A stretch of 64,000 nucleotides of DNA from an uncultured Actinomycetes bacterium. Its GTDB lineage: Bacteria; Actinomycetota; UBA4738; HRBIN12. The position numbers and the translations under genes were made by a program. The notes under the pieces were generated by a model, which saw only the letters and a program-made list of their open reading frames with translations, searched no databases and was not told the origin of the DNA. The stretch covers positions 18,068 to 82,067 of the forward strand of contig CAVVOG010000001.1 in the NCBI GenBank assembly GCA_963749895.1. The letters run 5' to 3'. Shown here in pieces: positions 1 through 64,000 of the stretch. Position 1 is the first letter of the stretch, and each line of letters starts with the position of its first letter.

Positions 1-1245
1 GACCTCGGGATGGTGCAGCTGTACGGGCTCGTCTTCTCGGCGTCGAGCCTGGCCACGATCGCCTCGATCCCCGTCACCGGCCGAGCGGTCGACGCGCTGG
101 GGGCCCGACGGGTCCTGATCCCGGTGCTGACCCTGTTCTGCGGCGGCCTCGTCGTGGCGGCGACCGCACCGGCGATGCCGGTCCTGCTGGTCGGGCAGTT
201 CCTGATCGGGGCCGGCGGCGGCGGCCTCTACGCGCTGTCGCTCGGGACGGTCGCGAAAGCCTTCCCGGATCGGCTTCGCCCTCGGGTGATGGCCCTGCTG
301 GCCACGATGTGGATCCTGCCCGGCTTGGTGGGACCGCCGTTCTCCGCACTCGTCGCGACCACGGTGGGCTGGCGCTGGGCGTTCGCGGCGCCCGTCCCGC
401 TCGTGCTCATCGGGTGGGCCCTGATCGCCCCGGCCCTCGATCTGGTGCCGCCCGACGAGCAGCGCGACGCGCACCTCGAGCTCCGATGGCCGCTGCAGCT
501 GATGCTGGGCACCGGGATGTTCCTGGTCGCCCTCACGGTCGTGCGGCCCTGGGCCCTGGTGATCGCCGCCGTCGGTGCGGGGGTCGCGGCTCCCGCCCTT
601 CGTCGCATCGTGCCGACCGGGACGTTCCGGGCCGCACCGGGGCGGCCCGCCGCCGCCGCCTCGGCCTTCCTGCTGTCGGCGGGCTTCCTCGCGATGGATG
701 CCTTCCTCACCCTGATGCTCACCGACATCCGCGGGCTCACGCTGGGACAGGCGAGCCTGTCGGTGACCGCCGCCTCGATCACCTGGGCGGCCGGCAGCCT
801 GTGGCAGTCGGGCAGGGCCGAACGGCTGCCGCTGCCGCGCCTGCTCCGGATCGGGACGGTCCTCGTGCTCGCCGGCCAGGTCGCGGTCGCCGCCTCCCTC
901 GACACGGGCGTACCGCTCGCCGTCGCGTTCGCCGGGTGGGCGGTGGTCGGCCTGGGCATGGGCATCTCGTTCCCGACGATCCCGCTGTCGGCGATGCGCG
1001 TGAGCGAGGCCGGCGAGGAGTCGGCGCAGCTGTCGTCGGTGCTCCTGCTCGACTTCCTCGGCGTCGCGACCGGCGCCGGCCTGGCCGGGGCCGCCGTGGC
1101 GGTGTCCGAGGCGGCCGGCGCGCCGCTGGCGGACGGGATCGCGGGCGCGTTCGCGATCGGGCTCGTCGCCCTCGTCGTCCTGCTGTGGACCGCCGGCCGG
1201 ATCCCCGACCGGGCGCCGTCCGAGCCCGGCCCCGCTACGCCTTGA
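1..1245 (+). CDS. MFS transporter, 5' end truncated by the window edge
   Basis: ORF 10..1245 has multiple hydrophobic helices and the MFS loop motif G-x-x-x-D-x-x-G-x-R (GRAVDALGARRVLI). This motif lies after TM2, so TM1 must sit upstream of position 1. Confidence 0.8.
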   Translation, partial: DLGMVQLYGLVFSASSLATIASIPVTGRAVDALGARRVLIPVLTLFCGGLVVAATAPAMPVLLVGQFLIGAGGGGLYALSLGTVAKAFPDRLRPRVMALLATMWILPGLVGPPFSALVATTVGWRWAFAAPVPLVLIGWALIAPALDLVPPDEQRDAHLELRWPLQLMLGTGMFLVALTVVRPWALVIAAVGAGVAAPALRRIVPTGTFRAAPGRPAAAASAFLLSAGFLAMDAFLTLMLTDIRGLTLGQASLSVTAASITWAAGSLWQSGRAERLPLPRLLRIGTVLVLAGQVAVAASLDTGVPLAVAFAGWAVVGLGMGISFPTIPLSAMRVSEAGEESAQLSSVLLLDFLGVATGAGLAGAAVAVSEAAGAPLADGIAGAFAIGLVALVVLLWTAGRIPDRAPSEPGPATP

Positions 1246-3721
1246 TCCGCGCGCGCGTCGGGTCGTACAACGCCTGCAACGACACCGTGACCGGGTAGCG
1301 CTTCCCGACGATCTCCAGCTCCCACGTCCCGCTCGCGATCGCCTCGTCGCTCGTGAACGCGGGGTCTTCGATCATCGCGAGCCCGACCGAGCCGCCCAGC
1401 GTGAAGCCGTAGGCCCCGATCCGGTTGATGCCGACGACCTGGCCGTCGCGCACGAGCGGCTCGTGCGCGTACAGCAGCGGCTCCGGGTCGTTCACCAGGA
1501 CCTGGACCATGCGGCTCTCCCGGGTGCCCGCGCCGCGCTGGACGACCAGGGCGTCGCGGCCGATGAACCCGCCGGGCTTGTCCCACGCGACCGCGAAGTC
1601 CAGCCCCACGTCGATCGGGGTGTCCGAGTTGTCGATATCCAGCCCGTAGTCCCGGTACGCCTTCTCCAGGCGCAGCGAGTTGAGCGCCAGCAGCCCCGCG
1701 TGTCCGATCCCCAGATCCTGCCCGGCCTCGAGCAGCGCCTCGTGCACCGTGAACGCGTAGTCGTTCGGGATGTGCAGCTCCCAGCCCAGCTCGCCCAGGT
1801 AGGTCACGCGGATCGCGAGCGCCTCCCCGTGCTGCACCTCGATGTTCCGCCCGGTCATGTAGGGGAACGCCTCGTTCGACAGGTCCGTCGTCGTCAGGCG
1901 CGACAGCAGCTCCCGGGAGCGCGGGCCCTGGATGCTCAGCAGCGTCCGCGCGGCGGTCATGTCGGTGATCGTGACGAACTCGCCGTCGGCGACGTGACGC
2001 TCGAGCCACGCGATCGTCCGCCGGTGGATCACGTCGGCGGCCACGACGACGAACGCCTCCTCGTGGACCCTCGTGACCGTGATGTCGGTCCAGATGCCGC
2101 CCTTCGGCGTGAGCATCTGCGTGTAGACGATCCGGCCGACCGGCACGCGGACGTCGTTCGCGCAGGTCCGCGACAGCAGGTCCTCGGCGTGGGGACCCTG
2201 GACGAGGATCTTCGCCATGAACGACATGTCCATGATCCCGACGCCCTCACGGATCAGCTCGTGCTCGACGCGGTTCGCCTCGAAGGACTGGTCGCGGCTC
2301 CAGCCCTGCGGACGCTCGTGCGGCACCCCGGGCGCCGCGAACCAGTCCGGCACCTCGTAGCCGGACAGCGGCATGAACACCGCGCCGGCCTCCACGAGCC
2401 GGTCGTGGATCACCGAACGCCGGACGTTGCGCCCCGACCACGGACGCCACGACGGGAACGCCGAGTCCCCGAACAGGGCGCCCAGCAGCTCGACGCCGCG
2501 CTCGGCGCGGAACGAACGGTTCGCCATCGACGGGACGACGCGGTCGATCGACATCGCCGTGACGTCCATCGGGGGTTCGCCGTCGACGATCCACTGGGCC
2601 AGGAGCGACCCGACGCCGCCCGAGAGCAAGATCCCGAGCGAGTTCAGGCCGCACGCGGAGAAGAACCCCCGCAGCTCGGGCGCCTCGCCCAGCAGCGGCC
2701 CGTTGTCCGGCGTGAAGCTCTCGGGCCCGCAGAAGAACTGCCGGATCCCGGCCTCGTGCAGCGCGGGGAACCGGTCCATCGCGTCGGACAGGAACCCGGC
2801 CATCCGGTCCCAGTCCGGCGGCAGCACGGCGAACCCGAGATCGACGGGGATGTCGTCGAGCGACCAGGGTGCCGCCTTCGGCTCGAACAGCCCGACGAGG
2901 ATGCCGCCGCCCTCCTCGCGGTAGTAGCCGTAGCGGTCCGGATCCTCGACCACGGGGAAGTCGGGATCGGCCCAGTCCACGTCGTCCGTGAGCAGGTAGT
3001 AGTGCTCGGCGGCCTGCAGCGGGACGCTCACGCCGGCGAGCGCGCCGACCTGTCGACCCCACATGCCGGCCGCGTTCACGACGGTCTCGCACTCGATCGT
3101 GCCCTGGTCGGTCACCACGCCCGTGACCCGCCCGCCGGCGGTGGTGAAGCCGGTGACCGTCACCCCTTCGAGGATCGTGACGCCGTCGGCCCGGGCGACC
3201 TTCGCGTAGGCCTGGGTGAAGTCGGCGGGGTTCACCCGCCCCTCGTCGGGCACCCACACGGCGGCGAGGACGTCGTCGACCTTCGCGACCGGCCACTTCT
3301 CCCGAACGAACTCCGGTCCGACCAGCTCCACGGGGACGCCGTGGTACTCGGCGTGCCGGGCCTCGCGGGTGAGCGTCTCGACACGCTGCGGCGTGCACGC
3401 CAGGTGCAGGTGCCCGATCGTGCGGAACCCGGTGTCCTGCCCGCTCTCCGCCTCGATCGTGGTGAGCAGCTCGGTCGTGTACCGGGCCATCCACAGGAAC
3501 GTCTCGGTGGGCATGCCGGCCGAGGTGATCAGCCCGGCCGCGTGCCAGGTGGTGCCCGCAGTGAGCTGTTTGCGCTCCAGCAGGACGACGTCGCGGATCC
3601 CCAGCTTCGCGAGGTGGTACGCGACGCTCACGCCGATCACGCCACCGCCCACGACCACGACGCTCGCGCGATCGGGCAACGTCCCTGCAGCGGTGCCGGC
3701 GGCCTGCGGGTCAGTGCTCAC
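1235..3721 (-). CDS. FAD-dependent oxidoreductase fused to an aminomethyltransferase (GcvT-like) domain; dimethylglycine/sarcosine dehydrogenase family
   Basis: N-terminal dinucleotide fold VVVVGGGVIGVSVAYHL and a C-terminal GcvT-like region. The likely GTG start at 3721 is preceded by GGAAGGAG. The long N-terminal extension of ORF 1235..3913 is discarded. Confidence 0.85.
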   Translation of the reverse strand: MSTDPQAAGTAAGTLPDRASVVVVGGGVIGVSVAYHLAKLGIRDVVLLERKQLTAGTTWHAAGLITSAGMPTETFLWMARYTTELLTTIEAESGQDTGFRTIGHLHLACTPQRVETLTREARHAEYHGVPVELVGPEFVREKWPVAKVDDVLAAVWVPDEGRVNPADFTQAYAKVARADGVTILEGVTVTGFTTAGGRVTGVVTDQGTIECETVVNAAGMWGRQVGALAGVSVPLQAAEHYYLLTDDVDWADPDFPVVEDPDRYGYYREEGGGILVGLFEPKAAPWSLDDIPVDLGFAVLPPDWDRMAGFLSDAMDRFPALHEAGIRQFFCGPESFTPDNGPLLGEAPELRGFFSACGLNSLGILLSGGVGSLLAQWIVDGEPPMDVTAMSIDRVVPSMANRSFRAERGVELLGALFGDSAFPSWRPWSGRNVRRSVIHDRLVEAGAVFMPLSGYEVPDWFAAPGVPHERPQGWSRDQSFEANRVEHELIREGVGIMDMSFMAKILVQGPHAEDLLSRTCANDVRVPVGRIVYTQMLTPKGGIWTDITVTRVHEEAFVVVAADVIHRRTIAWLERHVADGEFVTITDMTAARTLLSIQGPRSRELLSRLTTTDLSNEAFPYMTGRNIEVQHGEALAIRVTYLGELGWELHIPNDYAFTVHEALLEAGQDLGIGHAGLLALNSLRLEKAYRDYGLDIDNSDTPIDVGLDFAVAWDKPGGFIGRDALVVQRGAGTRESRMVQVLVNDPEPLLYAHEPLVRDGQVVGINRIGAYGFTLGGSVGLAMIEDPAFTSDEAIASGTWELEIVGKRYPVTVSLQALYDPTRARIKA

Positions 3722-3939
3722 GACGACTCCTTCCCCGTGCTCGGACGGCGGCGCCGCGCGCCGCCGGTGATGGCCGGATGCTATCGAGCCGCGGGGAGCG
3801 AGCGGTACCGGCCGGACGGTCCCCCTCATCAGGGCCCCCCTCGCCTGGGACCCGTGGGGGACGGGACGACCGGCTGTGGGCGAGGGGTGGCGCGTGCCGC
3901 ACGATGGACCCACACGGCCGATGGGAGGGGTGAGCGTCG

Positions 3940-4416
3940 ATGACCGACGTGACCGAGTACCTGGAGCGCAAGGGCATCGCGTTCGAGGTCCTGACCCACG
4001 AGCGGGCGTTCACCGGGATCGCCGAGGCGCGCGCGCTCGGCGTCGACGCCCACGTGGTCGTCAAGACCGTGATCGTCGAGTCGCGGGGCGAGCACGTGGC
4101 CATGGTGCTGCCGGCGGAGGAGCACCTCGACATGAAGCTCGTCCACGACGTCCTGGACGATCCCGAGGCGCACCTGGCCGACGAGGACGCGATCGTGCGG
4201 GACTTCGACTGGTCCGAACCGGGGGCGTTGCCGCCGATCGCGCCGCTGCTGGGGGTCGACGTGATCGTCGACCCATCGGTCCCCGACACCGGCCCCGTGC
4301 TGTTCGCCGCGGGACGGCAGACCGTGTCGCTCAAGGTCGGCGCCGAGGACCTGTTCGGGCACCAGCCGGTGCAGTTCTCGCAGGTCTCCGACGTGTGGTC
4401 CGGCGCCCGGACCTGA
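3940..4416 (+). CDS. YbaK/ProX-type aminoacyl-tRNA deacylase domain protein
   Basis: 158-aa ORF with the YbaK/EbsC deacylase fold signature; GGGAGGGG lies upstream of the ATG. Confidence 0.7.
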   Translation: MTDVTEYLERKGIAFEVLTHERAFTGIAEARALGVDAHVVVKTVIVESRGEHVAMVLPAEEHLDMKLVHDVLDDPEAHLADEDAIVRDFDWSEPGALPPIAPLLGVDVIVDPSVPDTGPVLFAAGRQTVSLKVGAEDLFGHQPVQFSQVSDVWSGART

Positions 4417-4537
4417 GTCGTCGGACACGCGGCCTCCCGGTGACGGGCCGTTCGGCACGGCTGAGGGCGGCGCGGGTCCGAGAGCATCGAAACGCGTATC
4501 CACTCGCGCGCACCGGCGCGCGGAAGGAGGTTCCATC

Positions 4538-5194
4538 ATGCCCGAGACCGAGACCCGCGAGGCCCCGACCCGGTCGTCCGCCGACTTCGTCGGGTTCGCA
4601 CCCGAAGAGGTCCCCCGCCGCAAGATCGAGCTGCCGCCTCCCGCGGATCCGGCACCCCTCGGACTCGCCGCGTTCGCGCTGACCACGTTCCTGCTGTCGG
4701 CGAGCAACGCGGGCTGGACCGACGGCGGCGCCGCCTGGCTCGGCTTCGCGTTCGCCTACGGCGGACTCGGCCAGCTGCTGGCCGGGATGTGGGAGTTCCG
4801 CAAGGCCAACGTGTTCGGCGCCACGGCGTTCTCGACGTACGGCGCGTTCTGGATCGGCCTCGGGCTCTACGTGCTCCTCGTCGAGGGCGCGAGCCCGAAC
4901 GCGCAGAACGACCTGGGCTGGATCCTGATGGCGTTCGCGATCTTCAACACCTACATGCTGGCGTTCAGCCTGCGGGTGAGCGTCGCGGTGTTCATGGTGT
5001 TCCTCACGCTGGAGATCACCGAGATCGTCCTGGCGGTCGGGTTCTTCCAGGCCTCCGAGTCGATCGTCGAGATCGGCGGCGTGATCGGCATCATCACCGC
5101 GCTCGTCGCGTGGTACACGTCGGCGGCCGGGGTCGTGAACGGCATGGCGGCGGGACGTCAGGTCCTGCCGGTCGGCCGTCCGGTCTGGCGCTGA
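4538..5194 (+). CDS. GPR1/FUN34/YaaH (SatP) family acetate/succinate channel
   Basis: Family motifs NPAPLGLAAFALTTF and YGGLGQLLAGMWEFRKANVFGATAFSTYGAFW; strong RBS GGAAGGAGG. Confidence 0.8.
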   Translation: MPETETREAPTRSSADFVGFAPEEVPRRKIELPPPADPAPLGLAAFALTTFLLSASNAGWTDGGAAWLGFAFAYGGLGQLLAGMWEFRKANVFGATAFSTYGAFWIGLGLYVLLVEGASPNAQNDLGWILMAFAIFNTYMLAFSLRVSVAVFMVFLTLEITEIVLAVGFFQASESIVEIGGVIGIITALVAWYTSAAGVVNGMAAGRQVLPVGRPVWR

Positions 5195-5250
5195 TCGACG
5201 GCGAGGTTCACGGGCGTCGGCCCGGCGGCACGGAGCCCTAGGATGGGCAC

Positions 5251-6324
5251 GTGACCGACCGGCCGACGCCCGACCGTATCCGCCTGGCCCCCAAGGTCCT
5301 GCTGCACGACCACCTCGACGGCGGCCTGCGTCCTCGCACGGTCGTCGAGCTGGCCGACGAGACCGGGTATCGCGAGCTGCCGACGACCGACGCCGACGAG
5401 CTCGCCACCTGGATGACCCGCGGCGCGAACCGCCGCGACCTGGTCCTGTACCTCGAGACCTTCGCGCACACGGTGGGCGTGATGCAGACCCCCGATGCGC
5501 TCGCCCGGGTCGCGCGCGAGTGCGCGGAGGACCTCGCCGACGACGGCGTCGTCTACGCCGAGATCCGGTTCGCCCCGGAACAGCATCTCCAACGGGGTCT
5601 CTCCCTCGACCAGGTCGTCGAGGCCGTGGTGCGCGGGTTCCGCGACGGGATGCGCACGCGCCCGATCGTGATCGGGGTGCTGCTGACCGCGATGCGCACC
5701 GCGGCGCGGTCGCTCGAGATCGCCGAGCTGGCGGTGCGCTGGCGGTCGCGCGGCGTCGTCGGGTTCGACATCGCCGGGGCCGAGGCCGGCTTCCCACCGA
5801 CCCGGCACCTGGACGCCTTCGAGTACGTGAGGCGCGAGAACTTCCACCTCACGATCCACGCCGGTGAGGCGTTCGGGCTGCCCTCGATCTGGGAGGCGCT
5901 GCAGATCTGCGGGGCCGAGCGCTTGGGCCACGGCGTGCGCATCGTCGACGACCTCGAGGTCGATCCCGACGGTGGCGCCCACCTGGGCCGGCTCGCCTCG
6001 CTGGTGCGCGACCGCCGGGTCCCGCTGGAGCTGTGCCCCACCTCGAACGTCCACTCGGGCGCCGCCGCCTCGATCGCCGAGCACCCGATCGGCCTGCTGA
6101 CGGCGCTGGGGTTCCGCACCACCGTGAACACCGACAACCGGCTGATGTCGAACACCTCGATGAGCCGGGAGATGGTGAGCCTGGTCGACGACCTGGGGTT
6201 CGGGTGGGACGGGCTCCGCCGGCTGACCACGAACGCCGCTCGGTCCGCGTTCCTCCCCTACGACGAGCGCGTCGAGCTGATCGAACGGGTGATCATGCCG
6301 GGCTACGACGCCCTGCAGGGCTGA
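5251..6324 (+). CDS. add: adenosine deaminase
   Basis: Signature [15 protein letters not shown] together with the metal-binding HAGE motif; 357 aa. Confidence 0.9.
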
Positions 6325-6325
6325 G

Positions 6326-6745
6326 CTACGCGCCGTTCACCTCGAACGGCAGCCCCTGGGCCTCCCAGTCGACGAACCCGCCCTCCAGCTCGGCGAAGTC
6401 GGTGAAGCCCGCGTCGACCATCTCCTGGGCCGCCTGCGTCGACATGTTGCCGCTGCGGCAGTAGATCACCAGGGACCCGTCGTCGGGCAGGGCGTCGAGC
6501 TGCGACGTGATGTCGAGGTACGAGATGAACGCGTCGGTCTCCGGGATCTCCCCTTCGTACGGGACGTGCACGTTCACGAGGTAGACGTCCTCGCTCGCCA
6601 TGCGCTCCTGCAGCGCGGCGGGGCTGACCCGCTCCCACCCCGCACCACCACCGCCGCCGTCGGCGGCCTCCTCCGAGTCGCCGCATGCCGTCAGCGTGAG
6701 GGCGGCTACGGCCCCCACGGCGAGCATCACGAACATCCGTCGCAT
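6326..6745 (-). CDS. rhodanese-domain lipoprotein (sulfurtransferase-like)
   Basis: Signal peptide with lipobox LTAC and the rhodanese active-site loop YCRSGNMS. Confidence 0.8.
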   Translation of the reverse strand: MRRMFVMLAVGAVAALTLTACGDSEEAADGGGGGAGWERVSPAALQERMASEDVYLVNVHVPYEGEIPETDAFISYLDITSQLDALPDDGSLVIYCRSGNMSTQAAQEMVDAGFTDFAELEGGFVDWEAQGLPFEVNGA

Positions 6746-6764
6746 CCTGTCGTTCCTCCTCGTG

Positions 6765-7220
6765 TCAGTCGGTGAACCCGATCAGCCGATGGGTCCCGTC
6801 GCAGAACGGCTTGCGCCGCGAGGCGCCGCAGCGGCACAGGGACAGGCGAACGTCCTGGCGGTACGGCTTCCCGGCCGAGTCGAGCACCGTCACGTTCCCG
6901 TGCACCAGGAGCGGGCCGTCGCGGTCGACGCGGATCTCGACCCCGGTGAGGGTGTCTTCCTCCTGCGGTCCGCCGTCGGTCCGGACGGCGTGGAGCGCGC
7001 CGGTCGGGCACCGGGCCACGACCTCGGCCACGTGCACGGGGTCGGCCCCTTCCAGGCGGATCCACGGGCGTGCCCGGGCCTGGAAGACCTCGGGGGCGCC
7101 GCGCAGGCACTCGGCGGCGTGGGTGCACAGGCGCGGCTCCCAGGTGACCTCGATGCCCTCGCCGACGTAGCGCCGGGCCACGTCGTGCTCGTACCGCGCC
7201 TCCTGCTGCTGATCGCTCAC
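6765..7220 (-). CDS. iron-sulfur protein: divergent 4Fe-4S mono-cluster domain fused to a CDGSH-type zinc-finger/Fe-S domain
   Basis: N-terminal Cys pattern C-x-H-x-x-x-C...C and the C-terminal CDGSH motif CRCGASRRKPFCDGTH. Confidence 0.7.
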   Translation of the reverse strand: MSDQQQEARYEHDVARRYVGEGIEVTWEPRLCTHAAECLRGAPEVFQARARPWIRLEGADPVHVAEVVARCPTGALHAVRTDGGPQEEDTLTGVEIRVDRDGPLLVHGNVTVLDSAGKPYRQDVRLSLCRCGASRRKPFCDGTHRLIGFTD

Positions 7221-7368
7221 GTCGGTCCCAACCTACCCGGTCGCGTGCGCATTCCGACGGCGTCCCTGCCGAGCCGGGGCTCCCGTCACGGAGGCGGGAG
7301 CCGCCCGCAGAGCTCCTGGTACGACTCCGTGACCCGCGGATCGGGCGGGCCGAGCCGATGACGCCAAG

Positions 7369-8700
7369 ATGAGGCGCATGGACACGGGTATCCAGGCGAC
7401 GACGCGCCCGAGCGGCCACCTGACGATCGACGGGTGCGACGCGGTCGAGCTCGCGAGCCGGTTCGGCACCCCGCTGTGGGTGATCTCGGAGACGACGATC
7501 CGGGCCAACGCCCGTCGCCTGCACGACGCGTTCGTCGCGGTGCATCCTCGGACCGGCGTCGTCTACGCGTCGAAGGCGAACCCGGAGCCGGCGGTGGTCC
7601 GGATCGCGCACGACGAGGGCTGCTGGGTCGACGTGGTCACGATGGGGCACCTGCGGCTGCTCGAGCGCGCCGGCGTCCCGGCCGCCCACACCGTGTTCAA
7701 CGGCAACGCGAAGACCGGCGAGGAGCTGGCGTGGGCGCTCGCGCACGGGATCGGCGTGATCAACGTCGACTCCCCCGCCGAGCTGGCCGCGATCGCCCGG
7801 CTCCAGCCGCTCGACGCGGCGCCGGTCGACCTGTGCCTGCGGCTGGCCACCGACCCCGCCCGTCACGGCGACGACTCCGCCTACGCGGCGGAGGAGCGCG
7901 GCTCGAAGTTCGGGATGAGCGAGGCGGAGGTCCTCGCCGCGCGCGAGGAGATCGCGGACCATCCCGGGCTCGCGTTCGCGGGGCTCCACAACCACGTCGG
8001 GTTCCCCGCCTACGACCTGCCGTACACCGGCGAGCTGGACCTGCGACGGCATCGCAGGGCCGCCGAGCAGACCCTCGAGCTGGCGGCCGAGCTCCCCGGG
8101 TGCCGGATCGTGAACCTGGGCGGCGGGTTCCGCGTCCCCAAGGACCACGGGTTCGGCCCGGGCGGGCTGACCGACATCCCGCCGGTCGAGGCCTACGCGG
8201 ACACGATCGGCGGGGCCGTGGTCGCGAGCGGCCTGGACGTCGAGCTGCTGGTGGAGGCCGGCGGCTACCTCGTGGCCGACGCGGTCACCCTGCTCGCCAC
8301 CGTGCTCCAGCGCAAGGCCGCGATCGACGGCGGGCCCGATTGGGTGATCGTCCGCGACACGTCGGCGTACCACTACGTCCGCGCCCTGATGTACGGGTTC
8401 CGGCATCACGCCGTCGCACCCGGACGGCTCGACGAGCCCACGACGGAGCGCGTGCGGCTGGCCGGTCCGGTGTGCACCACCGACACGCTGGCCGAGACCG
8501 ACCTGCCGCACCTGAAGGCCGGCGACCTGGTGGCGATCCTCGACCAGGGCGCCTACTGCGAGTCCGTCACGAGCGACTACTGCGCGATCCCGATCCCGGC
8601 GACAGTGCTCGCGTCGAGGGGGCGCGCGGCGCTCGTGCGGCGGCGCGAGACGGTCGAGGACCTGGTCGCCCGCTTCGACGTCCCGGACTGGCTGGACTGA
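7369..8700 (+). CDS. PLP-dependent decarboxylase, Orn/DAP/Arg decarboxylase family 2 (diaminopimelate-decarboxylase-like)
   Basis: FGTPLWV...VYASKANPEPAVV (PLP-Lys region) and the C-terminal beta-sandwich match the LysA family. The exact substrate cannot be assigned. Confidence 0.8.
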   Translation: MRRMDTGIQATTRPSGHLTIDGCDAVELASRFGTPLWVISETTIRANARRLHDAFVAVHPRTGVVYASKANPEPAVVRIAHDEGCWVDVVTMGHLRLLERAGVPAAHTVFNGNAKTGEELAWALAHGIGVINVDSPAELAAIARLQPLDAAPVDLCLRLATDPARHGDDSAYAAEERGSKFGMSEAEVLAAREEIADHPGLAFAGLHNHVGFPAYDLPYTGELDLRRHRRAAEQTLELAAELPGCRIVNLGGGFRVPKDHGFGPGGLTDIPPVEAYADTIGGAVVASGLDVELLVEAGGYLVADAVTLLATVLQRKAAIDGGPDWVIVRDTSAYHYVRALMYGFRHHAVAPGRLDEPTTERVRLAGPVCTTDTLAETDLPHLKAGDLVAILDQGAYCESVTSDYCAIPIPATVLASRGRAALVRRRETVEDLVARFDVPDWLD

Positions 8701-8707
8701 GCCGGTC

Positions 8708-9148
8708 CTACTCCCCGGCCATCTCCAGCTCCGCGTACTCGGCGTTCAGCGCGTCGACGCGCTCGGGATCGAGCAGGTCCTTCATCAGCAGCTGCCCACC
8801 CGTCCTGCGGACCGCATCGCGCAGTCCCGTCGACCACGTGTGCTCGAACAGCGCGACCACCGCGGTCTCGCCGGCCGGGATCGCGTCGACCGCGAGCGCG
8901 ATCTCGTCGGCGTGCAGCAGGCCCATCAGGTCGCCGAGCCCGTCGGCGAACGGCGCCAGCATCGCCTCGGACACCTCGCGCGGCGTCCGAACACGGACGT
9001 CGCCGGCGGGCGCCTTCTCGATGAACGCCAGGTCCACGAGGCGCACCGAACCCCGGTGCTCCACGGCGGACAGCTCCCGGCCGATCTCCGGCGGGATCGT
9101 CTCGCCCTCGTAGCCGATCACCACGAGCTCTAACGGGCCGATCGTCAT
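8708..9148 (-). CDS. hypothetical protein (conserved DUF-type, MTIGPLELVVIGYEG...)
   Basis: ATG at 9148 preceded by GAGGAGG. The upstream 100 codons of ORF 8708..9454 are discarded as a GC-rich run-on. Confidence 0.55.
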   Translation of the reverse strand: MTIGPLELVVIGYEGETIPPEIGRELSAVEHRGSVRLVDLAFIEKAPAGDVRVRTPREVSEAMLAPFADGLGDLMGLLHADEIALAVDAIPAGETAVVALFEHTWSTGLRDAVRRTGGQLLMKDLLDPERVDALNAEYAELEMAGE

Positions 9149-9272
9149 GACGGTGTCCTCCTCGCGTTCGCCTCTTGGATGGAGGCTCCGATCGCACCGT
9201 ACGGCGGACCCCGGAGACGCCCTACGGACGAAGGGCCGGGCCGTTGCGGGCCCCCCGGCTAGACTCGTCTGC

Positions 9273-10187
9273 ATGGAACCCTCCGCCGGACGCATCCTGG
9301 TCGCGGGCGCCTCGGGCGTGATCGGCTCGCGCGTCGTGGAGCGGCTCGTCGCCGCCGGGCGCACCGTCCGCGTCGGCGGTCGCCGGCCCCTCGAGCTCCA
9401 GGCACGCTGGCCCGATCTGGAGGCGGTCGAGCTCGACGTCCTGCGCGACGACACCGTGGCCGAGGCCCTGTCGGGGGCGGCGGCCGCCTACTACCTGGTC
9501 CATTCGATGGAACCGGGGACCGAGGGCGACTTCCACGCGCGCGATGCGACCGGCGCCCGGAGGTTCGCCCGCGCCGCCGCGGCGGCCGGCGTCGGGCGGA
9601 TCGTGTACCTAGGTGGCCTTGGCGACGAGAAGGGGCTGCTGTCCGAGCACCTGTGGAGCCGCCAGGAGATCGGCCGGATCCTCGCGGCCGAGGGGCCCGG
9701 GGTCGTGGAGCTGCGCGCCGCGATGGTCGTGAGCGCCCAGAGCGCCTCGTTCCGGATGGTCCGCGACCTGGTCCACCGGCTGCCGGCGATGGTCCTGCCG
9801 CGCTGGGTCTCGACCCCGACCCAGCCGATCGCGATCGACGACGTCCTGGCGTACCTGGAGGCCGCGCTCGACGTCGGGACCGACGAGCACCACCTGATCG
9901 TCGAGATCGGCGGCCCCGAGGTCCTGACGTACCGGCAGATGATCGAGCGTGTGGGCGCCGCGACCGGTCGCACCCCGCGGATGCTCGACGTCCCGGTCCT
10001 TACCCCGAAGCTCAGCTCGTACTGGACCGGCCTGACGACCTCGGTCCCCGCCGAGCTGGCCCGTCCCTTGATCGAGGGCCTGTCGAGCCCGACCGTCGTG
10101 CGGAGCGACACGGCCCGGACGCTGTTCCCCGCGATCGAGCCCGTCGGGTTCGACGAGGCCGTCAGGCGCGCGCTCGCCGGCGAGTGA
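9273..10187 (+). CDS. NAD(P)-binding Rossmann-fold protein (NmrA/atypical SDR, epimerase-like)
   Basis: ILVAGASGVIGSRVVERLV glycine-rich motif at the N-terminus after M at 9273; the upstream part of the ORF overlaps the divergent gene. Confidence 0.7.
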   Translation: MEPSAGRILVAGASGVIGSRVVERLVAAGRTVRVGGRRPLELQARWPDLEAVELDVLRDDTVAEALSGAAAAYYLVHSMEPGTEGDFHARDATGARRFARAAAAAGVGRIVYLGGLGDEKGLLSEHLWSRQEIGRILAAEGPGVVELRAAMVVSAQSASFRMVRDLVHRLPAMVLPRWVSTPTQPIAIDDVLAYLEAALDVGTDEHHLIVEIGGPEVLTYRQMIERVGAATGRTPRMLDVPVLTPKLSSYWTGLTTSVPAELARPLIEGLSSPTVVRSDTARTLFPAIEPVGFDEAVRRALAGE

Positions 10188-10560
10188 ACCAGGTCCCGGT
10201 CGACCAGAGCGCGGCGGCGATCAGCACCGGCTGGAACAGGAGCCGGACCCAACGCTCGGCGTCGGTGTCGAGCCCGAACGTGTCCGTGCCGTTGACCGCC
10301 TGATGCACGTTCCCCGGGAACACGAGCACGAAGAAGAGCGCGAGCGCCCAGCCGACCTCGCGGCGCCGGGACCGCCACGCGACGAGCGCCACCGCGAACG
10401 CGATCTCGATGACACCGCTGATCCACACCAGCGCCTCGCGAGCGGGGAGCCACGTCGGGGTCTGCCCGAGGAAGTCCTCGGTGGCCACGAGGTGCCCGAC
10501 GCCGGCCACCAGCATGAGGAGCGCAAGTCCCCACCGCACGAGCGCCTTCGCCGATCCCAT
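10162..10560 (-). CDS. small integral membrane protein (DoxX-like topology), hypothetical
   Basis: Four predicted helices. It overlaps the 3' end of the convergent gene at 9273..10187 by 26 nt. The start is uncertain (10560 or 10608). Confidence 0.5.
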   Translation of the reverse strand: MGSAKALVRWGLALLMLVAGVGHLVATEDFLGQTPTWLPAREALVWISGVIEIAFAVALVAWRSRRREVGWALALFFVLVFPGNVHQAVNGTDTFGLDTDAERWVRLLFQPVLIAAALWSTGTWFTRRRARA

Positions 10561-10610
10561 CCATCGACGGTACCGCGACCCCGCACGGTCGGCATGGGAC
10601 CATCCCACGC

Positions 10611-11753
10611 ATGGAGCGGACGGACGTCGCCATCGTCGGGGCGGGCGTGATCGGCCTCGCGTGCGCGGCCGAACTCGGGGCCCGTGGCCTCGGCGTCACG
10701 ATCCTCGAGGCGCTCCCCACGCCCGGGCAGGCGTCCTCCGCGAAGGCGAACGGGGGCGTGCGCGCGCAGTTCACCACCGCGCCGAACGTCGCGTTCTCGC
10801 TCGCGTCGATCGAGGAGTACGAGCGGCTGGAGCGCGACACGGGGCTGCCGGGGTTCCGCCAGCACGGCTACCTGTTGATCGCGGGCGACGACGCGACCGA
10901 GGCCGGGCTGCGCGCCGCGCGCGACCTCCAGCGCTCGATGGGGGTCGACACCGAGTGGCTCGAGCCGCAGGAGGTGGTCGCCGAGGCGCCGTTCGTGCGA
11001 GCCGACGGGATCCGCGGGGGGACGTTCCACGCGCGCGACGGGTTGATCGACCCCGCGGGGGTCGTCACGGCGCTCGAACGGGCGGCGAAGGCCAACGGCG
11101 CGACGATCCGGACCGGGGCGCCGGTCGCGGGGATCGACGCGGACGGCGACCGGTTCCGGGTGCGCCTGGAGGGCGACGAGCTCACGGCCGACGTCGTCGT
11201 GAACGCGGCAGGCGCCGACGCGCGCGTGGTGGCGAGGATGTTCGGCGCCGACGTGCCGGTCGAGCCGGTGCGGCGGAACCTCGCGCTGTTCCTGGACGCG
11301 CCGGGCGAGCCCACGCCGATGGTCGTGGACGTGGCGACCGGGGTGCTCGTGCGTCGCGAGGGCGCGGGTGGGTGGGTCGTCGCCTACTCGAACCCCGCCG
11401 ATCCGCCGGGGCGCGACGAGACCGTGGATCTGCGGTTCTTCGAGGACCTCGCGGAACGGGCGCCGGTCCGGTTCCCGTTCCTGGCGGACCTCCCGCTCGA
11501 CCCCGGGCGGTGCTGGGCGGGCCTGTACCCCGAGACGCCGGACCACCACGCGATCGTCGGGTTCGATCCCGATGTCGCGGGGCTCGTGCACTGCGTCGGG
11601 TTCGGGGGGCACGGGGTGATGCACGCGCCGGCCGCGGGGCTCGCCGTCGCGGAGCTGGTGACCGACGGCGCCTGCGCCTCGTTCGACCTGCGGCCGCTTC
11701 GGCCCTCGCGGTTCGCCGAGGGCGACCTGGTCGTCGAGACCGCCGTGCTGTGA
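10611..11753 (+). CDS. FAD-dependent oxidoreductase (DAO family, glycine/D-amino-acid oxidase-like)
   Basis: N-terminal DVAIVGAGVIGLACAAEL dinucleotide-binding motif; 380 aa. Confidence 0.8.
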   Translation: MERTDVAIVGAGVIGLACAAELGARGLGVTILEALPTPGQASSAKANGGVRAQFTTAPNVAFSLASIEEYERLERDTGLPGFRQHGYLLIAGDDATEAGLRAARDLQRSMGVDTEWLEPQEVVAEAPFVRADGIRGGTFHARDGLIDPAGVVTALERAAKANGATIRTGAPVAGIDADGDRFRVRLEGDELTADVVVNAAGADARVVARMFGADVPVEPVRRNLALFLDAPGEPTPMVVDVATGVLVRREGAGGWVVAYSNPADPPGRDETVDLRFFEDLAERAPVRFPFLADLPLDPGRCWAGLYPETPDHHAIVGFDPDVAGLVHCVGFGGHGVMHAPAAGLAVAELVTDGACASFDLRPLRPSRFAEGDLVVETAVL

Positions 11754-11832
11754 GTCCCTGGGCGACCGGGCCCTCCGGCACCGGGCGTCCGGGGTCGCGC
11801 GGGCGCAGGATGGCTGTCGAGGGAGGTGCACG

Positions 11833-12468
11833 ATGTCGAAGGTGTTGCTCGACCATGTGCCGGCCCGCACGCCGAGGGAGTACGCCCCCGTTCCGCCCCC
11901 GCGTCGGACGCCCGGTCGCTCGAAGATCGAGGCGGGCGTCCTCGGTCTGATCCTGGTGGCGATCTTGGTGTTCACGGCCGGGTTCGCGATGCTGTTCCCC
12001 GACGGCAGGGTCTCGTCCGACGCGTGGACGACGTACCGCGACCCGGGCGGGACGTTCGAGCTGCGGCTCCCGGCCGGGTGGGTGATCGCGCCGCAGGCTA
12101 CGGGCGTGCGGCTGGCGGGCGACGCGATGACCGTGGAGGTCACGGTCCTCGCCGACGAGACCACCAGCGTCGATCAGCTCGCGGGGCTGCGGGCGGGCGA
12201 GCTCGCGGACCTGGGCGCGGCTGAGGTCACGAGCGTGGAAGGCACGACGATCGCAGGTCGTCAGGCGGCGGCGGTCGAGGAGCTGTCCACCGGCGACGGC
12301 CGGGTGACCCGGCGGCTGTACGTCCAGGCCGGGGAGCGCACGGTCGTGACGATCGTGGCCACGGCGGACGAGGGCGCCTTCGATCGTGCGACGGTCGACG
12401 CGATCGTCGCGACGCTCGCGTTCCCCACGGATGTCGAGCCGGGTCTGGTCGATCAGTCGCGGCCGTAG
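11833..12468 (+). CDS. membrane-anchored hypothetical protein (N-in, single TM, extracytoplasmic domain)
   Basis: RBS GGGAGGTG; TM segment GVLGLILVAILVFTAGFAMLF. Confidence 0.5.
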   Translation: MSKVLLDHVPARTPREYAPVPPPRRTPGRSKIEAGVLGLILVAILVFTAGFAMLFPDGRVSSDAWTTYRDPGGTFELRLPAGWVIAPQATGVRLAGDAMTVEVTVLADETTSVDQLAGLRAGELADLGAAEVTSVEGTTIAGRQAAAVEELSTGDGRVTRRLYVQAGERTVVTIVATADEGAFDRATVDAIVATLAFPTDVEPGLVDQSRP

Positions 12469-13727
12469 CGGCCGGGTGCGAACGGCGCGAGGTCGAGGCC
12501 GGCGTCGCCGGTCGCGACCAGGCGTGCGATCGCGCGCCCCGTGACCGGCGCCAGGGTGAGCCCGAGCATGTTGTGCCCCGCCGCGACCACGACCCGCTCG
12601 TTACCGGGGATCGGGCCCAGGAACGGCAATCCGTCCGGCGTGATCGGGCGCGGCCCGACCCACTCGTCGTGGCGGCCCGTGAGGTCGACGTGCAGCAGCG
12701 GCTGCGCGGCCTTCACGATCGCGCCGATCCGCCGGCCGTTGAAGCGGTCGGTCGAGCCGTCGAACTCCATCGTCCCGGCGATCCGCAGCCGGCCGTCCAT
12801 CGGCGAGGCCATCACGTGCGCGTCGGACAGGTAGAGCACCTGGTCCGGCATCGGGTCGGCCTCGACCGAGAAGCTGTATCCCTTGCCCGGCTGCAGCTCC
12901 AGTCTGAGCCCGAGGGGAGCGACGAGGTCGCGGGTCCACACCCCCGCGGCGACGACCGCGGTCGCGCCGACGACCGGCCCGTCCGCGGTCGCGACGGTCA
13001 CCCCGTCGGGGCCGTCCTCGATCGCGCGGACCGCGGTGTCGGTGCGCAGGTCGACCCCTTCGTCCTCGAGCGCGGCGGCGAGGTCGTCGACGAACCGCCC
13101 CGGCTCGATCCAGCGCTCCCCCGGCAGCTCGAACCCGGCCGCGCCGACGTCGGTCAGCACCGGAGCCAGCTCACGCAGGTCGTCCCCGTCGAGGATCTCG
13201 CCGGGCTCCAGGCAGACCCCGCGGGCCGCCATCGCCGCGACGTGCTCCCATTCGTCGTGCGCCGCCTGCCAGGACCCGTGGACGAACAGGTAGCCGTCGG
13301 CACGTGCGGAGGTGCCGATCCCGGCGGCCGCCAGCTCGTCGTAGGCCTCGGTCACGCCGAGGGCCAGCGGCAGGAACGCCTCGACGCCGGCCTCGAATCG
13401 CTCACGCGTCGCGGCGGCCGCGAACCGTCGCAGGAACCCGGCCATGCGGGGCGCGTAGGTCGGCGCGACGTGCAGCGCCGCGTCGGGACGGGTCATCGCG
13501 CCGATCCCGTCTCGGAGCACCCCGGGAGCCGGCAGCGGTTCGACCATCGAGGGGCAGATCGCGCCGGCGTTCCCACGCGAGGCCCCGCCCCCCGGGTCCC
13601 CGCGCTCCAGGACCACGACCTCGAGCCCCGCGGCTCGGAGGAACCAGGCGCACGACAGCCCCACGACCCCGCCGCCGACGACGATCACCGGTCCGTCGCT
13701 CATCGGCGCCCACGCTACAAGACCCAT
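12453..13727 (-). CDS. FAD-dependent oxidoreductase, D-amino acid dehydrogenase (DadA)-like
   Basis: VIVVGGGVVGLSCAW motif and DadA-family length. The start is either 13727 or the M at 13703. The stop overlaps the convergent gene at 11833..12468 by 16 nt. Confidence 0.8.
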   Translation of the reverse strand: MGLVAWAPMSDGPVIVVGGGVVGLSCAWFLRAAGLEVVVLERGDPGGGASRGNAGAICPSMVEPLPAPGVLRDGIGAMTRPDAALHVAPTYAPRMAGFLRRFAAAATRERFEAGVEAFLPLALGVTEAYDELAAAGIGTSARADGYLFVHGSWQAAHDEWEHVAAMAARGVCLEPGEILDGDDLRELAPVLTDVGAAGFELPGERWIEPGRFVDDLAAALEDEGVDLRTDTAVRAIEDGPDGVTVATADGPVVGATAVVAAGVWTRDLVAPLGLRLELQPGKGYSFSVEADPMPDQVLYLSDAHVMASPMDGRLRIAGTMEFDGSTDRFNGRRIGAIVKAAQPLLHVDLTGRHDEWVGPRPITPDGLPFLGPIPGNERVVVAAGHNMLGLTLAPVTGRAIARLVATGDAGLDLAPFAPGRYGRD

Positions 13728-13812
13728 CTGCGGCGGGACCCCCCGACGGTTCGCGCCGTCGGCGCGAACCCCCTAGGCTGGGGCCTGTCCGAACGTCGAG
13801 GTGGGAGGATCG

Positions 13813-14763
13813 ATGGCCACGGAACCCGTCCTGGCCTGCCGAGGACTGCGCAAGACCTTCGACGAACGCGTCGCGGTCGACGACGTCGGCTTCACGATCG
13901 CGCCCGGCGAGACCTACGGGCTCCTCGGTCCGAACGGCGCCGGCAAGACGACGACGATCTCGATGATCTGCGGGCTGCTGTCCCGCGACGCCGGCGAGGT
14001 CGCGATCGAGGGCCGACCCCTCGACACCGGGACGGTCGACGTGAAGGCGGCGATCGGGTTCGTGCCGCAGGAGATCGCGATCTACCCTGACCTGAGCGCC
14101 ACCGAGAACCTCCGGTTCTTCGGCGCCCTCTACGGGCTGCGGGGCACGGAGCTCGAGGCGCGGACCGCCGAGGTGCTGACGACCGTCGGGCTCGCCGACC
14201 GGGCCGACGAACGGACCGCGGGCTTCTCGGGCGGGATGAAACGGCGGCTCAACATCGGGCTCGGTCTGCTGAACCGCCCGGCGCTCCTGGTCCTCGACGA
14301 GCCCACCGTCGGGGTCGACCCGCAGAGCCGCAACGCGATCTTGGAGTCGGTGGCCGACCTGTCGAAGGAGGGCATGGCCGTCCTGTACACGACCCACTAC
14401 ATGGAGGAGGCCGAGCGCCTCTGCGACCGGGTCGGGATCATCGACGAAGGCCACCTCAAGGCCGAAGGCACCCGCCGCGAACTGGTGGCGATGGTCGGCG
14501 AGCACGACCGGCTCCGCCTGGGGATGCGCGGCGACGGGGAGCCCGCGGCGATCGCGCTCCGCGCCCTCCCGGCGGTGATCGACGCGACGGCCGGTGACGG
14601 CGCGATCGACCTGCTCGTGCGCGACGCGCGCGTGGCGCTGGCCGAGATCGTCCGCACCGCGGCGGACGCTGGCGCCGAGATCGAGACCGTGGAGGTCCGC
14701 GAGCCCAACCTCGAGGCGGTCTTCCTGCACCTGACCGGCAAGGCGCTCCGCGACGAGGGCTGA
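13813..14763 (+). CDS. ABC transporter ATP-binding protein (ABC-2/DrrA-like)
   Basis: Walker A GPNGAGKTT, ABC signature FSGGMKRRL and Walker B LLVLDEPT; RBS GGGAGGA 4 nt before the ATG at 13813. Confidence 0.9.
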   Translation: MATEPVLACRGLRKTFDERVAVDDVGFTIAPGETYGLLGPNGAGKTTTISMICGLLSRDAGEVAIEGRPLDTGTVDVKAAIGFVPQEIAIYPDLSATENLRFFGALYGLRGTELEARTAEVLTTVGLADRADERTAGFSGGMKRRLNIGLGLLNRPALLVLDEPTVGVDPQSRNAILESVADLSKEGMAVLYTTHYMEEAERLCDRVGIIDEGHLKAEGTRRELVAMVGEHDRLRLGMRGDGEPAAIALRALPAVIDATAGDGAIDLLVRDARVALAEIVRTAADAGAEIETVEVREPNLEAVFLHLTGKALRDEG

Positions 14764-14764
14764 C

Positions 14765-15940
14765 GTGGCGGGCGGGACCGGACGCGCGACCGCGGCGATC
14801 GCCGGGAAGGACCTCCGGCGGCGGATCCGCGACCGGAGCGCGATCGTGATCGGGCTGATCCTGCCGTTCGCGCTCGCGGGGATCTTCAGCCTGACCCTCG
14901 GGGGGGCCGACGAGGAGGGGTTCACGGCGACCTTCGCGGTCGGCGACGATGACGGGGGTCCGCTCCCCGCGTCCTTCGTCGCGCTGCTCGAGGACCTCGA
15001 CTTCGTGACGCTGGCCGACGCCACGTCGGCGGCCGACGCCGAGCGCGGGGCCGACGACGGGACGATCGACGTCGCCGTGATCTTCCCCGAGGGGTTCAGC
15101 GAGGCGGCCCAGAGCGGGCAGCCGACCAGGATCGAGATCGTCTCCCACCCGGGCGACGACGTCGCGGCGCTGGTCGCGACGTCGATCGCGCGGTCGTTCG
15201 CCGCCCGGATCGACGGGGTCGGGATCGCCGTGGCGGTCGCGGCCCCCCAGCACGACCCCGACGCGACCGGGCGGGTGATCGCGGCGGCGCAGCAGGCGGC
15301 TCCGGTGATCGAGATCGTCGAGGACGAGGCCGCCTCACGGACCTTCTCGGCCGCGACCTACTTCGCGATCGGCATGGCGGTGTTCTTCCTGTTCTTCACG
15401 GTTGAGTTCGGGGTGCGCGGGCTATTGGAGGAACGCAACGAAGGGACGCTCGCCCGGCTCCTGGTCTCGCCGATCGCGCCGTCGGCGATCCTGGCCGGCA
15501 AGGCGCTGGCGAGCTACGCCGTCGGGTTCGTGTCGACCTCGCTGCTGGTGATCTCGAGCACGATCCTGCTCGATGCGACCTGGGGCGAGCCGCTCGGGGT
15601 CATCATGCTGGTCGTCGCGGGGGTGTTCACCGCGGTCGCGGTGACCGCGCTGGTGACGACCCTGGCCTCGACGCCGGCGCAGGCCGGGTCGTACGCCTCG
15701 ATCGTCGCGGTCGTCGGCGGGCTCCTGGGGGGGACGTTCTTCCCGATCTCACAGGCGCCGGGGGTCTTCGCCTCGCTCCGGTTCCTGTCCCCGCAGGGAT
15801 GGATGATGGAGGGGTTCCAGGAGCTCGCGTCGGGCGGGAGCGTGCCCGACGCGCTCCCCGCGATCGTCGGGACCTTCACGATCGGCGCGATCTGCGCCGC
15901 AGTGGCATGGGTCCGCGCCTCCAGGATCGTGGCGAGGTGA
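14765..15940 (+). CDS. ABC-2 family transporter permease
   Basis: GTG start 1 nt after the ATPase stop; large extracytoplasmic loop followed by a 5-6 helix bundle. Confidence 0.8.
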   Translation: MAGGTGRATAAIAGKDLRRRIRDRSAIVIGLILPFALAGIFSLTLGGADEEGFTATFAVGDDDGGPLPASFVALLEDLDFVTLADATSAADAERGADDGTIDVAVIFPEGFSEAAQSGQPTRIEIVSHPGDDVAALVATSIARSFAARIDGVGIAVAVAAPQHDPDATGRVIAAAQQAAPVIEIVEDEAASRTFSAATYFAIGMAVFFLFFTVEFGVRGLLEERNEGTLARLLVSPIAPSAILAGKALASYAVGFVSTSLLVISSTILLDATWGEPLGVIMLVVAGVFTAVAVTALVTTLASTPAQAGSYASIVAVVGGLLGGTFFPISQAPGVFASLRFLSPQGWMMEGFQELASGGSVPDALPAIVGTFTIGAICAAVAWVRASRIVAR

Positions 15941-17127
15941 GCGGCGTGCGCTCGTCCTCAGGCAGGAAGGCCGCCACGATCGCGCTCACGAACCTGCGCC
16001 GTCTGCTCCGCGACAAGACGGGCGCCTTCTTCGTCATCGTGTTCCCGTTCGCGATCATCCTCGTGCTGGGAGCGACCTTCGGGCAGGGGTTCACGCCGAA
16101 GCTCGGGGTCGTGGCGCCGGACACCCCGCTCGCCCAGGACCTCGTGCGACGGCTGGAGGCGGTCGACGGTCTGGAGCTCGTCGTCCACGCCGACGCCGAC
16201 GCCGTCCGCGACGCGGTGGAGCAGGGCTCGCTGGAGGGCGGCGTGATCGTCGCCGCCGACCACGACGAGGCGATCCGCGAGGGCGGGACCGCGCAGGTCG
16301 CCTACCTCGCGCGGCCGAGCGGCGCCGGGCAGGAGCTCCGGCTCACCGTGGCGGCCGTCGCCGACCGCCAGGCCGTCGCCGTGACGGCGGCGCGGATCGC
16401 GGTCGACGAGGGCGCGGCCGGCTCGTTCGAGGAGGCGCTGGCCGCGGCCCGCGCCGCGGAGGAGGTCGTCCCCGCGGTCGCCGTCTCGGCGCGGGCCGCG
16501 GGCGGTCAGGACGAGGTCGAGTACGGGATGGACGCCGGCGCCGCCCAGGAACTGGTCCTGTTCGTGTTCCTCACGTCGCTGTCGGCGTCCTCGATGCTGA
16601 TCGAGTCCCGTCGCCTCGGCGTGTCGCGCCGCATGATCGCCTCCCCCACGCCGGTGCGGACCGTCGTCGTCGGCGAGGCCCTCGGCCGCTACGTGATCGC
16701 GCTGTTCCAGGGCGCGCTGATCCTGTTGGGCACGGCGATCGTGTTCGGGGTCGACTGGGGAAACCCGTGGACCGCGATCCTCGTGGTGGCCCTGTTCGCG
16801 GCGACCGCCACCGGCGCCGCGATCTTGATGGGTTCGGCCCTTTCGAACGAACAACAGGCCGGGTCGCTCGGCGTCTTCCTGGGGCTCGCGCTCGCGGCTC
16901 TCGGCGGTGCGATGGTCCCGCTCGAGATCTTCCCGCCGGTGATGGCGCGGATCGCCCATCTGACGCCGCACGCGTGGGCGATCGAGGCGCTGAACGAGAC
17001 GATGGCGACCGGCGCGGGACCGGCCGACGTCGCCACGGACCTCGCGGTGCTCGCCGTCTACGCGGCGGCGCTGATCGCGTTCGCCGCCGTGCTGTTCCGG
17101 CGGCGGCTCACGACCACCTCCGGCTGA
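15937..17127 (+). CDS. ABC-2 family transporter permease (second subunit)
   Basis: GTG start overlapping the upstream stop (GTGA); a paralogue of the preceding permease. Confidence 0.8.
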   Translation: MSGVRSSSGRKAATIALTNLRRLLRDKTGAFFVIVFPFAIILVLGATFGQGFTPKLGVVAPDTPLAQDLVRRLEAVDGLELVVHADADAVRDAVEQGSLEGGVIVAADHDEAIREGGTAQVAYLARPSGAGQELRLTVAAVADRQAVAVTAARIAVDEGAAGSFEEALAAARAAEEVVPAVAVSARAAGGQDEVEYGMDAGAAQELVLFVFLTSLSASSMLIESRRLGVSRRMIASPTPVRTVVVGEALGRYVIALFQGALILLGTAIVFGVDWGNPWTAILVVALFAATATGAAILMGSALSNEQQAGSLGVFLGLALAALGGAMVPLEIFPPVMARIAHLTPHAWAIEALNETMATGAGPADVATDLAVLAVYAAALIAFAAVLFRRRLTTTSG

Positions 17128-17136
17128 CGCGCGGCC

Positions 17137-18057
17137 TCAGTCCGAGCCGCCCCCGTCGGTGCCCGCGTCATCGGCCGAGTCGGCGTCCGACGCGCCCGGA
17201 CCGGGCAGGTCGCCGGTCGGCTCGGGGCTCGGCACGGGCTCGGTCACCGGGGCCGGGGGAGGCGGTGGTGGCGCAGGCACGTCGGTCGCCGGGGTCGTCG
17301 GCGCCTCCGGCGCGGGGGTCGGCTCCTCGCCGGGCACGGTCGGGGCCACGATCGGCTCAGCGCCCTCGGCCGCGGTCGGCTTCTTCCGACCGAGCACCAC
17401 GGCGAGCACGACGACCGCCAGCACCGCGATCGCGCCGATCACGATCCACGTGACCGCGCCGCCGCCCGCACCTCCGGAGGCGATGGCGCTGCCGCGTGCG
17501 GAGATCTCCGTGGTCTCACCCAGCGCCGGGGTCCAGGTCACGGTGTTCCCGTCGATCTCGCCCGTCGCCTCCTCGACCTCACCGGGGAACGTGACCGCGA
17601 TCCGGACGTCGAACGAACCGAGGATCTCCTCGGCCCCGGGCGTCCCGGTCGGATCGAGGTCCTCGGAGGACGCGTCGAGCGAGCCCGTCACCACGAACGT
17701 GTCACCCTCGCGGGTGATCGACAGGTCGCTCCCCTCCGCCTCGGAGAACGCCGACAGCGGAGCGCCCTCGAACGTGAACTTCTGCCCGATGTAGTCGTCG
17801 TCCTCGTACGGCTCCGTCTCGAACTCCACGCCCTCGGGCAGCGGCCCCTCGCCCTCCGTGGTCTGCTCCATGAAGTCGTCGGCGCTCGCCCCGGACATCT
17901 CCAGGAGACCCTTGTCGAACGCGAACACGACCTCGCCGTCGACCGTGTCGTCCTCGTTCAGCGTGAGCGCTTGATCGAGCTTCAAGCAGCCCGACAGCAG
18001 CAGCGCCATCGCGCCGATGCCGAGGAGCCTGGCCCACGTACGGATCGCGGTTCGCAT
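17137..18057 (-). CDS. lipoprotein with a C-terminal TM anchor and Pro-rich acidic cytoplasmic tail (LppM/DUF3153-like topology)
   Basis: Signal peptide with lipobox LSGC, a C-terminal helix AVTWIVIGAIAVLAVVVLAVVLG, then RKK and a PAPEAPTTPATDVPAPPPPPPAPV tail. Confidence 0.65.
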   Translation of the reverse strand: MRTAIRTWARLLGIGAMALLLSGCLKLDQALTLNEDDTVDGEVVFAFDKGLLEMSGASADDFMEQTTEGEGPLPEGVEFETEPYEDDDYIGQKFTFEGAPLSAFSEAEGSDLSITREGDTFVVTGSLDASSEDLDPTGTPGAEEILGSFDVRIAVTFPGEVEEATGEIDGNTVTWTPALGETTEISARGSAIASGGAGGGAVTWIVIGAIAVLAVVVLAVVLGRKKPTAAEGAEPIVAPTVPGEEPTPAPEAPTTPATDVPAPPPPPPAPVTEPVPSPEPTGDLPGPGASDADSADDAGTDGGGSD

Positions 18058-18121
18058 ACGGATCCCTCCTGGGTGGATGACGCGTCCACCCTACCGGGCG
18101 CGCCACGCGTCCCCAGGATGT

Positions 18122-19369
18122 TCACGCGCCGCGCAGATCGGACACGATCGCGTCGGCCGCGCGCCGGCCGCCGAACAGCGCGCCCTGGATCGAGGCGGTG
18201 TCGCGGTGATCGCCCAGCACGTACCGCCCGGAGCCCAGGCGGACGCGACGACGCGGGGCGAACCCGGGGCGCTGGTCGGGGTGCCCGTGGGCGATCACGT
18301 ACGTCGCGACCTCGTCCCACGCGTCGGCGTCGGGGAACCATCCGCGCAGTTGCGTGCGGACCGCCTTCACCAGGTCGGGGGCCAGCGCCGCAGGCCCCGG
18401 AACCGCGGCGGCGACGAGGGCCTTCCCGCGGGGGGCGTAGGGAGGGGCGACCTCGCTCATCACCGCGAGGTTCTTCACGGGGCCCGAGCCCTCGCCGTCC
18501 AGGGCGAGCACCGGCCCCTCGAGCGGTGCGGCGGGCGCGGCGAGGTACACGCACGCGACCGGGCGCGAACCCGGGTCGGCGACGACGCCCGGCAGCAGGC
18601 GGGCCGCCTCCGGCCCCTCGGCCGCGACGGCCACCACCGGCGCGCGGAGCTCCTCGCCGTCCGCGAGCACGACCCCGCGGTCGGTCAGGCGCTCCACCCT
18701 CGCGCCGAGTCGGATCGTCCCGTCGGGGAGTCCCGCCGCGAGCTGTGCCGGGATCCGACCCATCCCGCCTGCGGGGACGGCCGCGTCGCCGGTCGCGAGC
18801 ATCCGCAGGATGATCCGGAACCGCTTGGCGGAGACCTCCAGGTCGGGATCGAGCTGGATCCCGGCGAACAGCGGCCCCAGGAGCCGCTCGACGGCCGCCT
18901 CGGACAGGCCCTCCTCGCGGAGCGCCTGTCGGGTCGTCTCGTCGGGACCCCGGAGTAGATCGGCGGCCCTCCCACGGGTCACCCGCCCGATCAGCCGCAG
19001 CAGCCTCGCCTTGTCGAGCGGGGAGCCGACCGGCGCGAACGTGGTCGACAGCGCCGCCCCCGGCTCGCGACGAGGATCGCCGACCCGGCGCCAGCGTCCG
19101 CCGACCCGCACGCGCGCGCCGGGGGCGAACGTCCGTAGGTCGAGCGCATCGAGGTCGAGCTGGACCTGGGCCTCCGGGTAGGCGGTCAGCAGGATCTGGA
19201 ACCCGCGGTCGAGCAGGAACCCGTCCACCTCGTCCGTGCGGACCCGGCCGCCGACGCCATCGCCGGCTTCCAAGACCGAGACCTCGAGCCCCGCGGCGTG
19301 CAGCCGACGGGCGCACGCGAGGCCCGCGAGGCCCGCACCCACGACGATCGCGTCCGCCATCCGGCTCAT
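18122..19369 (-). CDS. NAD(P)/FAD-binding oxidoreductase (amine-oxidase/phytoene-desaturase-like flavoprotein)
   Basis: DAIVVGAGLAGLACARRL...GGRV motif after the ATG at 19369; the 210 upstream codons of ORF 18122..19999 are discarded as GC run-on. Confidence 0.75.
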   Translation of the reverse strand: MSRMADAIVVGAGLAGLACARRLHAAGLEVSVLEAGDGVGGRVRTDEVDGFLLDRGFQILLTAYPEAQVQLDLDALDLRTFAPGARVRVGGRWRRVGDPRREPGAALSTTFAPVGSPLDKARLLRLIGRVTRGRAADLLRGPDETTRQALREEGLSEAAVERLLGPLFAGIQLDPDLEVSAKRFRIILRMLATGDAAVPAGGMGRIPAQLAAGLPDGTIRLGARVERLTDRGVVLADGEELRAPVVAVAAEGPEAARLLPGVVADPGSRPVACVYLAAPAAPLEGPVLALDGEGSGPVKNLAVMSEVAPPYAPRGKALVAAAVPGPAALAPDLVKAVRTQLRGWFPDADAWDEVATYVIAHGHPDQRPGFAPRRRVRLGSGRYVLGDHRDTASIQGALFGGRRAADAIVSDLRGA

Positions 19370-19389
19370 GCTCCCACGCGACGCCGGGC

Positions 19390-20601
19390 TCAGCCCGGGA
19401 GGAACCGCTGCACCGCGTGGCCGGCGACCACCTGCCCGATCGCGAGGCAGGCCGTGGCCGCGGGCGACGGCGCGTTGCGGACGTGGATCACCCCGGGGCC
19501 GGCCTGCAGGACGAAGTCGTCGACGAGTCCGCCGGCCCGGTCGAGCAACTGTGCCCGGATACCCGCGGGCGCCGGCTCCAGGTCCCGGGGTTCGATGCCG
19601 GGGAGCATCCGCGAGATCGCCTCGGCCGTCGCGGGACGCCACAGATCGCGCAGGTACTCCCCGGCGGCCACGCCCGGGTGCCGCGCGGCGAGCCGCCAGA
19701 GCCCCGGGAACCCCACGGCGTCCCACGCGTCGCGCGGGTCCACGGCCCAGCGCCCGTAGCGCTCCCGAGCGAACGCGAGCACGGCGTTGGGCCCCGCCCA
19801 GACCTCGTCGTCGATGCGGCGGGTCAGGTGCACCCCCAGGAACGGCAGCCCCGGTGCGGGCACCGGGTAGACGAGGCCGCGGACCCGCTCGGCCGCTCCG
19901 GGGCGGAGCCGCAGGTACGCGCCGCGGAACGGCACGACCCGGCGGTCGTCGCGGACCCCGGTCATCGCGGCGACCCGATCCGAACGCAGCCCCGCGCACG
20001 CGACCACCCCGCGCGCGAGGATCTCGTCGCCCGATCGCGTCCTCACGATCCGACGAGGGCCGGAGGGCTCGACGGCGACGACCTCGGATCCGGTCCGCAC
20101 CGCTCCTGCGGCGGCCGCGATGTCGTCCGCGAGCGCCTCGGCCACGGCCCGGAAGTCGACCACGCCCGTCTCGGGAACGTGGAGGGCGCGGACCCCGGTG
20201 ACCTCGGGCTCGACCTCACGCAGCCCGGCGGCGTCGAGGAGCCGCAGACCCTCGAGCCCGTTCGCGTCGCCGCGCGCCCTCAGATCGTCGAGCCGGGCGG
20301 CCTCGGCGTCGTCCAGCGCCACGACGAGCTTGCCGGTGCGTCGCACCGCGATCCCGCGCTCCGTCGCGTAGGACTCGAGCTCGGTCCGGCCCCGACGGCA
20401 GAGCCGAGCCCGCCACGACCCCGGCTCGTAGTAGAGCCCGGAGTGCAAGACCCCGGAGTTGCGGCCGCTCTGGTGGGCGGCGACCCCGTCCTCGCGTTCG
20501 AGGACGACGACCCGGGTCCCCGGGCGCGCCTCGAGCAACCGGACGGCGGTGGCGAGCCCGACGAGGCCCCCACCGATCACGACGACGTCCGCGCGCTCCA
20601 C
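19390..20601 (-). CDS. lhgO: L-2-hydroxyglutarate oxidase/dehydrogenase-like FAD flavoprotein
   Basis: DVVVIGGGLVGLATA and HQSGRNSGVLHSGLYYEPGS signature. The GTG start lies 12 nt after the Rrf2 stop with GGAGG between, so the two are translationally coupled. Confidence 0.8.
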   Translation of the reverse strand: MERADVVVIGGGLVGLATAVRLLEARPGTRVVVLEREDGVAAHQSGRNSGVLHSGLYYEPGSWRARLCRRGRTELESYATERGIAVRRTGKLVVALDDAEAARLDDLRARGDANGLEGLRLLDAAGLREVEPEVTGVRALHVPETGVVDFRAVAEALADDIAAAAGAVRTGSEVVAVEPSGPRRIVRTRSGDEILARGVVACAGLRSDRVAAMTGVRDDRRVVPFRGAYLRLRPGAAERVRGLVYPVPAPGLPFLGVHLTRRIDDEVWAGPNAVLAFARERYGRWAVDPRDAWDAVGFPGLWRLAARHPGVAAGEYLRDLWRPATAEAISRMLPGIEPRDLEPAPAGIRAQLLDRAGGLVDDFVLQAGPGVIHVRNAPSPAATACLAIGQVVAGHAVQRFLPG

Positions 20602-20613
20602 GAGCGCCTCCGA

Positions 20614-21039
20614 TCAGACCGGGGTGTCGGCGCGGTTGGCGGCCACCTCGGCGAGCGTCGTCTCCCCGACCGTCGCCTGGATCTGAGGCCGGATCTCGCG
20701 CCAACGGAAGTGGAGCTCGCAGGGGTTCTCGGAGGAACACTCCTCGCGCCAGAACAGGCAGCGTCCCTCGAACACGTCGGGCCCCTCGACCGCCAGGAGG
20801 ACTTCGCCGATCGTGATCTCCTCCGGGGGACGCGCCAGCAGGTACCCGCGCCCCCGGCGAGACTCCAGGACCCCGCCCTCGGCGAGCATCCGCATGATCT
20901 TGTGCAGGTACGCGAGCGGCAGGTCCGCCGCTTCCCCGATCTCGCGAGCGTCCACGAAGTCGCCGGCAGGTCGGTCGGCCAGCACCAGCAGGGCCTCGAT
21001 CGCGTAGCGGCTCTCGCGCGCTAGCCGCATCTCCTCCAC
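20614..21039 (-). CDS. Rrf2-family transcriptional regulator with a three-Cys Fe-S cluster motif (IscR/NsrR type)
   Basis: N-terminal wHTH MRLARESRYAIEALLVLA; Cys motif C-x6-C-x5-C (CLFWREECSSENPC). Confidence 0.85.
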   Translation of the reverse strand: MEEMRLARESRYAIEALLVLADRPAGDFVDAREIGEAADLPLAYLHKIMRMLAEGGVLESRRGRGYLLARPPEEITIGEVLLAVEGPDVFEGRCLFWREECSSENPCELHFRWREIRPQIQATVGETTLAEVAANRADTPV

Positions 21040-21067
21040 CTCCCGGCGCCACCGCGCCCGTCCGTGA

Positions 21068-21925
21068 TCACAGGTCCCGCCTCGGCAACGCCCACCGGGC
21101 GAGCACCAGCGGTCCGACCGTCCATGCCGCCAACGACCCCGCCAGCACGCCCACCGAGCCCACGGTCCCGAACGTCGAGACCAGGTAGGCCCCGAACGGC
21201 CCGAGCGCCGTCCCGCGGAAGTTCGTGCCCAGCAACGCGAGGATACGTCCGGCCTCCAGGGGGTTCAGGACGATCGCGGCCAGCAACCCCTGGGGCCCGA
21301 GGTGGACCGACGGGGCGAGCGCCGCCAGCGCGAGGTCCACGCCCAGCGAGAACACGATCCACAGGCCGACACCGCCGGCCACCGCCTGCGCCCGGTTCGA
21401 CGCGAACGACGACAACGCCACCCCGATCGCGACGCTCGACGCGGCGACCCCCAGGGTCGCCCCGATCAGGGTCACCAAGGCGGGGACGTCGCTGCCGCGC
21501 GCCACGCTCGACATCACGAGCAGCGCGACCCCGTAGCCGACCCCGAGGGTGACCCACATCGACCCGGTGAGCCCGAGGAACGCACCGGCCACGATCGACG
21601 AGCGCCGCATCGGCTGGGCGGCCATCATCGCCAGGAGCCCCTGTTCGCGGGCCCCGACGATCGCGCCGGAGCCCAGCAGCAGCCCCATCAGCGACGGCAG
21701 CAGGATCCCGAGGTTCACGAGCGTCGCCGAGGCGGGGCCGATCCCCGACAGCCCCAGCTCGCGGACCGTGCGGAACCCCAGGAGCGTCACGGTCAGGCAC
21801 AGCACGCCGAAGATCGCCGCCATCACCAGCACCCAGCGGGCACGCACGCTGGTGCGGAACTCCCATCCCGCGATCGTGCGGGCCGGCGAACGTCGCCGCG
21901 GCACCGGGGTCGTGACCGCGCTCAT
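21068..21925 (-). CDS. nosY: ABC-2 type permease, NosY-like
   Basis: 6-TM permease whose ATG overlaps the nosF stop (ATGA). Assigned by its position in the nosDFY triad. Confidence 0.75.
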   Translation of the reverse strand: MSAVTTPVPRRRSPARTIAGWEFRTSVRARWVLVMAAIFGVLCLTVTLLGFRTVRELGLSGIGPASATLVNLGILLPSLMGLLLGSGAIVGAREQGLLAMMAAQPMRRSSIVAGAFLGLTGSMWVTLGVGYGVALLVMSSVARGSDVPALVTLIGATLGVAASSVAIGVALSSFASNRAQAVAGGVGLWIVFSLGVDLALAALAPSVHLGPQGLLAAIVLNPLEAGRILALLGTNFRGTALGPFGAYLVSTFGTVGSVGVLAGSLAAWTVGPLVLARWALPRRDL

Positions 21926-22626
21926 CCCGCCGCCTCCAGCCCCTCGTCCTCAGCCGGCTTCGGCCCATCGAACGGGGTCCCGGTGAAGTCCTCGTCGAGC
22001 GCCAGGCGGCCGTCCTCCACCGTGATGCCGCGGTCGGCGACCCGCCGGAGCTCCGAGGGGGCCGGTGAGCTCACGATCGCGGTGACCCCTCGCTCGTCGC
22101 GCAGGCGGCGCAGGACGCCCCAGAACACCTCGCGGCCCTCCTCGTCCAGGTTCGCGACCGGCTCGTCCAGCAGGAGCAGGGTCGGATCTCCGAGCAGCGC
22201 GATCGCGAGCGCGACCCGGTGACGCTGGCCACCCGAGAGCGTGCCGATCCGCGCGTCGTCGTCACGGACGAAGCCCTCGGGGAGCGGCACGGTGGCCCGG
22301 TCGGCGCCGCGGAGATCGGCGAACAGGTCGAGCATCTCGCCGACCGTGGCGTGCTCGGGCATCCCGACGGTCTGCGGCAGGTAGCCGATCCGCTCCCGAT
22401 GCGCCGGCGTGGCGTCGAGCTCGGCGCCGTCGAGACGGATCACGCCCTCGTGGCGGACGAGCCCGGCCACGCACTTCAGGAAGGTGCTCTTGCCGCTGCC
22501 GTTCGGCCCGCCGAGCGCGACGATCCTGCCCGCGGGCACGTCGAGGTCGACGCCGTGCAGCCCGAAGCCGCCCGGGTACACCTTGCGGAGCGCCTCGACG
22601 CGCAGACGTGACGTGCGCTCGCTCAT
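21922..22626 (-). CDS. nosF: ABC transporter ATP-binding protein, NosF-like
   Basis: Walker A GPNGSGKST, signature LSGGQRHRVAL, Walker B LLLLDEP. The ATG at 22626 overlaps the nosD stop (ATGA). Confidence 0.85.
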   Translation of the reverse strand: MSERTSRLRVEALRKVYPGGFGLHGVDLDVPAGRIVALGGPNGSGKSTFLKCVAGLVRHEGVIRLDGAELDATPAHRERIGYLPQTVGMPEHATVGEMLDLFADLRGADRATVPLPEGFVRDDDARIGTLSGGQRHRVALAIALLGDPTLLLLDEPVANLDEEGREVFWGVLRRLRDERGVTAIVSSPAPSELRRVADRGITVEDGRLALDEDFTGTPFDGPKPAEDEGLEAAG

Positions 22627-24122
22627 GCCGCCACCACCCTGCGGGGTCGCCGGCGCGCACGGACCAGGAGCCAGCCGCAGCCGAGGGTGAGCGCGAGCCC
22701 GGGGATCCACAGCGGTGCCCGCGGCCCGATCCGCTCGGCGGCCAGTGGCGGCGACGACAGCTCGGTCAGCGGTGCGTCGTCGAGCACGAGCGGCTCGGCC
22801 GGCGCCCACCGCTCCTCGACCGCCGACAGCAGCCGGAACGCCGGTCCGGAGGCGAGCGCGAGCAGGACGGGATCCTCCGCGATCAGCTGGCTCGTCCGGC
22901 CGCTCCGCGAGTACGCGAGGTCACCGGTGCCGTCGCCTCCGGCGTCGAAGCCGCCGTAGTCGCTCCAGTAGTTGCCCACGCCGTCGACGGTCCAGACCGC
23001 CTGCGTGCGCCCCGTCCCCCCGAGGGCCACCTGCGTCGTGTTCTCCACGAAGCCGTTGTCCGTGAACCACGCGTCGGCCGACGGGAACAGCAGGACGCCG
23101 ATCTGGTTCACCGCCACGGTGTTCCGAACCAGTCGGGCCGGCTCACCCCCCGTGCGGCCCGCGTCGTCGATGTGCACCGCGACGCGGTTGTCGGCGATCA
23201 CGTTGTCGCGCAGCAGCACGCCGCCGGCGTCCTTCACCAGGACGCCGAACCCGGTCGACGGGCTGCCGTTCTCGGTGATCGTGTTGCCCTCGACCGCGAC
23301 GGGCCCCCCGTACATCAGGACGATGCCGGAGAGGTTCCCGCTCAGGTCGTTGCCGCGGAACGCCACGTCGGCCGCGTACATGTCGTGGAGGCCGTAGCGG
23401 CTGTCCGACACGCGGACGCCCTCGATGACGCAGCCGGTCCCGTACGTCAGCTGGACGCCGTCGCGGACCGTCTCGATCACGCTGTCGCGCACGATCGTCC
23501 GTTCGCTGTCGAACAGCCAGATCCCGTCGCCGCGGAGCTTCGTAGGTTCGGCCTCGCCGCCGGCGTCGGTCGCGACGTCGCTCACCGCGTGGAGCTCTCC
23601 GGAGATGATCCCGCTGCCGCGGACCGTCACGCGCTCGATCACGACGTCACGGGCGCGCTGCACGGTGATGCCCATGTAGGAGTCCTGGACCTCCAGGTCG
23701 TGAAGGTACGCCCGGTGTCCCCCGCGCTTCACCAAGATCCCGGACGGCGCGCCCACCGGGAAGCGCTCGCTCCCGCGAACGAGGATGCCCGACACCTCGA
23801 CGTCGGGGGCCGCGACCGTGAGCACCGAACCCTCGCCCTGCCCGTCGAGCACGACGCCGGGCGCACCGACCAGCGTGATCGGCGCGTCGATCGTGAAGTT
23901 GCCGGTGTGGGTGCCGGCCGGAACGGTGACGGTCGACCCCGGCACCGCCGCGTCCAGCATCGCCTGCAGGTCACCCGTGGCGCCGGCGGGGGCCACGGGG
24001 AGCACCGTCGCCCCTGCGAGGGCGAGGCCCCCGAGCAGGAGGCGGACGGCGACGCGGACGCCCGCCACGGCGCTACCCCGTGACCGACGCGGGTTCGTCG
24101 GCCGGCGACGCGGCCTCGTCAC
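22623..24122 (-). CDS. nosD: periplasmic copper-binding protein NosD (right-handed parallel beta-helix repeats)
   Basis: Signal peptide followed by repeated beta-helix units (TVRGSG.., NVIADNRVAVHI.., FVENTT..). The exact start is uncertain (24122, or an internal Val near 24068). Confidence 0.85.
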   Translation of the reverse strand: MTRPRRRPTNPRRSRGSAVAGVRVAVRLLLGGLALAGATVLPVAPAGATGDLQAMLDAAVPGSTVTVPAGTHTGNFTIDAPITLVGAPGVVLDGQGEGSVLTVAAPDVEVSGILVRGSERFPVGAPSGILVKRGGHRAYLHDLEVQDSYMGITVQRARDVVIERVTVRGSGIISGELHAVSDVATDAGGEAEPTKLRGDGIWLFDSERTIVRDSVIETVRDGVQLTYGTGCVIEGVRVSDSRYGLHDMYAADVAFRGNDLSGNLSGIVLMYGGPVAVEGNTITENGSPSTGFGVLVKDAGGVLLRDNVIADNRVAVHIDDAGRTGGEPARLVRNTVAVNQIGVLLFPSADAWFTDNGFVENTTQVALGGTGRTQAVWTVDGVGNYWSDYGGFDAGGDGTGDLAYSRSGRTSQLIAEDPVLLALASGPAFRLLSAVEERWAPAEPLVLDDAPLTELSSPPLAAERIGPRAPLWIPGLALTLGCGWLLVRARRRPRRVVAA

Positions 24123-24738
24123 CGTCCTCGTCGGACCGTCCGGCCGTCACGAACTCCTTGACGAAGCCCCAGTACATCGGGCCGAGCGTGACGAGCGCCG
24201 CGGCGCCGAACAGGCACCACAGCGCCTCGCCCGGCCACGCGATCGTCTTCACGTTGCTCGCGACCGCGACCTTCCCGATCACCCAGGGGGTGAACGGCTC
24301 GACGTCGATCGGGGCGGCAGGATCGATCGTGTGACCCATCTGGTACAGGCGGTACTGGATGTCGATCAGCACCCCGATCGGGATCAGCCAGAGCAGGACG
24401 ATCGCGCCGCGTCGCCACCATCCCGAGAGGACGGTGGCCACCGCGATCAGCGCGATCGCGGCGACGAGCGCCGGGTTCCACAACACCGTCTCCGCCAACT
24501 CGCCCATGTCGAAGACCTTCACCCCGACGTAGTGGTTCAAGATCGCGATCTCGTCGACGTCGCCCTCGATCCGATCGCCGTAGGCGGTCAGGACCAGCTG
24601 GCGGTTCGGGTACTGCAGGACCTCGAGCCGGGCCTGCCAGACGGGCAAGCCGAAGGCCAGGACGACGAGGACGACGGCCACCGCGCCGAAGACGACCCGG
24701 ACGAGCCGGTCCCCTCGAGCGCTCCGGTCAGCCGTCAT
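24073..24738 (-). CDS. polytopic membrane protein of unknown function inside the nos cluster (possible NosB-like)
   Basis: 5-6 predicted helices, no signal or lipobox; located between the cupredoxin gene and nosD. Confidence 0.55.
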   Translation of the reverse strand: MTADRSARGDRLVRVVFGAVAVVLVVLAFGLPVWQARLEVLQYPNRQLVLTAYGDRIEGDVDEIAILNHYVGVKVFDMGELAETVLWNPALVAAIALIAVATVLSGWWRRGAIVLLWLIPIGVLIDIQYRLYQMGHTIDPAAPIDVEPFTPWVIGKVAVASNVKTIAWPGEALWCLFGAAALVTLGPMYWGFVKEFVTAGRSDEDGDEAASPADEPASVTG

Positions 24739-24767
24739 CCTCGATCGTCCCTCCGAACGTCAGGACC

Positions 24768-25238
24768 TCATCCCACCGTGAGCGTGCCGACCATCGTGGC
24801 CGGGTGGGCGAAGCAGTTGAAGGTGTAGGTGCCCGCGGGGAGCGCCGGGATCTCGTACACGACCTCGGCGACGCCGTTGATCAACTCGTTGTTCGCGGGC
24901 GCGAACACCGGGGTCACGGTCGTGTCGGTGCCCTCGAAGATCTGAACGTTGTGCGGGATGCCCGTGTCGTCGTTCTTGAACAGGATCGTGAACGGGGTGT
25001 CGGCGGGCGCGGACAGCTCCGTCTCGGCGAACCCGGTGTTCGAGGACCCGACCGGCGCGGTGATCGTGAGTTCGGTCGACGGCGCCGTCGTCTCGGTCTC
25101 GGTCGCGGCCGACGACGAAGTGGACGTCGCCGCGCTGGAGGTCGTGGTCGTCTCGTCGGCCGGGCTGTCGCCGCCCGAGCAGGCCGACAGGACGAGCCCG
25201 GCGACCACCGCGACCGCGGCGATCCGGATGAACCTCAT
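24768..25238 (-). CDS. cupredoxin (plastocyanin/azurin-type blue copper) lipoprotein
   Basis: RBS AAAGGAG; lipobox LSAC; type-1 copper ligands His (PHNVQIF) and C-x2-H-x3-M (FNCFAHPATM). Confidence 0.8.
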   Translation of the reverse strand: MRFIRIAAVAVVAGLVLSACSGGDSPADETTTTSSAATSTSSSAATETETTAPSTELTITAPVGSSNTGFAETELSAPADTPFTILFKNDDTGIPHNVQIFEGTDTTVTPVFAPANNELINGVAEVVYEIPALPAGTYTFNCFAHPATMVGTLTVG

Positions 25239-25341
25239 GCGTGCTCCTTTCGATGCGGATCCCTCGTGAGCTGCGTGGAACGCGAGGGGGGCGCCGGGTG
25301 GCGCCCCCACCATGGTAGGGGCGCCACCCGGCTTGGGGGGG

Positions 25342-27318
25342 TTAGGGCGCCACCTCGATCCAGCCCTGCATCTCGAGGTGGAGGGCGGAGCAGAACTCCG
25401 TGCAGTACATCGCGAAGGTCCCCGGCCGGTTGAGCGGCAGGTCGACGTTCACGACCTCGCCCGCGTCGATCGAGACCTCGATGTTGTGCTGAGGGATCGC
25501 GAACCCGTGGGTCGCGTCGGGCGTCTGCTCCACGTTCGTCAGGTGCAGCCGGAGGGTGTCGCCGACCTTCGCCTGGATCGTGTCCGGCGTGAAGTGGCTC
25601 CGCAGCACCGACATGTAGACGTGGACGTCCTTGCCGTCGCGCTCGATCTTCTCCTGCCCGGCTTCGATCGCGAACTCGGACCTCGCCCAGGTGGCGGGGT
25701 CCGTCCCCGGGTCGTACACCTGGATCGTGTGGACGAGCTTGTCCGCCTTGATCATCTGGACGTAGTGCGGCTCGCCCATGCCGATCGGCGCGTCGTACAG
25801 CACCTCCATCTGGTCGCCGGTCAGGTCGACCAGCTGGAAGTTCTGCGGGTGCAACGTGCCGAGCGGCGGGAAGCGGTCGATCGACCACTTGTTGAGCGCC
25901 ACGAGGTAGGTCCCGTCGGGGTTCACCGTGTCGCCCTCGGCGGTCACCAGGTGCCCGATGTTGTACTGGACCGGCAGCTTCTCCACGAGCTGGAACGCAT
26001 CCCCGTCGTGCCCGGCCTTCGGCCCGAGGGACCACTTCGCGACGGCCGTGTCGATGAACAGCGACGTGTAGGCGTAGCCCTTGTCGTCGAACTGCGTGTG
26101 GAGCGGCCCCGCACCCAGCTCGACCTGCGCGATCATCACGTCCTCGAGCTTGAGGATCGGCACGCCGTACTCGTCTTCGCCCTCGTAGGTGCCGGCGTCG
26201 ATCGCGGCCTTGATCTTCTCGAACTCGTAGACGCTGCCGTTCGGATCGAGCTTGCCGCCGATGCAGATGTAGTCGCCGGTCGGATTCACGTCGACGCCGT
26301 GCGGGCTCTTCGGCTCTGGCGCGAGCGTCAGGACCTTCTCGGCTGCAGCCACGTCGAGCGGGATCACGTTCATCCCGTTGATCTCGACCGTCTCGCCGGC
26401 CTTGAAGAGCTCCTCGGCCTTCTGCCAGTCGATGATGTGGAGGTAGTCGTAGTCGTTCGCGGAGGCGCCGGCCTCGAGCGGCTGACCACCCTGCGAGGTC
26501 CCGACCGCCATCTCCGAGTTGTACGAGTTGATGAATCCGTAGCCGAAGCTGGTCAGCTTGCCGGCGTCGGCGAGGTCCTGCGTGTACGGGGGAAGTTCGA
26601 TCTGGAAGGTGCTCGCCTTGTCGAACCTGCCGGTCTCCTGGTCGATCGCGATCCACGTCGAGAACCCGCGGAACTCCTCCTTGAACCTCGACAGGGGCGC
26701 GTAGCCGTTCACGGGGGTCGGCGTCATCGTCGAGATGTGCACGTACTCCGAGTTGGGCGTCACGAAGCACCCGCCGTGCGAGGTCTGGAGGTTGGGGATG
26801 TCCCAGATCTCCTTGGTCTTGAAGTCGCGGAGATCGATCATCGCGATCCGGCCGTTCGCGCGGTCGTTGATGTAGAGCCAGCGACCGTCGTAGTCGCCCT
26901 CGGTCTCGGACAGCGCCGGGTGGTGCGTGTCACCCCAGTACACCGGGTTGCTCTTGTCGGGGTCGATCCCACCCTCGAGCACGAGGTTCCCCTGATCGCT
27001 GCCGTAGCCGTACCCCTGCCACGCATCGGGTGTGAAGACGGGGATCACCTTGAGGACGCGCATCGAGGGCACACCCATCACGATCATCTGCCCGGAGTGC
27101 CCGCCGGACGCGAACATGAAGTACGGGTCGTACTCGCCGGGTGGGACGAACGTCTTCTGCGCGGCGCTCGACTGGTCACCCGTCAGCCCCTGCCCGGAGT
27201 CGCCGTCGTCCCCGCCGGACGAGGAGAACCCGACCCTCGCCCCGGCTGCCCCGACCACGACGCCGCCCGCGAGCATGCCCAGCGCCGCTCGGCGAGAGAC
27301 CTGCGGTCCACCTGCCAT
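25342..27318 (-). CDS. nosZ: nitrous-oxide reductase NosZ (Tat-dependent)
   Basis: Twin-arginine signal SRRAALGMLAGG and a beta-propeller body. C-terminal CuA site HGF...YCTEFCSALHLEM. RBS GAAGGAGGAG lies before the ATG at 27318; an alternative upstream ATG exists at 27354. Confidence 0.95.
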   Translation of the reverse strand: MAGGPQVSRRAALGMLAGGVVVGAAGARVGFSSSGGDDGDSGQGLTGDQSSAAQKTFVPPGEYDPYFMFASGGHSGQMIVMGVPSMRVLKVIPVFTPDAWQGYGYGSDQGNLVLEGGIDPDKSNPVYWGDTHHPALSETEGDYDGRWLYINDRANGRIAMIDLRDFKTKEIWDIPNLQTSHGGCFVTPNSEYVHISTMTPTPVNGYAPLSRFKEEFRGFSTWIAIDQETGRFDKASTFQIELPPYTQDLADAGKLTSFGYGFINSYNSEMAVGTSQGGQPLEAGASANDYDYLHIIDWQKAEELFKAGETVEINGMNVIPLDVAAAEKVLTLAPEPKSPHGVDVNPTGDYICIGGKLDPNGSVYEFEKIKAAIDAGTYEGEDEYGVPILKLEDVMIAQVELGAGPLHTQFDDKGYAYTSLFIDTAVAKWSLGPKAGHDGDAFQLVEKLPVQYNIGHLVTAEGDTVNPDGTYLVALNKWSIDRFPPLGTLHPQNFQLVDLTGDQMEVLYDAPIGMGEPHYVQMIKADKLVHTIQVYDPGTDPATWARSEFAIEAGQEKIERDGKDVHVYMSVLRSHFTPDTIQAKVGDTLRLHLTNVEQTPDATHGFAIPQHNIEVSIDAGEVVNVDLPLNRPGTFAMYCTEFCSALHLEMQGWIEVAP

Positions 27319-27336
27319 GGTGCTCCTCCTTCTCTC

Positions 27337-27353
27337 TGGACCTTTCTGGTCCA
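27337..27353. promoter_or_regulatory. perfect palindrome TGGACC-N5-GGTCCA, 19 nt upstream of the nosZ start; candidate operator
   Basis: Read directly from the sequence. It is part of a GGACC/GGTCC-rich array spanning 27337-27485. Confidence 0.4.
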
Positions 27354-27400
27354 TTGCCCCGTCACCGTGGCACCGATCGAACGTCGGAGGGAAGCGCGAA

Positions 27401-27430
27401 GGTCCCGGGTTCGAGAGGACCTTTGGACCA
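27401..27430. promoter_or_regulatory. GGTCC-N11-GGACC inverted repeat overlapping a GGACCtttGGACCA direct repeat in the nosZ/MBL divergent intergenic region
   Basis: Read directly from the sequence (coordinates +/-1). Confidence 0.35.
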
Positions 27431-27488
27431 TCTTCGTCCAGAGGTACCTCACGGCGATCGCTCGGACCGGCGCTGTTAGGGTCCCGCC

Positions 27489-28352
27489 ATGACGATCGCG
27501 ACGATCACCGTCGGCCACGTCGAGGTGACCGCACTGCTCGACGGGATCTCCGAGGACATCCCGATCCTGGAGGCCTTCCCCGACGCCCCGCCCGACGCGC
27601 TCCTCGCTGCGCGCGACCGGTTCCCGGACGTCTACGGCCCGGACGACACGTGGCGCCTGACCGTGCGCGCATGGCTCGTGCGGCACCCGGAGGGCGAGCT
27701 CCTGATGGACACGGGGGTCGGCTCGACCGCGGCGATGTCGTGGTTCCCGGAACCCGGTCGCCTCCACGAAGCCCTGGCAGAGGCCGGCACCGCCGCCCAC
27801 CTCGTGAACACCGTCGTCGTGTCCCACATCCACGACGACCACGTGGGGGGCACGGTCACCACCGAGGGCGAGCTTGCGTTCCCGAACGCCCGGTTCGTGA
27901 TCCAACGAGCCGACCTGGACGCCGCCCGCACGAGCGCGACGGCCGCCGATGCCGACGAGGAGGACGTCGCGGTCTGGGACACGCTCCTCGCCCCCCTGGA
28001 GGCCGCCGGGCTCTTCGACGTGGTGGAGGGTGACCACGCCCTCACCGGGTCCCTCCGACTCCACCACGCGCCCGGCCACACGCCCGGCCACCAGGTCCTG
28101 CGCATCACGTCGAAGGGCTCGCGGGCGCTGCTCTCGGCGGACACCTGGAACCACCCGGCACAGCTCGCCCACCCGGACTGGTCCTCGGCGCCCGATGGAG
28201 CGCCCGGCAGGGCGGCCGCGACCCGCCGATCGATGCTCGCGGGACTCCTGTCCCATCCCGGCACGATCGTGGCCACGACGCACTTCGCCGAGGCGTTCGG
28301 GCACGTGGTGAGCGGACGCGACGGTCTCGCGACCTGGGAGCCGGTGGCGTAG
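27489..28352 (+). CDS. MBL-fold metallo-hydrolase (lactonase-like)
   Basis: HxHxDH motif SHIHDDHVGG and C-terminal His ligands (HHAPGHTPGH). Confidence 0.8.
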   Translation: MTIATITVGHVEVTALLDGISEDIPILEAFPDAPPDALLAARDRFPDVYGPDDTWRLTVRAWLVRHPEGELLMDTGVGSTAAMSWFPEPGRLHEALAEAGTAAHLVNTVVVSHIHDDHVGGTVTTEGELAFPNARFVIQRADLDAARTSATAADADEEDVAVWDTLLAPLEAAGLFDVVEGDHALTGSLRLHHAPGHTPGHQVLRITSKGSRALLSADTWNHPAQLAHPDWSSAPDGAPGRAAATRRSMLAGLLSHPGTIVATTHFAEAFGHVVSGRDGLATWEPVA

Positions 28353-28362
28353 GGCGAACCCG

Positions 28363-29613
28363 TCAGATCACGAACGGTTCCGACGGCGTGGACTGCAGGA
28401 AGGTCCCGCCGTCCTCGGTGAAGGCCATCGTGTTGATGCTCATCGCGAGCCCGGCCTGCTGGGGGAGGTAGAAGTTGGCCTCGTAGTTCATGACGTCGCC
28501 GGGCTCGAACGTCGCGTCGCCCGGATCCACGCCCAGCTCGTAGACGAAGTCCCCCACCCAGTCGGGAGGGAACGCGATCCCCAGCTCGTAGCCGCCGACC
28601 CACCACTCGTCGCCCAACAGACCGACGTCGCGGTAGTAGCTCTCCACCCTCGCGAGGAGGTCGCGCACCGGAAGCCCCGGCCGGATCGCGTCGGCGACGA
28701 CGTTCACCGCGTCGGTCGTCTTGCGGATGTGCGCGAGCACCTCCGCATCGGGCTCGCCGATCGAGAAGCATCGCGCGGTGTTCGCGTGGTAGCGGTGATG
28801 GACGCCGCACACGTCGACGTTGACGATGTCGCCGGGCATGATCTGTCGCCTGCTGGCCAGCCCGTGGACCGTCGCGGCCCGAGGGCCGCTGACCACCGGC
28901 AACGGGATCGCCGCGACCTCGCCGCCGGCAGCGGCCATCGCGTGGATCATCGCGCCGTAGACCTCCAGCTCCGTCACGCCGGGCTCCGCGAGGGCGTCGT
29001 GTGCCGCCGAGAGCCCCACGTCGGCGATCCTCTGCGCCGTCCGCACGTAGGCGAGCTCCTGCGGGGACTTGCGGCGTCGAACCGCCCGGACGACGTCGGT
29101 CCCGTCGACGACCTCGGCGGCGCCTGCCGACTCCAGCACGGCCTGGAACCGCTCCGAGACGGTCCGCGGCGGCCGGTAGCAGCGCATCTCCAGCCCGACG
29201 CGGCCGCCGAGCCATCCCTCGGCCTTCAGCTCGCCCGCGATGAAGTCGAATCCTTCGGGTCCGAGCCCCTCGAAGATCCGCACGTCCGGGGAGACAGCGG
29301 TGAACTGGAGCAGCGCGGCCTCCTCGGGATCGTCGAAGTGGATCGACCTGTCGTGGTCGACGTGGACGGCGACCCCCGAGGCCGGCATCCATCCGGCCGG
29401 GCCGTTGGCCTGGTACCACTCGGCCGCGTATCCGGTCAGGTAGTTGATCGACTCGGGCGCCGTCACGTAGAGGAGGTCGATCCCCCGGTCGGCCATCGCC
29501 GCCCGGACGCGAGCGAGCCGCTCGCGGTACTCGCGGAGCGAGAACGGGGCCTCGAGCTGCGGGTTCAGCCGCTCCAGCACCCGGCGCTTGTTCGGTCCCA
29601 TCGCATCCCCCAT
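28363..29613 (-). CDS. M24-family metallopeptidase (creatinase/Xaa-Pro aminopeptidase/ectoine-hydrolase-like)
   Basis: Creatinase_N-like N-terminus plus a pita-bread C-terminal domain. RBS GAAGGAGGAAC lies before the ATG at 29613. Confidence 0.8.
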   Translation of the reverse strand: MGDAMGPNKRRVLERLNPQLEAPFSLREYRERLARVRAAMADRGIDLLYVTAPESINYLTGYAAEWYQANGPAGWMPASGVAVHVDHDRSIHFDDPEEAALLQFTAVSPDVRIFEGLGPEGFDFIAGELKAEGWLGGRVGLEMRCYRPPRTVSERFQAVLESAGAAEVVDGTDVVRAVRRRKSPQELAYVRTAQRIADVGLSAAHDALAEPGVTELEVYGAMIHAMAAAGGEVAAIPLPVVSGPRAATVHGLASRRQIMPGDIVNVDVCGVHHRYHANTARCFSIGEPDAEVLAHIRKTTDAVNVVADAIRPGLPVRDLLARVESYYRDVGLLGDEWWVGGYELGIAFPPDWVGDFVYELGVDPGDATFEPGDVMNYEANFYLPQQAGLAMSINTMAFTEDGGTFLQSTPSEPFVI

Positions 29614-29653
29614 CGCTGACCGTTCCTCCTTCGGCTCTCGCCGCGGCGCGCGC

Positions 29654-32203
29654 CTACGGGCACGTATCGAACGTGTTGGTGCCGCCGCCCCCACGACAGA
29701 CGTCTCTCCCGGCCCCGCCGCTGAGGTGATCGTTCCCCGGCCCGCCCTCCAGACGGTCGCGCCGGTCGCCACCGGAAAGGAAGTCGCCCCCGGCCCGGCC
29801 GATCAGCACGTCGCGGCCGCCGAAACCGTAGAGGGAGTTCGGACCGGCGTCGCCGCGGAGACGGTCGTCGCCCAGGAGGGTGCCGTACACGTGGTCGATC
29901 CGCCGGTACCGGTCCGTACCCACGATCGGTCCCCACCCGCGGCCCTTCGCCAGGTTGACCTCGACCCGCTTGCGTGTGCACCGGTTCCCCACGCAGCTGA
30001 AGTAGCTCACGGTGTCGCGTCCGGAGACCCCGTCGATGAGATCGTCGCCGCCGAGACCGGTGAGCACGTTGTCACCGTCGTCGCCCCGCAGGACGTCGTC
30101 GCCAGAGCCGCCGAAAGCACCCTCGAGCCCCCGCAGCGTCGATCGGTCCTGTCCGACGAACGCCCGCTCGGTCCCGAGGTCGACCTCGACCGGTCGACCG
30201 AGGTTCGAGTAGGACACGTAGTCGTAGCCGCCGCCGCCAAGGACGAGGTCCTCGCCGCCGCTCGGATAGATCACGTCGTCTCCGCCGCGTGCACACAGCA
30301 CGTCCGTCAGCGGTGTCCCGACCAGCTGATCGTTGCCCGACGTGCCGTCGTGCGTGCACGTCGTGGCGTCGAGCCCCTCGATCGTCACCGATGCCGCATC
30401 GTCGGTGGGGTCGGGGTCGTCGGCGCTCGTGACGGCCGCCTCGAGCACGACCGGGCCCGTGCGACGGAGCTCGACGTCGATCGAGAGCCGAGCGACTTCC
30501 CCACGGGAGAGCGCCCCGACGGGGCAGTCGATCCGCCCCGAGGATCGGACGCAGAGACCGGGCGCCTTCACCACCGTCGCGCCCGACCCGGTGTCGAGGG
30601 ACAGCACCACGCCGTCCGGGCCGGTCGGCCCGTTCGCCACCGCGACGAGATCGACGTCCACCGCGCGTCCCTTCAGCGCTCGAGGGGGGACCCGAGTGAT
30701 CGCGACGGCGACGTCGGCGCCCGATGACGGCGGCGGCACCACGCGGGCCCACGTCGTCCGCCACCGGTCACCGTCCACGCTCGGGGTCGCCGCCGACGTC
30801 TGTACCGTCCACAGGCTGCCGTCTGACGGGTCGGCCACCGTGGCGCTCGTGTCACCCCAGCGGTTCGTGCCGTCGACGTCCGGGACCGCGTACGGAGCCT
30901 CACCGGGCGCGAAGACGACCTCGCCGCCGAGCGTCCCGATCGCGTCGGCGACGGTGCGGAGCCGGTACGCACCGCTCGCGTACCTGCTCTCGGAGAACCT
31001 CGTGTATCCGAGGAGGAGGTCGCCGGCAGGGTTGACGGCGAGCGACGGGAACGCCGACACGACCCCCAAGCGGCCCTGCTGGAGCACGGTTCCCTCGGGG
31101 AGGAACTGCCACCACTGCACGGAGGCGCGCGTGGGCTCCGACGCCGGCAGGAAGACCGTGTGAGCGCACCAGATCGTGCCGTTGCGCATCGTGCACGTCT
31201 GGAGGCGGGTGTCACCGGTATCGATCGCGACCGCCGAGCCACGCTGCGGTGCGTCGACCGCGGTCGTCGACCACCTCGACCCGACGACCGCGGCGGCTCG
31301 TGAGATGTACTCGGGCTCCGCCGTGGTGCCCGAGAGCGCCCCGATCGTGAGCGCGCGACCGTTGCCGTCGTCGCTCGCGATCAGTTGTGCCCCGACGAAC
31401 GCGTCCATCGTCGTGACCGGCGCCAGGCCCCGGCGTCCTCCGTCCACCACGCGCGCCAGCGTCATCGCGGGATCGTCGTCCTCCGCCTCGGTGCGGTCGA
31501 ACCCGAGCAGCAGCGACCCGGCGGCCCGTCCGTCGGCGATCACGTCTCGGTCGGTCGCCACCGAGATCCAATCCGCGGAGAACCCCACACGCGTCGAGCG
31601 CACCTCGCGATCGCCGCCCGCGGCGGCGTCGACCCGGACCATCCACCAGCCACCGGTCGGGTCGGAGGTCTTCGAGACCGCGAGCACGACGCCGGCCTCC
31701 CTGCGACCGGGATCCACGCAGGCGGCCATCACGAAGCGTTTGCCGAACGGCTCCCAGACGACGACCGGGTCGACGACGTCGACGATCGACGGGTCGAATG
31801 CGCGCCACCAACCCAGCAACGAGGACGCGGCGAGCACCCCGCCGTCCTTCGAGGAGACCCGTACCCCGTCCGCGACGACCTGCACGAGGTGCGAGGTCCC
31901 CACGGCGCCGTGGGTGTCGGGGGGCGACACCGTCGCGTCTCCCTCGATCCCGGGGATCGTCGCCGCCGGATCGGGTGAGGCGGCGAGGATCGTCCGTTCC
32001 CCACGGCGTAGGTCGGTCGACGGGATCGCCTCCGCCGCGATCAGTCGCTCGCCGTCCACGATCACCTGCGACCTGTCGGGTCCCGCGCTCCGACCGAGCA
32101 GCGAGGGCGGCGGGACCGAGACGGCGCCGGCGACGGTCGGCGCGACGGTCGACGACACCGCGAGCGCGGCGATCACGACGGCGAGGGCGCGGGTCCGGAG
32201 CAT
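29654..32203 (-). CDS. large secreted protein with C-terminal RTX (hemolysin-type Ca-binding GGxGxD) repeats
   Basis: Sec signal MLRTRALAVVIAALAVSSTVAPTVAGA; about 500 aa of unknown domain, then tandem nonapeptide repeats (GGSGDDVLRGDDGDNVLTGLGGDDLIDG...). Confidence 0.8.
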   Translation of the reverse strand: MLRTRALAVVIAALAVSSTVAPTVAGAVSVPPPSLLGRSAGPDRSQVIVDGERLIAAEAIPSTDLRRGERTILAASPDPAATIPGIEGDATVSPPDTHGAVGTSHLVQVVADGVRVSSKDGGVLAASSLLGWWRAFDPSIVDVVDPVVVWEPFGKRFVMAACVDPGRREAGVVLAVSKTSDPTGGWWMVRVDAAAGGDREVRSTRVGFSADWISVATDRDVIADGRAAGSLLLGFDRTEAEDDDPAMTLARVVDGGRRGLAPVTTMDAFVGAQLIASDDGNGRALTIGALSGTTAEPEYISRAAAVVGSRWSTTAVDAPQRGSAVAIDTGDTRLQTCTMRNGTIWCAHTVFLPASEPTRASVQWWQFLPEGTVLQQGRLGVVSAFPSLAVNPAGDLLLGYTRFSESRYASGAYRLRTVADAIGTLGGEVVFAPGEAPYAVPDVDGTNRWGDTSATVADPSDGSLWTVQTSAATPSVDGDRWRTTWARVVPPPSSGADVAVAITRVPPRALKGRAVDVDLVAVANGPTGPDGVVLSLDTGSGATVVKAPGLCVRSSGRIDCPVGALSRGEVARLSIDVELRRTGPVVLEAAVTSADDPDPTDDAASVTIEGLDATTCTHDGTSGNDQLVGTPLTDVLCARGGDDVIYPSGGEDLVLGGGGYDYVSYSNLGRPVEVDLGTERAFVGQDRSTLRGLEGAFGGSGDDVLRGDDGDNVLTGLGGDDLIDGVSGRDTVSYFSCVGNRCTRKRVEVNLAKGRGWGPIVGTDRYRRIDHVYGTLLGDDRLRGDAGPNSLYGFGGRDVLIGRAGGDFLSGGDRRDRLEGGPGNDHLSGGAGRDVCRGGGGTNTFDTCP

Positions 32204-32243
32204 GGACCGGCATCGTACCGCCGCGGTCCGTGAGACCCCCGGC

Positions 32244-32891
32244 TCACCAGGGCAGCCCGACGGTATCCGCGATGAACCAGATCGTCCCGAGCGCCGCGGC
32301 GACGATCGTGATCGCCACGCCGATCGCCCACGGGAGCCGGCGCCAGGCGACGAGGACCCCGAGGACGACGCCGGCCGCAGCGGTGCCGAGCTGAAGGGCG
32401 AGGCGCGAGGTTGCCTCGATCCGGACCGCGGCGTCGCTGCCCGAGATACACAGGTCGAACCCGGTCGCCAGCCGGTACCCGTCCGGACACACGGGAGAGT
32501 CGATCACCTGCAGCCCGAGGACCAGGCCCGCCAGCGCGATCAGGACGGCCTCTCCCCAACGCCACCCGTCGCCCCCGTTCGGGTCCGACGGTCGCCAGAC
32601 GCCGCCCCACAGCACGACCGCACCCAGGGCCGCGGTGGCGAGACCCGCCATCACGAAGACGCCCCCGACCCCCACCGTGGTCCGGCACCACTCGCGCCCG
32701 GCGGGGCCCCCGTACGGGCACGTGAGCTCGGCCCAGGCCGACCAGACCGTGAACAAGCCCGCGAGCATCACGCACGTGCCGACCGTGATCTGCGCTGCCC
32801 TCCCACGGACGGAAACCGGCTCCAACCCGCGGGAACGCTGGGCTCGTCGGGTGGTCGCGGGCGTGGTCGCGGGCGTCGTCACGACCCTCAT
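32244..32891 (-). CDS. integral membrane protein, hypothetical
   Basis: 4-5 hydrophobic helices with Cys pairs in the loops. The start is uncertain; the Arg-rich N-terminal extension is probably not coding. Confidence 0.5.
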   Translation of the reverse strand: MRVVTTPATTPATTRRAQRSRGLEPVSVRGRAAQITVGTCVMLAGLFTVWSAWAELTCPYGGPAGREWCRTTVGVGGVFVMAGLATAALGAVVLWGGVWRPSDPNGGDGWRWGEAVLIALAGLVLGLQVIDSPVCPDGYRLATGFDLCISGSDAAVRIEATSRLALQLGTAAAGVVLGVLVAWRRLPWAIGVAITIVAAALGTIWFIADTVGLPW

Positions 32892-32956
32892 CCTGGCAGG
32901 CGGTGTGCACCGGTGTGTGCAAGGTCCGCGGTCATCGGGTATCCTGCGCACTTCGG

Positions 32957-33412
32957 ATGCGAACCCCCCGGCGCACCCTCCTTCCCGTTCTCCCCCTCTT
33001 GGTGGCGATGCTCTGCGTGCTGTGGGCCGGCCCGGCCGCGGCCGGGAACCGGGCGGAGCGCCAGCGGGAGAAGCTCCTCGGCTTCGTGAACGACGTACGG
33101 ACCCACCGCGGGGTGAAACCCCTGCGTGAGCTCTCCGGTCTGTCCGACATCGCCCGTTCGCACACGCGGGCCATGGTGCGGCAGGGCCGGCTGTTCCATA
33201 CGCAGGACCTGGCGAAGAAGGTCCGGTCGTGGAGCCCCGTCCGGTGGGGCGAGAACGTCGGCTACGGCCCCTCGATCTGGCGCGTCGTCAAGATGTGGCA
33301 ACGGAGCCCGAGCCACTACGCCAACATGATCGGGCGCGGGTTCCACCGTGCCGGGGTGGCTGTGGTCTACGCCAAGGGTTGGTACTGGGCGACCCTCATC
33401 GTCATCAGCTGA
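32957..33412 (+). CDS. secreted CAP-domain (SCP/PR-1-like) protein
   Basis: Signal peptide and CAP motifs (HTRAMVRQGRLFH, GENVGYG, HYANMIG). Confidence 0.8.
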   Translation: MRTPRRTLLPVLPLLVAMLCVLWAGPAAAGNRAERQREKLLGFVNDVRTHRGVKPLRELSGLSDIARSHTRAMVRQGRLFHTQDLAKKVRSWSPVRWGENVGYGPSIWRVVKMWQRSPSHYANMIGRGFHRAGVAVVYAKGWYWATLIVIS

Positions 33413-33488
33413 GCGGGCCACCCGTCGCTCGACGCCCCGGTCCGTCTGCGCTACGGTCGGTATGTCTCTCGTTCCACAGGAGGGAGCC

Positions 33489-33677
33489 ATGGACGTCAAG
33501 GTCGGCGATCGGATCGCTGTCGAGACCGAGCGGGTGGGCCAGCCGGAGCGCGAAGGCGAGGTCCTCGAGTTGATCCAAGGTGCCGGTGGCCTGTCGCTGC
33601 GCGTGCGCTGGTCCGACGGACACGAGTCGATCTTCAGCCCGGCGGCCGGGGCGGTCAGGGTCCTGACGGACCACTGA
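33489..33677 (+). CDS. DUF1918-family small protein
   Basis: RBS AGGAGGGAG before the ATG; MDVKVGDRIAVE...GHESIFSPAAGAVRV. Confidence 0.6.
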   Translation: MDVKVGDRIAVETERVGQPEREGEVLELIQGAGGLSLRVRWSDGHESIFSPAAGAVRVLTDH

Positions 33678-33710
33678 CCTGGTTGCGGGTTCCCGGTCCG
33701 ACGTGACCGG

Positions 33711-36700
33711 TCAACCCGCGAGCGTCCGGAGCTGCCGCAGGGCGACCGTCAGCTGCGAGCCGTCGGTGACGCCCTCGACCGCCAAGGAGCGCATGAAGCG
33801 CCGCACGCGTTCCGCGGCCTCCGCGCGTGCCTCCAGGAACGTGTCGACGGCGTCGTCGATCGATCCACCGGAAGCCCCGTCGAGCACGCGTTCGCACAGG
33901 CGGCGGCGCAGAGCGAGGAGATCGTCCTCGGTCGACTGCAGCGCCCACCGCTGCCAGCGCGTGGTCGTGGGCAGCGACGCCAGCTGGGTCTCGAGCCAGT
34001 CGATCTCGAGCCGCTCCCCGAGCACGAAGAAGCCGCGGGCCACCTCCAGCGGCGACCATCCCGTCGCATGCGCCACGGCGATGATGTCGGGGGCGTGCAC
34101 GAGCTCAGGCTGGAAGGCGTGTCGGCGTGCCACGACCTCGGGGGCGCCGGCCGCGATCAGCCGTTGCGCTTCCTGCTCGTGCTCCTCTCGCCAGGCCTCC
34201 GGGCCGATCTGGTGGATCGCGGCCGACAGCTCGGCGAACGAGTCCCGAGCCTCTCCCACCGCCTCCGACAGCCGCCGCCCCGCCGCCTGCACGAGGTACC
34301 AACGGGAGGTCGTCTCGACGAGCCAGTCGACCCCGGTCATCAGCTCGGCCTGCACGATCGGGTCGATCTGACCGTCGAGGGCCTCCACGTCGGCCCAGCG
34401 TGCGACGGCCCCGGTCACGTCGCGCGCGATCCGGAACGCCCGGACCACATCGGCGGCATGCGCGCCGGTCTCGGTGACCATCCGGGAGACGAACGTGATC
34501 CCTTGCGAGTTGACGACGTCGTTCGCCGCCATCGTGGCGATGATCTCGCGGCGGAGCGGGTGTTCCGTGAGCAGATCGCCGAACCGCTCCACGATCGCCG
34601 AGGGGAAGTAGCGTTGAAGATCCACGGCCAGGTAGTCGCTGTCGGGGAGGTCGCTGGCGAGCAGCGCCGAGTACACGGAGCGCTTCGCGTAGGCGAGCAG
34701 GACCGACATCTCGGGGCGGGTGAGCCCCATCCCGGCCGCCCGCCGTTCCAGCACCTCTTCGCTCGTGGGCAGGAACTCGACCTCACGCTCGAGCTCTCCC
34801 TCGGCCTCGAGCTGCTGCATCAACTCCTCGTAGGCCTCGATCCGGGCCGGTGCGACCTGCTCCTCCTGGGACAGGATCTGCGCCTGGAGATAGTTGTCGT
34901 ACAACACGTGCTGGACCACATCGGGGGCGCATGCCTCCAGCAGCTCGTTGCGCCCCTCGACCGTCAGCTGGCCGCGGGCGATCGCGAGCCCCAGCAGGAT
35001 CTTCCAGTTGACCTCGTGGTCCGACGTGTCGACGCCCGCGGAGTTGTCGATGAAGTCGGTGTTGATCCGGCCCCCGGCGAGCGCGTACTCGATCCGACCG
35101 CGCTGGGTGAAGCCGAGGTTGCCGCCCTCGCCTACGACGCGGGCTCGGACGTCCCGCCCGTTCACCCGCACGGCGTCGTTGCCTCGGTCTCCCGCGTCGG
35201 CGTGGGTCTCCCGGGCGGACTTCACGTAGGTGCCGATCCCGCCGTTCCACAGTAGATCGACCGGCGCCTGCAAGATCCAACGGATCAGTTCGTCCGGGGT
35301 CATCTCCGCGGGCGCGTCGTCGGGGATCGAGAGGGCGGCGCGCACCTGCGGCGACGGAGCCACGCTCTTGGCCCTGCGGTCCACGACGTCCCCGCCGACG
35401 GACAAGAGCGAGCGGTCGTAGTCGTTCCACGACGAACCGGGCTGCTCGAACAGCCGCTGTCGCTCGACGAAGGACACCTTGGGGTCGATCGGCTCGGGAT
35501 CGAGGAACACGTGACGGTGATCGAACGCGGCGACGAGCCGGATCATCTCCGTGTAGAGCATGCCGTTGCCGAACACGTCGCCCGACATGTCGCCGACCCC
35601 GACCACGGTGAACGGATCTCGGCGCACGTCGATCCCCGGTTCGCGGAAGTGGCGCTTCACCGACTCCCACGCCCCGCGTGCCGTGATCCCCAGCGCCTTG
35701 TGGTCGTAGCCCGCTGAGCCCCCGCTCGCGAACGCGTCACCGAGCCAAAAGCCGTAGCGACCCGCCTGCTCGTTCGCGATGTCGGAGAAGGTCGCGGTTC
35801 CCTTGTCGGCCGCGACGACGAGGTACGCGTCCGGCGCGTCGAGCACACGGACCCCCTCCGGATGCACGATCTCGCCGTTCACCAGGTTGTCCGTGATGTC
35901 GAGCAGCCCGTGCATGAAGGTCACGTACTGCGTGACCACCTCCTGCCTGAGCTCCTCCGGCGTGGCGGGCGTGCGCTTCAGGACGAACCCGCCCTTCGAG
36001 CCGTCCGGCACGATGACCGCGTTCTTCACCTTCTGCGCCTTCATCAGGCCGAGCACCTCGGTGCGGTAGTCCTCCTTGCGGTCGGACCATCGGATCCCGC
36101 CGCGGGCGACCATCCCGCCGCGCAGATGGATCGCTTCCATCGTCGGCGAGTACACGAAGATCTCGAACAACGGATGCGGCTTGGGCATCTCCGGCACGTC
36201 GGCCGAGCGGAGCTTGAACGACAGGAACGAGCGGTCGGGCAGGTAGGCGTTGGTACGGACCGTGCTCTCGATCGTCCCCAGGAGCGACCGGATGATCTGA
36301 TCTTGGTCCAACGATGCGACCGACCCGAGATCGGCGAGGATCTGGGTTCGGATCGCCGTCGCCTCCTCGTCGCCCCCGGCGCGCGTGGGGTCGAACCGCG
36401 CCTCGAACAGCGCGACGAGTCGCGCCGCGATGTGCGGGTTCTCGGCCATCGCGTCGTTGCGGTAGTCCTCGGTGAACCGGCTCGACACGCGCATCCGGTA
36501 CTTGCGGTACGCGCGCAGGATCTGGACCTGTCGCCAGTCGAGGCCCGCGAACGTCACGAGGCGGTTCAGCGAGTCCACCTCGGCGGAGCCCCGCCACATC
36601 GCCCCGATCGCATCGACGACCCGCACGGAATCGGTCTCGAGGTTCAGGACGGCCCCGCGCCCGTCCAGCACGCCGAAGTCGTGGATGTACACCCGCCCGG

Positions 36701-38552
36701 CCCCACGGAGCTGCACCGGCACCTCTTCGACCGCCCGGAGACCGAGCGACTCGAGCAGCGGCATGAACGCTGACAGGTCGACCTTGCCCCCGGTCTTGTA
36801 GAGCTTCACCCGGGTGAGCCGCTCGCCGACGGTCTCGTTGTCCACGCCGACCACGAACCCGTCCGGGCTGCCTTCGAGCTCCTCGAGATGCAGCACGTCC
36901 TCCACGACGAGCGCCCAGTCCGTATCGGAGGTCTTGTAGTAGTCGGGGAACCGTGAGGCGTACTTCGTCGCGAGCGCGCTGCCGCGGTCGCGGCCCAGCC
37001 GGGCGACGAGGGTGTCGTGCAGATCGTCGTCCCACGTCCGCGCGAGCCGCTCCACCTCCGCCTCGAGCTCCTCGTAGGGCACCTCCGGGATGTGCACGCC
37101 GGGGTCGACGTGGATCGTGAAGAAGATCCGCGCGGACTCGGTCTCGCCGAGCGAGAGGTGGTAGTCGATCGTCGAGCCGTTGAAACGCTCGAGGAACATC
37201 GACTGCAGCCGTTTGCGGAGGGAGGCGCTGAACCGCTCCCGAGGCAGGGCCACCACGATCGACACCTGCCGTCCGTAGAGGTCCCTGCGCACGAGCACCC
37301 TGATCCCGCCGTGCTTCTCGAGCTGGAGCAGGCCCGTCACGAGCTGACGGAGGTCCTCGGCAGACGCGAGGAACAGCTCGTCGCGCGGGAACGACTCGAA
37401 CAGCTCGACGGCCTGCTTGTAGTCGTGCGACCCCGGGATCAGATCCTCGGCCGCGATGATCTGGTCGAGCTTGTGGTGCAGCAGCGGCGTCGAGGACGCC
37501 GACTCCATGTACGCCTTCGAGGTGAACAACCCGATGAGTCGCGCCTCACCGTGGATCTCGCCGTCGGCTCCGACGATCCGGACACCGATCGAGTCCATCC
37601 GCGCGCGTCGGTGCACGGTCGAGTACGAGTTCGTCTTGCCGAGCGCGAGCAGATCGCCTTCGACAATCCGACGTCGGACGTCGGTCGGCAGCGTGTCCAG
37701 CGGGGTGACCTCCCCGAACATCGAGGTCGACGTGTCCGCCAAGATCCCCAGGCCGCTCGAGGGGACCGCATGGATCGATCGTCCTCGCTCGGTGTCGAGG
37801 AGCTCGTACTCGCGGTAGCCGAGCAGCACGAAGTTGAGCTGGAGCAGCCAGTCGAGGAAGTCGACGGTCTCGCCGACCTCCTGGGGCGAGTAGCGCACGG
37901 CCGCCGCCCGCGCCAGCTCGATCATGTGGCGTACGCGATCTTGCATCGGCTCGAAGTCGCGCACGACCAGTCGGACGTCATGCAGGATCGTCCGGATCCG
38001 CTCTTCCAGGCGCGCCTGCTCGTCGGCAGACAGCTCACGCTCGAGCTCGAAGTGCATCACCGATTCGCGGTGCGACGCGTCGCGCCCCGACATCACCCGC
38101 TCGAGGCGGCCCTCGCCGTCGCGCGCCGTACCGATCACCGGGTGGAGCAGCCGTCGGAAGGGGAGGTCCGCGGCGACGAGCTCCTCGGACACCGAATCGA
38201 CCAGGAACGGCGAGTCGTCGGTGTTCGTCTCCAGGACCGAACCCGGTGCCGTGTACCCGTGCTCCTCGAGCGTCGGGGTGAACACCCGCACGGCCGACGG
38301 TCGGTTGCCGCGTTCATCGATCAAGGAGAACAGCGATGCCGTCATCCGGTAGAGGGCCTCGGTACCGACCTCCTGCATCTCGTCGGCCGACAGCCTCCGC
38401 ACGAACGCCTTCGCGAACGCGACGAGCGCGTCCTGGCGCTGGGGCGGGGCCTCGGCGTGGATCCGCTCGGCGATCGCGTCGAAGTAGGAGGAACCGGCGG
38501 GAGGCGACGGTGCGGCGGGGGGCTGCGCGGAGTGTGGCTCGGTATCGGACAC
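33711..38552 (-). CDS. NAD-specific glutamate dehydrogenase, giant (about 180 kDa) GDH family
   Basis: 1613 aa, uninterrupted; central catalytic domain with Gdh-specific N- and C-terminal extensions. GTG start. Confidence 0.93.
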   Translation of the reverse strand: MSDTEPHSAQPPAAPSPPAGSSYFDAIAERIHAEAPPQRQDALVAFAKAFVRRLSADEMQEVGTEALYRMTASLFSLIDERGNRPSAVRVFTPTLEEHGYTAPGSVLETNTDDSPFLVDSVSEELVAADLPFRRLLHPVIGTARDGEGRLERVMSGRDASHRESVMHFELERELSADEQARLEERIRTILHDVRLVVRDFEPMQDRVRHMIELARAAAVRYSPQEVGETVDFLDWLLQLNFVLLGYREYELLDTERGRSIHAVPSSGLGILADTSTSMFGEVTPLDTLPTDVRRRIVEGDLLALGKTNSYSTVHRRARMDSIGVRIVGADGEIHGEARLIGLFTSKAYMESASSTPLLHHKLDQIIAAEDLIPGSHDYKQAVELFESFPRDELFLASAEDLRQLVTGLLQLEKHGGIRVLVRRDLYGRQVSIVVALPRERFSASLRKRLQSMFLERFNGSTIDYHLSLGETESARIFFTIHVDPGVHIPEVPYEELEAEVERLARTWDDDLHDTLVARLGRDRGSALATKYASRFPDYYKTSDTDWALVVEDVLHLEELEGSPDGFVVGVDNETVGERLTRVKLYKTGGKVDLSAFMPLLESLGLRAVEEVPVQLRGAGRVYIHDFGVLDGRGAVLNLETDSVRVVDAIGAMWRGSAEVDSLNRLVTFAGLDWRQVQILRAYRKYRMRVSSRFTEDYRNDAMAENPHIAARLVALFEARFDPTRAGGDEEATAIRTQILADLGSVASLDQDQIIRSLLGTIESTVRTNAYLPDRSFLSFKLRSADVPEMPKPHPLFEIFVYSPTMEAIHLRGGMVARGGIRWSDRKEDYRTEVLGLMKAQKVKNAVIVPDGSKGGFVLKRTPATPEELRQEVVTQYVTFMHGLLDITDNLVNGEIVHPEGVRVLDAPDAYLVVAADKGTATFSDIANEQAGRYGFWLGDAFASGGSAGYDHKALGITARGAWESVKRHFREPGIDVRRDPFTVVGVGDMSGDVFGNGMLYTEMIRLVAAFDHRHVFLDPEPIDPKVSFVERQRLFEQPGSSWNDYDRSLLSVGGDVVDRRAKSVAPSPQVRAALSIPDDAPAEMTPDELIRWILQAPVDLLWNGGIGTYVKSARETHADAGDRGNDAVRVNGRDVRARVVGEGGNLGFTQRGRIEYALAGGRINTDFIDNSAGVDTSDHEVNWKILLGLAIARGQLTVEGRNELLEACAPDVVQHVLYDNYLQAQILSQEEQVAPARIEAYEELMQQLEAEGELEREVEFLPTSEEVLERRAAGMGLTRPEMSVLLAYAKRSVYSALLASDLPDSDYLAVDLQRYFPSAIVERFGDLLTEHPLRREIIATMAANDVVNSQGITFVSRMVTETGAHAADVVRAFRIARDVTGAVARWADVEALDGQIDPIVQAELMTGVDWLVETTSRWYLVQAAGRRLSEAVGEARDSFAELSAAIHQIGPEAWREEHEQEAQRLIAAGAPEVVARRHAFQPELVHAPDIIAVAHATGWSPLEVARGFFVLGERLEIDWLETQLASLPTTTRWQRWALQSTEDDLLALRRRLCERVLDGASGGSIDDAVDTFLEARAEAAERVRRFMRSLAVEGVTDGSQLTVALRQLRTLAG

Positions 38553-38736
38553 GGTTCAGGCCTCGTCGGTCGGTGCCGTCGGGAAGGGTTCGGAGGGCCC
38601 ATTGTGGCAGGTCAGGCGAACGACCGTTCGAGACGTTGTCCGTCCCGAACGATGGAGGCCGACGCGCCCTGGCGACATCGATACGCCACCACCTACCTTG
38701 TCGAGTTGGAGGGGTCTACACAAGGGGGTGAACCCC

Positions 38737-39564
38737 ATGAAGTGGTGGACGAGATGGCGGGTCTGCCTCGCGTCCGTGATCGGCCTCACACTGGTGTTTC
38801 CCGCTACGGCGACGAAGTCACTGCCCGTGGCGGAGGTGTGGCCGGACTCACCGGTTGCCGCCACCTTCTCGGCGGGACGAGGGGATGGGTACATGCGCGT
38901 GGAGGTGACCCGACACGGCAACCTGCTGTTCGAATCACCTCAAGGGGTTCTCCTGACCGCGTTCGACGACGGGTACGCGCTCTGCGCTCCAGCGCCGACC
39001 ATGGAGGCCTTCGCCTACGACCTTCCTGTCGGGGAGGTGTGGCCGCTGGAGCAGGGCTTCACGTCGGCCTCGGTGAAGCAGCCAACTCCTGGCGCCTTCC
39101 CGGTCAAGATCATCCGGAAGACCACCGATGGGCGGCTCCGAGTGGACCAGACCTGGCAGGTTCCCGATGCGGCCGAGCGAGACGTGACCGTTCGGATGAC
39201 CGTGCGCAACCTGACCTTGACGACGATCGACGACGTGGCCTTGATGCGCAGCGCCGACGCGCACTACTCCGAGGACCTCTCGTGGTTCTTCCTCGGCGCG
39301 ACGACCGATGACACGGCTTTCCAGTGGTGGCAGGACCTCGCGAGCGAGGACGTGCGGGGGTTGGCGATGACCGCAGGGTCTCTCGGTCGGCCACACGAAG
39401 CCGGGATGTCGACCGATGTCGACCTCGCACTGTCATGCGGCGGCTTCGCCGAGATGTACCCGGACGCGCTGCGCGGCGGCGGGTTCCCCCAGGTCGTGTA
39501 CCAGCTTGGCACGCTCGAGCCTCGGGAGGAGGCGAGGTTCGTCTTCTCCTACCGTCGCATGTGA
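38737..39564 (+). CDS. secreted hypothetical protein
   Basis: RBS AAGGGGGTG and the signal peptide MKWWTRWRVCLASVIGLTLVFPATA; no recognisable domain. Confidence 0.6.
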   Translation: MKWWTRWRVCLASVIGLTLVFPATATKSLPVAEVWPDSPVAATFSAGRGDGYMRVEVTRHGNLLFESPQGVLLTAFDDGYALCAPAPTMEAFAYDLPVGEVWPLEQGFTSASVKQPTPGAFPVKIIRKTTDGRLRVDQTWQVPDAAERDVTVRMTVRNLTLTTIDDVALMRSADAHYSEDLSWFFLGATTDDTAFQWWQDLASEDVRGLAMTAGSLGRPHEAGMSTDVDLALSCGGFAEMYPDALRGGGFPQVVYQLGTLEPREEARFVFSYRRM

Positions 39565-39674
39565 GAACGGGCCCGTGCCGAGGGCCGCTGCTGCAAGTAG
39601 TGCCGAACGCGTAGCCGGGGTAGGCTACGTGCCGAGCGGGTGGCTGCCGGGCGCCCGCGGGGAGGGGCGTTCGG

Positions 39675-41015
39675 GTGGAAGACACGCGCATCCGTGTGGT
39701 CGTCGGCGAGGGGGACTCCCCTCGTCGCGGACTGCTCCGGTTCGTCCTGGAGGGCGACGGCTACGACGTCGTCGCGGACGCGTCCACTGCGGCCCAGCTG
39801 GCGCGCGCGGTCGCCGACCATGACCCGGAGGTCGTGGTCCTCGACGACGGCATCGGCGCGACGGCCCCTCAGGTCGTCCGCGAGATCTCTCCCCGAACGA
39901 AGATCATCCTGGTCTGGCCCGATGCGGTCGTGCCGATCGGCGGGGACGCACGGGTCGAGCCGTCGCAGGTCCTTCGACAGCTCGGCCCCACCGTCGCGAA
40001 GGTGGCCGCGGGGATCGCCGGACTCACCACGATCGAGCGCCCGGACTGGATCGAGAAGGTTCGCAAGGACCCCGCGACCCTGAGGGAGCGGCTCGAGCGC
40101 AGCGGCGGGCTCCCGAAGCGACCGAGCGTGACGGAGCTCCAGCGGCGCGGCCAGCGCCTGCACCCGGCCTCTCCCTCCGAGGAGGAACGGACCGGCGATC
40201 GAGACGAGGCCGGAGTCGCGCCGGTCCTCCCGCTCGCTGCTGCCGGCGCCGTGATCGGAGCGAGCGGGGCCGCGGAGGCGACGATCGAGCTCCCCGACTC
40301 CCCGGAAGCCGGGGCCCCGGTCCTGCACCTGCCTCCCGATGAGGGAGCCCCCGTGCCTGCAGGCGCCGGGGCGGCCGACGCGAACGCGACGGAGTTCAAC
40401 CGCCGGCTCGGTGCGATGGCGCTCGGAGGGGCGGCGGTGGTCGGCGCGGTCGTGCTCGCGCTGGCGCTCGGCGGCTCCAGGGTCCCGACCGACATCATCC
40501 TGGCGGAGGGTCCCGGGACGGCGGTCGTACCCGGACCGGCGATCGACTCCGGTCTCGACGAGCCCGAACCCCAGGAGCCCGGCGGTGAACCGGGCGAGCG
40601 TCCCGACGACGACGGCACGCAGCCCCCTCCCGGCATCGTGCCGGGAACCACGACCGACGGCCAGGACGACGGAACGCCCGGCGGCGGAACCGACCAGCCG
40701 CCGGCGCCCCCGGGGGGCGGGACCGAGCCTCCGCCGGAGATCCCCGGAGGCGAGAACCCGCCTTCCCCGCCTCCCACGTATCCCCCGTCTCCCCCGCCAC
40801 TCAGCGCCCCCGGAAGGAGCGCGCTGAGCAACCCACACGGTGTCCCACCAGGTCAGACGTCCGACGCGAGGTCGGCCTCCAGCAGCGTCACGGGCCCTGC
40901 CGGCAACGGCGCCCGTCACTGGGTCGACGGTCTCCCGGGCCACGCTGGCGAGCACGGACAGGGGATCGACCGCGGCAAGGGCCTGGACAAGATCCGGGAC
41001 CGCCTGGGCTCGTGA
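39675..41015 (+). CDS. membrane protein with an N-terminal degenerate receiver (REC-like) domain, a single TM and a Pro/Gly/Asp-rich extracytoplasmic region
   Basis: RBS GGAGGGG before the GTG. The REC-like fold lacks the acidic pair (VVVGEGDSP) but keeps an Asp in the VVVLDDGIG context. TM: LGAMALGGAAVVGAVVLALALGG. Confidence 0.6.
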   Translation: MEDTRIRVVVGEGDSPRRGLLRFVLEGDGYDVVADASTAAQLARAVADHDPEVVVLDDGIGATAPQVVREISPRTKIILVWPDAVVPIGGDARVEPSQVLRQLGPTVAKVAAGIAGLTTIERPDWIEKVRKDPATLRERLERSGGLPKRPSVTELQRRGQRLHPASPSEEERTGDRDEAGVAPVLPLAAAGAVIGASGAAEATIELPDSPEAGAPVLHLPPDEGAPVPAGAGAADANATEFNRRLGAMALGGAAVVGAVVLALALGGSRVPTDIILAEGPGTAVVPGPAIDSGLDEPEPQEPGGEPGERPDDDGTQPPPGIVPGTTTDGQDDGTPGGGTDQPPAPPGGGTEPPPEIPGGENPPSPPPTYPPSPPPLSAPGRSALSNPHGVPPGQTSDARSASSSVTGPAGNGARHWVDGLPGHAGEHGQGIDRGKGLDKIRDRLGS

Positions 41016-41040
41016 CGGCCGCTCCGCCATACTCGCACCC

Positions 41041-41886
41041 ATGACGGTGCAGAACGGCCACGGCACCCTCCGCCGCGTCTACGTCCGTCCGCCGGATTCC
41101 GCTGCTGTCCACGCGTGGGCCGACCATGGTTGGCACGCGCCGATCGATCTCGACCGTGCCGCCGAGGAGCACGCGGCCTTCCGCGCGGAGCTGGAGCGCG
41201 CCGGAGCCGAGGTCGTCGTCGGGACGACGCCGGTCCCGGGCGACCCCGACGCGATCTACGCGTACGACCCGTTGCTGCCTACCGACGACGGCGTCGTCGT
41301 CCTGCGTCCGGGCAAGGAGCAACGCCGGGGGGAGCCCGACGCCCTCGCCGCCGACCTCGAGGCCCTCGGCTTGAAGGTCCGTGGGCGGCTCGAGGCGCCC
41401 GCGACCGCCGAGGGCGGCGACATGTTCTTCCTCGACGAACGGACCCTCCTGGTCGGGATCGGCTACCGCACGAACGAGACCGCCGTCGAGCAGCTGCGGA
41501 CGTTGCTGCCCGACGTCGACGTCGCGTCCTTCGACCTGCCGCACCTCAACGGCCCCGACGAGTGCCTGCACCTGATGTCGTTCGTCTCCCCGCTCGACGC
41601 CGACCTCGCGGTCGTGTACCTCCCCCTGATGCCCGTCCGCCTCGTCCAGCTGCTCGCCGCGCGCGACGTCACGCTGGTGGAGGTGCCCGAAGCCGAGTTC
41701 CCGACGATGGGACCGAACGTGCTCGCCCTTGGACCCCGCCTGGCGCTCGCGTTGGAGGGCAACCCGATCACGAAGGAGCGGATGGAGGCGGCCGGGGTCG
41801 AGGTCCGCACCTACCGAGGCGACGAGATCAGTCGCAAGGGCGACGGCGGCCCGACCTGTCTGACCCGGCCCCTCGAGCGGGGTTGA
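41041..41886 (+). CDS. amidinotransferase-superfamily enzyme (dimethylarginine dimethylaminohydrolase/arginine-deiminase-like)
   Basis: Pentein-fold signatures and a C-terminal catalytic Cys in a G-G-P-T-C-L context. Confidence 0.75.
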   Translation: MTVQNGHGTLRRVYVRPPDSAAVHAWADHGWHAPIDLDRAAEEHAAFRAELERAGAEVVVGTTPVPGDPDAIYAYDPLLPTDDGVVVLRPGKEQRRGEPDALAADLEALGLKVRGRLEAPATAEGGDMFFLDERTLLVGIGYRTNETAVEQLRTLLPDVDVASFDLPHLNGPDECLHLMSFVSPLDADLAVVYLPLMPVRLVQLLAARDVTLVEVPEAEFPTMGPNVLALGPRLALALEGNPITKERMEAAGVEVRTYRGDEISRKGDGGPTCLTRPLERG

Positions 41887-42147
41887 CGTCGCGGGCACGT
41901 CCCGCCACGGGGGGGTCCACCGGCCCGTCCGCCCGATGACCGCCACGACCTACCGTTGAGCCAGACGGGGAGGTGGCGACGCGACGCGTCCGGACCGCTC
42001 GACGGTCGGCCGCACCGTGAGCCCAGGTTCGCCGGCGTGTGCTCCTGAGCCACGTCCGCCTGGGTCGCGGGGCGATGCCGACGGATGCGTGAGGGGTCGT
42101 CGACCGCACCGTCGTCCGGCCTGAACCCCCCTCGGCCGGACGTTCCG

Positions 42148-42183
42148 GGCGGGGGCGCGGCGAGCGAGCGCCGCGCCCCCGCC
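42148..42183. other. perfect 15-bp GC hairpin (GGCGGGGGCGCGGCG-agcgag-CGCCGCGCCCCCGCC) inside a 349-bp non-coding gap
   Basis: Read directly from the sequence. No U-tract follows on either strand. Confidence 0.35.
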
Positions 42184-42235
42184 AGCATCTCGGGTCGGCG
42201 CAGGCCCGCTGGACACCGGTCGGTATCCTTCGGGC

Positions 42236-42715
42236 GTGGACGAGTTCTGGGTGCTCCTGCACCTCACCGGCGTATCGGCGTTCCTGATCGTGCACGGCGT
42301 CCAGATGTGGATGATGTTCGCCCTGCGTCCCGCCTATCCGGATCGTGCTCGGATCTTCGACCGTGCTGAGATCTCCCGGCGGGCGACCCTCCCGATGTAC
42401 GTCTCCCTCGGGGTGCTCCTGGTCTTCGGCGTCGTCGCCGGGCTCGCCGGCGACTGGTTCACGGGCGGCGCCGCGTGGCTCTGGGGCTCGATCGTCGTGC
42501 TGCTGGTCGTGACCGGCCTGATGTCCATCCTGGCGACCGGGTTCATGCGCAAGGTCCGAGAGGCCACGACCCAGTGGGCAGACGGCAGCTACACGATGAG
42601 CGATGAGGAGCTCCAGGCGCTTCTCGACGGACCGCAGGTGGCGCTCTCGAGCGCGATCGGCGGCGTCGGACTGCTGGTGATCTTGTTCCTGATGGTCGTC
42701 AAGCCGGGCGCGTGA
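42236..42715 (+). CDS. small integral membrane protein, hypothetical
   Basis: Four helices; immediately followed by serC. Confidence 0.55.
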   Translation: MDEFWVLLHLTGVSAFLIVHGVQMWMMFALRPAYPDRARIFDRAEISRRATLPMYVSLGVLLVFGVVAGLAGDWFTGGAAWLWGSIVVLLVVTGLMSILATGFMRKVREATTQWADGSYTMSDEELQALLDGPQVALSSAIGGVGLLVILFLMVVKPGA

Positions 42716-42719
42716 ACCG

Positions 42720-43826
42720 ATGAGCGAGCGCGTCGTCAACTTCTCCGCGGGTCCCGGCGCGCTCCCGCTTCCGGTGCTCGAAGAGGCGCAGCGCGATCTG
42801 GTGAGCCTTCCAGGCGTGGGCGCGTCGGCGCTGGAGGTCTCGCACCGTGGCGCATGGTTCCGCTCGACGATCGAGGAGGCCGAGGCGAACCTGCGCGAGC
42901 TGCTCGCGATCCCCGACACCCATCGCGTCGTGTTCTGCCAGGGCGGGGCCACGATGCAGTTCTCGATGCTCGCGATGAACCTCCTGCGCGGCGCCACCGT
43001 TCCGGCCGAGTACGTGGTGACGGGCTCGTGGGGCGCGAAGGCGGTCAAGGAGGCCGAGCGGGAGGGTCCGACCCGGATCGCCTGGACCGGCCGCGACGAG
43101 GGCTTCGTCCGCGTACCCGACACCGAGGAGCTGCTGGAGGTCCTGAGCGGCCACGCCCCCTACGTCCACGTGACGACGAACGAGACGATCCAGGGGGTCG
43201 AGTACGCGGACACGCCCGTCGTGCCCGACGCGTCACCGCTCGTCGCGGACGCGTCGTCGGACTTCCTGTCGCGCCCGATCGAGGTCGGCCGCTTCGGGCT
43301 GCTGTACGCGGGAGCGCAGAAGAACGCCGGACCCGCTGGGGTGACCGTCGCGATCGTCCGCGAGGATCTGCTCGCGCGGATCCCCGACGGCCTCCCGACG
43401 ATGCTCGACTACCGCACGTACGTCGAGCACGGTTCGCTGTACAACACGCCACCCGTGTTCTCGATCTACGTGCTCACGCTCGTCACCCGGTGGCTCCGCG
43501 ACGAGATCGGTGGGCTCGTCGCGATGCACGAGCGCAACCGCGAGAAGGCCGCGCTCCTCTACACGGAGATCGACGCCGCCCCCGGGTTCTACCGGGGGCA
43601 TGCCGACGAAGGGTCCCGGTCATCGATGAACGTGACGTGGCGTCTGCCGACCGAGGAGCTCGATGCGACGTTCGTCGCCGAGACCGCCGCCGAGGGCATG
43701 GTCGAGCTGAAGGGACACCGGAGCGTGGGCGGCATCCGTGCGTCGATCTACAACTCGATGCCCGTCGCGGGAGTCGAGCGCCTGGCCGCGTTCATGCGGG
43801 ACTTCCGCGCGCGCCACGCCGGGTAG
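42720..43826 (+). CDS. serC: phosphoserine aminotransferase
   Basis: VVNFSAGPGALPLPVLEEAQRDL N-terminus and the class-V aminotransferase fold; 368 aa. Confidence 0.9.
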   Translation: MSERVVNFSAGPGALPLPVLEEAQRDLVSLPGVGASALEVSHRGAWFRSTIEEAEANLRELLAIPDTHRVVFCQGGATMQFSMLAMNLLRGATVPAEYVVTGSWGAKAVKEAEREGPTRIAWTGRDEGFVRVPDTEELLEVLSGHAPYVHVTTNETIQGVEYADTPVVPDASPLVADASSDFLSRPIEVGRFGLLYAGAQKNAGPAGVTVAIVREDLLARIPDGLPTMLDYRTYVEHGSLYNTPPVFSIYVLTLVTRWLRDEIGGLVAMHERNREKAALLYTEIDAAPGFYRGHADEGSRSSMNVTWRLPTEELDATFVAETAAEGMVELKGHRSVGGIRASIYNSMPVAGVERLAAFMRDFRARHAG

Positions 43827-43835
43827 CGGACGCGG

Positions 43836-44201
43836 CTACTCCTGGGCCACGAGCGCGACGTCGAACTCGGTCCCCTCGGGATCGGTGAACGTCCGCCAGG
43901 TGAAGGGCGTGAGCTCGCGCTCGACCCCATCCCACGATCCCCCCAGGTCCTGGATGTGACGGGTCACCGCCTCGAGGTCGGCGACGCCGAGATCCAGGTG
44001 GATCCGGGTCTTCCCCTGTTTCGGCTCGGGCACCTTCTGGATGCACACGACCGGGAGCCCGTCGGCGCCCTTCAGGAAGATGAACCGGCCCTCGTCGAAC
44101 TCGCTGTCGATCTCGGTCCCGAGGACCCCCGCCCAGAAGGCCGCGACCCTCGGTGCGTCGTTCGCGTCGATCGTGATGAACAGGAAGCTGGTGTCGGACA
44201 T
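43836..44201 (-). CDS. VOC (glyoxalase/bleomycin-resistance fold) family protein
   Basis: 121-aa beta-alpha-beta-beta-beta module. Confidence 0.7.
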   Translation of the reverse strand: MSDTSFLFITIDANDAPRVAAFWAGVLGTEIDSEFDEGRFIFLKGADGLPVVCIQKVPEPKQGKTRIHLDLGVADLEAVTRHIQDLGGSWDGVERELTPFTWRTFTDPEGTEFDVALVAQE

Positions 44202-44211
44202 CGGGACCCCC

Positions 44212-45570
44212 TCAGGCGCCGATCAGCTCGTCGGCCATCTCCGTGTAGACCTCGGTGTGCCGGTCCACGTCATCGGCCGTCGTCGCCGGCGACATCAGCG
44301 CCATGTTGTGGAACGGCGTCATCAAGATCCCGCGGTTCAGCAGGTAGAGGTGGATGTAGGGGTCGACCTCCTCGTCCTGCCCCGCGGCGGCCTCGGCCCC
44401 GTTGCGCGCGCGGTCGGGGCGGAACAGGTACTCCACCCGGCACCCCAACCGAACGACGTGCCAGGGCAGCTCGCGGCTATCGATCACGCTGCGCACGCCT
44501 TCCTCGAAGCGCTCGCCGAGGCCGATCATCCGCTCGAACGCCTCGTCGGTCATCACCTCACCGAGGGTCGCGCGCATCGCCGCGAGCGAAAGAGCGTTGC
44601 CCGCGAGGGTCCCGCCGACACCGCCGACGTCGGCGTTCTTCCAGTCGGTGTGCTCGTAGACGCGCGCCGACAGCTCCTCGCTGAATCCGTAGGCGGCGCT
44701 CGCGATCCCCGCCCCCAGCGTCTTGCCGATCGTCACGATGTCGGGTTGCAGGCCCCACGCCTTCGTGCAGCCCCCCGGGCCGGCGCTGATCGTGTGCGTC
44801 TCGTCGATCAGCAGCAGGGTCCCGTACTTCGTGCACAGCTCACGGACCGCCTCGTGGTACCCGGGATCGGGCAGCACGATGCCGATGTTCGTCAGGGCCG
44901 GCTCGAACAAGCAGACGGCCACGTCGCCGTGCGCGAGGGCAGCCTCGAGCCCCTCGAGGTCGTTGATCTCGACCACGCGGGTCGTCTCGTCGAGGGGGAC
45001 CGGCAGGCCGATGTTCCCCTCGCGGGCCACGACGTTGCCGGCCTCGTCGAGCGTCGCGAACGACTCGTCGACGGACCCGTGGTAACACCAGTTGTGGACG
45101 ATCACCTTCGAGCGGCCGGTCACCTGGCGCGCCCAGCGGATCGCGAACCGGTTCGCATCGGTCGCGGTCAGCGTGAAGTTCCAATAGGGGACACCGAACC
45201 TGCGGGCGAGCTCGGAGCCGACCCAGGTCGCATCCTCGGTCGGGAGCATCAACGTGATGCCCTTGGACGCCTGCGTGGAGATCGCGTCGACGCTCACCTT
45301 CGGTGAGTGGCCGGCCATCCCCCCGGTGTCGCCCAGGCAGAAGTCGACGAATCCGTTGCCGTCCACGTCCCAGAAACGGGCGCCCTCCGCACGTTCGACG
45401 AACACCGGGTAGTCCCCCGGCCAGCGCGTCATCCAGTTCATCGGGACGCCGAACAGCAGCGACGCCTTCGCGTCCTCGGCGAGCTCGCCCGAGCGCGGGT
45501 GACGCTCGCGGAACAGGGCACGCTCGCGCTCCATCAGCTCGTGCAGTCGGGAACGGTCGATCGTCCTCAC
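44212..45570 (-). CDS. class-III aminotransferase (glutamate-1-semialdehyde aminomutase-like)
   Basis: PLP-fold with the conserved IDETHTISAGPGGCT...IGKTLGAG region. Confidence 0.85.
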   Translation of the reverse strand: MRTIDRSRLHELMERERALFRERHPRSGELAEDAKASLLFGVPMNWMTRWPGDYPVFVERAEGARFWDVDGNGFVDFCLGDTGGMAGHSPKVSVDAISTQASKGITLMLPTEDATWVGSELARRFGVPYWNFTLTATDANRFAIRWARQVTGRSKVIVHNWCYHGSVDESFATLDEAGNVVAREGNIGLPVPLDETTRVVEINDLEGLEAALAHGDVAVCLFEPALTNIGIVLPDPGYHEAVRELCTKYGTLLLIDETHTISAGPGGCTKAWGLQPDIVTIGKTLGAGIASAAYGFSEELSARVYEHTDWKNADVGGVGGTLAGNALSLAAMRATLGEVMTDEAFERMIGLGERFEEGVRSVIDSRELPWHVVRLGCRVEYLFRPDRARNGAEAAAGQDEEVDPYIHLYLLNRGILMTPFHNMALMSPATTADDVDRHTEVYTEMADELIGA

Positions 45571-45637
45571 GTGGGGCCCTCCTCGCTCGGATCCACCGCG
45601 GCTCGTGCGGCGAGGCGCAGTCTAGTACCGTCGCCTC

Positions 45638-46777
45638 GTGAGCTGGCCCGTGGTCCTCGCCGCCGGTGGCCCCCGCGAGCGCGGCCGTGCGTACGGCGCG
45701 CAGGCCGCCACGCAGGTCGGGCGATCGATCGAGATCTACGAACGGGTCTTCGCGCACTACGCGCAGCTCCCGTGGGCCGAGGTGCGACGGCGCGCCGCGG
45801 CGTTCGTCGAGGCGATCGACGCGTGCGACGTGCAGCTGCTCCCCGAGCTGGAGGGCATCGCGGAGGGTGCCGGGGTCGAGGCCGAGGACGTCTTGGCGGT
45901 GAACCTGCGGACCGAGGTCATGTTCGGGCTCGACGCCCGCCCGGCACGGGCCGCGATGAAGGAGTGCACGGCGATCGGGCGGCGGCTCGACGATGGGCAG
46001 GTCTGGATCGCGCAGAACTGGGACTGGAAACCGGCGGTACGCGAGACCTGCGTGCTGCTCGTCTGCGCGCCGCACGACCGCCCGGCGTTCGTGACCCTCG
46101 TCGAGGCGGGTCTGTGGGCGAAGTGCGGGGCGAACGAGGCCGGGCTGGGTCTGGCGACGAACGCCCTGCAGTCCAGCCGGGACCACGGAGAGCCAGGTGT
46201 TCCGTTCCACGCGATCTTGCGCCGGATCTTGACGAGCGCGACCGTCGAGGAAGCGCTCGACGCGGTCCGTCGGGGACCCCGTGCGTCGAGCGCGAACTAC
46301 CTGATCGGCGGGCGATCCGGTCGGGTCGTCGACCTCGAGTGTGCCCCCGGAGGGCCCGGGGACCTGTTCGCGCAGGAGGGCCCCGCGCTCGTCCACGCGA
46401 ACCACTTCGTGTGGCCGCTCCGGCCGTTCGAGGATCTGGGCCTGATCGACGGCGAAGACTCCCCCGTACGGCACGCGTGCGCGGCGTCGCGGGCCCCGGA
46501 CACCCGGACGCTCGAGGATCTCCACGCGCTGCTGTCGTCCCACGACGACCCGTCGGGGAGCGTGTGTGCCCACGGGGATCCGTCCCTGGACCCGGTCGAG
46601 GACTACGTCACGGTCGGTTCGTTCGTCGCGGATCTGACGTCCGGGACGATCGCCCTGACCCACGGGAATCCCTGCACCGCACCGTATGAGATCCTCAACC
46701 TCTCGGATCTCGTGCGGCGTGCGCGCGAGGGCGCGGGTCAACCCGCCGCCCCAGGGGCCGATACCGGCATCAGATGA
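45638..46777 (+). CDS. C45-family peptidase / acyl-CoA:6-aminopenicillanic-acid acyltransferase-like Ntn-hydrolase
   Basis: Candidate nucleophile Cys in KECTAIG, followed by IAQNWDW. Confidence 0.65.
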   Translation: MSWPVVLAAGGPRERGRAYGAQAATQVGRSIEIYERVFAHYAQLPWAEVRRRAAAFVEAIDACDVQLLPELEGIAEGAGVEAEDVLAVNLRTEVMFGLDARPARAAMKECTAIGRRLDDGQVWIAQNWDWKPAVRETCVLLVCAPHDRPAFVTLVEAGLWAKCGANEAGLGLATNALQSSRDHGEPGVPFHAILRRILTSATVEEALDAVRRGPRASSANYLIGGRSGRVVDLECAPGGPGDLFAQEGPALVHANHFVWPLRPFEDLGLIDGEDSPVRHACAASRAPDTRTLEDLHALLSSHDDPSGSVCAHGDPSLDPVEDYVTVGSFVADLTSGTIALTHGNPCTAPYEILNLSDLVRRAREGAGQPAAPGADTGIR

Positions 46778-47292
46778 CCTCACCGCATCCCCTCGCCGGC
46801 GTCCGCCGTGCCGCGGTCGCCGTGACCCTGTCGGTGCTCGCCGCGAGCGCCTGCTCCGACGCGGGGATCCCCCGCGGGGTCGATCCGGTCGCGAGCGCCT
46901 CGATCGTCGCGACCGTCCCCCCGCGGATCGGTCGTGAGGGATGCGATCGAGGATCGCCCATCGAGGAGATCGACGGCAGGCTCGAGGTGGAGGGACGGGT
47001 CGCCGGTGATCGCGACGAACTCTGGGCGTTGTTCGCGACCACGGCGCTCCGGTCGGGCGAGCCGGTCGACGTCCGCTGGCGGATCGGAGGTGACCGGTCG
47101 ATGCGCGTAACCCTCGTGGGTCCGAACGATCGCGTCGCTCCGGCCCCACCGCCCAGACCGGAGGCCTCGACAGGGTGGGACCGGCCGGGCGAACCGTGGG
47201 CCGGGCCGATAACGTTCCCGCAGGCCGGGTGCTGGCGCGTGGTCGTCGAGCGCGCGCGCGTCCGGGGGGAGCTGTGGGTCGAGGTCGGGTGA
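46774..47292 (+). CDS. lipoprotein, hypothetical
   Basis: ATG overlaps the upstream stop (ATGA); lipobox LAASAC. Confidence 0.6.
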   Translation: MTSPHPLAGVRRAAVAVTLSVLAASACSDAGIPRGVDPVASASIVATVPPRIGREGCDRGSPIEEIDGRLEVEGRVAGDRDELWALFATTALRSGEPVDVRWRIGGDRSMRVTLVGPNDRVAPAPPPRPEASTGWDRPGEPWAGPITFPQAGCWRVVVERARVRGELWVEVG

Positions 47293-47339
47293 GGGGCGAC
47301 CACCCCGGATCGACGAGCAGCTCGGGGTACCATCGGTCG

Positions 47340-48557
47340 ATGACCCGGAGGCCCCCGCTCCCAGCTGTCGCCCTCGCGCTCACGCTGGCCTTCGGCATCG
47401 CCGCGGCCGATGGGGCGCCGGCGTCGGCCGGTACACGACCGAAGTGGATCACGCGGATCCAGGAGGTCGTCGGCGACCGCCCGTTCTCGATCGCGATCGG
47501 GAACGACGGCGACCACTGGTACCGCCACCGGGCGTGGGTCCGCAGGGCACCCGCCTCGAACGAGAAGCTCCTGCTCTCGATGGCGCTGTTCGAGCGGTAC
47601 GGCACGACGCGGACGATCCGGACCTGGGCGATGGCCGACGGCCAGGTCGTCGACGGGGTCTTGCGCGGCGACCTGTGGCTCGTGGGGCGCGGGAACCCCG
47701 AGATCGACACGCTCGATCTCACTCGGCTGGCCGCTGAGCTCGACGCGGCGGGGATCCGACGGATCCGCGGAGGGGTGCGGGGGGCGATCGGACCGTTCGC
47801 CCGCGACTGGTGGGCGACGGGCTGGCGCGACTACTTCCCCGACGTCTACATCGCGTTGCCGACCGCGCTCGCCTTCAAGCAGAACCGCGACGGCTCCGGT
47901 GGGATGGTCACCGACCCGGAGCGACGGGCCGCCAAGACGATGACCGCACGTCTCGGGGCGCTCGGGATCGGGGTCCGCGACCCCGCGGGCGCCGGGAAGC
48001 CGCCGCAGGGGATGGGACGGCTCGCGTTCGTCGACTCCGACCCCTTGCGAGACGTGGTCCGCCGGATGAACCTGCGCTCACGCAACTTCTGGGCCGAGGT
48101 GCTCGGCAAGCGCCTCGGCGCCGACACGTACGGGAGGGGCACGATCGACAACGGCGCGAGGGCGATCTGTGCCTACGCGGCCGCGCACGGCCTGGACTTC
48201 ACCTGCTACGACGGCTCGGGGTTGTCGTACGCGAACCGTGCCTCGGCGCTCGGGATCGTCCAGCTGCTGTGGGACGCCCAGACGGAGCCGTGGGGCGACA
48301 CGCTGCGCTCGACGCTCCCCGGCGGCGGGCAGGGCACCCTCGAAGATCGCCTCCTCCAGGTCCGCGTGCGGGCGAAGACCGGCACCCTGGACGACGTGAG
48401 CGCCCTGTCGGGATGGGTCTGGCTCCAGCGCTCGAACGAGTGGGCCGAGTTCTCGATCCTGTCGAGCGGCTTCGACGATCAGGCGGCCAAGACGATCGAG
48501 GACCAGATCGTCCGTGTCGTCAGCGCGAACGCGATCGACCCCGACCCCACCGACTGA
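47340..48557 (+). CDS. D-alanyl-D-alanine carboxypeptidase/endopeptidase (PBP4, peptidase S13)
   Basis: Signal peptide, SxxK-type N-terminal region (ASNEKLL), and KTG triad (RAKTGTL). Confidence 0.8.
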   Translation: MTRRPPLPAVALALTLAFGIAAADGAPASAGTRPKWITRIQEVVGDRPFSIAIGNDGDHWYRHRAWVRRAPASNEKLLLSMALFERYGTTRTIRTWAMADGQVVDGVLRGDLWLVGRGNPEIDTLDLTRLAAELDAAGIRRIRGGVRGAIGPFARDWWATGWRDYFPDVYIALPTALAFKQNRDGSGGMVTDPERRAAKTMTARLGALGIGVRDPAGAGKPPQGMGRLAFVDSDPLRDVVRRMNLRSRNFWAEVLGKRLGADTYGRGTIDNGARAICAYAAAHGLDFTCYDGSGLSYANRASALGIVQLLWDAQTEPWGDTLRSTLPGGGQGTLEDRLLQVRVRAKTGTLDDVSALSGWVWLQRSNEWAEFSILSSGFDDQAAKTIEDQIVRVVSANAIDPDPTD

Positions 48558-48583
48558 TCCGATCGAGGCCGGATCACCCGCGC

Positions 48584-50182
48584 TCAGCGTTCGTCAGGGT
48601 TCTCCCGAGGGTGGACGAGGCCGAACGCGTACGCGTCGACGAGCGCCTCCCACGATGCCTCGATGATGTTCTCGCTCACGCCGACGGTGGTCCACTCGGA
48701 CTCGCCGTTCGAGGTGTCGATCAAGACCCGGACCACGGCCCCGGTACCGACGCTCTGGTCGAGCACGCGGACGCGGTAGTCCTCCAGCGACATGTGCCCG
48801 AGCTCCGGATAGTCATTCGTGAGCGCCTTGCGGAGCGCGTTGTCGAGCGCACCAACGGGCCCCTGCCCCTCCGCCGACTCGATGTGACGCGTGCCCTTGG
48901 TCCGGACCTTCACGGTCGCCTCAGCGAGCGGGCCCTCCTCGTCGCCGACCCGCTCCTCCACGTGCACGCGGTAGCTCTCGATGTCGAAGAACGGCTGCTG
49001 CCACCCCGCGGCGCGTCGCAACAGCAGCTCGAGCGAAGCCTCGGCGACGTCGAACGCATAGCCGGCGGCCTCACGGTCCTTGATCTGGGCGACCGCGGTC
49101 GGGATCGCGTCGTCGGGCATGTCGTAGCCGAACTCGGCCGCCTTCATCCGGATCGTGGCCGCACCGCCGTAGTCCGACGCCACCACCCCGCGACGGTTCC
49201 CGACCGTATCCGGCGCGACGTGCTCGTAGGCCCGGGTCAGCCGCGCGACACCGCTGGTGTGCAGCCCCGCCTTGTGGGTGAACGCGTGGCGTCCGGCGTA
49301 CGGCTGGTGCGCGTCGGGCGCCAGGTTCGCGACCTCCGCCACGTAGTGCGCGAGTTCGGTCAGGTGCTCCACGCTCCCGCCCGGGAGCGCGTCGTCGACC
49401 CCCATCTTCAGCACGAGATCGGCGGTGATCGGGATCAGGTCGGCGTTGCCGGTGCGCTCCCCGTAGCCGTTCACGGTTCCCTGCACCTGATACACGCCCG
49501 CGTCGACCGCGATCAGCGAGTTCGCCACGGCGCAGCCCGCGTCGTTGTGGACGTGGATCCCGAGCGCGACCGCCGTCTGCGCCTTGACCTCATGGACGAT
49601 CCGGGCCACGTCGAACGGGAGCATCCCCCCGTTGGTGTCGCACAGGACCAGGCGCTCCGCGCCCGCCTCCTCGGCCGCCTCGAGCACCCGCATCGCGAAC
49701 CCCGGGTTCGCGACGTACCCGTCGAAGAAATGCTCGGCGTCGAAGAAGACTCGCCGACCCTCGCGCCGGAGGAACGCGATCGAGTCTCGGACCATCTCGA
49801 CGCCCTCCTCGATCCCGGTCCGCAGCGCCTCGGTCACGTGCAGGTCCCACGACTTGCCCACCAAGCACACGACCTCGGTCCCCGTGTCGAGGAGACCGCG
49901 CAGGACCTGGGAATCCTCGGCTCGCTCCCCCGCCTTGCGCGTCATCCCGAACGACGTCAGCTGCGCGTGCTTCAGGGTCTCCTTCGTCGCGACCTTGAAG
50001 AACTCGGTGTCGCGCGGGTTCGCACCCGGCCAGCCGCCCTCGACGTAGGGGAAGCCCACCTGGTCGAGCTTGTGAAGGATGCGCAGGCGATCTTCGATCG
50101 TGTAGCTGAGGTCCGCACGCTGTGCGCCGTCACGCAGGGTCGTGTCGTACAGCTCGACGGAGGGTGTCGTCGCCTCGCTCAC
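48584..50182 (-). CDS. cimA: (R)-citramalate synthase-like enzyme of the LeuA family
   Basis: LYDTTLRDGAQ and the YVEGGWPGANPRD motif typical of CimA-type synthases. The GTG start overlaps the leuB stop (GTGA). The N-terminal 128 codons of ORF 48584..50566 belong to leuB in another frame. Confidence 0.85.
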   Translation of the reverse strand: MSEATTPSVELYDTTLRDGAQRADLSYTIEDRLRILHKLDQVGFPYVEGGWPGANPRDTEFFKVATKETLKHAQLTSFGMTRKAGERAEDSQVLRGLLDTGTEVVCLVGKSWDLHVTEALRTGIEEGVEMVRDSIAFLRREGRRVFFDAEHFFDGYVANPGFAMRVLEAAEEAGAERLVLCDTNGGMLPFDVARIVHEVKAQTAVALGIHVHNDAGCAVANSLIAVDAGVYQVQGTVNGYGERTGNADLIPITADLVLKMGVDDALPGGSVEHLTELAHYVAEVANLAPDAHQPYAGRHAFTHKAGLHTSGVARLTRAYEHVAPDTVGNRRGVVASDYGGAATIRMKAAEFGYDMPDDAIPTAVAQIKDREAAGYAFDVAEASLELLLRRAAGWQQPFFDIESYRVHVEERVGDEEGPLAEATVKVRTKGTRHIESAEGQGPVGALDNALRKALTNDYPELGHMSLEDYRVRVLDQSVGTGAVVRVLIDTSNGESEWTTVGVSENIIEASWEALVDAYAFGLVHPRENPDER

Positions 50183-51240
50183 GGGGCCGACCCCTCCACG
50201 ACCAGATCGCCGACCTCGGTCGTCGTGAAGCCCATCTGCGCCGGCGCGCATGCTCGACATCTGCGAGGTCGCGCTGCGGATCCCCCGGTCGACGTCGTCG
50301 GCCGCCTCGTCCTCGCCGAGCTGCCGCAGCAGCATCTCGAGGGCGCCGATCGCCGCGAGCGGATTGATCGTGCCCTTGCCGGTCTCACTGGGCGCGGTGC
50401 CACCGATCGGCTCGAACATCGAGACGCCGTGCGGGCTGATGTTGCCCCCGGCGGCGATCCCCATGCCGCCCTGGATCATCGCTCCGAGGTCCGTGATGAT
50501 GTCGCCGAACATGTTGTCGGTGACGATCACGTCGAACCGGCCGGCGAGTCCAGGAAGTAGATGCACGCTGCGTCGACGTGGACGTAGTCGGTCTCGACGT
50601 CCGGGTACTCGAGGCCGACCGCGTCGACGACCCGCTGATAGAGGTCCCCGGCGAACGTCAGCACGTTCGTCTTGTGGACGAGCGTGACCTTCTTCCGGCG
50701 GCCGGGCCGCATCGCCAGATCGAAGGCGTAGCGGACGATCCGCTCGACCCCGTGGCGCGTGTTGACCGACTCCTGCACCGCGACCTCGTGCGGCGTGCCC
50801 TTGCGGTGGAACCCGCCGGCCCCGCTGTACAGGCCCTCCGAGTTCTCACGCACGACGATCATGTTCACGTCGTCCTCGGTATGGCTCGGTACCAGCGTCT
50901 CGACGCCCGGGTAGCGCACGACCGGTCGCAGGTTGACGTACTGGTCCAGCTCGAACCGGATCCGCAGCAGGAGGTCTCGTTCCAGGATCCCCGGCTTCAC
51001 CCGAGGATCACCGACCGCCCCGAGGTAGATCGCGTCCATCGAACGGAGCCGCTCGAGCTCGTCGTCGGGAAGGACCTCACCGGTGCGGAGGTACCGGTCG
51101 GCGCCCAGGTCGAAGTCCACGAGCGTCACCCCGAAGCCGTGACGCTCCCGTACCGCCTCGAGGACCTTGAGCCCCTCGCCGATCACCTCCGGTCCGGTGC
51201 CGTCGCCGGCGATCACCCCGATCGTGTGGGTCCGGGTCAC
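50179..51240 (-). pseudogene. leuB: 3-isopropylmalate dehydrogenase gene split over three frames (two compensating frameshifts); either a pseudogene or assembly indels
   Basis: The N-terminal 237 aa (ORF 50527..51240) end at a stop after [14 protein letters not shown]. The middle segment [13 protein letters not shown]...GTINPLAAI continues in a second frame (ORF ..50566). The C-terminus ..[13 protein letters not shown] returns to the first frame (ORF 50179..50403). Confidence 0.8.
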
Positions 51241-52784
51241 GGGGTGACCTCGTTCGACTGCGCGGCGTCCTTCGCCTGGACCTGGAGGGCGCGGTTGATC
51301 GCGGCCAGGTAGGCGCGGGCGCTCGCCTCGACGACGTCGGTGGCGACCCCGCGGCCGGTGACGCGCCGGCCGTCGACGTCGAGCTGGACGACGACGTCGC
51401 CGAGCGCGTCGGACCCGCCGGTGACCGAGGAGACGTTGAAGCTCACGAGACGCGCCTCGATCCCCGACGCGCGCGCGATCGCACCCATCGCGGCGTCGAT
51501 CAACCCATCGCCGATCGCCGACTCCTCGACCGTCTCGTCACCCTTCTTCAGGTGAACCGTGGCGCGCGGCTGGAGATGGGTACCGCCCCCGACGACCACC
51601 GATTCGAGCACGAAGAGGTCCTCCTCGGCCGATCCGAGCTCCTCGGCCACGATCGCGGCCAGGTCCTGGTCGGTCAGGCTGATCTTGCGGTCCGCGAGAT
51701 CCTTGAACCGCGCGAACGCGCGGTTCAAGGGCGCCTCGTCCAGGGTGATCCCCAGCTTGTCCAGCGCGTCGACGAACGCATGGCGGCCACTGTGCTTGCC
51801 CAGGACCAGACGGTTGCCCTCCAGCCCGATCTCGAGGGGATCCATGATCTCGTAGGTCTCGCGGTTCGCGAGCACACCGTGCTGGTGGATCCCGCTCTCG
51901 TGCGCGAACGCGCTGGACCCGACCACGGCCTTGTTCGGCTGGACGCCGTACCCGGTGGTCATGCTCACCAGCCGAGAGGTCCGGGTGATCTCCTTGATGT
52001 TCAGCCCGTGGGTCACGCCTAGGTGCTCCCGACGGGTCCGCACGATCATCGCGATCTCCTCGAGCGAGCAGTTGCCCGCCCGCTCGCCGATCCCGTTGAC
52101 CGCGACCTCGACCTGACGCGCGCCGTTCTCGATCCCGGCGAGCGCGTTCGCGACGGCGAGCCCCAGGTCGTTGTGGCAGTGGGTCGAGATCACGACCTCG
52201 TCCGGGAGGTCGTCGCGGACGATCCGGATCAGTTCGCCGAACTCGCTCGGCGTGGCGTACCCGACCGTGTCGGGAACGTTGATCGTCGTCGCCCCGCAGC
52301 GCACCGCGAGGCGATAGCACTCGAGCAGGAAGTCGAGCTCGGTGCGGGTCGCGTCCTGCGCCGAGAACTCGACGTCGTCGGTGTAGGTCTTCGCGAGCTT
52401 CACGTTGTCCTCGATCGCCTGCAGGACCTGCTGGTTCGACATCTTGAGCATCGCGCCCATCTGGATGTCGCTCGTCGAGATGAACGTGTGGATCCGCCAG
52501 CGCTCCGCGCCCTTGAGGGCCTCGGCCGCGCGCTCGATGTCGCCGGTCGCGGTGCGGGCGAGCGCGGCGATCACCGGCCCCTTCATCGAGTCGGCGATCT
52601 CGCGGACGGCCTCGAACTCACCCTGCGACGAGATCGGGAACCCGGCCTCGAGGATGTCCACCTGCAGCCGCGCGAGCTGCTCGGCGATCTCCACCTTCTC
52701 GGGGCGGGTGAGCGCGATCCCGGGGGCCTGCTCCCCGTCGCGAAGGGTCGTGTCGAAGATCCGGACTACGTCAGCGTCGGTCAT
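51237..52784 (-). CDS. leuA: 2-isopropylmalate synthase (short bacterial type)
   Basis: [11 protein letters not shown], HxH metal site and a LeuA dimerisation/regulatory C-terminal domain. RBS GGAAGG. The ATG overlaps the ilvC stop (ATGA). Confidence 0.9.
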
Positions 52785-53795
52785 GCCGGCGGTACCTTCC
52801 TGTCGCTGTCCAACCACGGCATCATCTGGCGCAGCTCGCGCCCCACCTGCTCGAGCTGGGACGTCTGCGCCTCGCGCCGAAGTCGCAGGAAATCGGGGAA
52901 CCCCGCGTCGGCCTCGGCGATCCACCGCTGCGCGAACGTGCCGTCCTGGATCTCGGTGAGGACCTGCTTCATCTGCTGACGGGAGTGCTCGTCAACCACA
53001 CGAGGGCCGCTCTGGTAGTCGCCCCACTCGGCGGTGTCGGACACGCTGTAGCGCATCCACGACAGCCCGCCCTCGTAGATCAGGTCGATGATCAGCTTCA
53101 GCTCGTGGAGGCATTCGAAGTACGCGATCTCCGGCTGGTAGCCAGCCTCCACGAGCGTCTCGAAGCCGTTCCTGATCAGCTCGGAGATGCCGCCGCACAG
53201 GACGGTCTGCTCACCGAACAGATCGGTCTCGGTCTCCTCCTTGAACGTCGTTTCGATGATGCCGGCGCGCGCGCACCCGATCCCGGCGCCGTAGGCGAGC
53301 GCGCGCTCCCGCGCCTTCCCGGTCGCGTCCTGCTGCACGGCGACCAGGCCGGGCGTGCCGATCCCCTGCTCATACGTGCGGCGGACGAGGTGCCCGGGGC
53401 CCTTCGGCGCGATCATCGTGACGTCGACCCCCGCGGGCGGCACGACCGTCCCGAAGTGGACCGAGAATCCGTGGGCGAACATCAGCATGTCCCCGTCCTT
53501 CAGGTTCGGGGCGATGTCCTCGGCGTAGACCTTCGCGTGGGAGGTGTCCGGGAGCAGGCACATCATCGACGTCCGCCTCGGCGACGGCCTCCGCGGTGTC
53601 GAGGACGCGCAGACCGGCCTCCTCGGCCGTCGCGCGACTCGCCGACCCGGGGCGCAGCCCGACCCGAACGTCGTACCCGCTGTCCTGAAGGTTCTGGGCG
53701 TGGGCATGACCCTGGGAGCCGAAGCCGAGGACCGCGATCTTCTGCCCGGTCAACGCGGAGGCGTCGGTGTCATTCTCGTAGTAGATCGTCGCCAT
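52781..53795 (-). pseudogene. ilvC: ketol-acid reductoisomerase gene with one apparent frameshift near 53565-53575; a pseudogene or an assembly indel
   Basis: N-terminus [36 protein letters not shown]...AEADV lies in one frame (ORF 53370..53795). [22 protein letters not shown]... to the C-terminus lies in another (ORF 52781..53707). The overall length is not a multiple of 3. Confidence 0.8.
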
Positions 53796-53841
53796 CTGAC
53801 TCCGTTCCTTCCTGTGTACGGCCTGTGAGGTGAGGTGGACG

Positions 53842-54372
53842 TCAGCCGATCGCGCTCTTCAGGACGCGTTCGCGGATCCCGCGATCGCCACGCGCCAGGG
53901 CGATGCGACCCGTCCGCGAGAGCTCCACGATCCCGAAGTCCTCGACCAGCTCGAGCAGCGCCTGGAGCTTGTCCGGCTTGCCGGTCGCCTCCAAGGTGAG
54001 CGTCGCGTGCGTCACGTCGACGATGTTCACCCGGAACACCTCGGCGATCTCCATCACGCGGGCCCGGGCATCGCCGGAGGCACGCACCTTCACCAACATC
54101 AGCTCGCGCTCGACGGCCGAGCCCGGCTCGTGCTCGAGGATCTTGATGATGTTGATCAGCTTGTTCAGCTGCTTCGTGACCTGCTCCAACGGCTTCATCT
54201 CGACGTTGACGACGATCGTCATCCGTGAGACGCCGGGGGTCTCGGTGGCCCCCACCGCGAGCGAGTCGATGTTGAACCCGCGGGCCGCGAACAGCCCCGC
54301 CACGCGGGTCAACACACCGGGCTTGTCCTCGACGAGTACCGAGATCGTGTGCAGCGCATCGCCGTTCGTCAT
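53842..54372 (-). CDS. ilvN: acetolactate synthase small (regulatory) subunit
   Basis: ACT domain [33 protein letters not shown]; the ATG overlaps the ilvB stop (ATGA). Confidence 0.9.
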
Positions 54373-56117
54373 GCGATCGGAGCCTCCGAAGGGTCGGTGG
54401 TGGGCTGGACCTGCTCGGGCCCGAGGATGATGTCGTCGTTCGAGGCGCCGGAGGGCACCATCGGGAACACCATCTCGCCGGGGTCGACGCGGAAGTCGAT
54501 CACCACGCTCCGATCGGTGATCGCGTACGCCTTCTCGATCGCCGCATCGACCTCGTCGGGACTCTCCACCCGAAGCCCGACCGCGCCGTAGGCTTCGGCC
54601 AACTTCACGTAGTCGGGCACGTTGGGGTCGAGCCACACGCCCGAGTAGCGCTCGTCGAAGAACAGCTCCTGCCACTGGCGGACCATCCCGAGGTACCCGT
54701 TGTTCAAGATCGCCGTGACGAACGGGATGTCCTCGGTCCGGCTGGTCGCGAGCTCCTGCGCCGTCATCTGGAAGCAGCCGTCGCCGTCGATCGCGACCAC
54801 ACGCTTCTTCGGCTGGCCGACCTTCGCGCCCATCGCCGCCGGGACCGCGAAGCCCATCGTGCCGAGACCGCCGGAGTTGATCCAGTGCCGGGGCCGCTCG
54901 AACCGCCAGTACTGCGAGGCGTACATCTGGTGCTGCCCGACGCCGCTGACGAGGATCGTGTCGGCGTCCGCCAGGGCGTGCAGCCGCTCGACGCAGTGCT
55001 GTGGCTTCAGCAGCCCGTTCGAGGTGTCGTACCGGTAGGGGTACGTCTCCTGCCACTCCTTCAGCTGGGCGAGCCACGCAGATCGGTCGGGGACCCCACC
55101 CGCCTCGTCCTGGCGCTTCACGAGCTCGGCGGCGAGCTTGCCGATCACGTCCTTGCAGTCGCCGACGATCGGCACGTCGACCACGCGGTTCTTGCCGATC
55201 TCGGCCGGATCGATGTCGACGTGCACGACCTTCGCATGCGGAGCGAACCCGGCCAGCTTGCCGGTGACACGGTCGTCGAAGCGCGCGCCCAGCGCGACCA
55301 GCAGGTCAGCCTTCTGCATCGCGGTGACGGCCGTGTAGTTCCCGTGCATCCCGGGCATACCCAGGCAGAGCTCGTGGGAGTCGGGGAACGCGCCGCGCGC
55401 CATCAGCGTCGTGACGACCGGGAGCTTCCCCGTCGTGGCGAGCTGGAACAGCTCCTTATGGGCGTCAGCCTTGATCACGCCGCCGCCGACGTACAGCACC
55501 GGCCGCTTGGCCTTGAGGATCATCTTCACGGCCTCGCCGATCTGACGGGCGTTGCCCTTCGTCGTGGGCTTGTAGCCGGGCAGCGAGACCCGATCCGGCC
55601 ACTTGTAGTTCACGTCGGCGATCAACACGTCCTTCGGCAGGTCAATCACGACCGGACCGGGGCGGCCGGTGCTGGCGATGTGGAACGCCTCGCGGACCGT
55701 CTCGACGATCTGCGCGGGGTCCTTCACCAGGAAGTTGTGCTTCGTGACGGGCATCGTGATGCCGGTTACGTCGGCCTCCTGGAACGCGTCGTTGCCCACG
55801 ACCGGGGTCGGGACCTGGCCGGTGATCGCGACGATCGGGACGGAGTCCATCTTCGCGTCGGCGAGGGGGGTGACGAGGTTCGTCGCCCCGGGCCCGGACG
55901 TGGCCATGCACACGCCGACCTTGCCGGTCGCCCACGAGTAGCCCTCGGCGGCGTGCCCGGCGCCTTGCTCGTGGCGGCACAGGATGTGGCGGATCGGGCT
56001 CTTGTCGACGAGCGGGTCGTAGATCGGCATGCTCGCCCCGCCCGGGATGCCGAAGATGACCTCGACCCCCTCCTGCTCGAGGGCCTTCAGCAGCGCCTCC
56101 GCGCCGGTCATCTTCAT
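54369..56117 (-). CDS. ilvB: acetolactate synthase large (catalytic) subunit
   Basis: ThDP enzyme. [27 protein letters not shown] start with AGGAGGTG upstream; GDG...NN ThDP motif. The upstream 137 codons of ORF 54369..56528 are discarded. Confidence 0.9.
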
Positions 56118-56437
56118 CCCGCCGCCACCTCCTCGGGACGGTCCTCGACGGGACCGGTCTCGACCCGCCGGACCTGCGCCTGCAGGCGGTGCGCCAGGTT
56201 GCGGCACGCCCGCTCGAACTCCCAGGGGGTCCAATCCCGGCGCCGGGTCTGCAGGACGTCGGGTTCGGTCTCCTCGGAGAACCCGAACCCACCGCCCAGG
56301 TAGGTCACCTCGGAGGCGAGGTAGCGGTCGACGACGGCGCGCGTGGACGGGTCGGCGGCCTCGACGGTCACCTGCGCGGGCCCCTCCCACAGCACGCTCG
56401 CGACCACGGTTCCGTCTCGCTCGAACTCGTACCGCAT
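56114..56437 (-). CDS. small hypothetical protein (107 aa) between the attenuator and ilvB; its stop overlaps the ilvB start (ATGA)
   Basis: Strong RBS GGAAGGAG 6 nt before the ATG at 56437; [19 protein letters not shown]...; no recognisable domain. Confidence 0.5.
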
Positions 56438-56499
56438 GGTGCGCTCCTTCCGTGGCCGGCTCCCGTGGACCCGGCGGTGCTCCGACGATCGGCGGGTAG

Positions 56500-56541
56500 A
56501 AAAAACCCCCCGCGGCGGCGAGGGGCATCTGGCGCGGGGGG
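56500..56541 (-). terminator. intrinsic terminator/attenuator hairpin (CCCCCCGCG-N18-CGCGGGGGG followed by a T6 run on the minus strand) in the ilvB leader
   Basis: Read directly from the sequence (coordinates +/-1). It lies between the leader peptide ORF and the first structural genes. Confidence 0.6.
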
Positions 56542-56568
56542 TCATCGGGCCTCTCGGCCCGCCCGCGC

Positions 56569-56622
56569 CTAGGCGATAAGTACCAGGGTGCTGCGACCCG
56601 TGATCACGGTGCTCGTATGCAT
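56569..56622 (-). CDS. candidate ilv-leu attenuator leader peptide [17 protein letters not shown] (17 aa, rich in Val/Ile/Leu/Thr)
   Basis: Short ORF ending about 25 nt upstream of the terminator hairpin. The same reading frame appears as the tail of the spurious ORF 56569..57609. Confidence 0.5.
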
Positions 56623-56697
56623 GTCCGTCGGACAGTGTGGGCGCGCGGTGCGGAGCGTGTCAACCTCGGCGGCCCAAGGCTCACGTAGCATCACGGG

Positions 56698-57525
56698 ATG
56701 TTCACGAACCACGTACTCGACGCCGGCGGGGTGCGCTGCCGCGTCCTGGTGGACGGGTGGCGCGCCGTATCGCCTCGGTTCGTGTTCCGCGGGTACGACG
56801 AGGACGTCCACGGGCCGCTCGTGCGCCCCGGGATGGACGCGGACGGACTCCTGCCCGGCCGTTTCGCGGCGCTGCTGATCGAGAGCCCGGACGGGCTGGT
56901 CCTGGTGGATGCGGGCATGGGGCCGTTCGCGGGCGAGATGGAGGCCGGCCGGCTCACGGGGGAGCTCGACGCGCTCGGCATCTCCCGGACCGACATCGGG
57001 ACCGTCGTCGTCACCCACGGACACGCCGACCACGTCGGGGGGCTCGTCACGAACGACGGCGTCCCCGCCTTCTACGAGGCACGACACCTCGTCCACCCCG
57101 CCGAGCTGGCCTTCTGGCGCTCTCCGGCGGCCCGGGAGCTGCCGGGCGACGCGGGCGAGCCCGCCCGGGTCGCCTTCGGTGCCCTGCGCGCCGGCGGCCT
57201 CCTGGACGAGGCGACCGGCGGAGCGCCGGTCGCCTCGGGCGTCCGGATCCTCGAGGCCCCCGGGCACACCCCCGGCCACCTCGCCGTCGTGGTCAACGAC
57301 GCGCTGCTGTGGGCCGGCGACGCGATCGTCCACCCGGTCAACGTGCCGCATCCCGAGTGGGTGAGCGCCGCCGACATGGACGCTCGCAACGCCCAGACCC
57401 GCGTGGAGCTGCTCGAACGCGCCGCCGACGACCGGCTCATGCTGGCGGGAAGTCATCTGCCCGTCGAGGGCACGGTCCGCCGCGAGGCGGCCGGATTCGC
57501 GTTCGACATCGCGTCGCCCGGTTGA
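56698..57525 (+). CDS. MBL-fold metallo-hydrolase (lactonase-like), paralogue of the gene at 27489..28352
   Basis: THGHADHVGG motif and the ...APGHTPGH... ligands. It is divergent from the ilv leader. Confidence 0.8.
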   Translation: MFTNHVLDAGGVRCRVLVDGWRAVSPRFVFRGYDEDVHGPLVRPGMDADGLLPGRFAALLIESPDGLVLVDAGMGPFAGEMEAGRLTGELDALGISRTDIGTVVVTHGHADHVGGLVTNDGVPAFYEARHLVHPAELAFWRSPAARELPGDAGEPARVAFGALRAGGLLDEATGGAPVASGVRILEAPGHTPGHLAVVVNDALLWAGDAIVHPVNVPHPEWVSAADMDARNAQTRVELLERAADDRLMLAGSHLPVEGTVRREAAGFAFDIASPG

Positions 57526-57572
57526 CCCGGGTGACCACCCCGAAGCCGGTCCGGCTAGCATGGGGGTACCCG

Positions 57573-59132
57573 ATGCAGGCTTCCATGCCAACGGCGTTCG
57601 AGTCTCCACTCGTCGTCGTCTCGAACCGAGGCCCCGTGTCCTTCAGCCGCGATGAGGGCGGGGCCCTGATCGGCGAGCGTGGGTCCGGCGGCCTCGTCAC
57701 CGCCCTGGCCGGCGTGCTGTTCGAGTCCGATGCCACGTGGCTCGCCGCGGCGATGACGGATGCCGACCGCGAGGTCGCCGCGACCGGCCGGCCGATCGAC
57801 GTCGAGCCCGCCGGACGGGCGTCGTTCGTCGACATCGACCCGGTCCGCTACGAGGGCTACTACAACGGCATCGCGAACCGGGTGCTCTGGCTGATGCACC
57901 ACTACCTGTTCGATCTGGCCTATCTGCCGGCGTGGGACACCGAGACCCGACTGATCTGGAACGACTACCGCGAGGTGAACGCGACCTTCGCGAAGGCCCT
58001 CGACGCCGAACGCGACCGCGACCCCGTCTACCTGGTGCAGGACTACCAGCTGAGCCTGGTCCCTCAGATGCTCCGGGACATGCAACCGAACGCCCGGATC
58101 ACGCACTTCACGCACACTCCCTTCGCCGGCCCGACGTACCTGCGGCTGCTGCCGGCGGGGATGCGCGAGGAACTGCTCCGCGGGCTGCTCGGCGCCGACA
58201 TCCTGGGGTTCCAGGCCGATCGCTGGGCCGAGAACTTCCTGCTGGCCGTCCGCGACACCCTGCACGACGCCCACGTGGACGTGCGACGGCGGCGGATCGA
58301 CATCGACGGCCGGCGGGTGCTGGTGCGCGGCTACCCGATCGCGCTGGACCCCGTGCCGCTGCGCCGCACGTCCACCTCCCGCGAGGTCAAGGAGCTGCGC
58401 CGCGAGTTGGGGGCGTGGCGCGGCGACGCGAAGCTCTTGCTCCGGGTCGACCGGCTGGAGCTGTCGAAGAACATCGTGCGCGGCTTCCACGCGTACGACA
58501 CCTTCCTCACCGAGCACCCGGAATGGCGCGGGAAGGTGCGGTTCCTGTCGATCCTGCCGCGCTCACGCACCGAGATCCCCGAGTACGTGTCGTACGCGGA
58601 GCGGACCCTGGAGACGGCCGCCGAGATCAACGCGCGGCACGGAGGCCAGGACTGGACCCCGCTCGAGGTGAGGACCGAGGAGGACTACATCGGGGCGGTG
58701 GCCGCCTACGGTCTGTACGACACGCTCCTGGTGAACCCGATCTTCGACGGGATGAACCTCGTCGCGATGGAAGGGCCGCTGGTGAACAAGCGCCACGGGA
58801 CCCTGGCGCTGTCGGTGAACGCGGGCGCGTACGGCCGGCTCGGCCGCCACGCGATCGCCCTCAACCCGTTCGACGTCGTCGAGACCGCCGAGGCGATCCA
58901 CCTCGGCCTGACGATGCCGGAGGACGAGCGGACCCGCCGGGCCCGAGGGCTGATGCGCTCGGTCCTCGCCAGCAGCCCGACCCGATGGCTCACGGCGCAG
59001 CTGCGAGATCTCGACGCGGTCCGCGGGGTCGTCGCACGTCCTCGTCCCAAGCCGTTCGCGGAGGAGCCGTTCGACGGCGAGCCGGCGGTGCCCGACGAGC
59101 TGAACGGCGGGCTCCACAGGCCCGAGGGCTGA
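57573..59132 (+). CDS. otsA: alpha,alpha-trehalose-phosphate synthase (GT20)
   Basis: LVVVSNRGP start region and GT20 motifs (LWLMHHYLF, VQDYQLSLVPQMLR, HFTHTPFAG); the upstream part of ORF 56637..59132 is discarded. Confidence 0.85.
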   Translation: MQASMPTAFESPLVVVSNRGPVSFSRDEGGALIGERGSGGLVTALAGVLFESDATWLAAAMTDADREVAATGRPIDVEPAGRASFVDIDPVRYEGYYNGIANRVLWLMHHYLFDLAYLPAWDTETRLIWNDYREVNATFAKALDAERDRDPVYLVQDYQLSLVPQMLRDMQPNARITHFTHTPFAGPTYLRLLPAGMREELLRGLLGADILGFQADRWAENFLLAVRDTLHDAHVDVRRRRIDIDGRRVLVRGYPIALDPVPLRRTSTSREVKELRRELGAWRGDAKLLLRVDRLELSKNIVRGFHAYDTFLTEHPEWRGKVRFLSILPRSRTEIPEYVSYAERTLETAAEINARHGGQDWTPLEVRTEEDYIGAVAAYGLYDTLLVNPIFDGMNLVAMEGPLVNKRHGTLALSVNAGAYGRLGRHAIALNPFDVVETAEAIHLGLTMPEDERTRRARGLMRSVLASSPTRWLTAQLRDLDAVRGVVARPRPKPFAEEPFDGEPAVPDELNGGLHRPEG

Positions 59133-59133
59133 G

Positions 59134-60948
59134 TCAGCGTCGCACGCGGACGCGGCGGGCCAGACGGGGGCGACGATCCGCCGGGCCGACCTCCCCCCGG
59201 CTGAGGTTCATCGCGGTGCCGATCAGCGACACGTGTGAGAACGCCTGAGGGAAGTTGCCGACCAAGCGGCGCCGGACCGGGTCGTACTCCTCGGAAAGGA
59301 GCCCCAGGTCGGTGCGAACGTCGAGCACGCGCTCGAACAGCTCTCGCGCCTCGTCGGTCCGACCCTGGAGCGCCAGGCAGTCGGCGAGCCAGCACGTGCA
59401 CGGGAGGAACGCGCCCTCGCTTCCGGGCAGACCGTCGACGTGGGACCCGGTGTCGTAGCGCAGGACGAACCCGTCCGCCAGCAGCCGTTCCGCGATCGCG
59501 TCGACCGTCCCGCGGACTCGGGGATCGGTGGCGGGCAGGAACCCGACGAGCGGGATCATCAGGGTCGCCGCGTCGAGGTGCTTCGAACCGTACGACTGGG
59601 TGAATGCCCCGAGCTCGTCGTCGAAACCCTCGCGACAGACCTCGTCGTGGATCTCGGTGCGCAGGGCGCGCCAGCGCTCGACCGGCCCGTCGAACCCGAA
59701 CAGCTCGACGTCGCGGATCGCGCGGTCGATCCCGACCCAGGCCATCACCTTGGAGTGGGTGAAGTGGCGCTGGCCGCCGCGGACCTCCCAGATGCCTTCG
59801 TCGGGCTCGCGCCAGCGCGACTCCAGGGCGTCGAGGATCCGCAGCTCCATCTCCCACGCGGCGGCCTCGTGCGGGAGCCCCTCCCGCGACGCCTGGTGCA
59901 GCAGGTCGAGGATCTCGCCGTACACGTCGAGCTGGAACTGGCGCGAGGCGTCGTTGCCGACCCGAACGGGGAGCGAGCCCTCGTAGCCGGTCAGCCACCC
60001 GAGCTCCATCTCGGGGATCCGGCGCTCACCCGCGAGCCCGTACATGATCCGCAGGTCGTGCGGGTCCCCGGCCACCGCGCGCAGGAGCCATTCGCGCCAC
60101 GCCCCCGCCTCGCGCTCGTAGCCGGCCTGCAGCAGGCTGTACAGGGTGAACGTGGCATCACGGAGCCAGCAGAACCGGTAGTCCCAGTTCCGCGATCCAC
60201 CGAGCTCCTCCGGGAGCGACGTCGTGACCGCCGCGACGATCCCTCCGGTCGGACGGTAACTGAGCGCCTTCAGGGTGATGAGCGACCTCATGACCGCATC
60301 GCGCCACTCGCCACGGTACGTGCACTGCGTGGTCCAGTCGCGCCAGAAGCGCGTCGTGGCGCGGGCCGCGTCCCACGGATCGATCCGCGGCGGCGGAAGC
60401 TCGTGCGAGCGGTGCCAGACCAGGATGAACGCCACACGCTCCCCGGCCCGGACCTGCAGGTCGGACGTGACCAGTCCGGTCACGACCTCGAGCGGGGCGT
60501 CGGTGCGGAGCTCCACGGCGTCGGGGCCCGCGACCGCGGTGACGCTCCGCTTCCCCTGCCGAAGCCACGGGACGGCGGCCCCGTAGTCGAAGCGCAGGTT
60601 CAGCTCCATCCGCATCGGAACCACGCCGCGTAGCCCCTCGACCAGCCGCACCACCCGGGCCTGACCCCGTCGCGGCGTCATGAAGTCGGTCACGCGGACG
60701 GAACCGGATCCGACCTCGTACTCGGTCTCGAGCACGAGCGTGTCGGGACGGTAGGCGCGCCGCGTCCGGAAGGGCTCGGACGGAGCGAGCAGCCAGCGTC
60801 CGTGCTCGGGCTCACCGACCAACGCCGCGAAGCACGCGCCCGAGTCGAAGCGCGGCAGACACAGCCAGTCGATCGAGCCGTCACGGCCGACGAGCGCAGC
60901 CGTGTGCGTGTCGCCGATCAGCGCGTAGTCCTCGAGCGGGAGCGCCAC
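59134..60948 (-). CDS. glycoside hydrolase family 15 protein (glucoamylase/trehalase-like)
   Basis: 604 aa with an (alpha/alpha)6 barrel and GH15 N-terminal beta-sandwich (LIGDTHTAALVGRDGSIDWLCLPRFDS). Confidence 0.85.
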   Translation of the reverse strand: MALPLEDYALIGDTHTAALVGRDGSIDWLCLPRFDSGACFAALVGEPEHGRWLLAPSEPFRTRRAYRPDTLVLETEYEVGSGSVRVTDFMTPRRGQARVVRLVEGLRGVVPMRMELNLRFDYGAAVPWLRQGKRSVTAVAGPDAVELRTDAPLEVVTGLVTSDLQVRAGERVAFILVWHRSHELPPPRIDPWDAARATTRFWRDWTTQCTYRGEWRDAVMRSLITLKALSYRPTGGIVAAVTTSLPEELGGSRNWDYRFCWLRDATFTLYSLLQAGYEREAGAWREWLLRAVAGDPHDLRIMYGLAGERRIPEMELGWLTGYEGSLPVRVGNDASRQFQLDVYGEILDLLHQASREGLPHEAAAWEMELRILDALESRWREPDEGIWEVRGGQRHFTHSKVMAWVGIDRAIRDVELFGFDGPVERWRALRTEIHDEVCREGFDDELGAFTQSYGSKHLDAATLMIPLVGFLPATDPRVRGTVDAIAERLLADGFVLRYDTGSHVDGLPGSEGAFLPCTCWLADCLALQGRTDEARELFERVLDVRTDLGLLSEEYDPVRRRLVGNFPQAFSHVSLIGTAMNLSRGEVGPADRRPRLARRVRVRR

Positions 60949-60968
60949 GGCCCGACACTACCGCGCGG

Positions 60969-62216
60969 TCAGCCGTCGAGGACGTCGAGGAACTCGTCGA
61001 GATCGGGGGCGACGCTGTACGTCGGCTCGAGGTAGCCCTCGAGCGCCTCGATCGTCTTGTAGCCGTTGCCGGTGACGAACGCGACCGTCTCCTCGTCGGG
61101 ACGGATCACGCCCTGCTCGGCGAGGCGTTTGAGGTTCGCGATCGTGACGCCGCCGGCCGTCTCGGTGAACACGCCCTCGGTCGAGGCCAGCAGCTCGATC
61201 CCCTCGACGATCTCGGCTTCCGTGCACCACTCGATCGCGCCCTGGGTCTGGCGCGAGACCTGCATCGCGAACATCCCGTCGGCGGGTGAGCCGATCGCGA
61301 GCGACCGCGCGATCGTGTCGGGCTTCATAGGTGTGACCTGCTCGTCGCCGTTCTTGAAGGCCTGGGCCACGGGGCGGCAGCCTTCGGGCTGGGCGCCGGA
61401 CACGCGGTAGGGCTTCTCCTCGACCGCGCCGATCGCGATCAGCTCGGAGAACGCGCGGTGGACCTTCGTGAGGAGCGCGCCGGAGGCGATCGGGACGACG
61501 ACGTGATCGGGCAGGCGCCAGCCGAGCTGCTCGGCCACCTCGAACCCGAGCGACTTCGACCCTTCCGCGTAGAAAGGCCGCATGTTCACGTTCACGAACG
61601 CCCACGGCAACGCCTCCGCCACCTCGGAGCACAGCCGGTTCACGGCGTCGTAGTTCCCCTTGACCGCGACGACCTTCGCACCGTAGGCCTCGGTCGCGAG
61701 GATCTTCGCGCGCTCGAGATCCTCGGGCACGAACACGTAGCAGGGCATGCCGGCCTTCGCGGCGTGCGCCGCGGTCGCGTTCGCGAGGTTCCCGGTGGAG
61801 GCGCACGAGATGGCCTCGAACCCGAACGCGCGGGCCATCGTGATCGCGACGCTGACGACGCGGTCCTTGAACGAGTTCGACGGGTTGACCGAGTCGTCCT
61901 TGATCCAGAGCTTCTCGAGCCCGAGCCGCTCGGCGAGGTTGTCGGCGCGGCGAAGCGGCGTGAAACCGGCCCCGAGGTCGACGCGCTCGATCCCGGGACC
62001 GCCGGGCAGCAGGTACTCGTACCGCCAGAGCGACAGGGGCCCGGCCTCGACGTCACGACGGAAGTCGTCGCCGTCGAGCGACTGGAGGTCGTACGAAGGC
62101 TCGAGTGGACCGAAGCACTCCTCGCAGATCGTGAGCGGCTCGACCGGGTATTGCTGACCGCAGATCCGGCACTGCAGCGCCGCGGGCGTCGTGATGCCCC
62201 TGGCAGTGGTCACCAC
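60969..62216 (-). CDS. thrC: threonine synthase with an N-terminal zinc-ribbon
   Basis: [22 protein letters not shown] Zn-ribbon and PLP fold-type II with Lys in [12 protein letters not shown] start with AGGAGCG upstream; overlaps the ilvD stop. Confidence 0.85.
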
Positions 62217-63889
62217 GTCGTCGCTCCTGTGTCGGCCGACCCGACGGTGCGCGCGTACTTCGCGAGCGCCCCCTGCGTGTACTTGGGCGCGGGCGCGGTC
62301 CACTCGGCACGGCGTCGCTCCAGCTCAGCGTCGTCGACGACCATGTCGATCCGGCGGTTCGCGGCGTCGATCACGATCTCGTCGCCCTCGCGGACCAGCG
62401 CGATCGGACCGCCGACGCACGCTTCCGGCGCCACGTGTCCGACCGAATACCCCTTCGTGGCGCCGCTGAACCGCCCGTCGGTGATCAGGGCGACGTCCTT
62501 GCCGAGGCCGGCTCCGGCCACCGCGGCCGTCACCGCGAGCATCTCGGGCATGCCTGGAGAGCCCTTCGGACCCTCGTAGCGGATCACGATCACGTCGCCG
62601 GCCTCGATCCGGCCGGCGGCGACCGCGTCGAACGCCTCCTTCTCGGAGTCGAACGGCCGGGCACGGCCGCGGAAGTCGAGGGAGGCGGCGCCCGCGGTCT
62701 TCATGACGCAGCCGTCCGGCGCGAGGTTGCCGCGCAGGATCGCGGTCCCGCCCTCGGCGTGGATCGGATCGGCGGCGGGACGTACGACGGTCCCGTCGGG
62801 TGCGGGCGGGTCGAGCGCCTTGAGGTTCTCCGCGATCGTCCCGCCGGTGACCGTCACGCAGTCCCCGTGCAGGAGCCCCATGTCGAGGAGCTCCTTCATC
62901 ACGACCGGCACACCGCCGACGCGGTCGAGGTCGCTCATCACGAACCGCCCTGCCGGACGGACGTCGACGAGGTGCGGGGTCCGGCGCGAGATCCGGTCGA
63001 AGTCCTCCAACTCGAGCTCCACGTGCGCCTCACGCGCGATCGCGAGCAGGTGCAGGACCGCGTTCGTCGATCCGGCGACCGCCATCACGACCGTGATCGC
63101 GTTCTCGAAGGCCTCCTTCGTCATGATCTGCCGCGGACGGAGGTCCATCTCGACCACCTTCGTCGCGGTCAGACCGGTCTCGCGCGCGGCGACCTCTCGC
63201 CGGTAGTCGACGGCGGGAGGGCTCGCGCTCCCGGGCACGGACATGCCCAGGGCCTCGCCGACGCAGGCCATCGTGTTGGCCGTGTACATCCCGGCGCACG
63301 ACCCGGTGCCCGGGCAGGCGCTGCGCTCGACCGCCAGCAGCTCGTCGTCGGACATCGAACCCTTCGCGTGGGCGCCCACGGCTTCGAACACGTCCTGGAT
63401 CGTGACGTCCTTGCCGGCGTACGTACCGGGCAGGATCGTGCCGCCGTACAGGTAGACGCTCGGCAGGTCCATCCGTGCCATCGCCATCAGCATCCCGGGC
63501 TCCGACTTGTCACAGCCGGCGATGCCGACCAGCGCGTCGAGCCGTTCCGCGTGGACGACCAGCTCGACCGAGTCCGCGATCAGGTCGCGGCTCATCAGCG
63601 AGGCCTTCATCCCCTCGTGTCCCATCGCGATGCCGTCGGACACCGCGATCGTCGTGAACTCGATCGGGACGCAGTCCCCCTGGCGGACGCCCTCCTTCGC
63701 CAGCGCGGCCAGCTTGTCGAGGTGGTAGTTGCAGGGGGTCACCTCGTTCCAGCTGGAGGCCACGGCGACCTGCGGCTTCCCGAAGTCCTCCTCGCTGAAG
63801 CCGACGGCCCGGAGCATCGCCCGTGCCGGTGCGCGCTCGGGGCCTTCGGTGACCTCCCAGCTGCGGGGACGCCTGCGCCCGCTTCCCAT
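62210..63889 (-). CDS. ilvD: dihydroxy-acid dehydratase
   Basis: ILVD/EDD family motifs ([36 protein letters not shown]). The ATG at 63889 has GGGAGG upstream. Confidence 0.9.
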
Positions 63890-64000
63890 CTCGTGGACCT
63901 CCCTCGCTCCCGTGACCTGGCGACGCCGGGCAGAGGCCCCCACGGTAGCAACGCCGCGGTGACGCCGACGACGGCGCCGTCGATAGGATGCGATCGATGG

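Follow-up and report, generated by a model that had tools for sequence, protein, structure and literature searches.

Pseudo-receivers are domains that resemble the receivers of response regulators and lack catalytic residues, the absence of any one of the five being sufficient for the definition (PMC12632262). They amount to several percent of all receiver domains, and the switching of the bacterial ones is largely unknown (PMC12632262). Bacterial pseudo-receivers and atypical response regulators include FrzS, the pseudo-receiver of ShkA and GlnR; 18 of the 20 characterised atypical regulators described are orphans, and regions outside the classical switch gain functional importance in pseudo-receivers (PMC12632262). 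Here we describe a gene for a membrane protein that resembles the pseudo-receivers of PMC12632262 in being receiver-like, in missing catalytic residues and in being an orphan without an adjacent kinase. It consists, in order, of a pseudo-receiver, a helical module, a linker, a transmembrane (TM) helix and a disordered tail. The gene belongs to uncultured soil Actinomycetota, a group with almost no known gene functions.

The gene lies on a 64-kb stretch of DNA with a GC content of about 72%, which was analysed as a whole and is referred to as the window. An earlier note, made from the sequence alone, had placed the protein at 39675-41015; an open reading frame (ORF) of 446 codons with a GTG start lies at exactly these positions on the plus strand (Table 1). 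The GC content by codon position in the frame of position 39675 is about 0.80/0.55/0.87 over the whole length (GC3 range 0.85-0.90); because such values are typical of coding sequence at 72% GC, the ORF was taken as coding. The protein begins with MEDTRIRVVVGEG, in agreement with the N-termini of its homologues. Two antisense ORFs, 39549..41066 and 39869..40831, are off-profile, the codon-position GC being that of plus-strand coding in the frame of 39675. The ORF is a real gene on the strength of its codon-position GC, the Shine-Dalgarno-like sequence, the matching N-termini of the homologues and the off-profile antisense ORFs; an artefact of a high-GC genome was ruled out by the first two of these and by the full-length homologues. 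A search of Rfam gave no riboswitch or other RNA upstream of the gene.

Table 1 Features of the gene and of its 446-residue product, with positions in the window; residue counts are over 219 family members
Feature	Position	Strand	Basis
Complete ORF, GTG start, 446 aa + stop	39675..41015	+	ORF list; codon-position GC; full-length homologues
Shine-Dalgarno-like GGGAGGGG, 7 nt before GTG	39660..39667	+	read off sequence
Truncated pseudo-receiver, residues 1-119	39675..40031	+	AF2 models
Codon of D57, equivalent to the CheY D57 phospho-acceptor	39843..39845	+	HMMER alignments to CheY; column counts
CheY D12: E12 in 206/219			
CheY D13: Gly or Ala in 206/219 (Gly 172, Ala 34)			
CheY D57: D57 kept in 209/219			
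CheY T87: W81 in 211/219, followed by P82			
CheY K109: no Lys in b5 region; residue before conserved P96 is Glu/Asp in 202/219			
Three-helix module, residues 121-165, RPDWIEKVRKDPATLRERL...RPSVTELQRRGQRLHP	40035..40169	+	alignments; AF2
Variable Ala/Pro/acidic cytoplasmic linker, residues 166-240	40170..40394	+	column identity; occupancy; composition
Juxtamembrane FNRRLG and Gly/Ala-rich TM helix, residues 241-269	40395..40481	+	alignments; hydrophobicity
Disordered Gly/Pro/Asp-rich tail, residues 270-446	40482..41012	+	AF2; composition
Sole tandem repeat of the gene, 9-bp unit CCCGCCTCC, 4.7 copies, encoding poly-Pro/Ser	40757..40798	+	
PGxSxxHNPHGGPPG motif, residues 379-395, PGRSALSNPHGVPPGQT	40809..40859	+	regular expression; alignment A3
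His/Glu motif GLPGHAGEHG, residues 419-428, in the His-enriched C-terminal part	40929..40958	+	

A word-indexed search returned 321 relatives, with full-length matches from 88% down to about 40% identity, none of them with a precomputed Pfam domain. With the first 172 residues as query, an exhaustive profile search recovered 241 representatives of clusters at 50% identity with E ≤ 1e-10, of which 96 reach E ≤ 1e-30. When one genome per species was scanned, 79 loci were located, all in metagenome-assembled genomes; 77 are labelled as Actinomycetota, Actinomycetes or Actinobacteria, one as 'Planctomycetaceae' and one as 'uncultured bacterium'. Look-ups of the family clusters gave metagenomic sources only, under the name 'hypothetical protein' or the automatic names 'CheY-like' and 'NarL/FixJ response regulator', and a cultured isolate carrying the gene was seen neither there nor among the 79 loci. 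Conservation of the gene extends over a wide range of uncultured soil Actinomycetota; the earlier note had made its proposal depend on conservation in related genomes, and the many relatives found confirm such conservation. Each scanned locus has the gene once, and the copy number is apparently one per genome. In Pfam, NCBIfam and PADLOC no family above threshold covers the protein, and PADLOC was negative for the neighbours as well, so that a link to a defence system was rejected.

Alignments were made of the full length (A1) and of residues 1-172 (A2), and two AlphaFold2 (AF2) models were used. The best-conserved blocks of the whole protein are residues 21-30, 51-60 and 81-90, which form the loops round the former active site. 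The helical module and the TM helix come next in conservation, and the tail is the least conserved part.

The head was modelled with five strands and has no alpha4 in either AF2 model, and it probably departs from the (beta-alpha)5 topology of receivers. Its elements are b1 (7-11), a1 (20-27), b2 (31-36), a2 (39-49), b3 (53-57), a3 (64-71) and b4 (76-81), from which a hairpin leads straight to b5 (84-88), then a loop (89-96) and a long a5 (97-119). The pLDDT is 83-97 up to residue 88 and falls below 50 for residues 89-96, which are poorly modelled. The window protein matches the receiver family PF00072 at 14.4 bits (E = 0.044), under the gathering threshold of 30.2 bits, and 52 of 55 relatives match it at E ≤ 0.1, the best with E = 1.5e-4. 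Single-sequence matches are weak (NCBIfam FixT, E = 2e-4; CheY in the PDB, E = 0.009). The family profile matches the archaeal CheY 6er7 with E = 2.9e-8 and dozens more receivers, the similarity being confined in every case to positions 6-80. Foldseek searches against the PDB gave receivers only as top matches, in compact alignments of about 80 residues at 2.2-2.9 Å, and the closest structural neighbours include the receivers of DevR, VraR and Mycobacterium tuberculosis NarL. Given the profile matches, the PF00072 matches of the relatives and the Foldseek results, the receiver-derived fold and homology of the head are established. The Pfam scan of the window protein at E up to 1 yielded one other family besides PF00072, the B12-binding domain PF02310 (E = 0.05); it was rejected, as it appears in only 6 of the 55 relatives and the fold searches are dominated by receivers. 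Structure prediction, which the earlier note had proposed as a check, thus returned the receiver fold. The CheY-like fold that the note had read into the first ~110 aa stands in its fold and in significant profile homology, and is cut back in that the similarity ends near residue 80 and alpha4 is absent.

The catalytic positions were assigned by alignment to CheY, and their columns were counted over 219 family members (Table 1). The Mg2+-binding acidic pair (CheY D12/D13) is broken, position 13 being Gly or Ala; it lies in the segment VVVGEGDSP, where the earlier note had correctly seen a replacement, with E12 and G13 both present and conserved. The phospho-acceptor Asp that the note had recognised in VVVLDDGIG aligns with CheY D57 and is likewise conserved. 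At the end of beta4, W81 stands in place of the Thr/Ser, and the Lys at the end of beta5 has no counterpart: the consensus of residues 82-100, PGAVVPIGGDARVEPxxVL, is free of Lys, and R93 is the sole basic residue of the b5 region. The structural match of the K109 equivalent is uncertain where the pLDDT is below 50 (residues 89-96), and the b3-a3 loop is four residues shorter than that of CheY. Of the five catalytic residues, the family as a whole has lost three (or four) and retained D57. The head accordingly falls within the pseudo-receivers as defined in PMC12632262, recognised by profile and fold and not above the Pfam threshold, and it is not an aspartate-less receiver (ALR), since D57 is present. 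None of the minor pseudo-receiver families PF06490, PF21155, PF21194, PF21695, PF21714 and PF22368 was found in the Pfam scan at E up to 1 or in the 55 relatives at E up to 0.1. The pseudo-receiver reading of the earlier note holds on fold, on significant homology and on the family-wide loss of catalytic residues with D57 kept, and we describe the head as a truncated pseudo-receiver that is probably non-phosphorylatable. Because the loops round it are the best-conserved blocks, the former active-site face would seem to be still in use, in a way other than canonical phosphotransfer.

The single TM helix that the earlier note had placed after the receiver does exist, although it does not follow directly: the helical module (121-165) and the linker (166-240) intervene. 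The module is basic and consists of helices 124-131, 133-142 and 152-162 (AF2, pLDDT 66-89), with P123, W125, K131, D132, R137 and Q156 invariant, and it has no Pfam match. A relic LuxR or other helix-turn-helix (HTH) domain in residues 118-170 was considered and rejected, as there was no Pfam match at E up to 10 save one chance match to SLBB. The linker has low column identity and occupancy except in the block 181-190 and contains the semi-conserved short motifs APVLPL and TIELP. The best hydrophobic window of the TM helix is 247-265, within an AF2 helix of residues 236-266, and N242, R243, G246, A249, L250, G252, A253, A258 and G266 are at least 90% conserved, which is far beyond what a simple anchor would need. 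Lys and Arg are more numerous on the N-flank than on the C-flank of the helix in 139 members and less so in 13, and by the positive-inside rule the predicted topology is N-in/C-out, with the head in the cytoplasm and the tail outside.

The tail comprises 179-180 aa after the TM helix and is 21% Pro and 19% Gly; its pLDDT is mostly below 50 without secondary structure (AF2), and its length and composition vary across the family. The earlier note had spoken of about 170 aa of PPG/TDG repeats. The Pro/Gly bias is real, and it is a bias of composition, with tandem repetition confined to the single 9-bp array of Table 1. The C-terminal segment that had looked conserved is indeed so in the alignments. 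The motif PGxSxxHNP[HF]GGPPG was found by regular expression in 73 of 113 long members, and the N, G, P and P of the HNPHGGPPG-type motif are invariant in alignment A3. A profile search with the C-terminal motif, considered as a portable module, gave only six ORFs of 48-88 aa with little beyond the motif, which are probably fragments of the same family.

A TM helix was detectable in 189 members, and among these the His content is 4.7% in the tail compared with 1.4% on the cytoplasmic side; the median His count over the final 60 residues is 6. The His-rich end often reads ...GLPGHAGEHG... and closes with HxHK. The final 60 residues of the window protein include only 5 His, and its sequence stops at ...IRDRLGS, lacking HxHK; a terminus hidden by a frameshift was sought and is absent from the other frames.

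Genes in the window and in the 79 loci were called by codon-position GC and their products clustered. In the main family the region begins with a CAP-domain protein and a 1613-aa NAD-glutamate dehydrogenase (NAD-GDH) on the opposite strand, followed by the gene; a fusion of homocysteine methyltransferase and MTHFR and an OsmC-like gene sometimes lie between the last two. Downstream come a DDAH/amidinotransferase-like gene (25 nt from the gene in the window), a small membrane protein, serC, a VOC protein and a class-III aminotransferase. The NAD-GDH gene lies in the upstream flank of 35 of the 41 loci with at least 5 kb upstream and is the direct divergent neighbour in 12, and in 23 of 54 loci the gene is followed by the DDAH-like one. 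A second clade has a DUF983 protein and convergent Tad pilus genes (TadE/TadG-like, TadB, CpaF) downstream. No neighbour is universal across the loci and NAD-GDH alone is recurrent, an adjacency best read as inherited synteny. The upstream neighbour was tried as a conserved partner and rejected: the 275-aa secreted protein of the window is unrelated to the 'cluster 8' protein of other loci. The gene context, in the window and in the related loci, identified no partner. Among the called genes scanned in the whole 64-kb window there is no histidine kinase, sigma factor or other two-component gene, so the earlier note was right that no cognate histidine kinase is nearby. That the gene occurs once per locus, amid housekeeping genes in conserved order, is in keeping with a constitutive cellular role.

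A distant subfamily B (P0219-P0255, about 340 aa) has a pseudo-receiver with the head motifs GE[AG], LD, VWP and RV[ED]P, a TM helix and a tail rich in Gly, Asp, Asn and His, and lacks the helical module; one variant, P0189, has two tandem heads. An orphan HisKA_3 kinase of 712-718 aa, with no adjacent response regulator, is convergent to the gene in three of four related subfamily-B loci. Since these three loci are mutually syntenic and their kinases about 69% identical, the link counts as one evolutionary observation. A tblastn search with this kinase found nothing in the window or the 79 loci, and a histidine kinase as a general neighbour was rejected, being confined to the three syntenic loci. 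We treat the link as a lead, not as a rule. Further subfamily-B neighbours are a class III cyclase, an ABC transporter, or a partner-switching set of STAS/RsbW type.

We tentatively propose, with a probability of about 0.4, that the protein is a phosphorylation-independent, membrane-tethered adaptor or transducer that works with a partner, through TM packing and ligand binding by its tail. The signalling or anchoring role suggested in the earlier note is likewise a matter of inference, as are phosphorylation independence, partner binding, oligomerisation through the TM helix and the nature of the ligand. The protein would sit in the membrane as a single-pass protein with its N-terminus inside and its C-terminus outside, and the head would act as a membrane-tethered interaction or transduction module without Asp phosphorylation. 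The acidic face at the old active site (E12, D57, D58, D91 and E95, together with W81 and R93) and the helical module would bind a cytoplasmic partner. The strongly conserved, Gly/Ala-rich TM helix may pack against a second TM helix, be it from another copy of the protein in a dimer or from a partner. The tail, disordered and rich in Gly and Pro, would extend into the cell wall, and there the HNPHGGPPG motif and the His-rich end could bind some ligand. The enrichment of His makes a divalent metal or protons the most plausible candidates; metal binding by the tail is suggested by its composition.

Several observations run against this proposal: no partner came out of the gene context and the neighbours vary between clades; D57 is almost invariant and R93 might take the role of the missing Lys; the AF2 model is unreliable at residues 89-96, just where the Lys equivalent is expected; and the end of the window protein is poor in His and without HxHK.

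A passive envelope or anchoring protein would be an alternative assignment, with the tail as a wall-spanning spacer or surface polymer, the head as a cytoplasmic plug for oligomerisation or localisation, and no signal passed. A long, disordered tail whose length and composition differ between members suits such a role, as do the housekeeping surroundings without signalling genes near, the apparently single copy in conserved synteny and the Tad pilus assembly genes that adjoin in one clade. The strongest conservation, however, is cytoplasmic, in the active-site loops and the helical module, and exceeds what a plug would need; specific short tail motifs are conserved as well, and the neighbourhoods of subfamily B are rich in signalling genes. 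We consider the passive role rather unlikely.

The retained Asp raises the alternative of a phospho-accepting regulator, in which a distant orphan kinase would phosphorylate D57, E12 and D58 would hold Mg2+, R93 would replace the Lys and the interactions of the protein would change. The near-invariance of D57 and the presence of R93 in 183 of 219 members as a stand-in for the Lys mean that phosphorylation could occur in principle, and E12 is conserved nearly as well as D57. The nearest structures include the receivers of DevR, VraR and M. tuberculosis NarL, which we take to be NarL-type regulators paired with HisKA_3 kinases, the type of the orphan kinase convergent in three of four related subfamily-B loci. 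These three loci are nevertheless one evolutionary observation, and the kinase is absent from the other subfamily-B loci, from all 79 main-family loci and from the 64-kb window. Moreover, three catalytic residues have gone (the second acidic one, Thr/Ser and Lys), the b3-a3 loop is shortened, and without alpha4 the head lacks half of the usual output surface. Phosphorylation of this kind is in our view unlikely.

A bolder form of the adaptor or transducer proposal would have the disordered, His-tipped ectodomain, with an HNPHGGPPG unit like the prion octarepeat, sense metal ions or pH in the cell wall, the TM helix relay the signal as a zipper of conserved small residues and the truncated pseudo-receiver, devoid of alpha4 and of its phosphorylation chemistry, pass it to a cytoplasmic partner, which would make the protein a new kind of transmembrane transducer. 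We hold this to be quite unlikely in so complete a form. If it were true, the partner could be an orphan HisKA_3 kinase, as the subfamily-B neighbourhood hints, and the protein would then be a membrane-bound 'third component' of two-component signalling.

The tail might also be the working part, a surface buffer or chaperone binding Zn, Ni, Cu or Co outside the membrane, to which the cytoplasmic part would be secondary. The prion octarepeat PHGGGWGQ binds Cu, and His-rich tails are found in the bacterial proteins Hpn, SlyD and HypB. HNPHGGPPGQ resembles the octarepeat in what we take to be a shared pattern, P-H-G-G-x-x-G-Q, and the His-enriched tail end is family-wide (136 of 189 members have 5 or more His among their final 60 residues), with extreme relatives such as P0171 having a tail end rich in His and Asp. 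Yet conservation is lowest in the tail and highest in the cytoplasmic domain, the window protein itself has few His and no HxHK, and genes for metal transport or resistance are not linked across the loci. A metal buffer is therefore very unlikely. A regulator like an anti-sigma factor or ToxR, sequestering a sigma factor or binding DNA through its helical module, would have the same N-in single-pass plan with a cytoplasmic head and an extracytoplasmic tail, and the module is basic with three short helices, but with a receiver fold in place of an anti-sigma domain, no match to an anti-sigma or HTH family and no adjacent sigma factor gene in the window or the main-family loci, this is highly improbable.

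Searches of the literature for a membrane-anchored or transmembrane response regulator, or a pseudo-receiver with a TM helix and a disordered ectodomain, found none among the papers listed, and nothing specific to the architecture or the tail motif was found. The earlier note had thought of a type not described, which agrees with this and with the lack of a family above threshold; as a class, however, pseudo-receivers are common and well described (PMC12632262). With at least 241 clusters at 50% identity, the protein represents a candidate new Pfam family, and it is an unusual pseudo-receiver case in which alpha4 is lost, the Asp is kept and the head is hard-wired to the membrane and a disordered ectodomain. 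Should it transmit signals, it would show the receiver fold as the output end of a transmembrane sensor; should it be structural, it would serve as a lineage marker for the envelope biology of uncultured soil Actinomycetota. The finding is relevant to specialists in two-component signalling and in uncultured Actinomycetota and overturns no expectation.

Compared with known systems, the protein descends from response-regulator receivers. It differs from the canonical ones (PF00072; CheY and the NarL/DevR type) in scoring below the gathering threshold, in having no alpha4 and a shorter b3-a3 loop, in having Gly/Ala for the second acidic residue, Trp for Thr/Ser and no Lys, and in the fusion of its head to a TM helix and a disordered ectodomain instead of a DNA-binding or enzymatic output. 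The DevR/DosR receiver of M. tuberculosis (PDB 3c3w) retains all catalytic residues; DevR is phosphorylated by DevS/DosT and carries a LuxR-type HTH, none of which applies here. Unlike the named pseudo-receivers, the protein keeps the Asp, is membrane-anchored and lies outside the minor pseudo-receiver Pfam families, and it lacks the alpha4 that in most solved pseudo-receivers forms part of the dimer interface. It has no ParA/MinD-type ATPase domain, unlike the atypical receivers of TadZ/CpaE type, and Tad genes are its neighbours in one clade only, where they are convergent. It is like single-pass anti-sigma factors and ToxR-like regulators in architecture only (a cytoplasmic N-terminal head, one TM helix and an extracytoplasmic C-terminal part, which in those of Actinobacteria is often Pro-rich), whereas the fold of the head is another, no sigma factor gene accompanies it as a partner and no DNA-binding domain was detected. 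The tail is like His/Gly-rich metal-binding peptides in its His-Gly-Gly core motif and His-rich terminus, a likeness limited to composition and a short motif. The protein fits the broad class of pseudo-receivers and none of its named subfamilies, and it is a solid candidate for a new domain family, with its function inferred only.

The gene encoding the pseudo-receiver membrane protein is preceded, in divergent orientation, by a gene for an NAD-specific glutamate dehydrogenase. Among the 79 main-family loci (L001-L079), this gene lies in the upstream flank in 35 of the 41 with enough flanking sequence, and in 12 loci it directly adjoins the pseudo-receiver gene; this association may be synteny or a functional link. 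The predicted secreted protein encoded between the two genes in the window gave no match in searches of Pfam, NCBIfam and PADLOC, and its gene is not kept at the same position in the other loci compared.

Features discussed, in window positions unless a locus is named
Feature	Position	Strand	Remarks
NosD-like gene	22623..24122	-	
NosZ-like gene	25342..27354	-	nos_propeller and cupredoxin domains
849-aa protein	29654-32203	-	DUF11; C-terminal RTX calcium-binding nonapeptide repeats
NAD-specific glutamate dehydrogenase	33711-38552	-	1613 aa; full set of ACT and helical domains
Predicted secreted protein	38737-39564	+	275 aa; directly upstream of pseudo-receiver gene
cimA/leuA-like ORF	48584..50566	-	HMGL-like and LeuA_dimer
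leuB ORF	50527..51240	-	covers Iso_dh profile positions 1-230
P0189, family variant	L083 8001-9455		two tandem receiver-like heads, then TM helix

Among the main-family loci, L008, L012, L016, L017, L027, L032, L040 and L050 belong to clade 2. Here a DUF983 zinc-ribbon membrane protein is usually encoded next after the pseudo-receiver gene, genes for Tad/Flp pilus assembly (TadE/TadG-like, TadB, CpaF) form a convergent block downstream, and an LppM lipoprotein gene is found upstream of the glutamate dehydrogenase gene; at L012, L016 and L032, the Tad genes follow the pseudo-receiver gene directly.

More distant relatives have other neighbours. At three loci of subfamily B, which groups shorter proteins of the same head-TM-tail plan (L080, L081 and L084), a HisKA_3 histidine kinase of 712-718 aa is encoded convergently with the pseudo-receiver-TM gene; it is an orphan, with no response regulator beside it. 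Class III cyclase (Guanylate_cyc) genes occur in L080, L081, L083 and L085, and the gene of another family protein, P0254, adjoins a STAS/MEDS/RsbW-like set. The two-headed variant P0189 has a very His-rich tail, and its first head carries His at the position expected for the acceptor Asp.

Elsewhere in the window, leuB looks interrupted at 48584-51240 on the minus strand: Iso_dh profile positions 232-323 correspond to the first ~100 codons of the cimA/leuA-like ORF, in the same frame as that gene. Related loci have a shorter cimA-like ORF of 529-559 aa. Just ahead of it, with a slight overlap, lies an ORF of its own, presumably leuB, which clusters with the leuB/cimA ORFs of the window. An indel introduced during assembly might explain the interruption, as might a pseudogene/fusion.

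The window also holds a nitrous-oxide reductase cluster (22623-27354, minus strand), whose NosD-like and NosZ-like genes suggest a capacity for N2O reduction in this uncultured actinobacterium. RTX repeats are typical of Gram-negative bacteria, and their presence in the 849-aa protein therefore seems unusual for an actinobacterium.

Follow-up and report, generated by a model that had tools for sequence, protein, structure and literature searches.

Is leuB of an uncultured soil Actinomycetota, as it stands in the public assembly, a gene that has been lost, a gene that is recoded during translation, or a gene that has been misread? The question arises from a first-pass annotation of the DNA studied here (hereafter the window, meaning the whole 64-kb stretch that was analysed, with a G+C content of 71.4%), which had described leuB, encoding 3-isopropylmalate dehydrogenase, as spread over three reading frames by two compensating shifts, and had offered a pseudogene in an otherwise intact operon or a pair of assembly indels as possible causes. 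To answer it, we consider in turn the frame structure of leuB, the state of the operon and of the rest of the window, the codons at which the lesions fall, and the sequencing technology behind this and related genomes.

Frame structure of leuB

Translation of the three minus-strand frames, together with DNA alignment to two intact relatives, bore out the split: two one-base indels divide leuB into three frame segments (Table 1). The intervals within which the shifts had been placed (about 50530-50550 and 50225-50260), the stop at 50527 and the peptides quoted for each frame were likewise correct. At site 1, TCGCCGGCCGG (50547..50537) lacks one base between 50543 and 50541, and the window aligns as TCGCC-GGCCGG against CCG AGC or CCC GGC in the relatives. 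At site 2, at a spacing of 303 nt (101 codons), a surplus base lies inside GCCGGCGCAG (50245..50236), where relatives read GCCGGCGAG or GCCGGGCAG. The description of the two shifts as compensating is apt for length, since a change of -1 at site 1 and +1 at site 2 leaves the start-to-stop span at 1062 nt, equal to that of the relatives, but not for translation, which in the original frame meets a stop about five codons after the first shift. The uncorrected product is therefore 237 aa long and covers the N-terminal two thirds only of the LeuB model, the region encoded past the premature TGA being absent. In addition, segment 2 shares the frame of cimA, giving rise to a 660-aa open reading frame (ORF; 50566..48584) that runs through into cimA.

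Table 1. Coordinates of the operon genes, of the leuB frame segments and of the three indel sites in the window.
Feature	Position	Strand	Description
ilvB	54369..56117	-	intact; ATGA overlap with ilvN
ilvN	53842..54372	-	intact; ATGA overlap with ilvB
ilvC (ketol-acid reductoisomerase)	52781..53795	-	two frames, split between residues 76 and 77
Indel site 3 (ilvC)	53566	-	extra A just past the first base of variable codon 77
leuA (2-isopropylmalate synthase)	51237..52784	-	intact, 0 gaps against relative; ATGA overlap with ilvC, GTGA overlap with leuB
leuB (3-isopropylmalate dehydrogenase)	50179..51240	-	start GTG at 51240, stop TGA at 50181..50179
leuB segment 1	50542..51240	-	codons 1-233, original frame
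Indel site 1 (leuB)	50541..50543	-	one base missing; first base of variable codon 234 (Ser/Gly)
Premature TGA	50527..50529	-	original frame of leuB, ~5 codons past site 1
leuB segment 2	50241..50540	-	~codons 234-334 (RFDVIVTDN...SSMRAG), shifted frame
Indel site 2 (leuB)	50238..50240	-	one extra base; first base of variable codon 335 (Glu GAG / Gln CAG)
leuB segment 3	50179..50237	-	codons 335-353 and TGA stop, original frame again
cimA (citramalate synthase)	48584..50182	-	intact; TIGR00977, 639 bits

When the three pieces are joined, the corrected LeuB is 353 aa long and scores 494.9 bits against NCBIfam NF002898 (cutoff 393), matching the model in one stretch from position 2 to 343 of 347. 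Five intact metagenomic relatives, likewise 353 aa in length, share 92-94% identity with it, and its alignment with ten relatives is gap-free and of equal length. Because the corrected protein passes the NF002898 cutoff and aligns in this manner with ten relatives, the split gene is not a chance resemblance to leuB. Judged by these matches, it is a typical LeuB-family gene (NCBIfam NF002898 / Pfam PF00180) in a conserved, translationally coupled operon. As a working correction we suggest the insertion of one base between 50543 and 50541, where G or C would give Gly234 and A would give Ser234, and the deletion of one of the bases 50238-50240, which would leave Glu335 or Gln335. These results support the earlier advice to correct the locus before drawing conclusions on the pathway.

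A third indel in ilvC and the state of the window

The claim that the operon is otherwise intact proved wrong. DNA alignment with two related loci, L001 and L002, revealed that ilvC, too, has an indel of one base that the first reading had missed, a surplus A at 53566 (window GTCG[A]TGATG, relatives GTCG-TGATG). The two ilvC ORF pieces match NF004017 (ketol-acid reductoisomerase) at positions 1-82 and 77-332, respectively, and the frame switch at residues 76/77 was seen independently by tblastn. Here the suggested working correction is the deletion of A53566. Over the interval 53800..50170, no internal indels other than these three single-base ones separate the window from L001 and L002.

The remainder of the operon is undisturbed. 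The gene order ilvB-ilvN-ilvC-leuA-leuB-cimA is common to the window and L001, a 19-kb JGI contig that is collinear with window positions 46261..60962 at 85.7% nucleotide identity; leuA, cimA, ilvB and ilvN align with 0 gaps, and all five of the 4-base ATGA/GTGA start/stop overlaps of the operon are preserved. These include the GTGA shared by the leuB stop and the cimA start (50182..50179). The first-pass annotation had pointed to this overlap as coupling cimA to leuB translation, correctly as to its form, and the coupling is of consequence only if the frameshifts are real. Across the 15-kb syntenic block, tblastn searches with 13 L001 proteins found the 11 other genes intact, 9 of them gap-free and none frame-split.

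We extended the survey to the whole window by scoring codon log-odds in all six frames, with confirmed genes as the training set, an approach that supplanted an analysis of GC3 composition that was too noisy for strand assignment. The scan recovers the ilvC break and the first of the two leuB breaks, and flagged few other spots. The candidates at 7232..6326, 21264..18125, 39624..41886 and the tail of 18090..17137 were rejected as frame breaks, being either separate intact genes, with full-length domain matches, or Pro/Gly-rich tails. Pfam scans of about 30 further genes returned full-length, single-stretch matches wherever a family matched, with five genes matching none. Taken together, tblastn, the codon scan and Pfam detected no frame break in the 64 kb beyond the three indels, in a survey that could miss a break in the last ~20 codons of a gene or a close compensating pair. 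The three indels themselves lie within 3.3 kb of one another, a degree of clustering with p ~0.008 under uniformly random placement in 64 kb.

Among the other genes of the window is one for a 1613-aa NAD-glutamate dehydrogenase, which gives a full-length, single-stretch Pfam match.

Strain-variable codons and sequencing technology

Each of the three lesions involves the first position of a codon that encodes different amino acids in different relatives, an arrangement expected by chance with a probability of ~0.02. Codon 77 of IlvC is GTG, ATC or GCG in relatives and reads G-A-TG in the window; codon 234 of LeuB is AGC, GGC or TCx in relatives and lacks a base in the window; and codon 335 of LeuB is GAG or CAG in relatives, with G-C-AG in the window. 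Viewed against the five closest relatives, both leuB sites fall in the 12% of codons that are variable (chance ~0.015). The longest homopolymer run at any of the three sites is 3, which sets these lesions apart from the classic Nanopore error in homopolymers. A haplotype switch, in which the leuB segment between the two indels would come from another strain, was considered and rejected, as the three segments are alike in their identity to L001 and L002, at ~90% each.

As to the provenance of the window, NCBI/ENA records place seven of its proteins, the 237-aa LeuB piece among them, on one contig of 1,135,534 bp. Megabase length in a contig of an uncultured soil lineage implies that long reads were assembled; the platform itself we infer. 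The nearest species representatives among the matches listed are MFD (Microflora Danica) MAGs, a Nanopore-only collection that was assembled with Flye and given one round of Medaka, with no short reads (PMC12313526). Consensus indels in Nanopore data are a recognised source of frameshifted gene calls, and R10.4 data need ~40-fold coverage (PMC9262707).

We then used the six intact operon proteins as tblastn probes against the 24 closest loci, which comprise 8 MFD*.bin 'contig_N' loci and 16 contigs assigned to a short-read class by their names only (k141_, NODE_, k127_, JGI Ga...). Frame-split operon genes occur in 5 of the 8 MFD loci and in 0 of the 16 short-read-style contigs (Fisher p=0.0013); expressed per gene, 5 are visibly split in 48 genes (59 kb) of the MFD set, as against 0 in 76 genes (88 kb) of the short-read-style set. 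In the affected MFD MAGs the breaks involve ilvB together with ilvC, the latter in three frames (L004), ilvB (L006), ilvB and leuB (L021), ilvC (L003), and cimA, which lies in three frames in L012 in a pattern like that of leuB in the window. These breaks are one-base indels, mostly +1, that differ in position and in gene, and no motif common to them was found. A gene from outside the pathway, encoding a peptidase S13, is also broken in L003 and L004. When JGI metagenome contigs were searched for site 1 with a gap of 1 or 2 bases permitted, a single match emerged, in the intact form; this is weak evidence, as the contig belongs to a more distant relative (79% nucleotide identity). No second assembly of the window's own strain turned up.

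Origin of the indels

In our assessment, with a probability of roughly 0.85, the three indels arose as errors in the consensus of a metagenome assembled from long reads, most likely from Nanopore reads only, a judgement drawn from the assembled sequence and its relatives. We favour this reading because comparable breaks are confined to Nanopore-only relatives, because there is no sign of relaxed selection in leuB and ilvC (see below) and because the indels sit at strain-variable codons; it is favoured also because correction yields a full-length, gap-free LeuB and all five operon overlaps have been kept. The concentration of the indels in 3.3 kb and in two genes of one pathway counts against it, as relaxed selection on the pathway would give the same picture; the absence of long homopolymers at the sites also counts against it.

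Alternatively, the indels may be genuine and the genes very recent pseudogenes: a soil Actinomycetota population would just have lost branched-chain amino acid biosynthesis through one frameshift in ilvC and two in leuB, with the rest of the operon left pristine, and would live on amino acids from its surroundings, leuB translation stopping at 50527 and the coupling to cimA being lost. The clustering is the one point in favour of such a loss, alongside which it may be set that both affected genes belong to the same pathway while ~45 other genes of the window are intact. However, counts of private substitutions, that is, those peculiar to the window lineage, do not bear the loss out. The broken leuB and ilvC have 30 and 39 synonymous changes and 4 and 7 nonsynonymous ones, respectively, a balance like that of the intact ilvB (38 and 4), ilvN (27 and 1), leuA (45 and 7) and cimA (62 and 8), and in none of the six operon genes does a private change fall at a residue that is invariant in 14 relatives. 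We thus see no relaxed selection on leuB or ilvC by this measure. Their combined 11 nonsynonymous private changes, where 7.6 are expected from the neighbours' rate, form a slight and non-significant excess (p=0.15) that leans towards pseudogenes and slightly against an assembly error. Had the genes been dead for long enough to fix three indels, many more substitutions should have accumulated in them. Nor have leuA, cimA, ilvB and ilvN of the same operon been touched, and real mutations would have no reason to prefer the first positions of strain-variable codons. Furthermore, like breaks recur in various genes, including one outside the pathway, of five Nanopore-only relatives and in none of the 16 short-read-style contigs, and the LeuB relatives examined as proteins are all full length among the matches listed. 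Frameshift pseudogenes of biosynthetic genes are familiar from reductive or auxotrophic genomes such as that of Mycobacterium leprae, where they likewise arise by small indels among intact neighbours; unlike them, the window genes are free of nonsynonymous excess, further decay and deletions, and their disruptions are not shared by relatives. On balance, we consider a genuine loss unlikely. Of the two causes put forward at the outset, then, assembly indels gain support from the relatives, the selection analysis and the placement of the lesions, and a pseudogene is disfavoured.

Two further possibilities were weighed. Ribosomes might shift by -1 at 50541-50543, by +1 at 50238-50240 and by +1 in ilvC, and such programmed recoding would, like the correction of errors, give conserved proteins of the right length. 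As in prfB (+1), dnaX (-1) and IS transposases, a frame change would then be required for the full-length conserved protein; these known systems differ from the window, which has neither a slippery sequence nor conservation and would demand three shifts, of both signs, in two genes. No slippery heptamer of the form X XXY YYZ is present at any of the three sites and no homopolymer there exceeds 3; the shifts are absent from the relatives examined, with nothing conserved, and the scatter of break positions among the Nanopore relatives speaks of noise. Moreover, we know of no precedent for a housekeeping gene with a pair of opposite programmed shifts and a third in its neighbour. With neither slippery site nor conservation, programmed frameshifting is effectively excluded, its probability being close to nil. 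The other possibility is a variant of assembly error, in which base-calling would fail systematically at a methylated GCCGGC/CCGG motif and strain mixture would play no part. Both leuB sites do fall within a GCCGGC hexamer, and the share of window positions no more than 2 bases from one is only 1.9%. On the other hand, GCCGGC occurs 120 times in the window and the 118 other sites have no detectable frame break; the ilvC site is free of the motif; and at these places GCCGGC would be absent from the true sequence. With the motif missing from the third indel and no common motif in the breaks of the relatives, we rejected it as a shared cause and keep it as a minor lead, one that is very unlikely to account for the errors.

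Returning to consensus error in a long-read assembly, we propose that reads from co-occurring close strains would differ at the affected codon positions and that the assembler or polisher would have rendered this substitution polymorphism as an indel. Two of the sites would have kept both alleles, with G and A giving GATG in ilvC and G and C giving GCAG at leuB site 2, and in the third case, leuB site 1, the base would have been dropped. Such errors might be concentrated in a conserved operon because reads of related populations cross-map there. The true leuB gene would then encode the 353-aa LeuB, and both the 237-aa product and the LeuB'-CimA run-through ORF would in all probability be artefacts. 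The case resembles the consensus indels documented for Nanopore-only MAGs, the problem addressed by IDEEL, proovframe and Homopolish (PMC9262707, PMC12313526), in that one-base indels disrupt otherwise conserved genes on a megabase contig of an uncultured lineage, and in that sister Nanopore MAGs are affected and short-read-style assemblies are not. It differs in that the textbook errors lie in long homopolymers, whereas those described here lie in GC-rich, strain-variable codons and are clustered locally.

The main worth of these observations is as a data-quality flag, and their biological interest is low. Taken as given, the sequence would have the genome scored as lacking LeuB and IlvC, and the organism as an auxotroph for leucine, valine and isoleucine. 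A gene caller would output the 237-aa LeuB fragment that is already on record, together with IlvC in two fragments and perhaps a false ORF fusing LeuB' to CimA. A methodological point is that the errors occur at strain-variable codon positions, not in long homopolymers. Public sister MAGs share the problem, with breaks in ilvB, ilvC, leuB, cimA and the peptidase gene, and auxotrophy predictions from such catalogues therefore need frameshift-aware annotation. Were the indels real after all, which we regard as improbable, they would have caught a first step toward dependence on neighbours for branched-chain amino acids. Much more probably, as far as the sequence allows us to predict, leuB and ilvC are both normal and functional within the ilvB-ilvN-ilvC-leuA-leuB-cimA operon of this uncultured soil Actinomycetota.

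Sequence context of the frame breaks

Both of the one-base indels that split leuB over three frames are enclosed by a GCCGGC hexamer (50547..50537 and 50245..50236). This hexamer occurs 120 times in the window, where 1.9% of positions lie within two bases of the motif, and its presence at both indels may mean that base calling went wrong in a way that depends on sequence context or on methylation. A further frameshift, missing from the first-pass annotation, was identified in ilvC, which is put out of frame by an extra A at 53566 (context GTCG[A]TGATG); when compared with the family profile, its N-terminal piece covers positions 1-82 and its C-terminal piece positions 77-332.

Since cimA and the middle leuB segment share one reading frame and the second leuB indel removes the normal frame change, a spurious 660-aa ORF lies open in the sequence as given. 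Neither the exact 660-aa product nor the 532-aa CimA is present in the protein collection, and the depositor's gene caller therefore picked a different start.

Coordinates of features in the ilv-leu operon region and the putative nos cluster
Feature	Position	Strand	Remark
107-aa ORF	56114..56437	-	ATGA overlap couples it to ilvB
ilvC	52781..53795	-	out of frame
Spurious 660-aa ORF	48584..50566	-	LeuB residues about 226-334, 20-aa out-of-frame linker, CimA
670-aa protein	25342..27354	-	nos_propeller and cupredoxin domains
Cupredoxin protein	24768..25313	-	putative nos cluster
NosD	22623..24122	-	putative nos cluster
ABC ATPase	21922..22809	-	putative nos cluster
ABC-2 permease	21068..21925	-	putative nos cluster

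Gene content of the operon and window

Within 48584..52784 on the minus strand, leuB is flanked on one side by the 2-isopropylmalate synthase gene leuA and on the other by the citramalate synthase gene cimA, which scores 639 bits on TIGR00977. This arrangement implies that LeuB also serves the citramalate route to isoleucine; leuC and leuD were not found in the 64-kb window. The 107-aa ORF coupled to ilvB has no Pfam family on record, is 97% identical to its copy in the relative, a conservation higher than that of ilvB itself, and belongs to a 90% cluster of 22 members drawn from JGI, ENA and Logan. One possibility is that it regulates the ilv-leu operon or is a leader-type protein of it. Elsewhere in the window, at 21068..27354, this Actinomycetota MAG has what appears to be a gene cluster for nitrous-oxide reductase (nos).

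Frame breaks in sister MAGs

In the operon region of contigs from five Nanopore-only sister MAGs (MFD*.bin; L003, L004, L006, L012 and L021; about 5000-13900 of each locus), one-base frame breaks were found in the peptidase S13 gene as well as in ilvB, ilvC, leuB and cimA; at least four of these breaks fall in L004, and the cimA of L012 holds a 'compensating pair'. The leuB of L004 is 80% identical to that of the window over the N-terminal 700 nt and 90% identical over the 303-nt middle segment (50241..50540), a contrast that could reflect stronger conservation there or past recombination and that has no bearing on the window's own nearest neighbours. Auxotrophy calls made from the public records of these five MAGs would likewise be wrong.

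Follow-up and report, generated by a model that had tools for sequence, protein, structure and literature searches.

The window, i.e., the whole 64-kb stretch of DNA that was analysed, carries on its minus strand a branched-chain amino acid (BCAA) operon in which ilvB is followed by ilvN, ilvC, leuA, leuB, and cimA; start and stop codons overlap, as ATGA or GTGA, at the ilvB/ilvN, ilvC/leuA, and leuA/leuB junctions. The region between a divergent upstream gene and the operon, read towards ilvB, comprises the following features:

56698-57525, plus strand: upstream gene, divergent from the operon (gene calls)
56658-56663, minus strand: -35 hexamer TTGACA of the leader promoter, predicted from sequence
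56634-56639, minus strand: -10 hexamer CACACT, 18 nt past the -35 hexamer and 11 nt 5' of the ATG
56569-56622, minus strand: leader ORF (uORF) of 17 codons plus TAG (translation; ATG at 56622, TAG at 56571-56569)
56575-56586, minus strand: putative regulatory codons CTG GTA CTT ATC (Leu-Val-Leu-Ile), codons 13-16 of the 17
56531-56569, minus strand: hairpin A, in which GGCGCGGG (56569-56562) pairs with CCCGCGCC (56538-56531) (folds, consensus structure, compensatory changes)
56527-56530, minus strand: spacer AGAT from hairpin A to the terminator (alignment)
56506-56541, minus strand: stem drawn in an earlier sequence-only reading, CCCCCCGCG (56541-56533) with CGCGGGGGG (56514-56506), an alternative fold whose 5' arm is common to hairpin A
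56505-56526, minus strand: terminator hairpin B, GCCCCTCGC (56526-56518), loop CGCC, GCGGGGGGT (56513-56505) (terminator scan, minimum-free-energy folds)
56500-56505, minus strand: U-tract (T6) (sequence, terminator scan)
56494-56499, minus strand: CTACCC tail, conserved directly past the U-tract (consensus YCCC(G), 8-10 nt past the stem)
56114-56451, minus strand: ribosome-binding site (RBS) GGAAGGAG (56451-56444) and conserved 107-aa orphan ORF (56437-56114)
54369-56117, minus strand: ilvB (acetolactate synthase large subunit; family assignments, frame plot, junctions)

The sequence-only reading had taken ilvB for the first structural gene of the operon. The gene that actually comes first past the attenuator is the 107-aa ORF, and ilvB lies after it; the TGA of this ORF overlaps the ilvB ATG at 56117 (ATGA), and the two genes are predicted to be translationally coupled. 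An interpretation of the ORF as a frameshifted N-terminal extension of ilvB was rejected because the ORF has a GC3 frame signal, a strong RBS, the ATGA overlap, and 519 homologs of the same length. For annotation, the operon starts with a previously unannotated conserved 107-aa gene, and the terminator stem upstream of it is re-assigned.

The leader ORF was found to match exactly its first description as a minus-strand frame of 17 codons, 10 of whose 17 residues are Val, Ile, Leu, or Thr. The count of this enrichment stands, but in relatives conservation is confined to the Leu-Val-Leu-Ile (LVLI) run and includes neither the V6-I7-T8 stretch nor the Thr residues. Out of the 121 ATG-started ORFs of 8-30 codons present in the window, three contain four consecutive I/L/V residues, and the leader ORF is the sole one of these with a run of at least five T inside the next 120 nt. 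Two of its sensor codons are rare in the genes of this genome, where GTA makes up 1.1% of the codons for Val and CTT 2.2% of those for Leu.

Comparison with 28 close loci revealed that the promoter, the in-frame ATG, LVLI-x-TAG, hairpin A, the spacer, and terminator B are common to all of them. The -35 hexamer, either TTGACA or TTGACG, occupies the same relative place in 28/28 loci, the -10 hexamer varies across the family (TACACT, CACACT, or TAGACT), and an in-frame ATG is found directly 3' of the promoter, again in 28/28. The conserved promoter can be written as TTGACA-16/18 nt-TAnnnT, followed by a gap to the ATG of 9 nt in most relatives and 11 nt in the window; a generic promoter scan using a stricter rule reported none. 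The uORF has no Shine-Dalgarno sequence and, since none fits into the 9-nt gap of most relatives, the uORF is predicted to be leaderless or nearly so. Its length ranges from 16 to 20 codons among the close loci, with a variable N-terminal part and an invariant C-terminal LVLI-x-stop. Within the run, GTA and CTT are invariant and the changes are synonymous only (CTC/CTG, ATC/ATT); CTC GTA CTT is present in 26/28 loci, and the window has CTG GTA CTT. In the 71-member alignment nearly all sequences have CUCGUA, more distant loci display ILV runs adjoining the stop codon, and the stop itself is UAG in 65/70 sequences.

The full comparison set comprised 110 loci, 70 of them related ilvB loci and 40 Streptomyces-type loci. 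A covariance model of the element (R1) matched upstream of ilvB in 71/81 sources, once in the window and in 70/80 other loci. In the R1 alignment, 98.5% of cells were paired, versus 36-64% when the partners were slid, and compensatory changes were detected in 16/16 modelled pairs. An unbiased covariation scan over all column pairs returned helices A and B only. The conserved order of the module is promoter, short uORF (Leu-Val-Leu-Ile-x-stop), hairpin A, a spacer of about 4 nt, and hairpin B with its U-tract.

Hairpin A (-29.3 kcal/mol) contains the inner stem CGGGCC/GGCCCG and exhibits compensatory changes over the 70 sequences. Its 5' arm starts at the G of UAG, and the third base of the stop codon is the first paired base in 62/70 sequences. 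The spacer separating it from hairpin B measures 4 nt in 51/71 family members (range 1-6 nt) and 0 nt in Streptomyces-type loci, and the two hairpins have no nucleotides in common. Hairpin B (-16.8 kcal/mol) was the sole terminator-like site detected by the terminator scan within 56000-57000, with compensatory changes in 6/6 modelled pairs and 99% of cells paired. It is this stem, 56526-56518 with 56513-56505, that constitutes the conserved terminator, instead of the 9-bp stem to which termination had been assigned. The T6 noticed earlier is indeed present at 56505-56500, ending 123 nt past the uORF ATG, and no other T6 occurs on either strand of the window; frameshifting indels were found in ilvC and leuB of the window, so that the homopolymer lengths C6, G6, and T6 in the attenuator are not fully certain. 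Pairing of the YCCC tail with the terminator 3' arm was no better than in shuffled or slid controls.

The proposal of a leader-peptide attenuator before the BCAA operon is borne out by the conservation of promoter, uORF, LVLI, hairpin, and terminator, together with the 71/81 matches to the covariance model. The element very probably belongs to the actinobacterial ilvL/ilvB type of transcription attenuator, in which a ribosome on a leader-peptide ORF mediates regulation, and, as part of the same explanation, it would control the sORF-ilvB-ilvN-ilvC-leuA-leuB-cimA operon. Attenuators of this kind are already known from Streptomyces and Mycobacterium, and the conserved switch described here is genuine. 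Transcription would start at the sigma-70-like promoter, a few nucleotides 5' of the ATG, and the 17-codon uORF would then be translated. The Leu-Val-Leu-Ile codons, placed just before the last sense codon and including the rare, presumably slow GUA and CUU, would gauge the supply of charged BCAA-tRNA. Under good supply, the ribosome would reach UAG and, as hairpin A begins with the G of this codon, melt the 5' arm of the hairpin; RNA polymerase would then terminate at hairpin B and U6, 62 nt before the first gene. Under poor supply, the ribosome would stall on LVLI, just before hairpin A, which would remain folded and lead to read-through, a direction of regulation proposed by analogy with M. 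tuberculosis ilvB1.

In folding models, hairpin A is predicted to stay intact when the ribosome has GUA in its A-site (P>0.8 in 59/70 sequences) and to be melted when the stop codon occupies the A-site (70/70), and it is the only element that depends on ribosome position in these models. By this logic, it qualifies as a ribosome-position-dependent element and putative antiterminator. The stem abutting the U-tract, by comparison, stays paired (at least 0.95) in the 70 homologs in all three states modelled, i.e., no ribosome, ribosome on GUA, and ribosome on the stop. No antiterminator excluding the terminator was predicted when ribosome masks were placed on the stop codon and on each of the sensor codons, in 9 and then in 70 homologs. 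Candidate pairings examined by eye were not conserved, whether between the 5' arms of hairpin A and terminator, between their 3' arms, between the LVLI region and the terminator 3' arm, or as an extension of hairpin A into the spacer. A column-pair scan found no conserved partner for the LVLI region, which in folds is unpaired or paired only inside the variable coding part.

We infer that intact hairpin A suppresses the adjacent terminator, and base-pairing competition does not explain how, which poses a concrete question about ilvL-type attenuators. Our preferred guess is steric exclusion among the stalled ribosome, folded hairpin A, and the polymerase. In its specific form, which we offer as a doubtful and tentative model, antitermination would involve no RNA rearrangement: hairpin A, standing beside the LVLI-stalled ribosome and 0-6 nt from hairpin B, would block the completion of B in the exit channel, either through steric exclusion of ribosome, hairpin A, and polymerase or by itself occupying the RNA exit channel. 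A ribosome at the stop codon would melt hairpin A and free about 40 nt of slack, permitting termination.

Among the alternatives, the classic three-segment attenuator drawn in the sequence-only reading survives best, and is nevertheless unlikely. According to it, CCCGCGCC (a') would pair with GGCGCGGG upon stalling, forming an antiterminator, and with CGCGGGGGG when the ribosome is at the stop, forming a terminator of 9-10 bp with an 18-nt loop and U6. The distance from ORF to stem, given as about 25 nt, is confirmed (27 nt between stop codon and first arm), and both 9-nt arms of the G/C stem exist, but they are unpaired in the minimum-free-energy fold. The long-range stem (-18.3 to -20.1 kcal/mol) has a strand common to both structures, as the classical model needs, and it becomes the favoured fold once the hairpin A 5' arm is masked, i.e., with the ribosome at Ile16, codon 17, or the stop, and only then. 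This switch is limited to 2/70 homologs, the window and its closest relative (L027); in 68/70 (e.g., L004) the long-range stem is unavailable, while the local stem covaries. Moreover, hairpin A can coexist with the local hairpin GCCCCUCGC/GCGGGGGGU, which forms with P about 0.98 under a stalled ribosome, so that termination would still be predicted under stall, and the long-range stem relies on the lengths of the C6 and G6 runs in an assembly prone to indels. The folding of the leader did yield a shared-strand alternative in the window, but not an antiterminator that excludes the terminator; with the latter not predicted in any of 70 homologs and the stem initially drawn not being the conserved terminator, a "classic" architecture is not supported. 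As for L027, a replacement of its ilvB gene (69% protein identity) was considered and rejected: the DNA is 85% identical throughout and the aligned stretch contains several single-base indels, making assembly errors likelier.

A second alternative, highly unlikely in our view, is that a trans-acting factor, either a protein or RNA polymerase itself, reads hairpin A, the uORF serving only to load or unload the structure. Such a factor would fit the result that substitution of candidate regulatory codons in S. coelicolor reportedly had no effect on ilvB regulation (summarised in PMC1262725), and also the failure to find an RNA-only antiterminator in the 70 homologs. The lower stem GGCGCGG/CCGCGCC is, in addition, invariant in 29 close loci, whereas the inner stem and the terminator covary. 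Across lineages, however, the sequence of hairpin A does vary (GCGCACGG, AGCGCG) and its pairs covary, which is evidence against a binder that recognises a specific sequence. The rare codons, the synonymous-only changes, and the fixed register between stop codon and hairpin indicate instead that the ribosome is the sensor, and codon sensing is further favoured by the finding that changing LVVI to AAAA in the M. tuberculosis ilvB1 uORF abolishes induction (PMC13236596).

There is a very remote probability that the leader acts not through a peptide but by binding tRNA, as a T-box, or a metabolite, as a riboswitch for ppGpp or another ligand, even though a riboswitch controls ilvB in some Firmicutes (PMC10272879) and two hairpins of the element are conserved. 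Both the loops and the hairpin A inner stem differ in length and sequence, leaving no conserved binding pocket, and conservation is codon-phased. An Rfam scan of 54000-58000 at E<=10 gave three chance-level matches only (E 1.1-3.6, far below gathering score), and zero matches at gathering score were obtained in the whole window for any family, including T-box, ppGpp/ykkC riboswitches, and amino-acid leaders. Finally, a chance ORF beside an ordinary terminator, for which the abundance of open frames in high-GC DNA and the unremarkable fold of the whole 193-nt leader (z-score -0.49) might be invoked, has a negligible probability and is refuted by the comparative data, given an element found upstream of ilvB in 71/81 sources and recognisable at 40 Streptomyces-type ilvL sites, a uORF/hairpin/T6 combination unique in the window, and a divergent upstream gene, owing to which the terminator ends no gene.

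With ribosome-mediated attenuation as the preferred reading, the window can be compared with known systems. Enterobacterial attenuators (trp, leu, ilvGMEDA; segments 1:2, 2:3, 3:4) likewise use a leader peptide to sense charged tRNA, employ rare sensor codons, as CUA in the E. coli leu leader, and terminate at a hairpin followed by a U-tract. In contrast to them, the sensor codons of the window lie outside any segment 1 pairing with a segment 2, the putative antiterminator has no strand in common with the conserved terminator, and the uORF lacks a Shine-Dalgarno sequence; a strand shared by antiterminator and terminator exists only for the long-range stem, which occurs in the window and L027 and is not conserved. 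In E. coli pyrBI and pyrE, a ribosome that follows closely on the polymerase prevents the terminator hairpin from forming; the translated frame reaches the terminator or enters it, and polymerase speed serves as the signal. For the steric model alone these operons would provide a functional analogy, as they have no antiterminator hairpin and ribosome position decides. The uORF of the window, however, leaves 42 nt between its end and the terminator stem, a gap that a folded hairpin would have to bridge.

Closer parallels were found within the Actinomycetota. The Corynebacterium ilvB-II motif and three-hairpin ilvBNC attenuator (PMC10272879, PMC11857589) share with the window a near-leaderless I/L/V-rich uORF and two hairpins upstream of ilvB, the second being an intrinsic terminator. 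There, the uORF covers most of P1, and an antiterminator overlapping the terminator lower stem has been proposed and mutated (PMC10272879, PMC11857589); in ilvB-II, the P1 loop region pairs with the right shoulder of P2a (PMC10272879). In contrast, the window uORF reaches only as far as the base of hairpin A, and there is no conserved overlapping alternative; specifically, an ilvB-II-like pairing of the hairpin A 3' half with the terminator 3' arm was not conserved among the 70 homologs. The M. tuberculosis ilvB1NC attenuator, whose relevance to drug vulnerability has just been shown (PMC13236596), resembles the window, by its description, in having four BCAA sensor codons including GUA. Both have an intrinsic terminator, whose U-tract ends at +126 in M. 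tuberculosis, compared with 123 nt past the ATG in the window, and in M. tuberculosis a terminated leader transcript of about 120 nt has been seen (PMC13236596). The proposed logic is also the same, a ribosome at the stop masking the upstream hairpin and leading to termination, and a stall at the sensor codons leaving the hairpin folded. The differences are that the M. tuberculosis uORF stops at UGA and that of the window at UAG, and that anti-terminator and terminator are described there as mutually exclusive, whereas they share no nucleotides in the window and 68/70 relatives.

The Streptomyces ilvL element, upstream of ilvBHC, has a short uORF directly past the promoter, reported to be transcribed leaderless in S. 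lividans (IlvL MRTRILVLGKRVG; PMC8079986). Both elements have four consecutive BCAA codons, with CUC-GUA-CUU as L-V-L codons, a GC-rich hairpin A that would be melted by a ribosome moving beyond the sensor codons, and an adjoining terminator, which in Streptomyces is CCCCUCG...CGAGGGG plus U6. They differ in codon order and geometry: I-L-V-L plus five more codons, UGA inside hairpin A, and an A-B spacer of 0 nt in Streptomyces, versus L-V-L-I plus one codon, UAG at the base of hairpin A, and a 4-nt spacer in the window. The Streptomyces-type loci were retrieved by a pattern with third codon positions free, and CTC-GTA-CTT was nevertheless found in 40/40 of them; R1 also matched the ilvL site in 40/40, with individually weak scores of 14-20 bits. 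The 110 loci thus display a single ilvL architecture, common to Streptomyces through Acidimicrobiia-like genomes, with CUC-GUA sensors, a stop at or inside the hairpin A 5' arm, and an adjoining but separate terminator. Leader-peptide control is predicted for the BCAA operon of an uncultured lineage of soil actinobacteria that is widespread. If true, the steric model would represent a non-overlapping, geometry-based form of antitermination conserved across Actinomycetota, including Streptomyces, and could also account for the "paradoxical" data obtained long ago in S. coelicolor. In the 11 Streptomyces-type loci read from the terminator to the next start codon, the 107-aa ORF was not seen; its interposition is a feature of the sub-lineage to which the window belongs.

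The attenuator proposed upstream of the ilvBNC-leuAB-cimA operon is real and belongs to an already known kind. The core of the sequence-only reading, ribosome-stalling control of this branched-chain amino acid operon, is well supported by comparison with related loci; its description as a "classic" design did not hold, as the architecture is not of the classical overlapping three-stem type. When the sequence was re-read, the 17-residue leader ORF (uORF; ATG at 56622, TAG at 56571-56569, minus strand) was found in place, together with the two proposed stem arms (CCCCCCGCG, 56541-56533; CGCGGGGGG, 56514-56506) and the T6 tract (56505-56500), all on the minus strand. No second T6 occurs in the 64 kb (G+C 71%), whichever strand is read. 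Four consecutive I/L/V residues occur in three of the 121 ORFs of 8-30 codons that start with ATG; of these three, only the leader ORF has a T-run after it, and chance within the window does not account for the combination. Canonical U-tract terminators seem very scarce in this genome, since no T5 or T6 run occurs elsewhere in the 64 kb and an Rfam scan of the whole window returned no family at gathering score.

The two arms had been taken as partners in a terminator stem. They do not pair with each other in the minimum-free-energy structure, which consists of two adjacent hairpins, and a terminator scan chose another stem. The elements of the region are:

56569-56531, minus strand: hairpin A, predicted at -29.3 kcal/mol, GGCGCGGG paired with CCCGCGCC, inner stem CGGGCC/GGCCCG
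56526-56505, minus strand: hairpin B, the terminator, predicted at -16.8 kcal/mol, GCCCCUCGC-CGCC-GCGGGGGGU, running straight into the U-tract
56494-56499 (columns 137-141 of the family alignment A3; also in the Streptomyces loci L081-L120): post-terminator C-rich motif
56437-56114, minus strand: 107-aa ORF, starting 62 bases past the T-tract

The 5' arm of hairpin A, GGCGCGGG, shares its first G with the TAG stop codon, and four bases (AGAT) separate A from B. The conserved terminator stem is 56526-56518 paired with 56513-56505. The stem put forward originally (-18 to -20 kcal/mol, 18-nt loop) takes the 3' arm of hairpin A, and folding favours it only with the 5' arm of A masked. Because the upstream gene (56698-57525, MBL-fold hydrolase) is divergent, there is no gene for the terminator to end. 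The C-rich motif (CUACCC / UUUCCCG / GUUGCCCG) lies 8-10 nt past the terminator stem and is kept family-wide; its pairing with the 3' arm of the terminator was tested and found unsupported.

The comparison set comprised 80 ilvB loci from GTDB genomes, all of them MAGs and nearly all labelled Actinomycetota, Actinomycetes or Acidimicrobiia. The 107-aa ORF directly precedes ilvB in 27 of these loci, which share with the window a promoter-like layout (TTGACA, 16-18 nt, (T/C)AnnnT, ~9 nt, ATG), a uORF of 16-20 codons with a freely variable N-terminal part and an invariant end (Leu-Val-Leu-Ile-x-TAG), a hairpin A beginning at the G of TAG, an A-B spacer of 3-5 nt, a hairpin B with its T run (weak in three loci), and YACCC shortly after that run. 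Changes within LVLI are synonymous only (CTC/CTG, ATC/ATT), and GTA and CTT never vary. These two account for 1.1% of Val codons and 2.2% of Leu codons, respectively, in this genome, where TGA instead of TAG ended all four genes sampled. It is LVLI, with its rare codons GUA and CUU, that acts as the sensor, and not the general richness in Val, Ile, Leu and Thr noted in the sequence-only reading.

Trained on these 28 sequences, a covariance model gave exactly one match in the window. Of the 80 other loci, 70 had a match upstream of ilvB, including Acidimicrobiia-type loci devoid of the 107-aa ORF, with leaders such as MKSASLLVVVTIE or MHLILVLH. In the 71-sequence alignment, which was fitted to the model and so favours the structure somewhat, 98.5% of cells were paired (36-64% in slid controls) and compensatory changes were present in 16/16 modelled pairs. 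When all column pairs were scanned without bias, nothing emerged beyond helices A and B. Across the family, nearly every sequence has CUC-GUA; UAG serves as the stop codon in 65 of 70, and the third base of the stop codon opens hairpin A in 62 of 70. Hairpin A lies 14 nt from GUA in 46/70 (mostly 8, 11 or 17 nt in the rest), and the A-B spacer measures 4 nt in 51/71 (range 1-6 nt). The lower stem of hairpin A (GGCGCGG/CCGCGCC, 56562-56569 and 56531-56538) is invariant in 29 close loci, in which the inner stem of A and the terminator carry compensatory changes; more distant lineages have other sequences there (GCGCACGG, AGCGCG).

Leader peptides and terminators upstream of ilvB have been described in Corynebacterium, Mycobacterium and Streptomyces (PMC1262725). 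Other papers describe the ilvB-II motif of Corynebacterium with its three-hairpin model (PMC10272879, PMC11857589) and the leaderless IlvL of S. lividans, MRTRILVLGKRVG (PMC8079986). The M. tuberculosis ilvB1 attenuator, reported in 2026, has a uORF with LVVI, in which GUA was highlighted, and a U-tract ending at +126; replacement of LVVI by AAAA abolishes induction (PMC13236596). Replacing codons in S. coelicolor reportedly made no difference (quoted in PMC1262725). Scanning metagenomes with the back-translated Streptomyces peptide, third codon positions left free, yielded 40 loci, in all of which the L-V-L codons are CTC-GTA-CTT; the Ile codon is ATT in 39. The 11 loci that were read and folded have the same layout as the window family: hairpin A (AGCGCG...CGCGCU) starts 10 nt past GUA and encloses the stop codon, and the terminator CCCCUCG...CGAGGGG-U6 adjoins it immediately. 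The window-derived model matched the ilvL site in 40/40, weakly (14-20 bits). On the basis of the same codons, the same layout and these matches, the window element is assigned to a pan-actinobacterial ilvL attenuator family. Rare GUA (Val) and CUU (Leu) in the sensor run are common to Streptomyces and these MAGs (56578-56583 in the window; related loci L001-L080; Streptomyces-type loci L081-L120). At the nucleotide level CUCGUACUU is kept despite the existence of other rare synonymous codons. This points either to very ancient shared ancestry maintained by strong selection or to a function of the sequence itself that goes beyond slow decoding.

Each homolog was folded with the ribosome-covered bases masked, the downstream edge of the mask being set 12 nt past the first base of the A-site codon. 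With the A-site on GUA, hairpin A stayed intact (P>0.8 in 59/70), and with the A-site on the stop codon it was lost in 70/70; the terminator, or an equivalent stem adjoining the U-tract, was paired at a probability of at least 0.95 in every ribosome state. Only in the window and its closest relative, L027, did a masked state swap hairpin B for the originally proposed long-range stem, which also abuts the U-tract. Hairpin A is thus predicted to be the sole structure reporting ribosome position, and the constant register in which its base stands to the stop codon speaks for this being its function. Both physiological reasoning and the M. tuberculosis finding call for read-through when hairpin A is intact and for termination when it is melted. 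A and B share no bases, and a search for conserved alternative pairing found none, so that pairing does not account for a suppression of B by A. We infer that suppression may instead be geometric: the stalled ribosome would abut the base of A, itself 0-6 nt from the base of B, and hairpin B would form deep in the polymerase RNA exit channel, so that there may be no room for ribosome, folded hairpin A and polymerase holding a finished hairpin B all at once; ~40 nt of slack would be gained when A melts. Alternatively, hairpin A could act as a pause or exit-channel hairpin, or a factor could bind it.

The first gene after the attenuator is not ilvB, as had been read, but an orphan 107-aa ORF coupled to it, with a strong RBS (GGAAGGAG, 56451-56444) and a TGA overlapping the ilvB ATG at 56117 (ATGA). 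In its frame, G+C at third positions is 0.90-1.00, a mark of coding sequence that, together with 519 same-size homologs in metagenomes, identifies the ORF as a real gene. Its homologs form only 45 clusters at 50% identity (1.8 billion representatives searched), and Pfam, NCBIfam and PDB sequences gave no match. The genes that follow are ilvB, ilvN, ilvC, leuA, leuB and cimA, with ATGA or GTGA overlaps at the ilvB/ilvN, ilvC/leuA and leuA/leuB junctions.

The ilvC frame is broken by a single-base indel at ~53569 and that of leuB by two, at ~50545 and ~50250; as a consequence, the 3' part of leuB continues in the frame of cimA, without an intervening stop codon. Relative to L027 and another related locus, L002, the window has an extra base at GACGTCGATGATG, and its indels have the look of assembly errors, with long reads a possible source, and not of pseudogenes. 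At the DNA level, L027 (CAVOYV010000002.1, 90-7164) shares 85% identity with the window across 7.1 kb, as against just 69% for the ilvB translation. The stretch of L027 that was aligned (ilvN end, ilvC start) shows several one-base indels as well as an in-frame TAG, which makes assembly error, rather than replacement of ilvB, the probable cause of the low protein identity. Owing to the indels in both sequences, the exact C6, G6 and T6 run lengths, on which the 9-bp stem of the sequence-only reading depends, are uncertain.

leuA (2-isopropylmalate synthase), leuB and cimA (citramalate synthase, TIGR00977, 638 bits) lie in one operon (48584-52780, minus strand). The presence of cimA beside leuA and leuB suggests that isoleucine is made independently of threonine, with the same attenuator in control; the lack of conservation of the Thr codons in the leader is in agreement with this.
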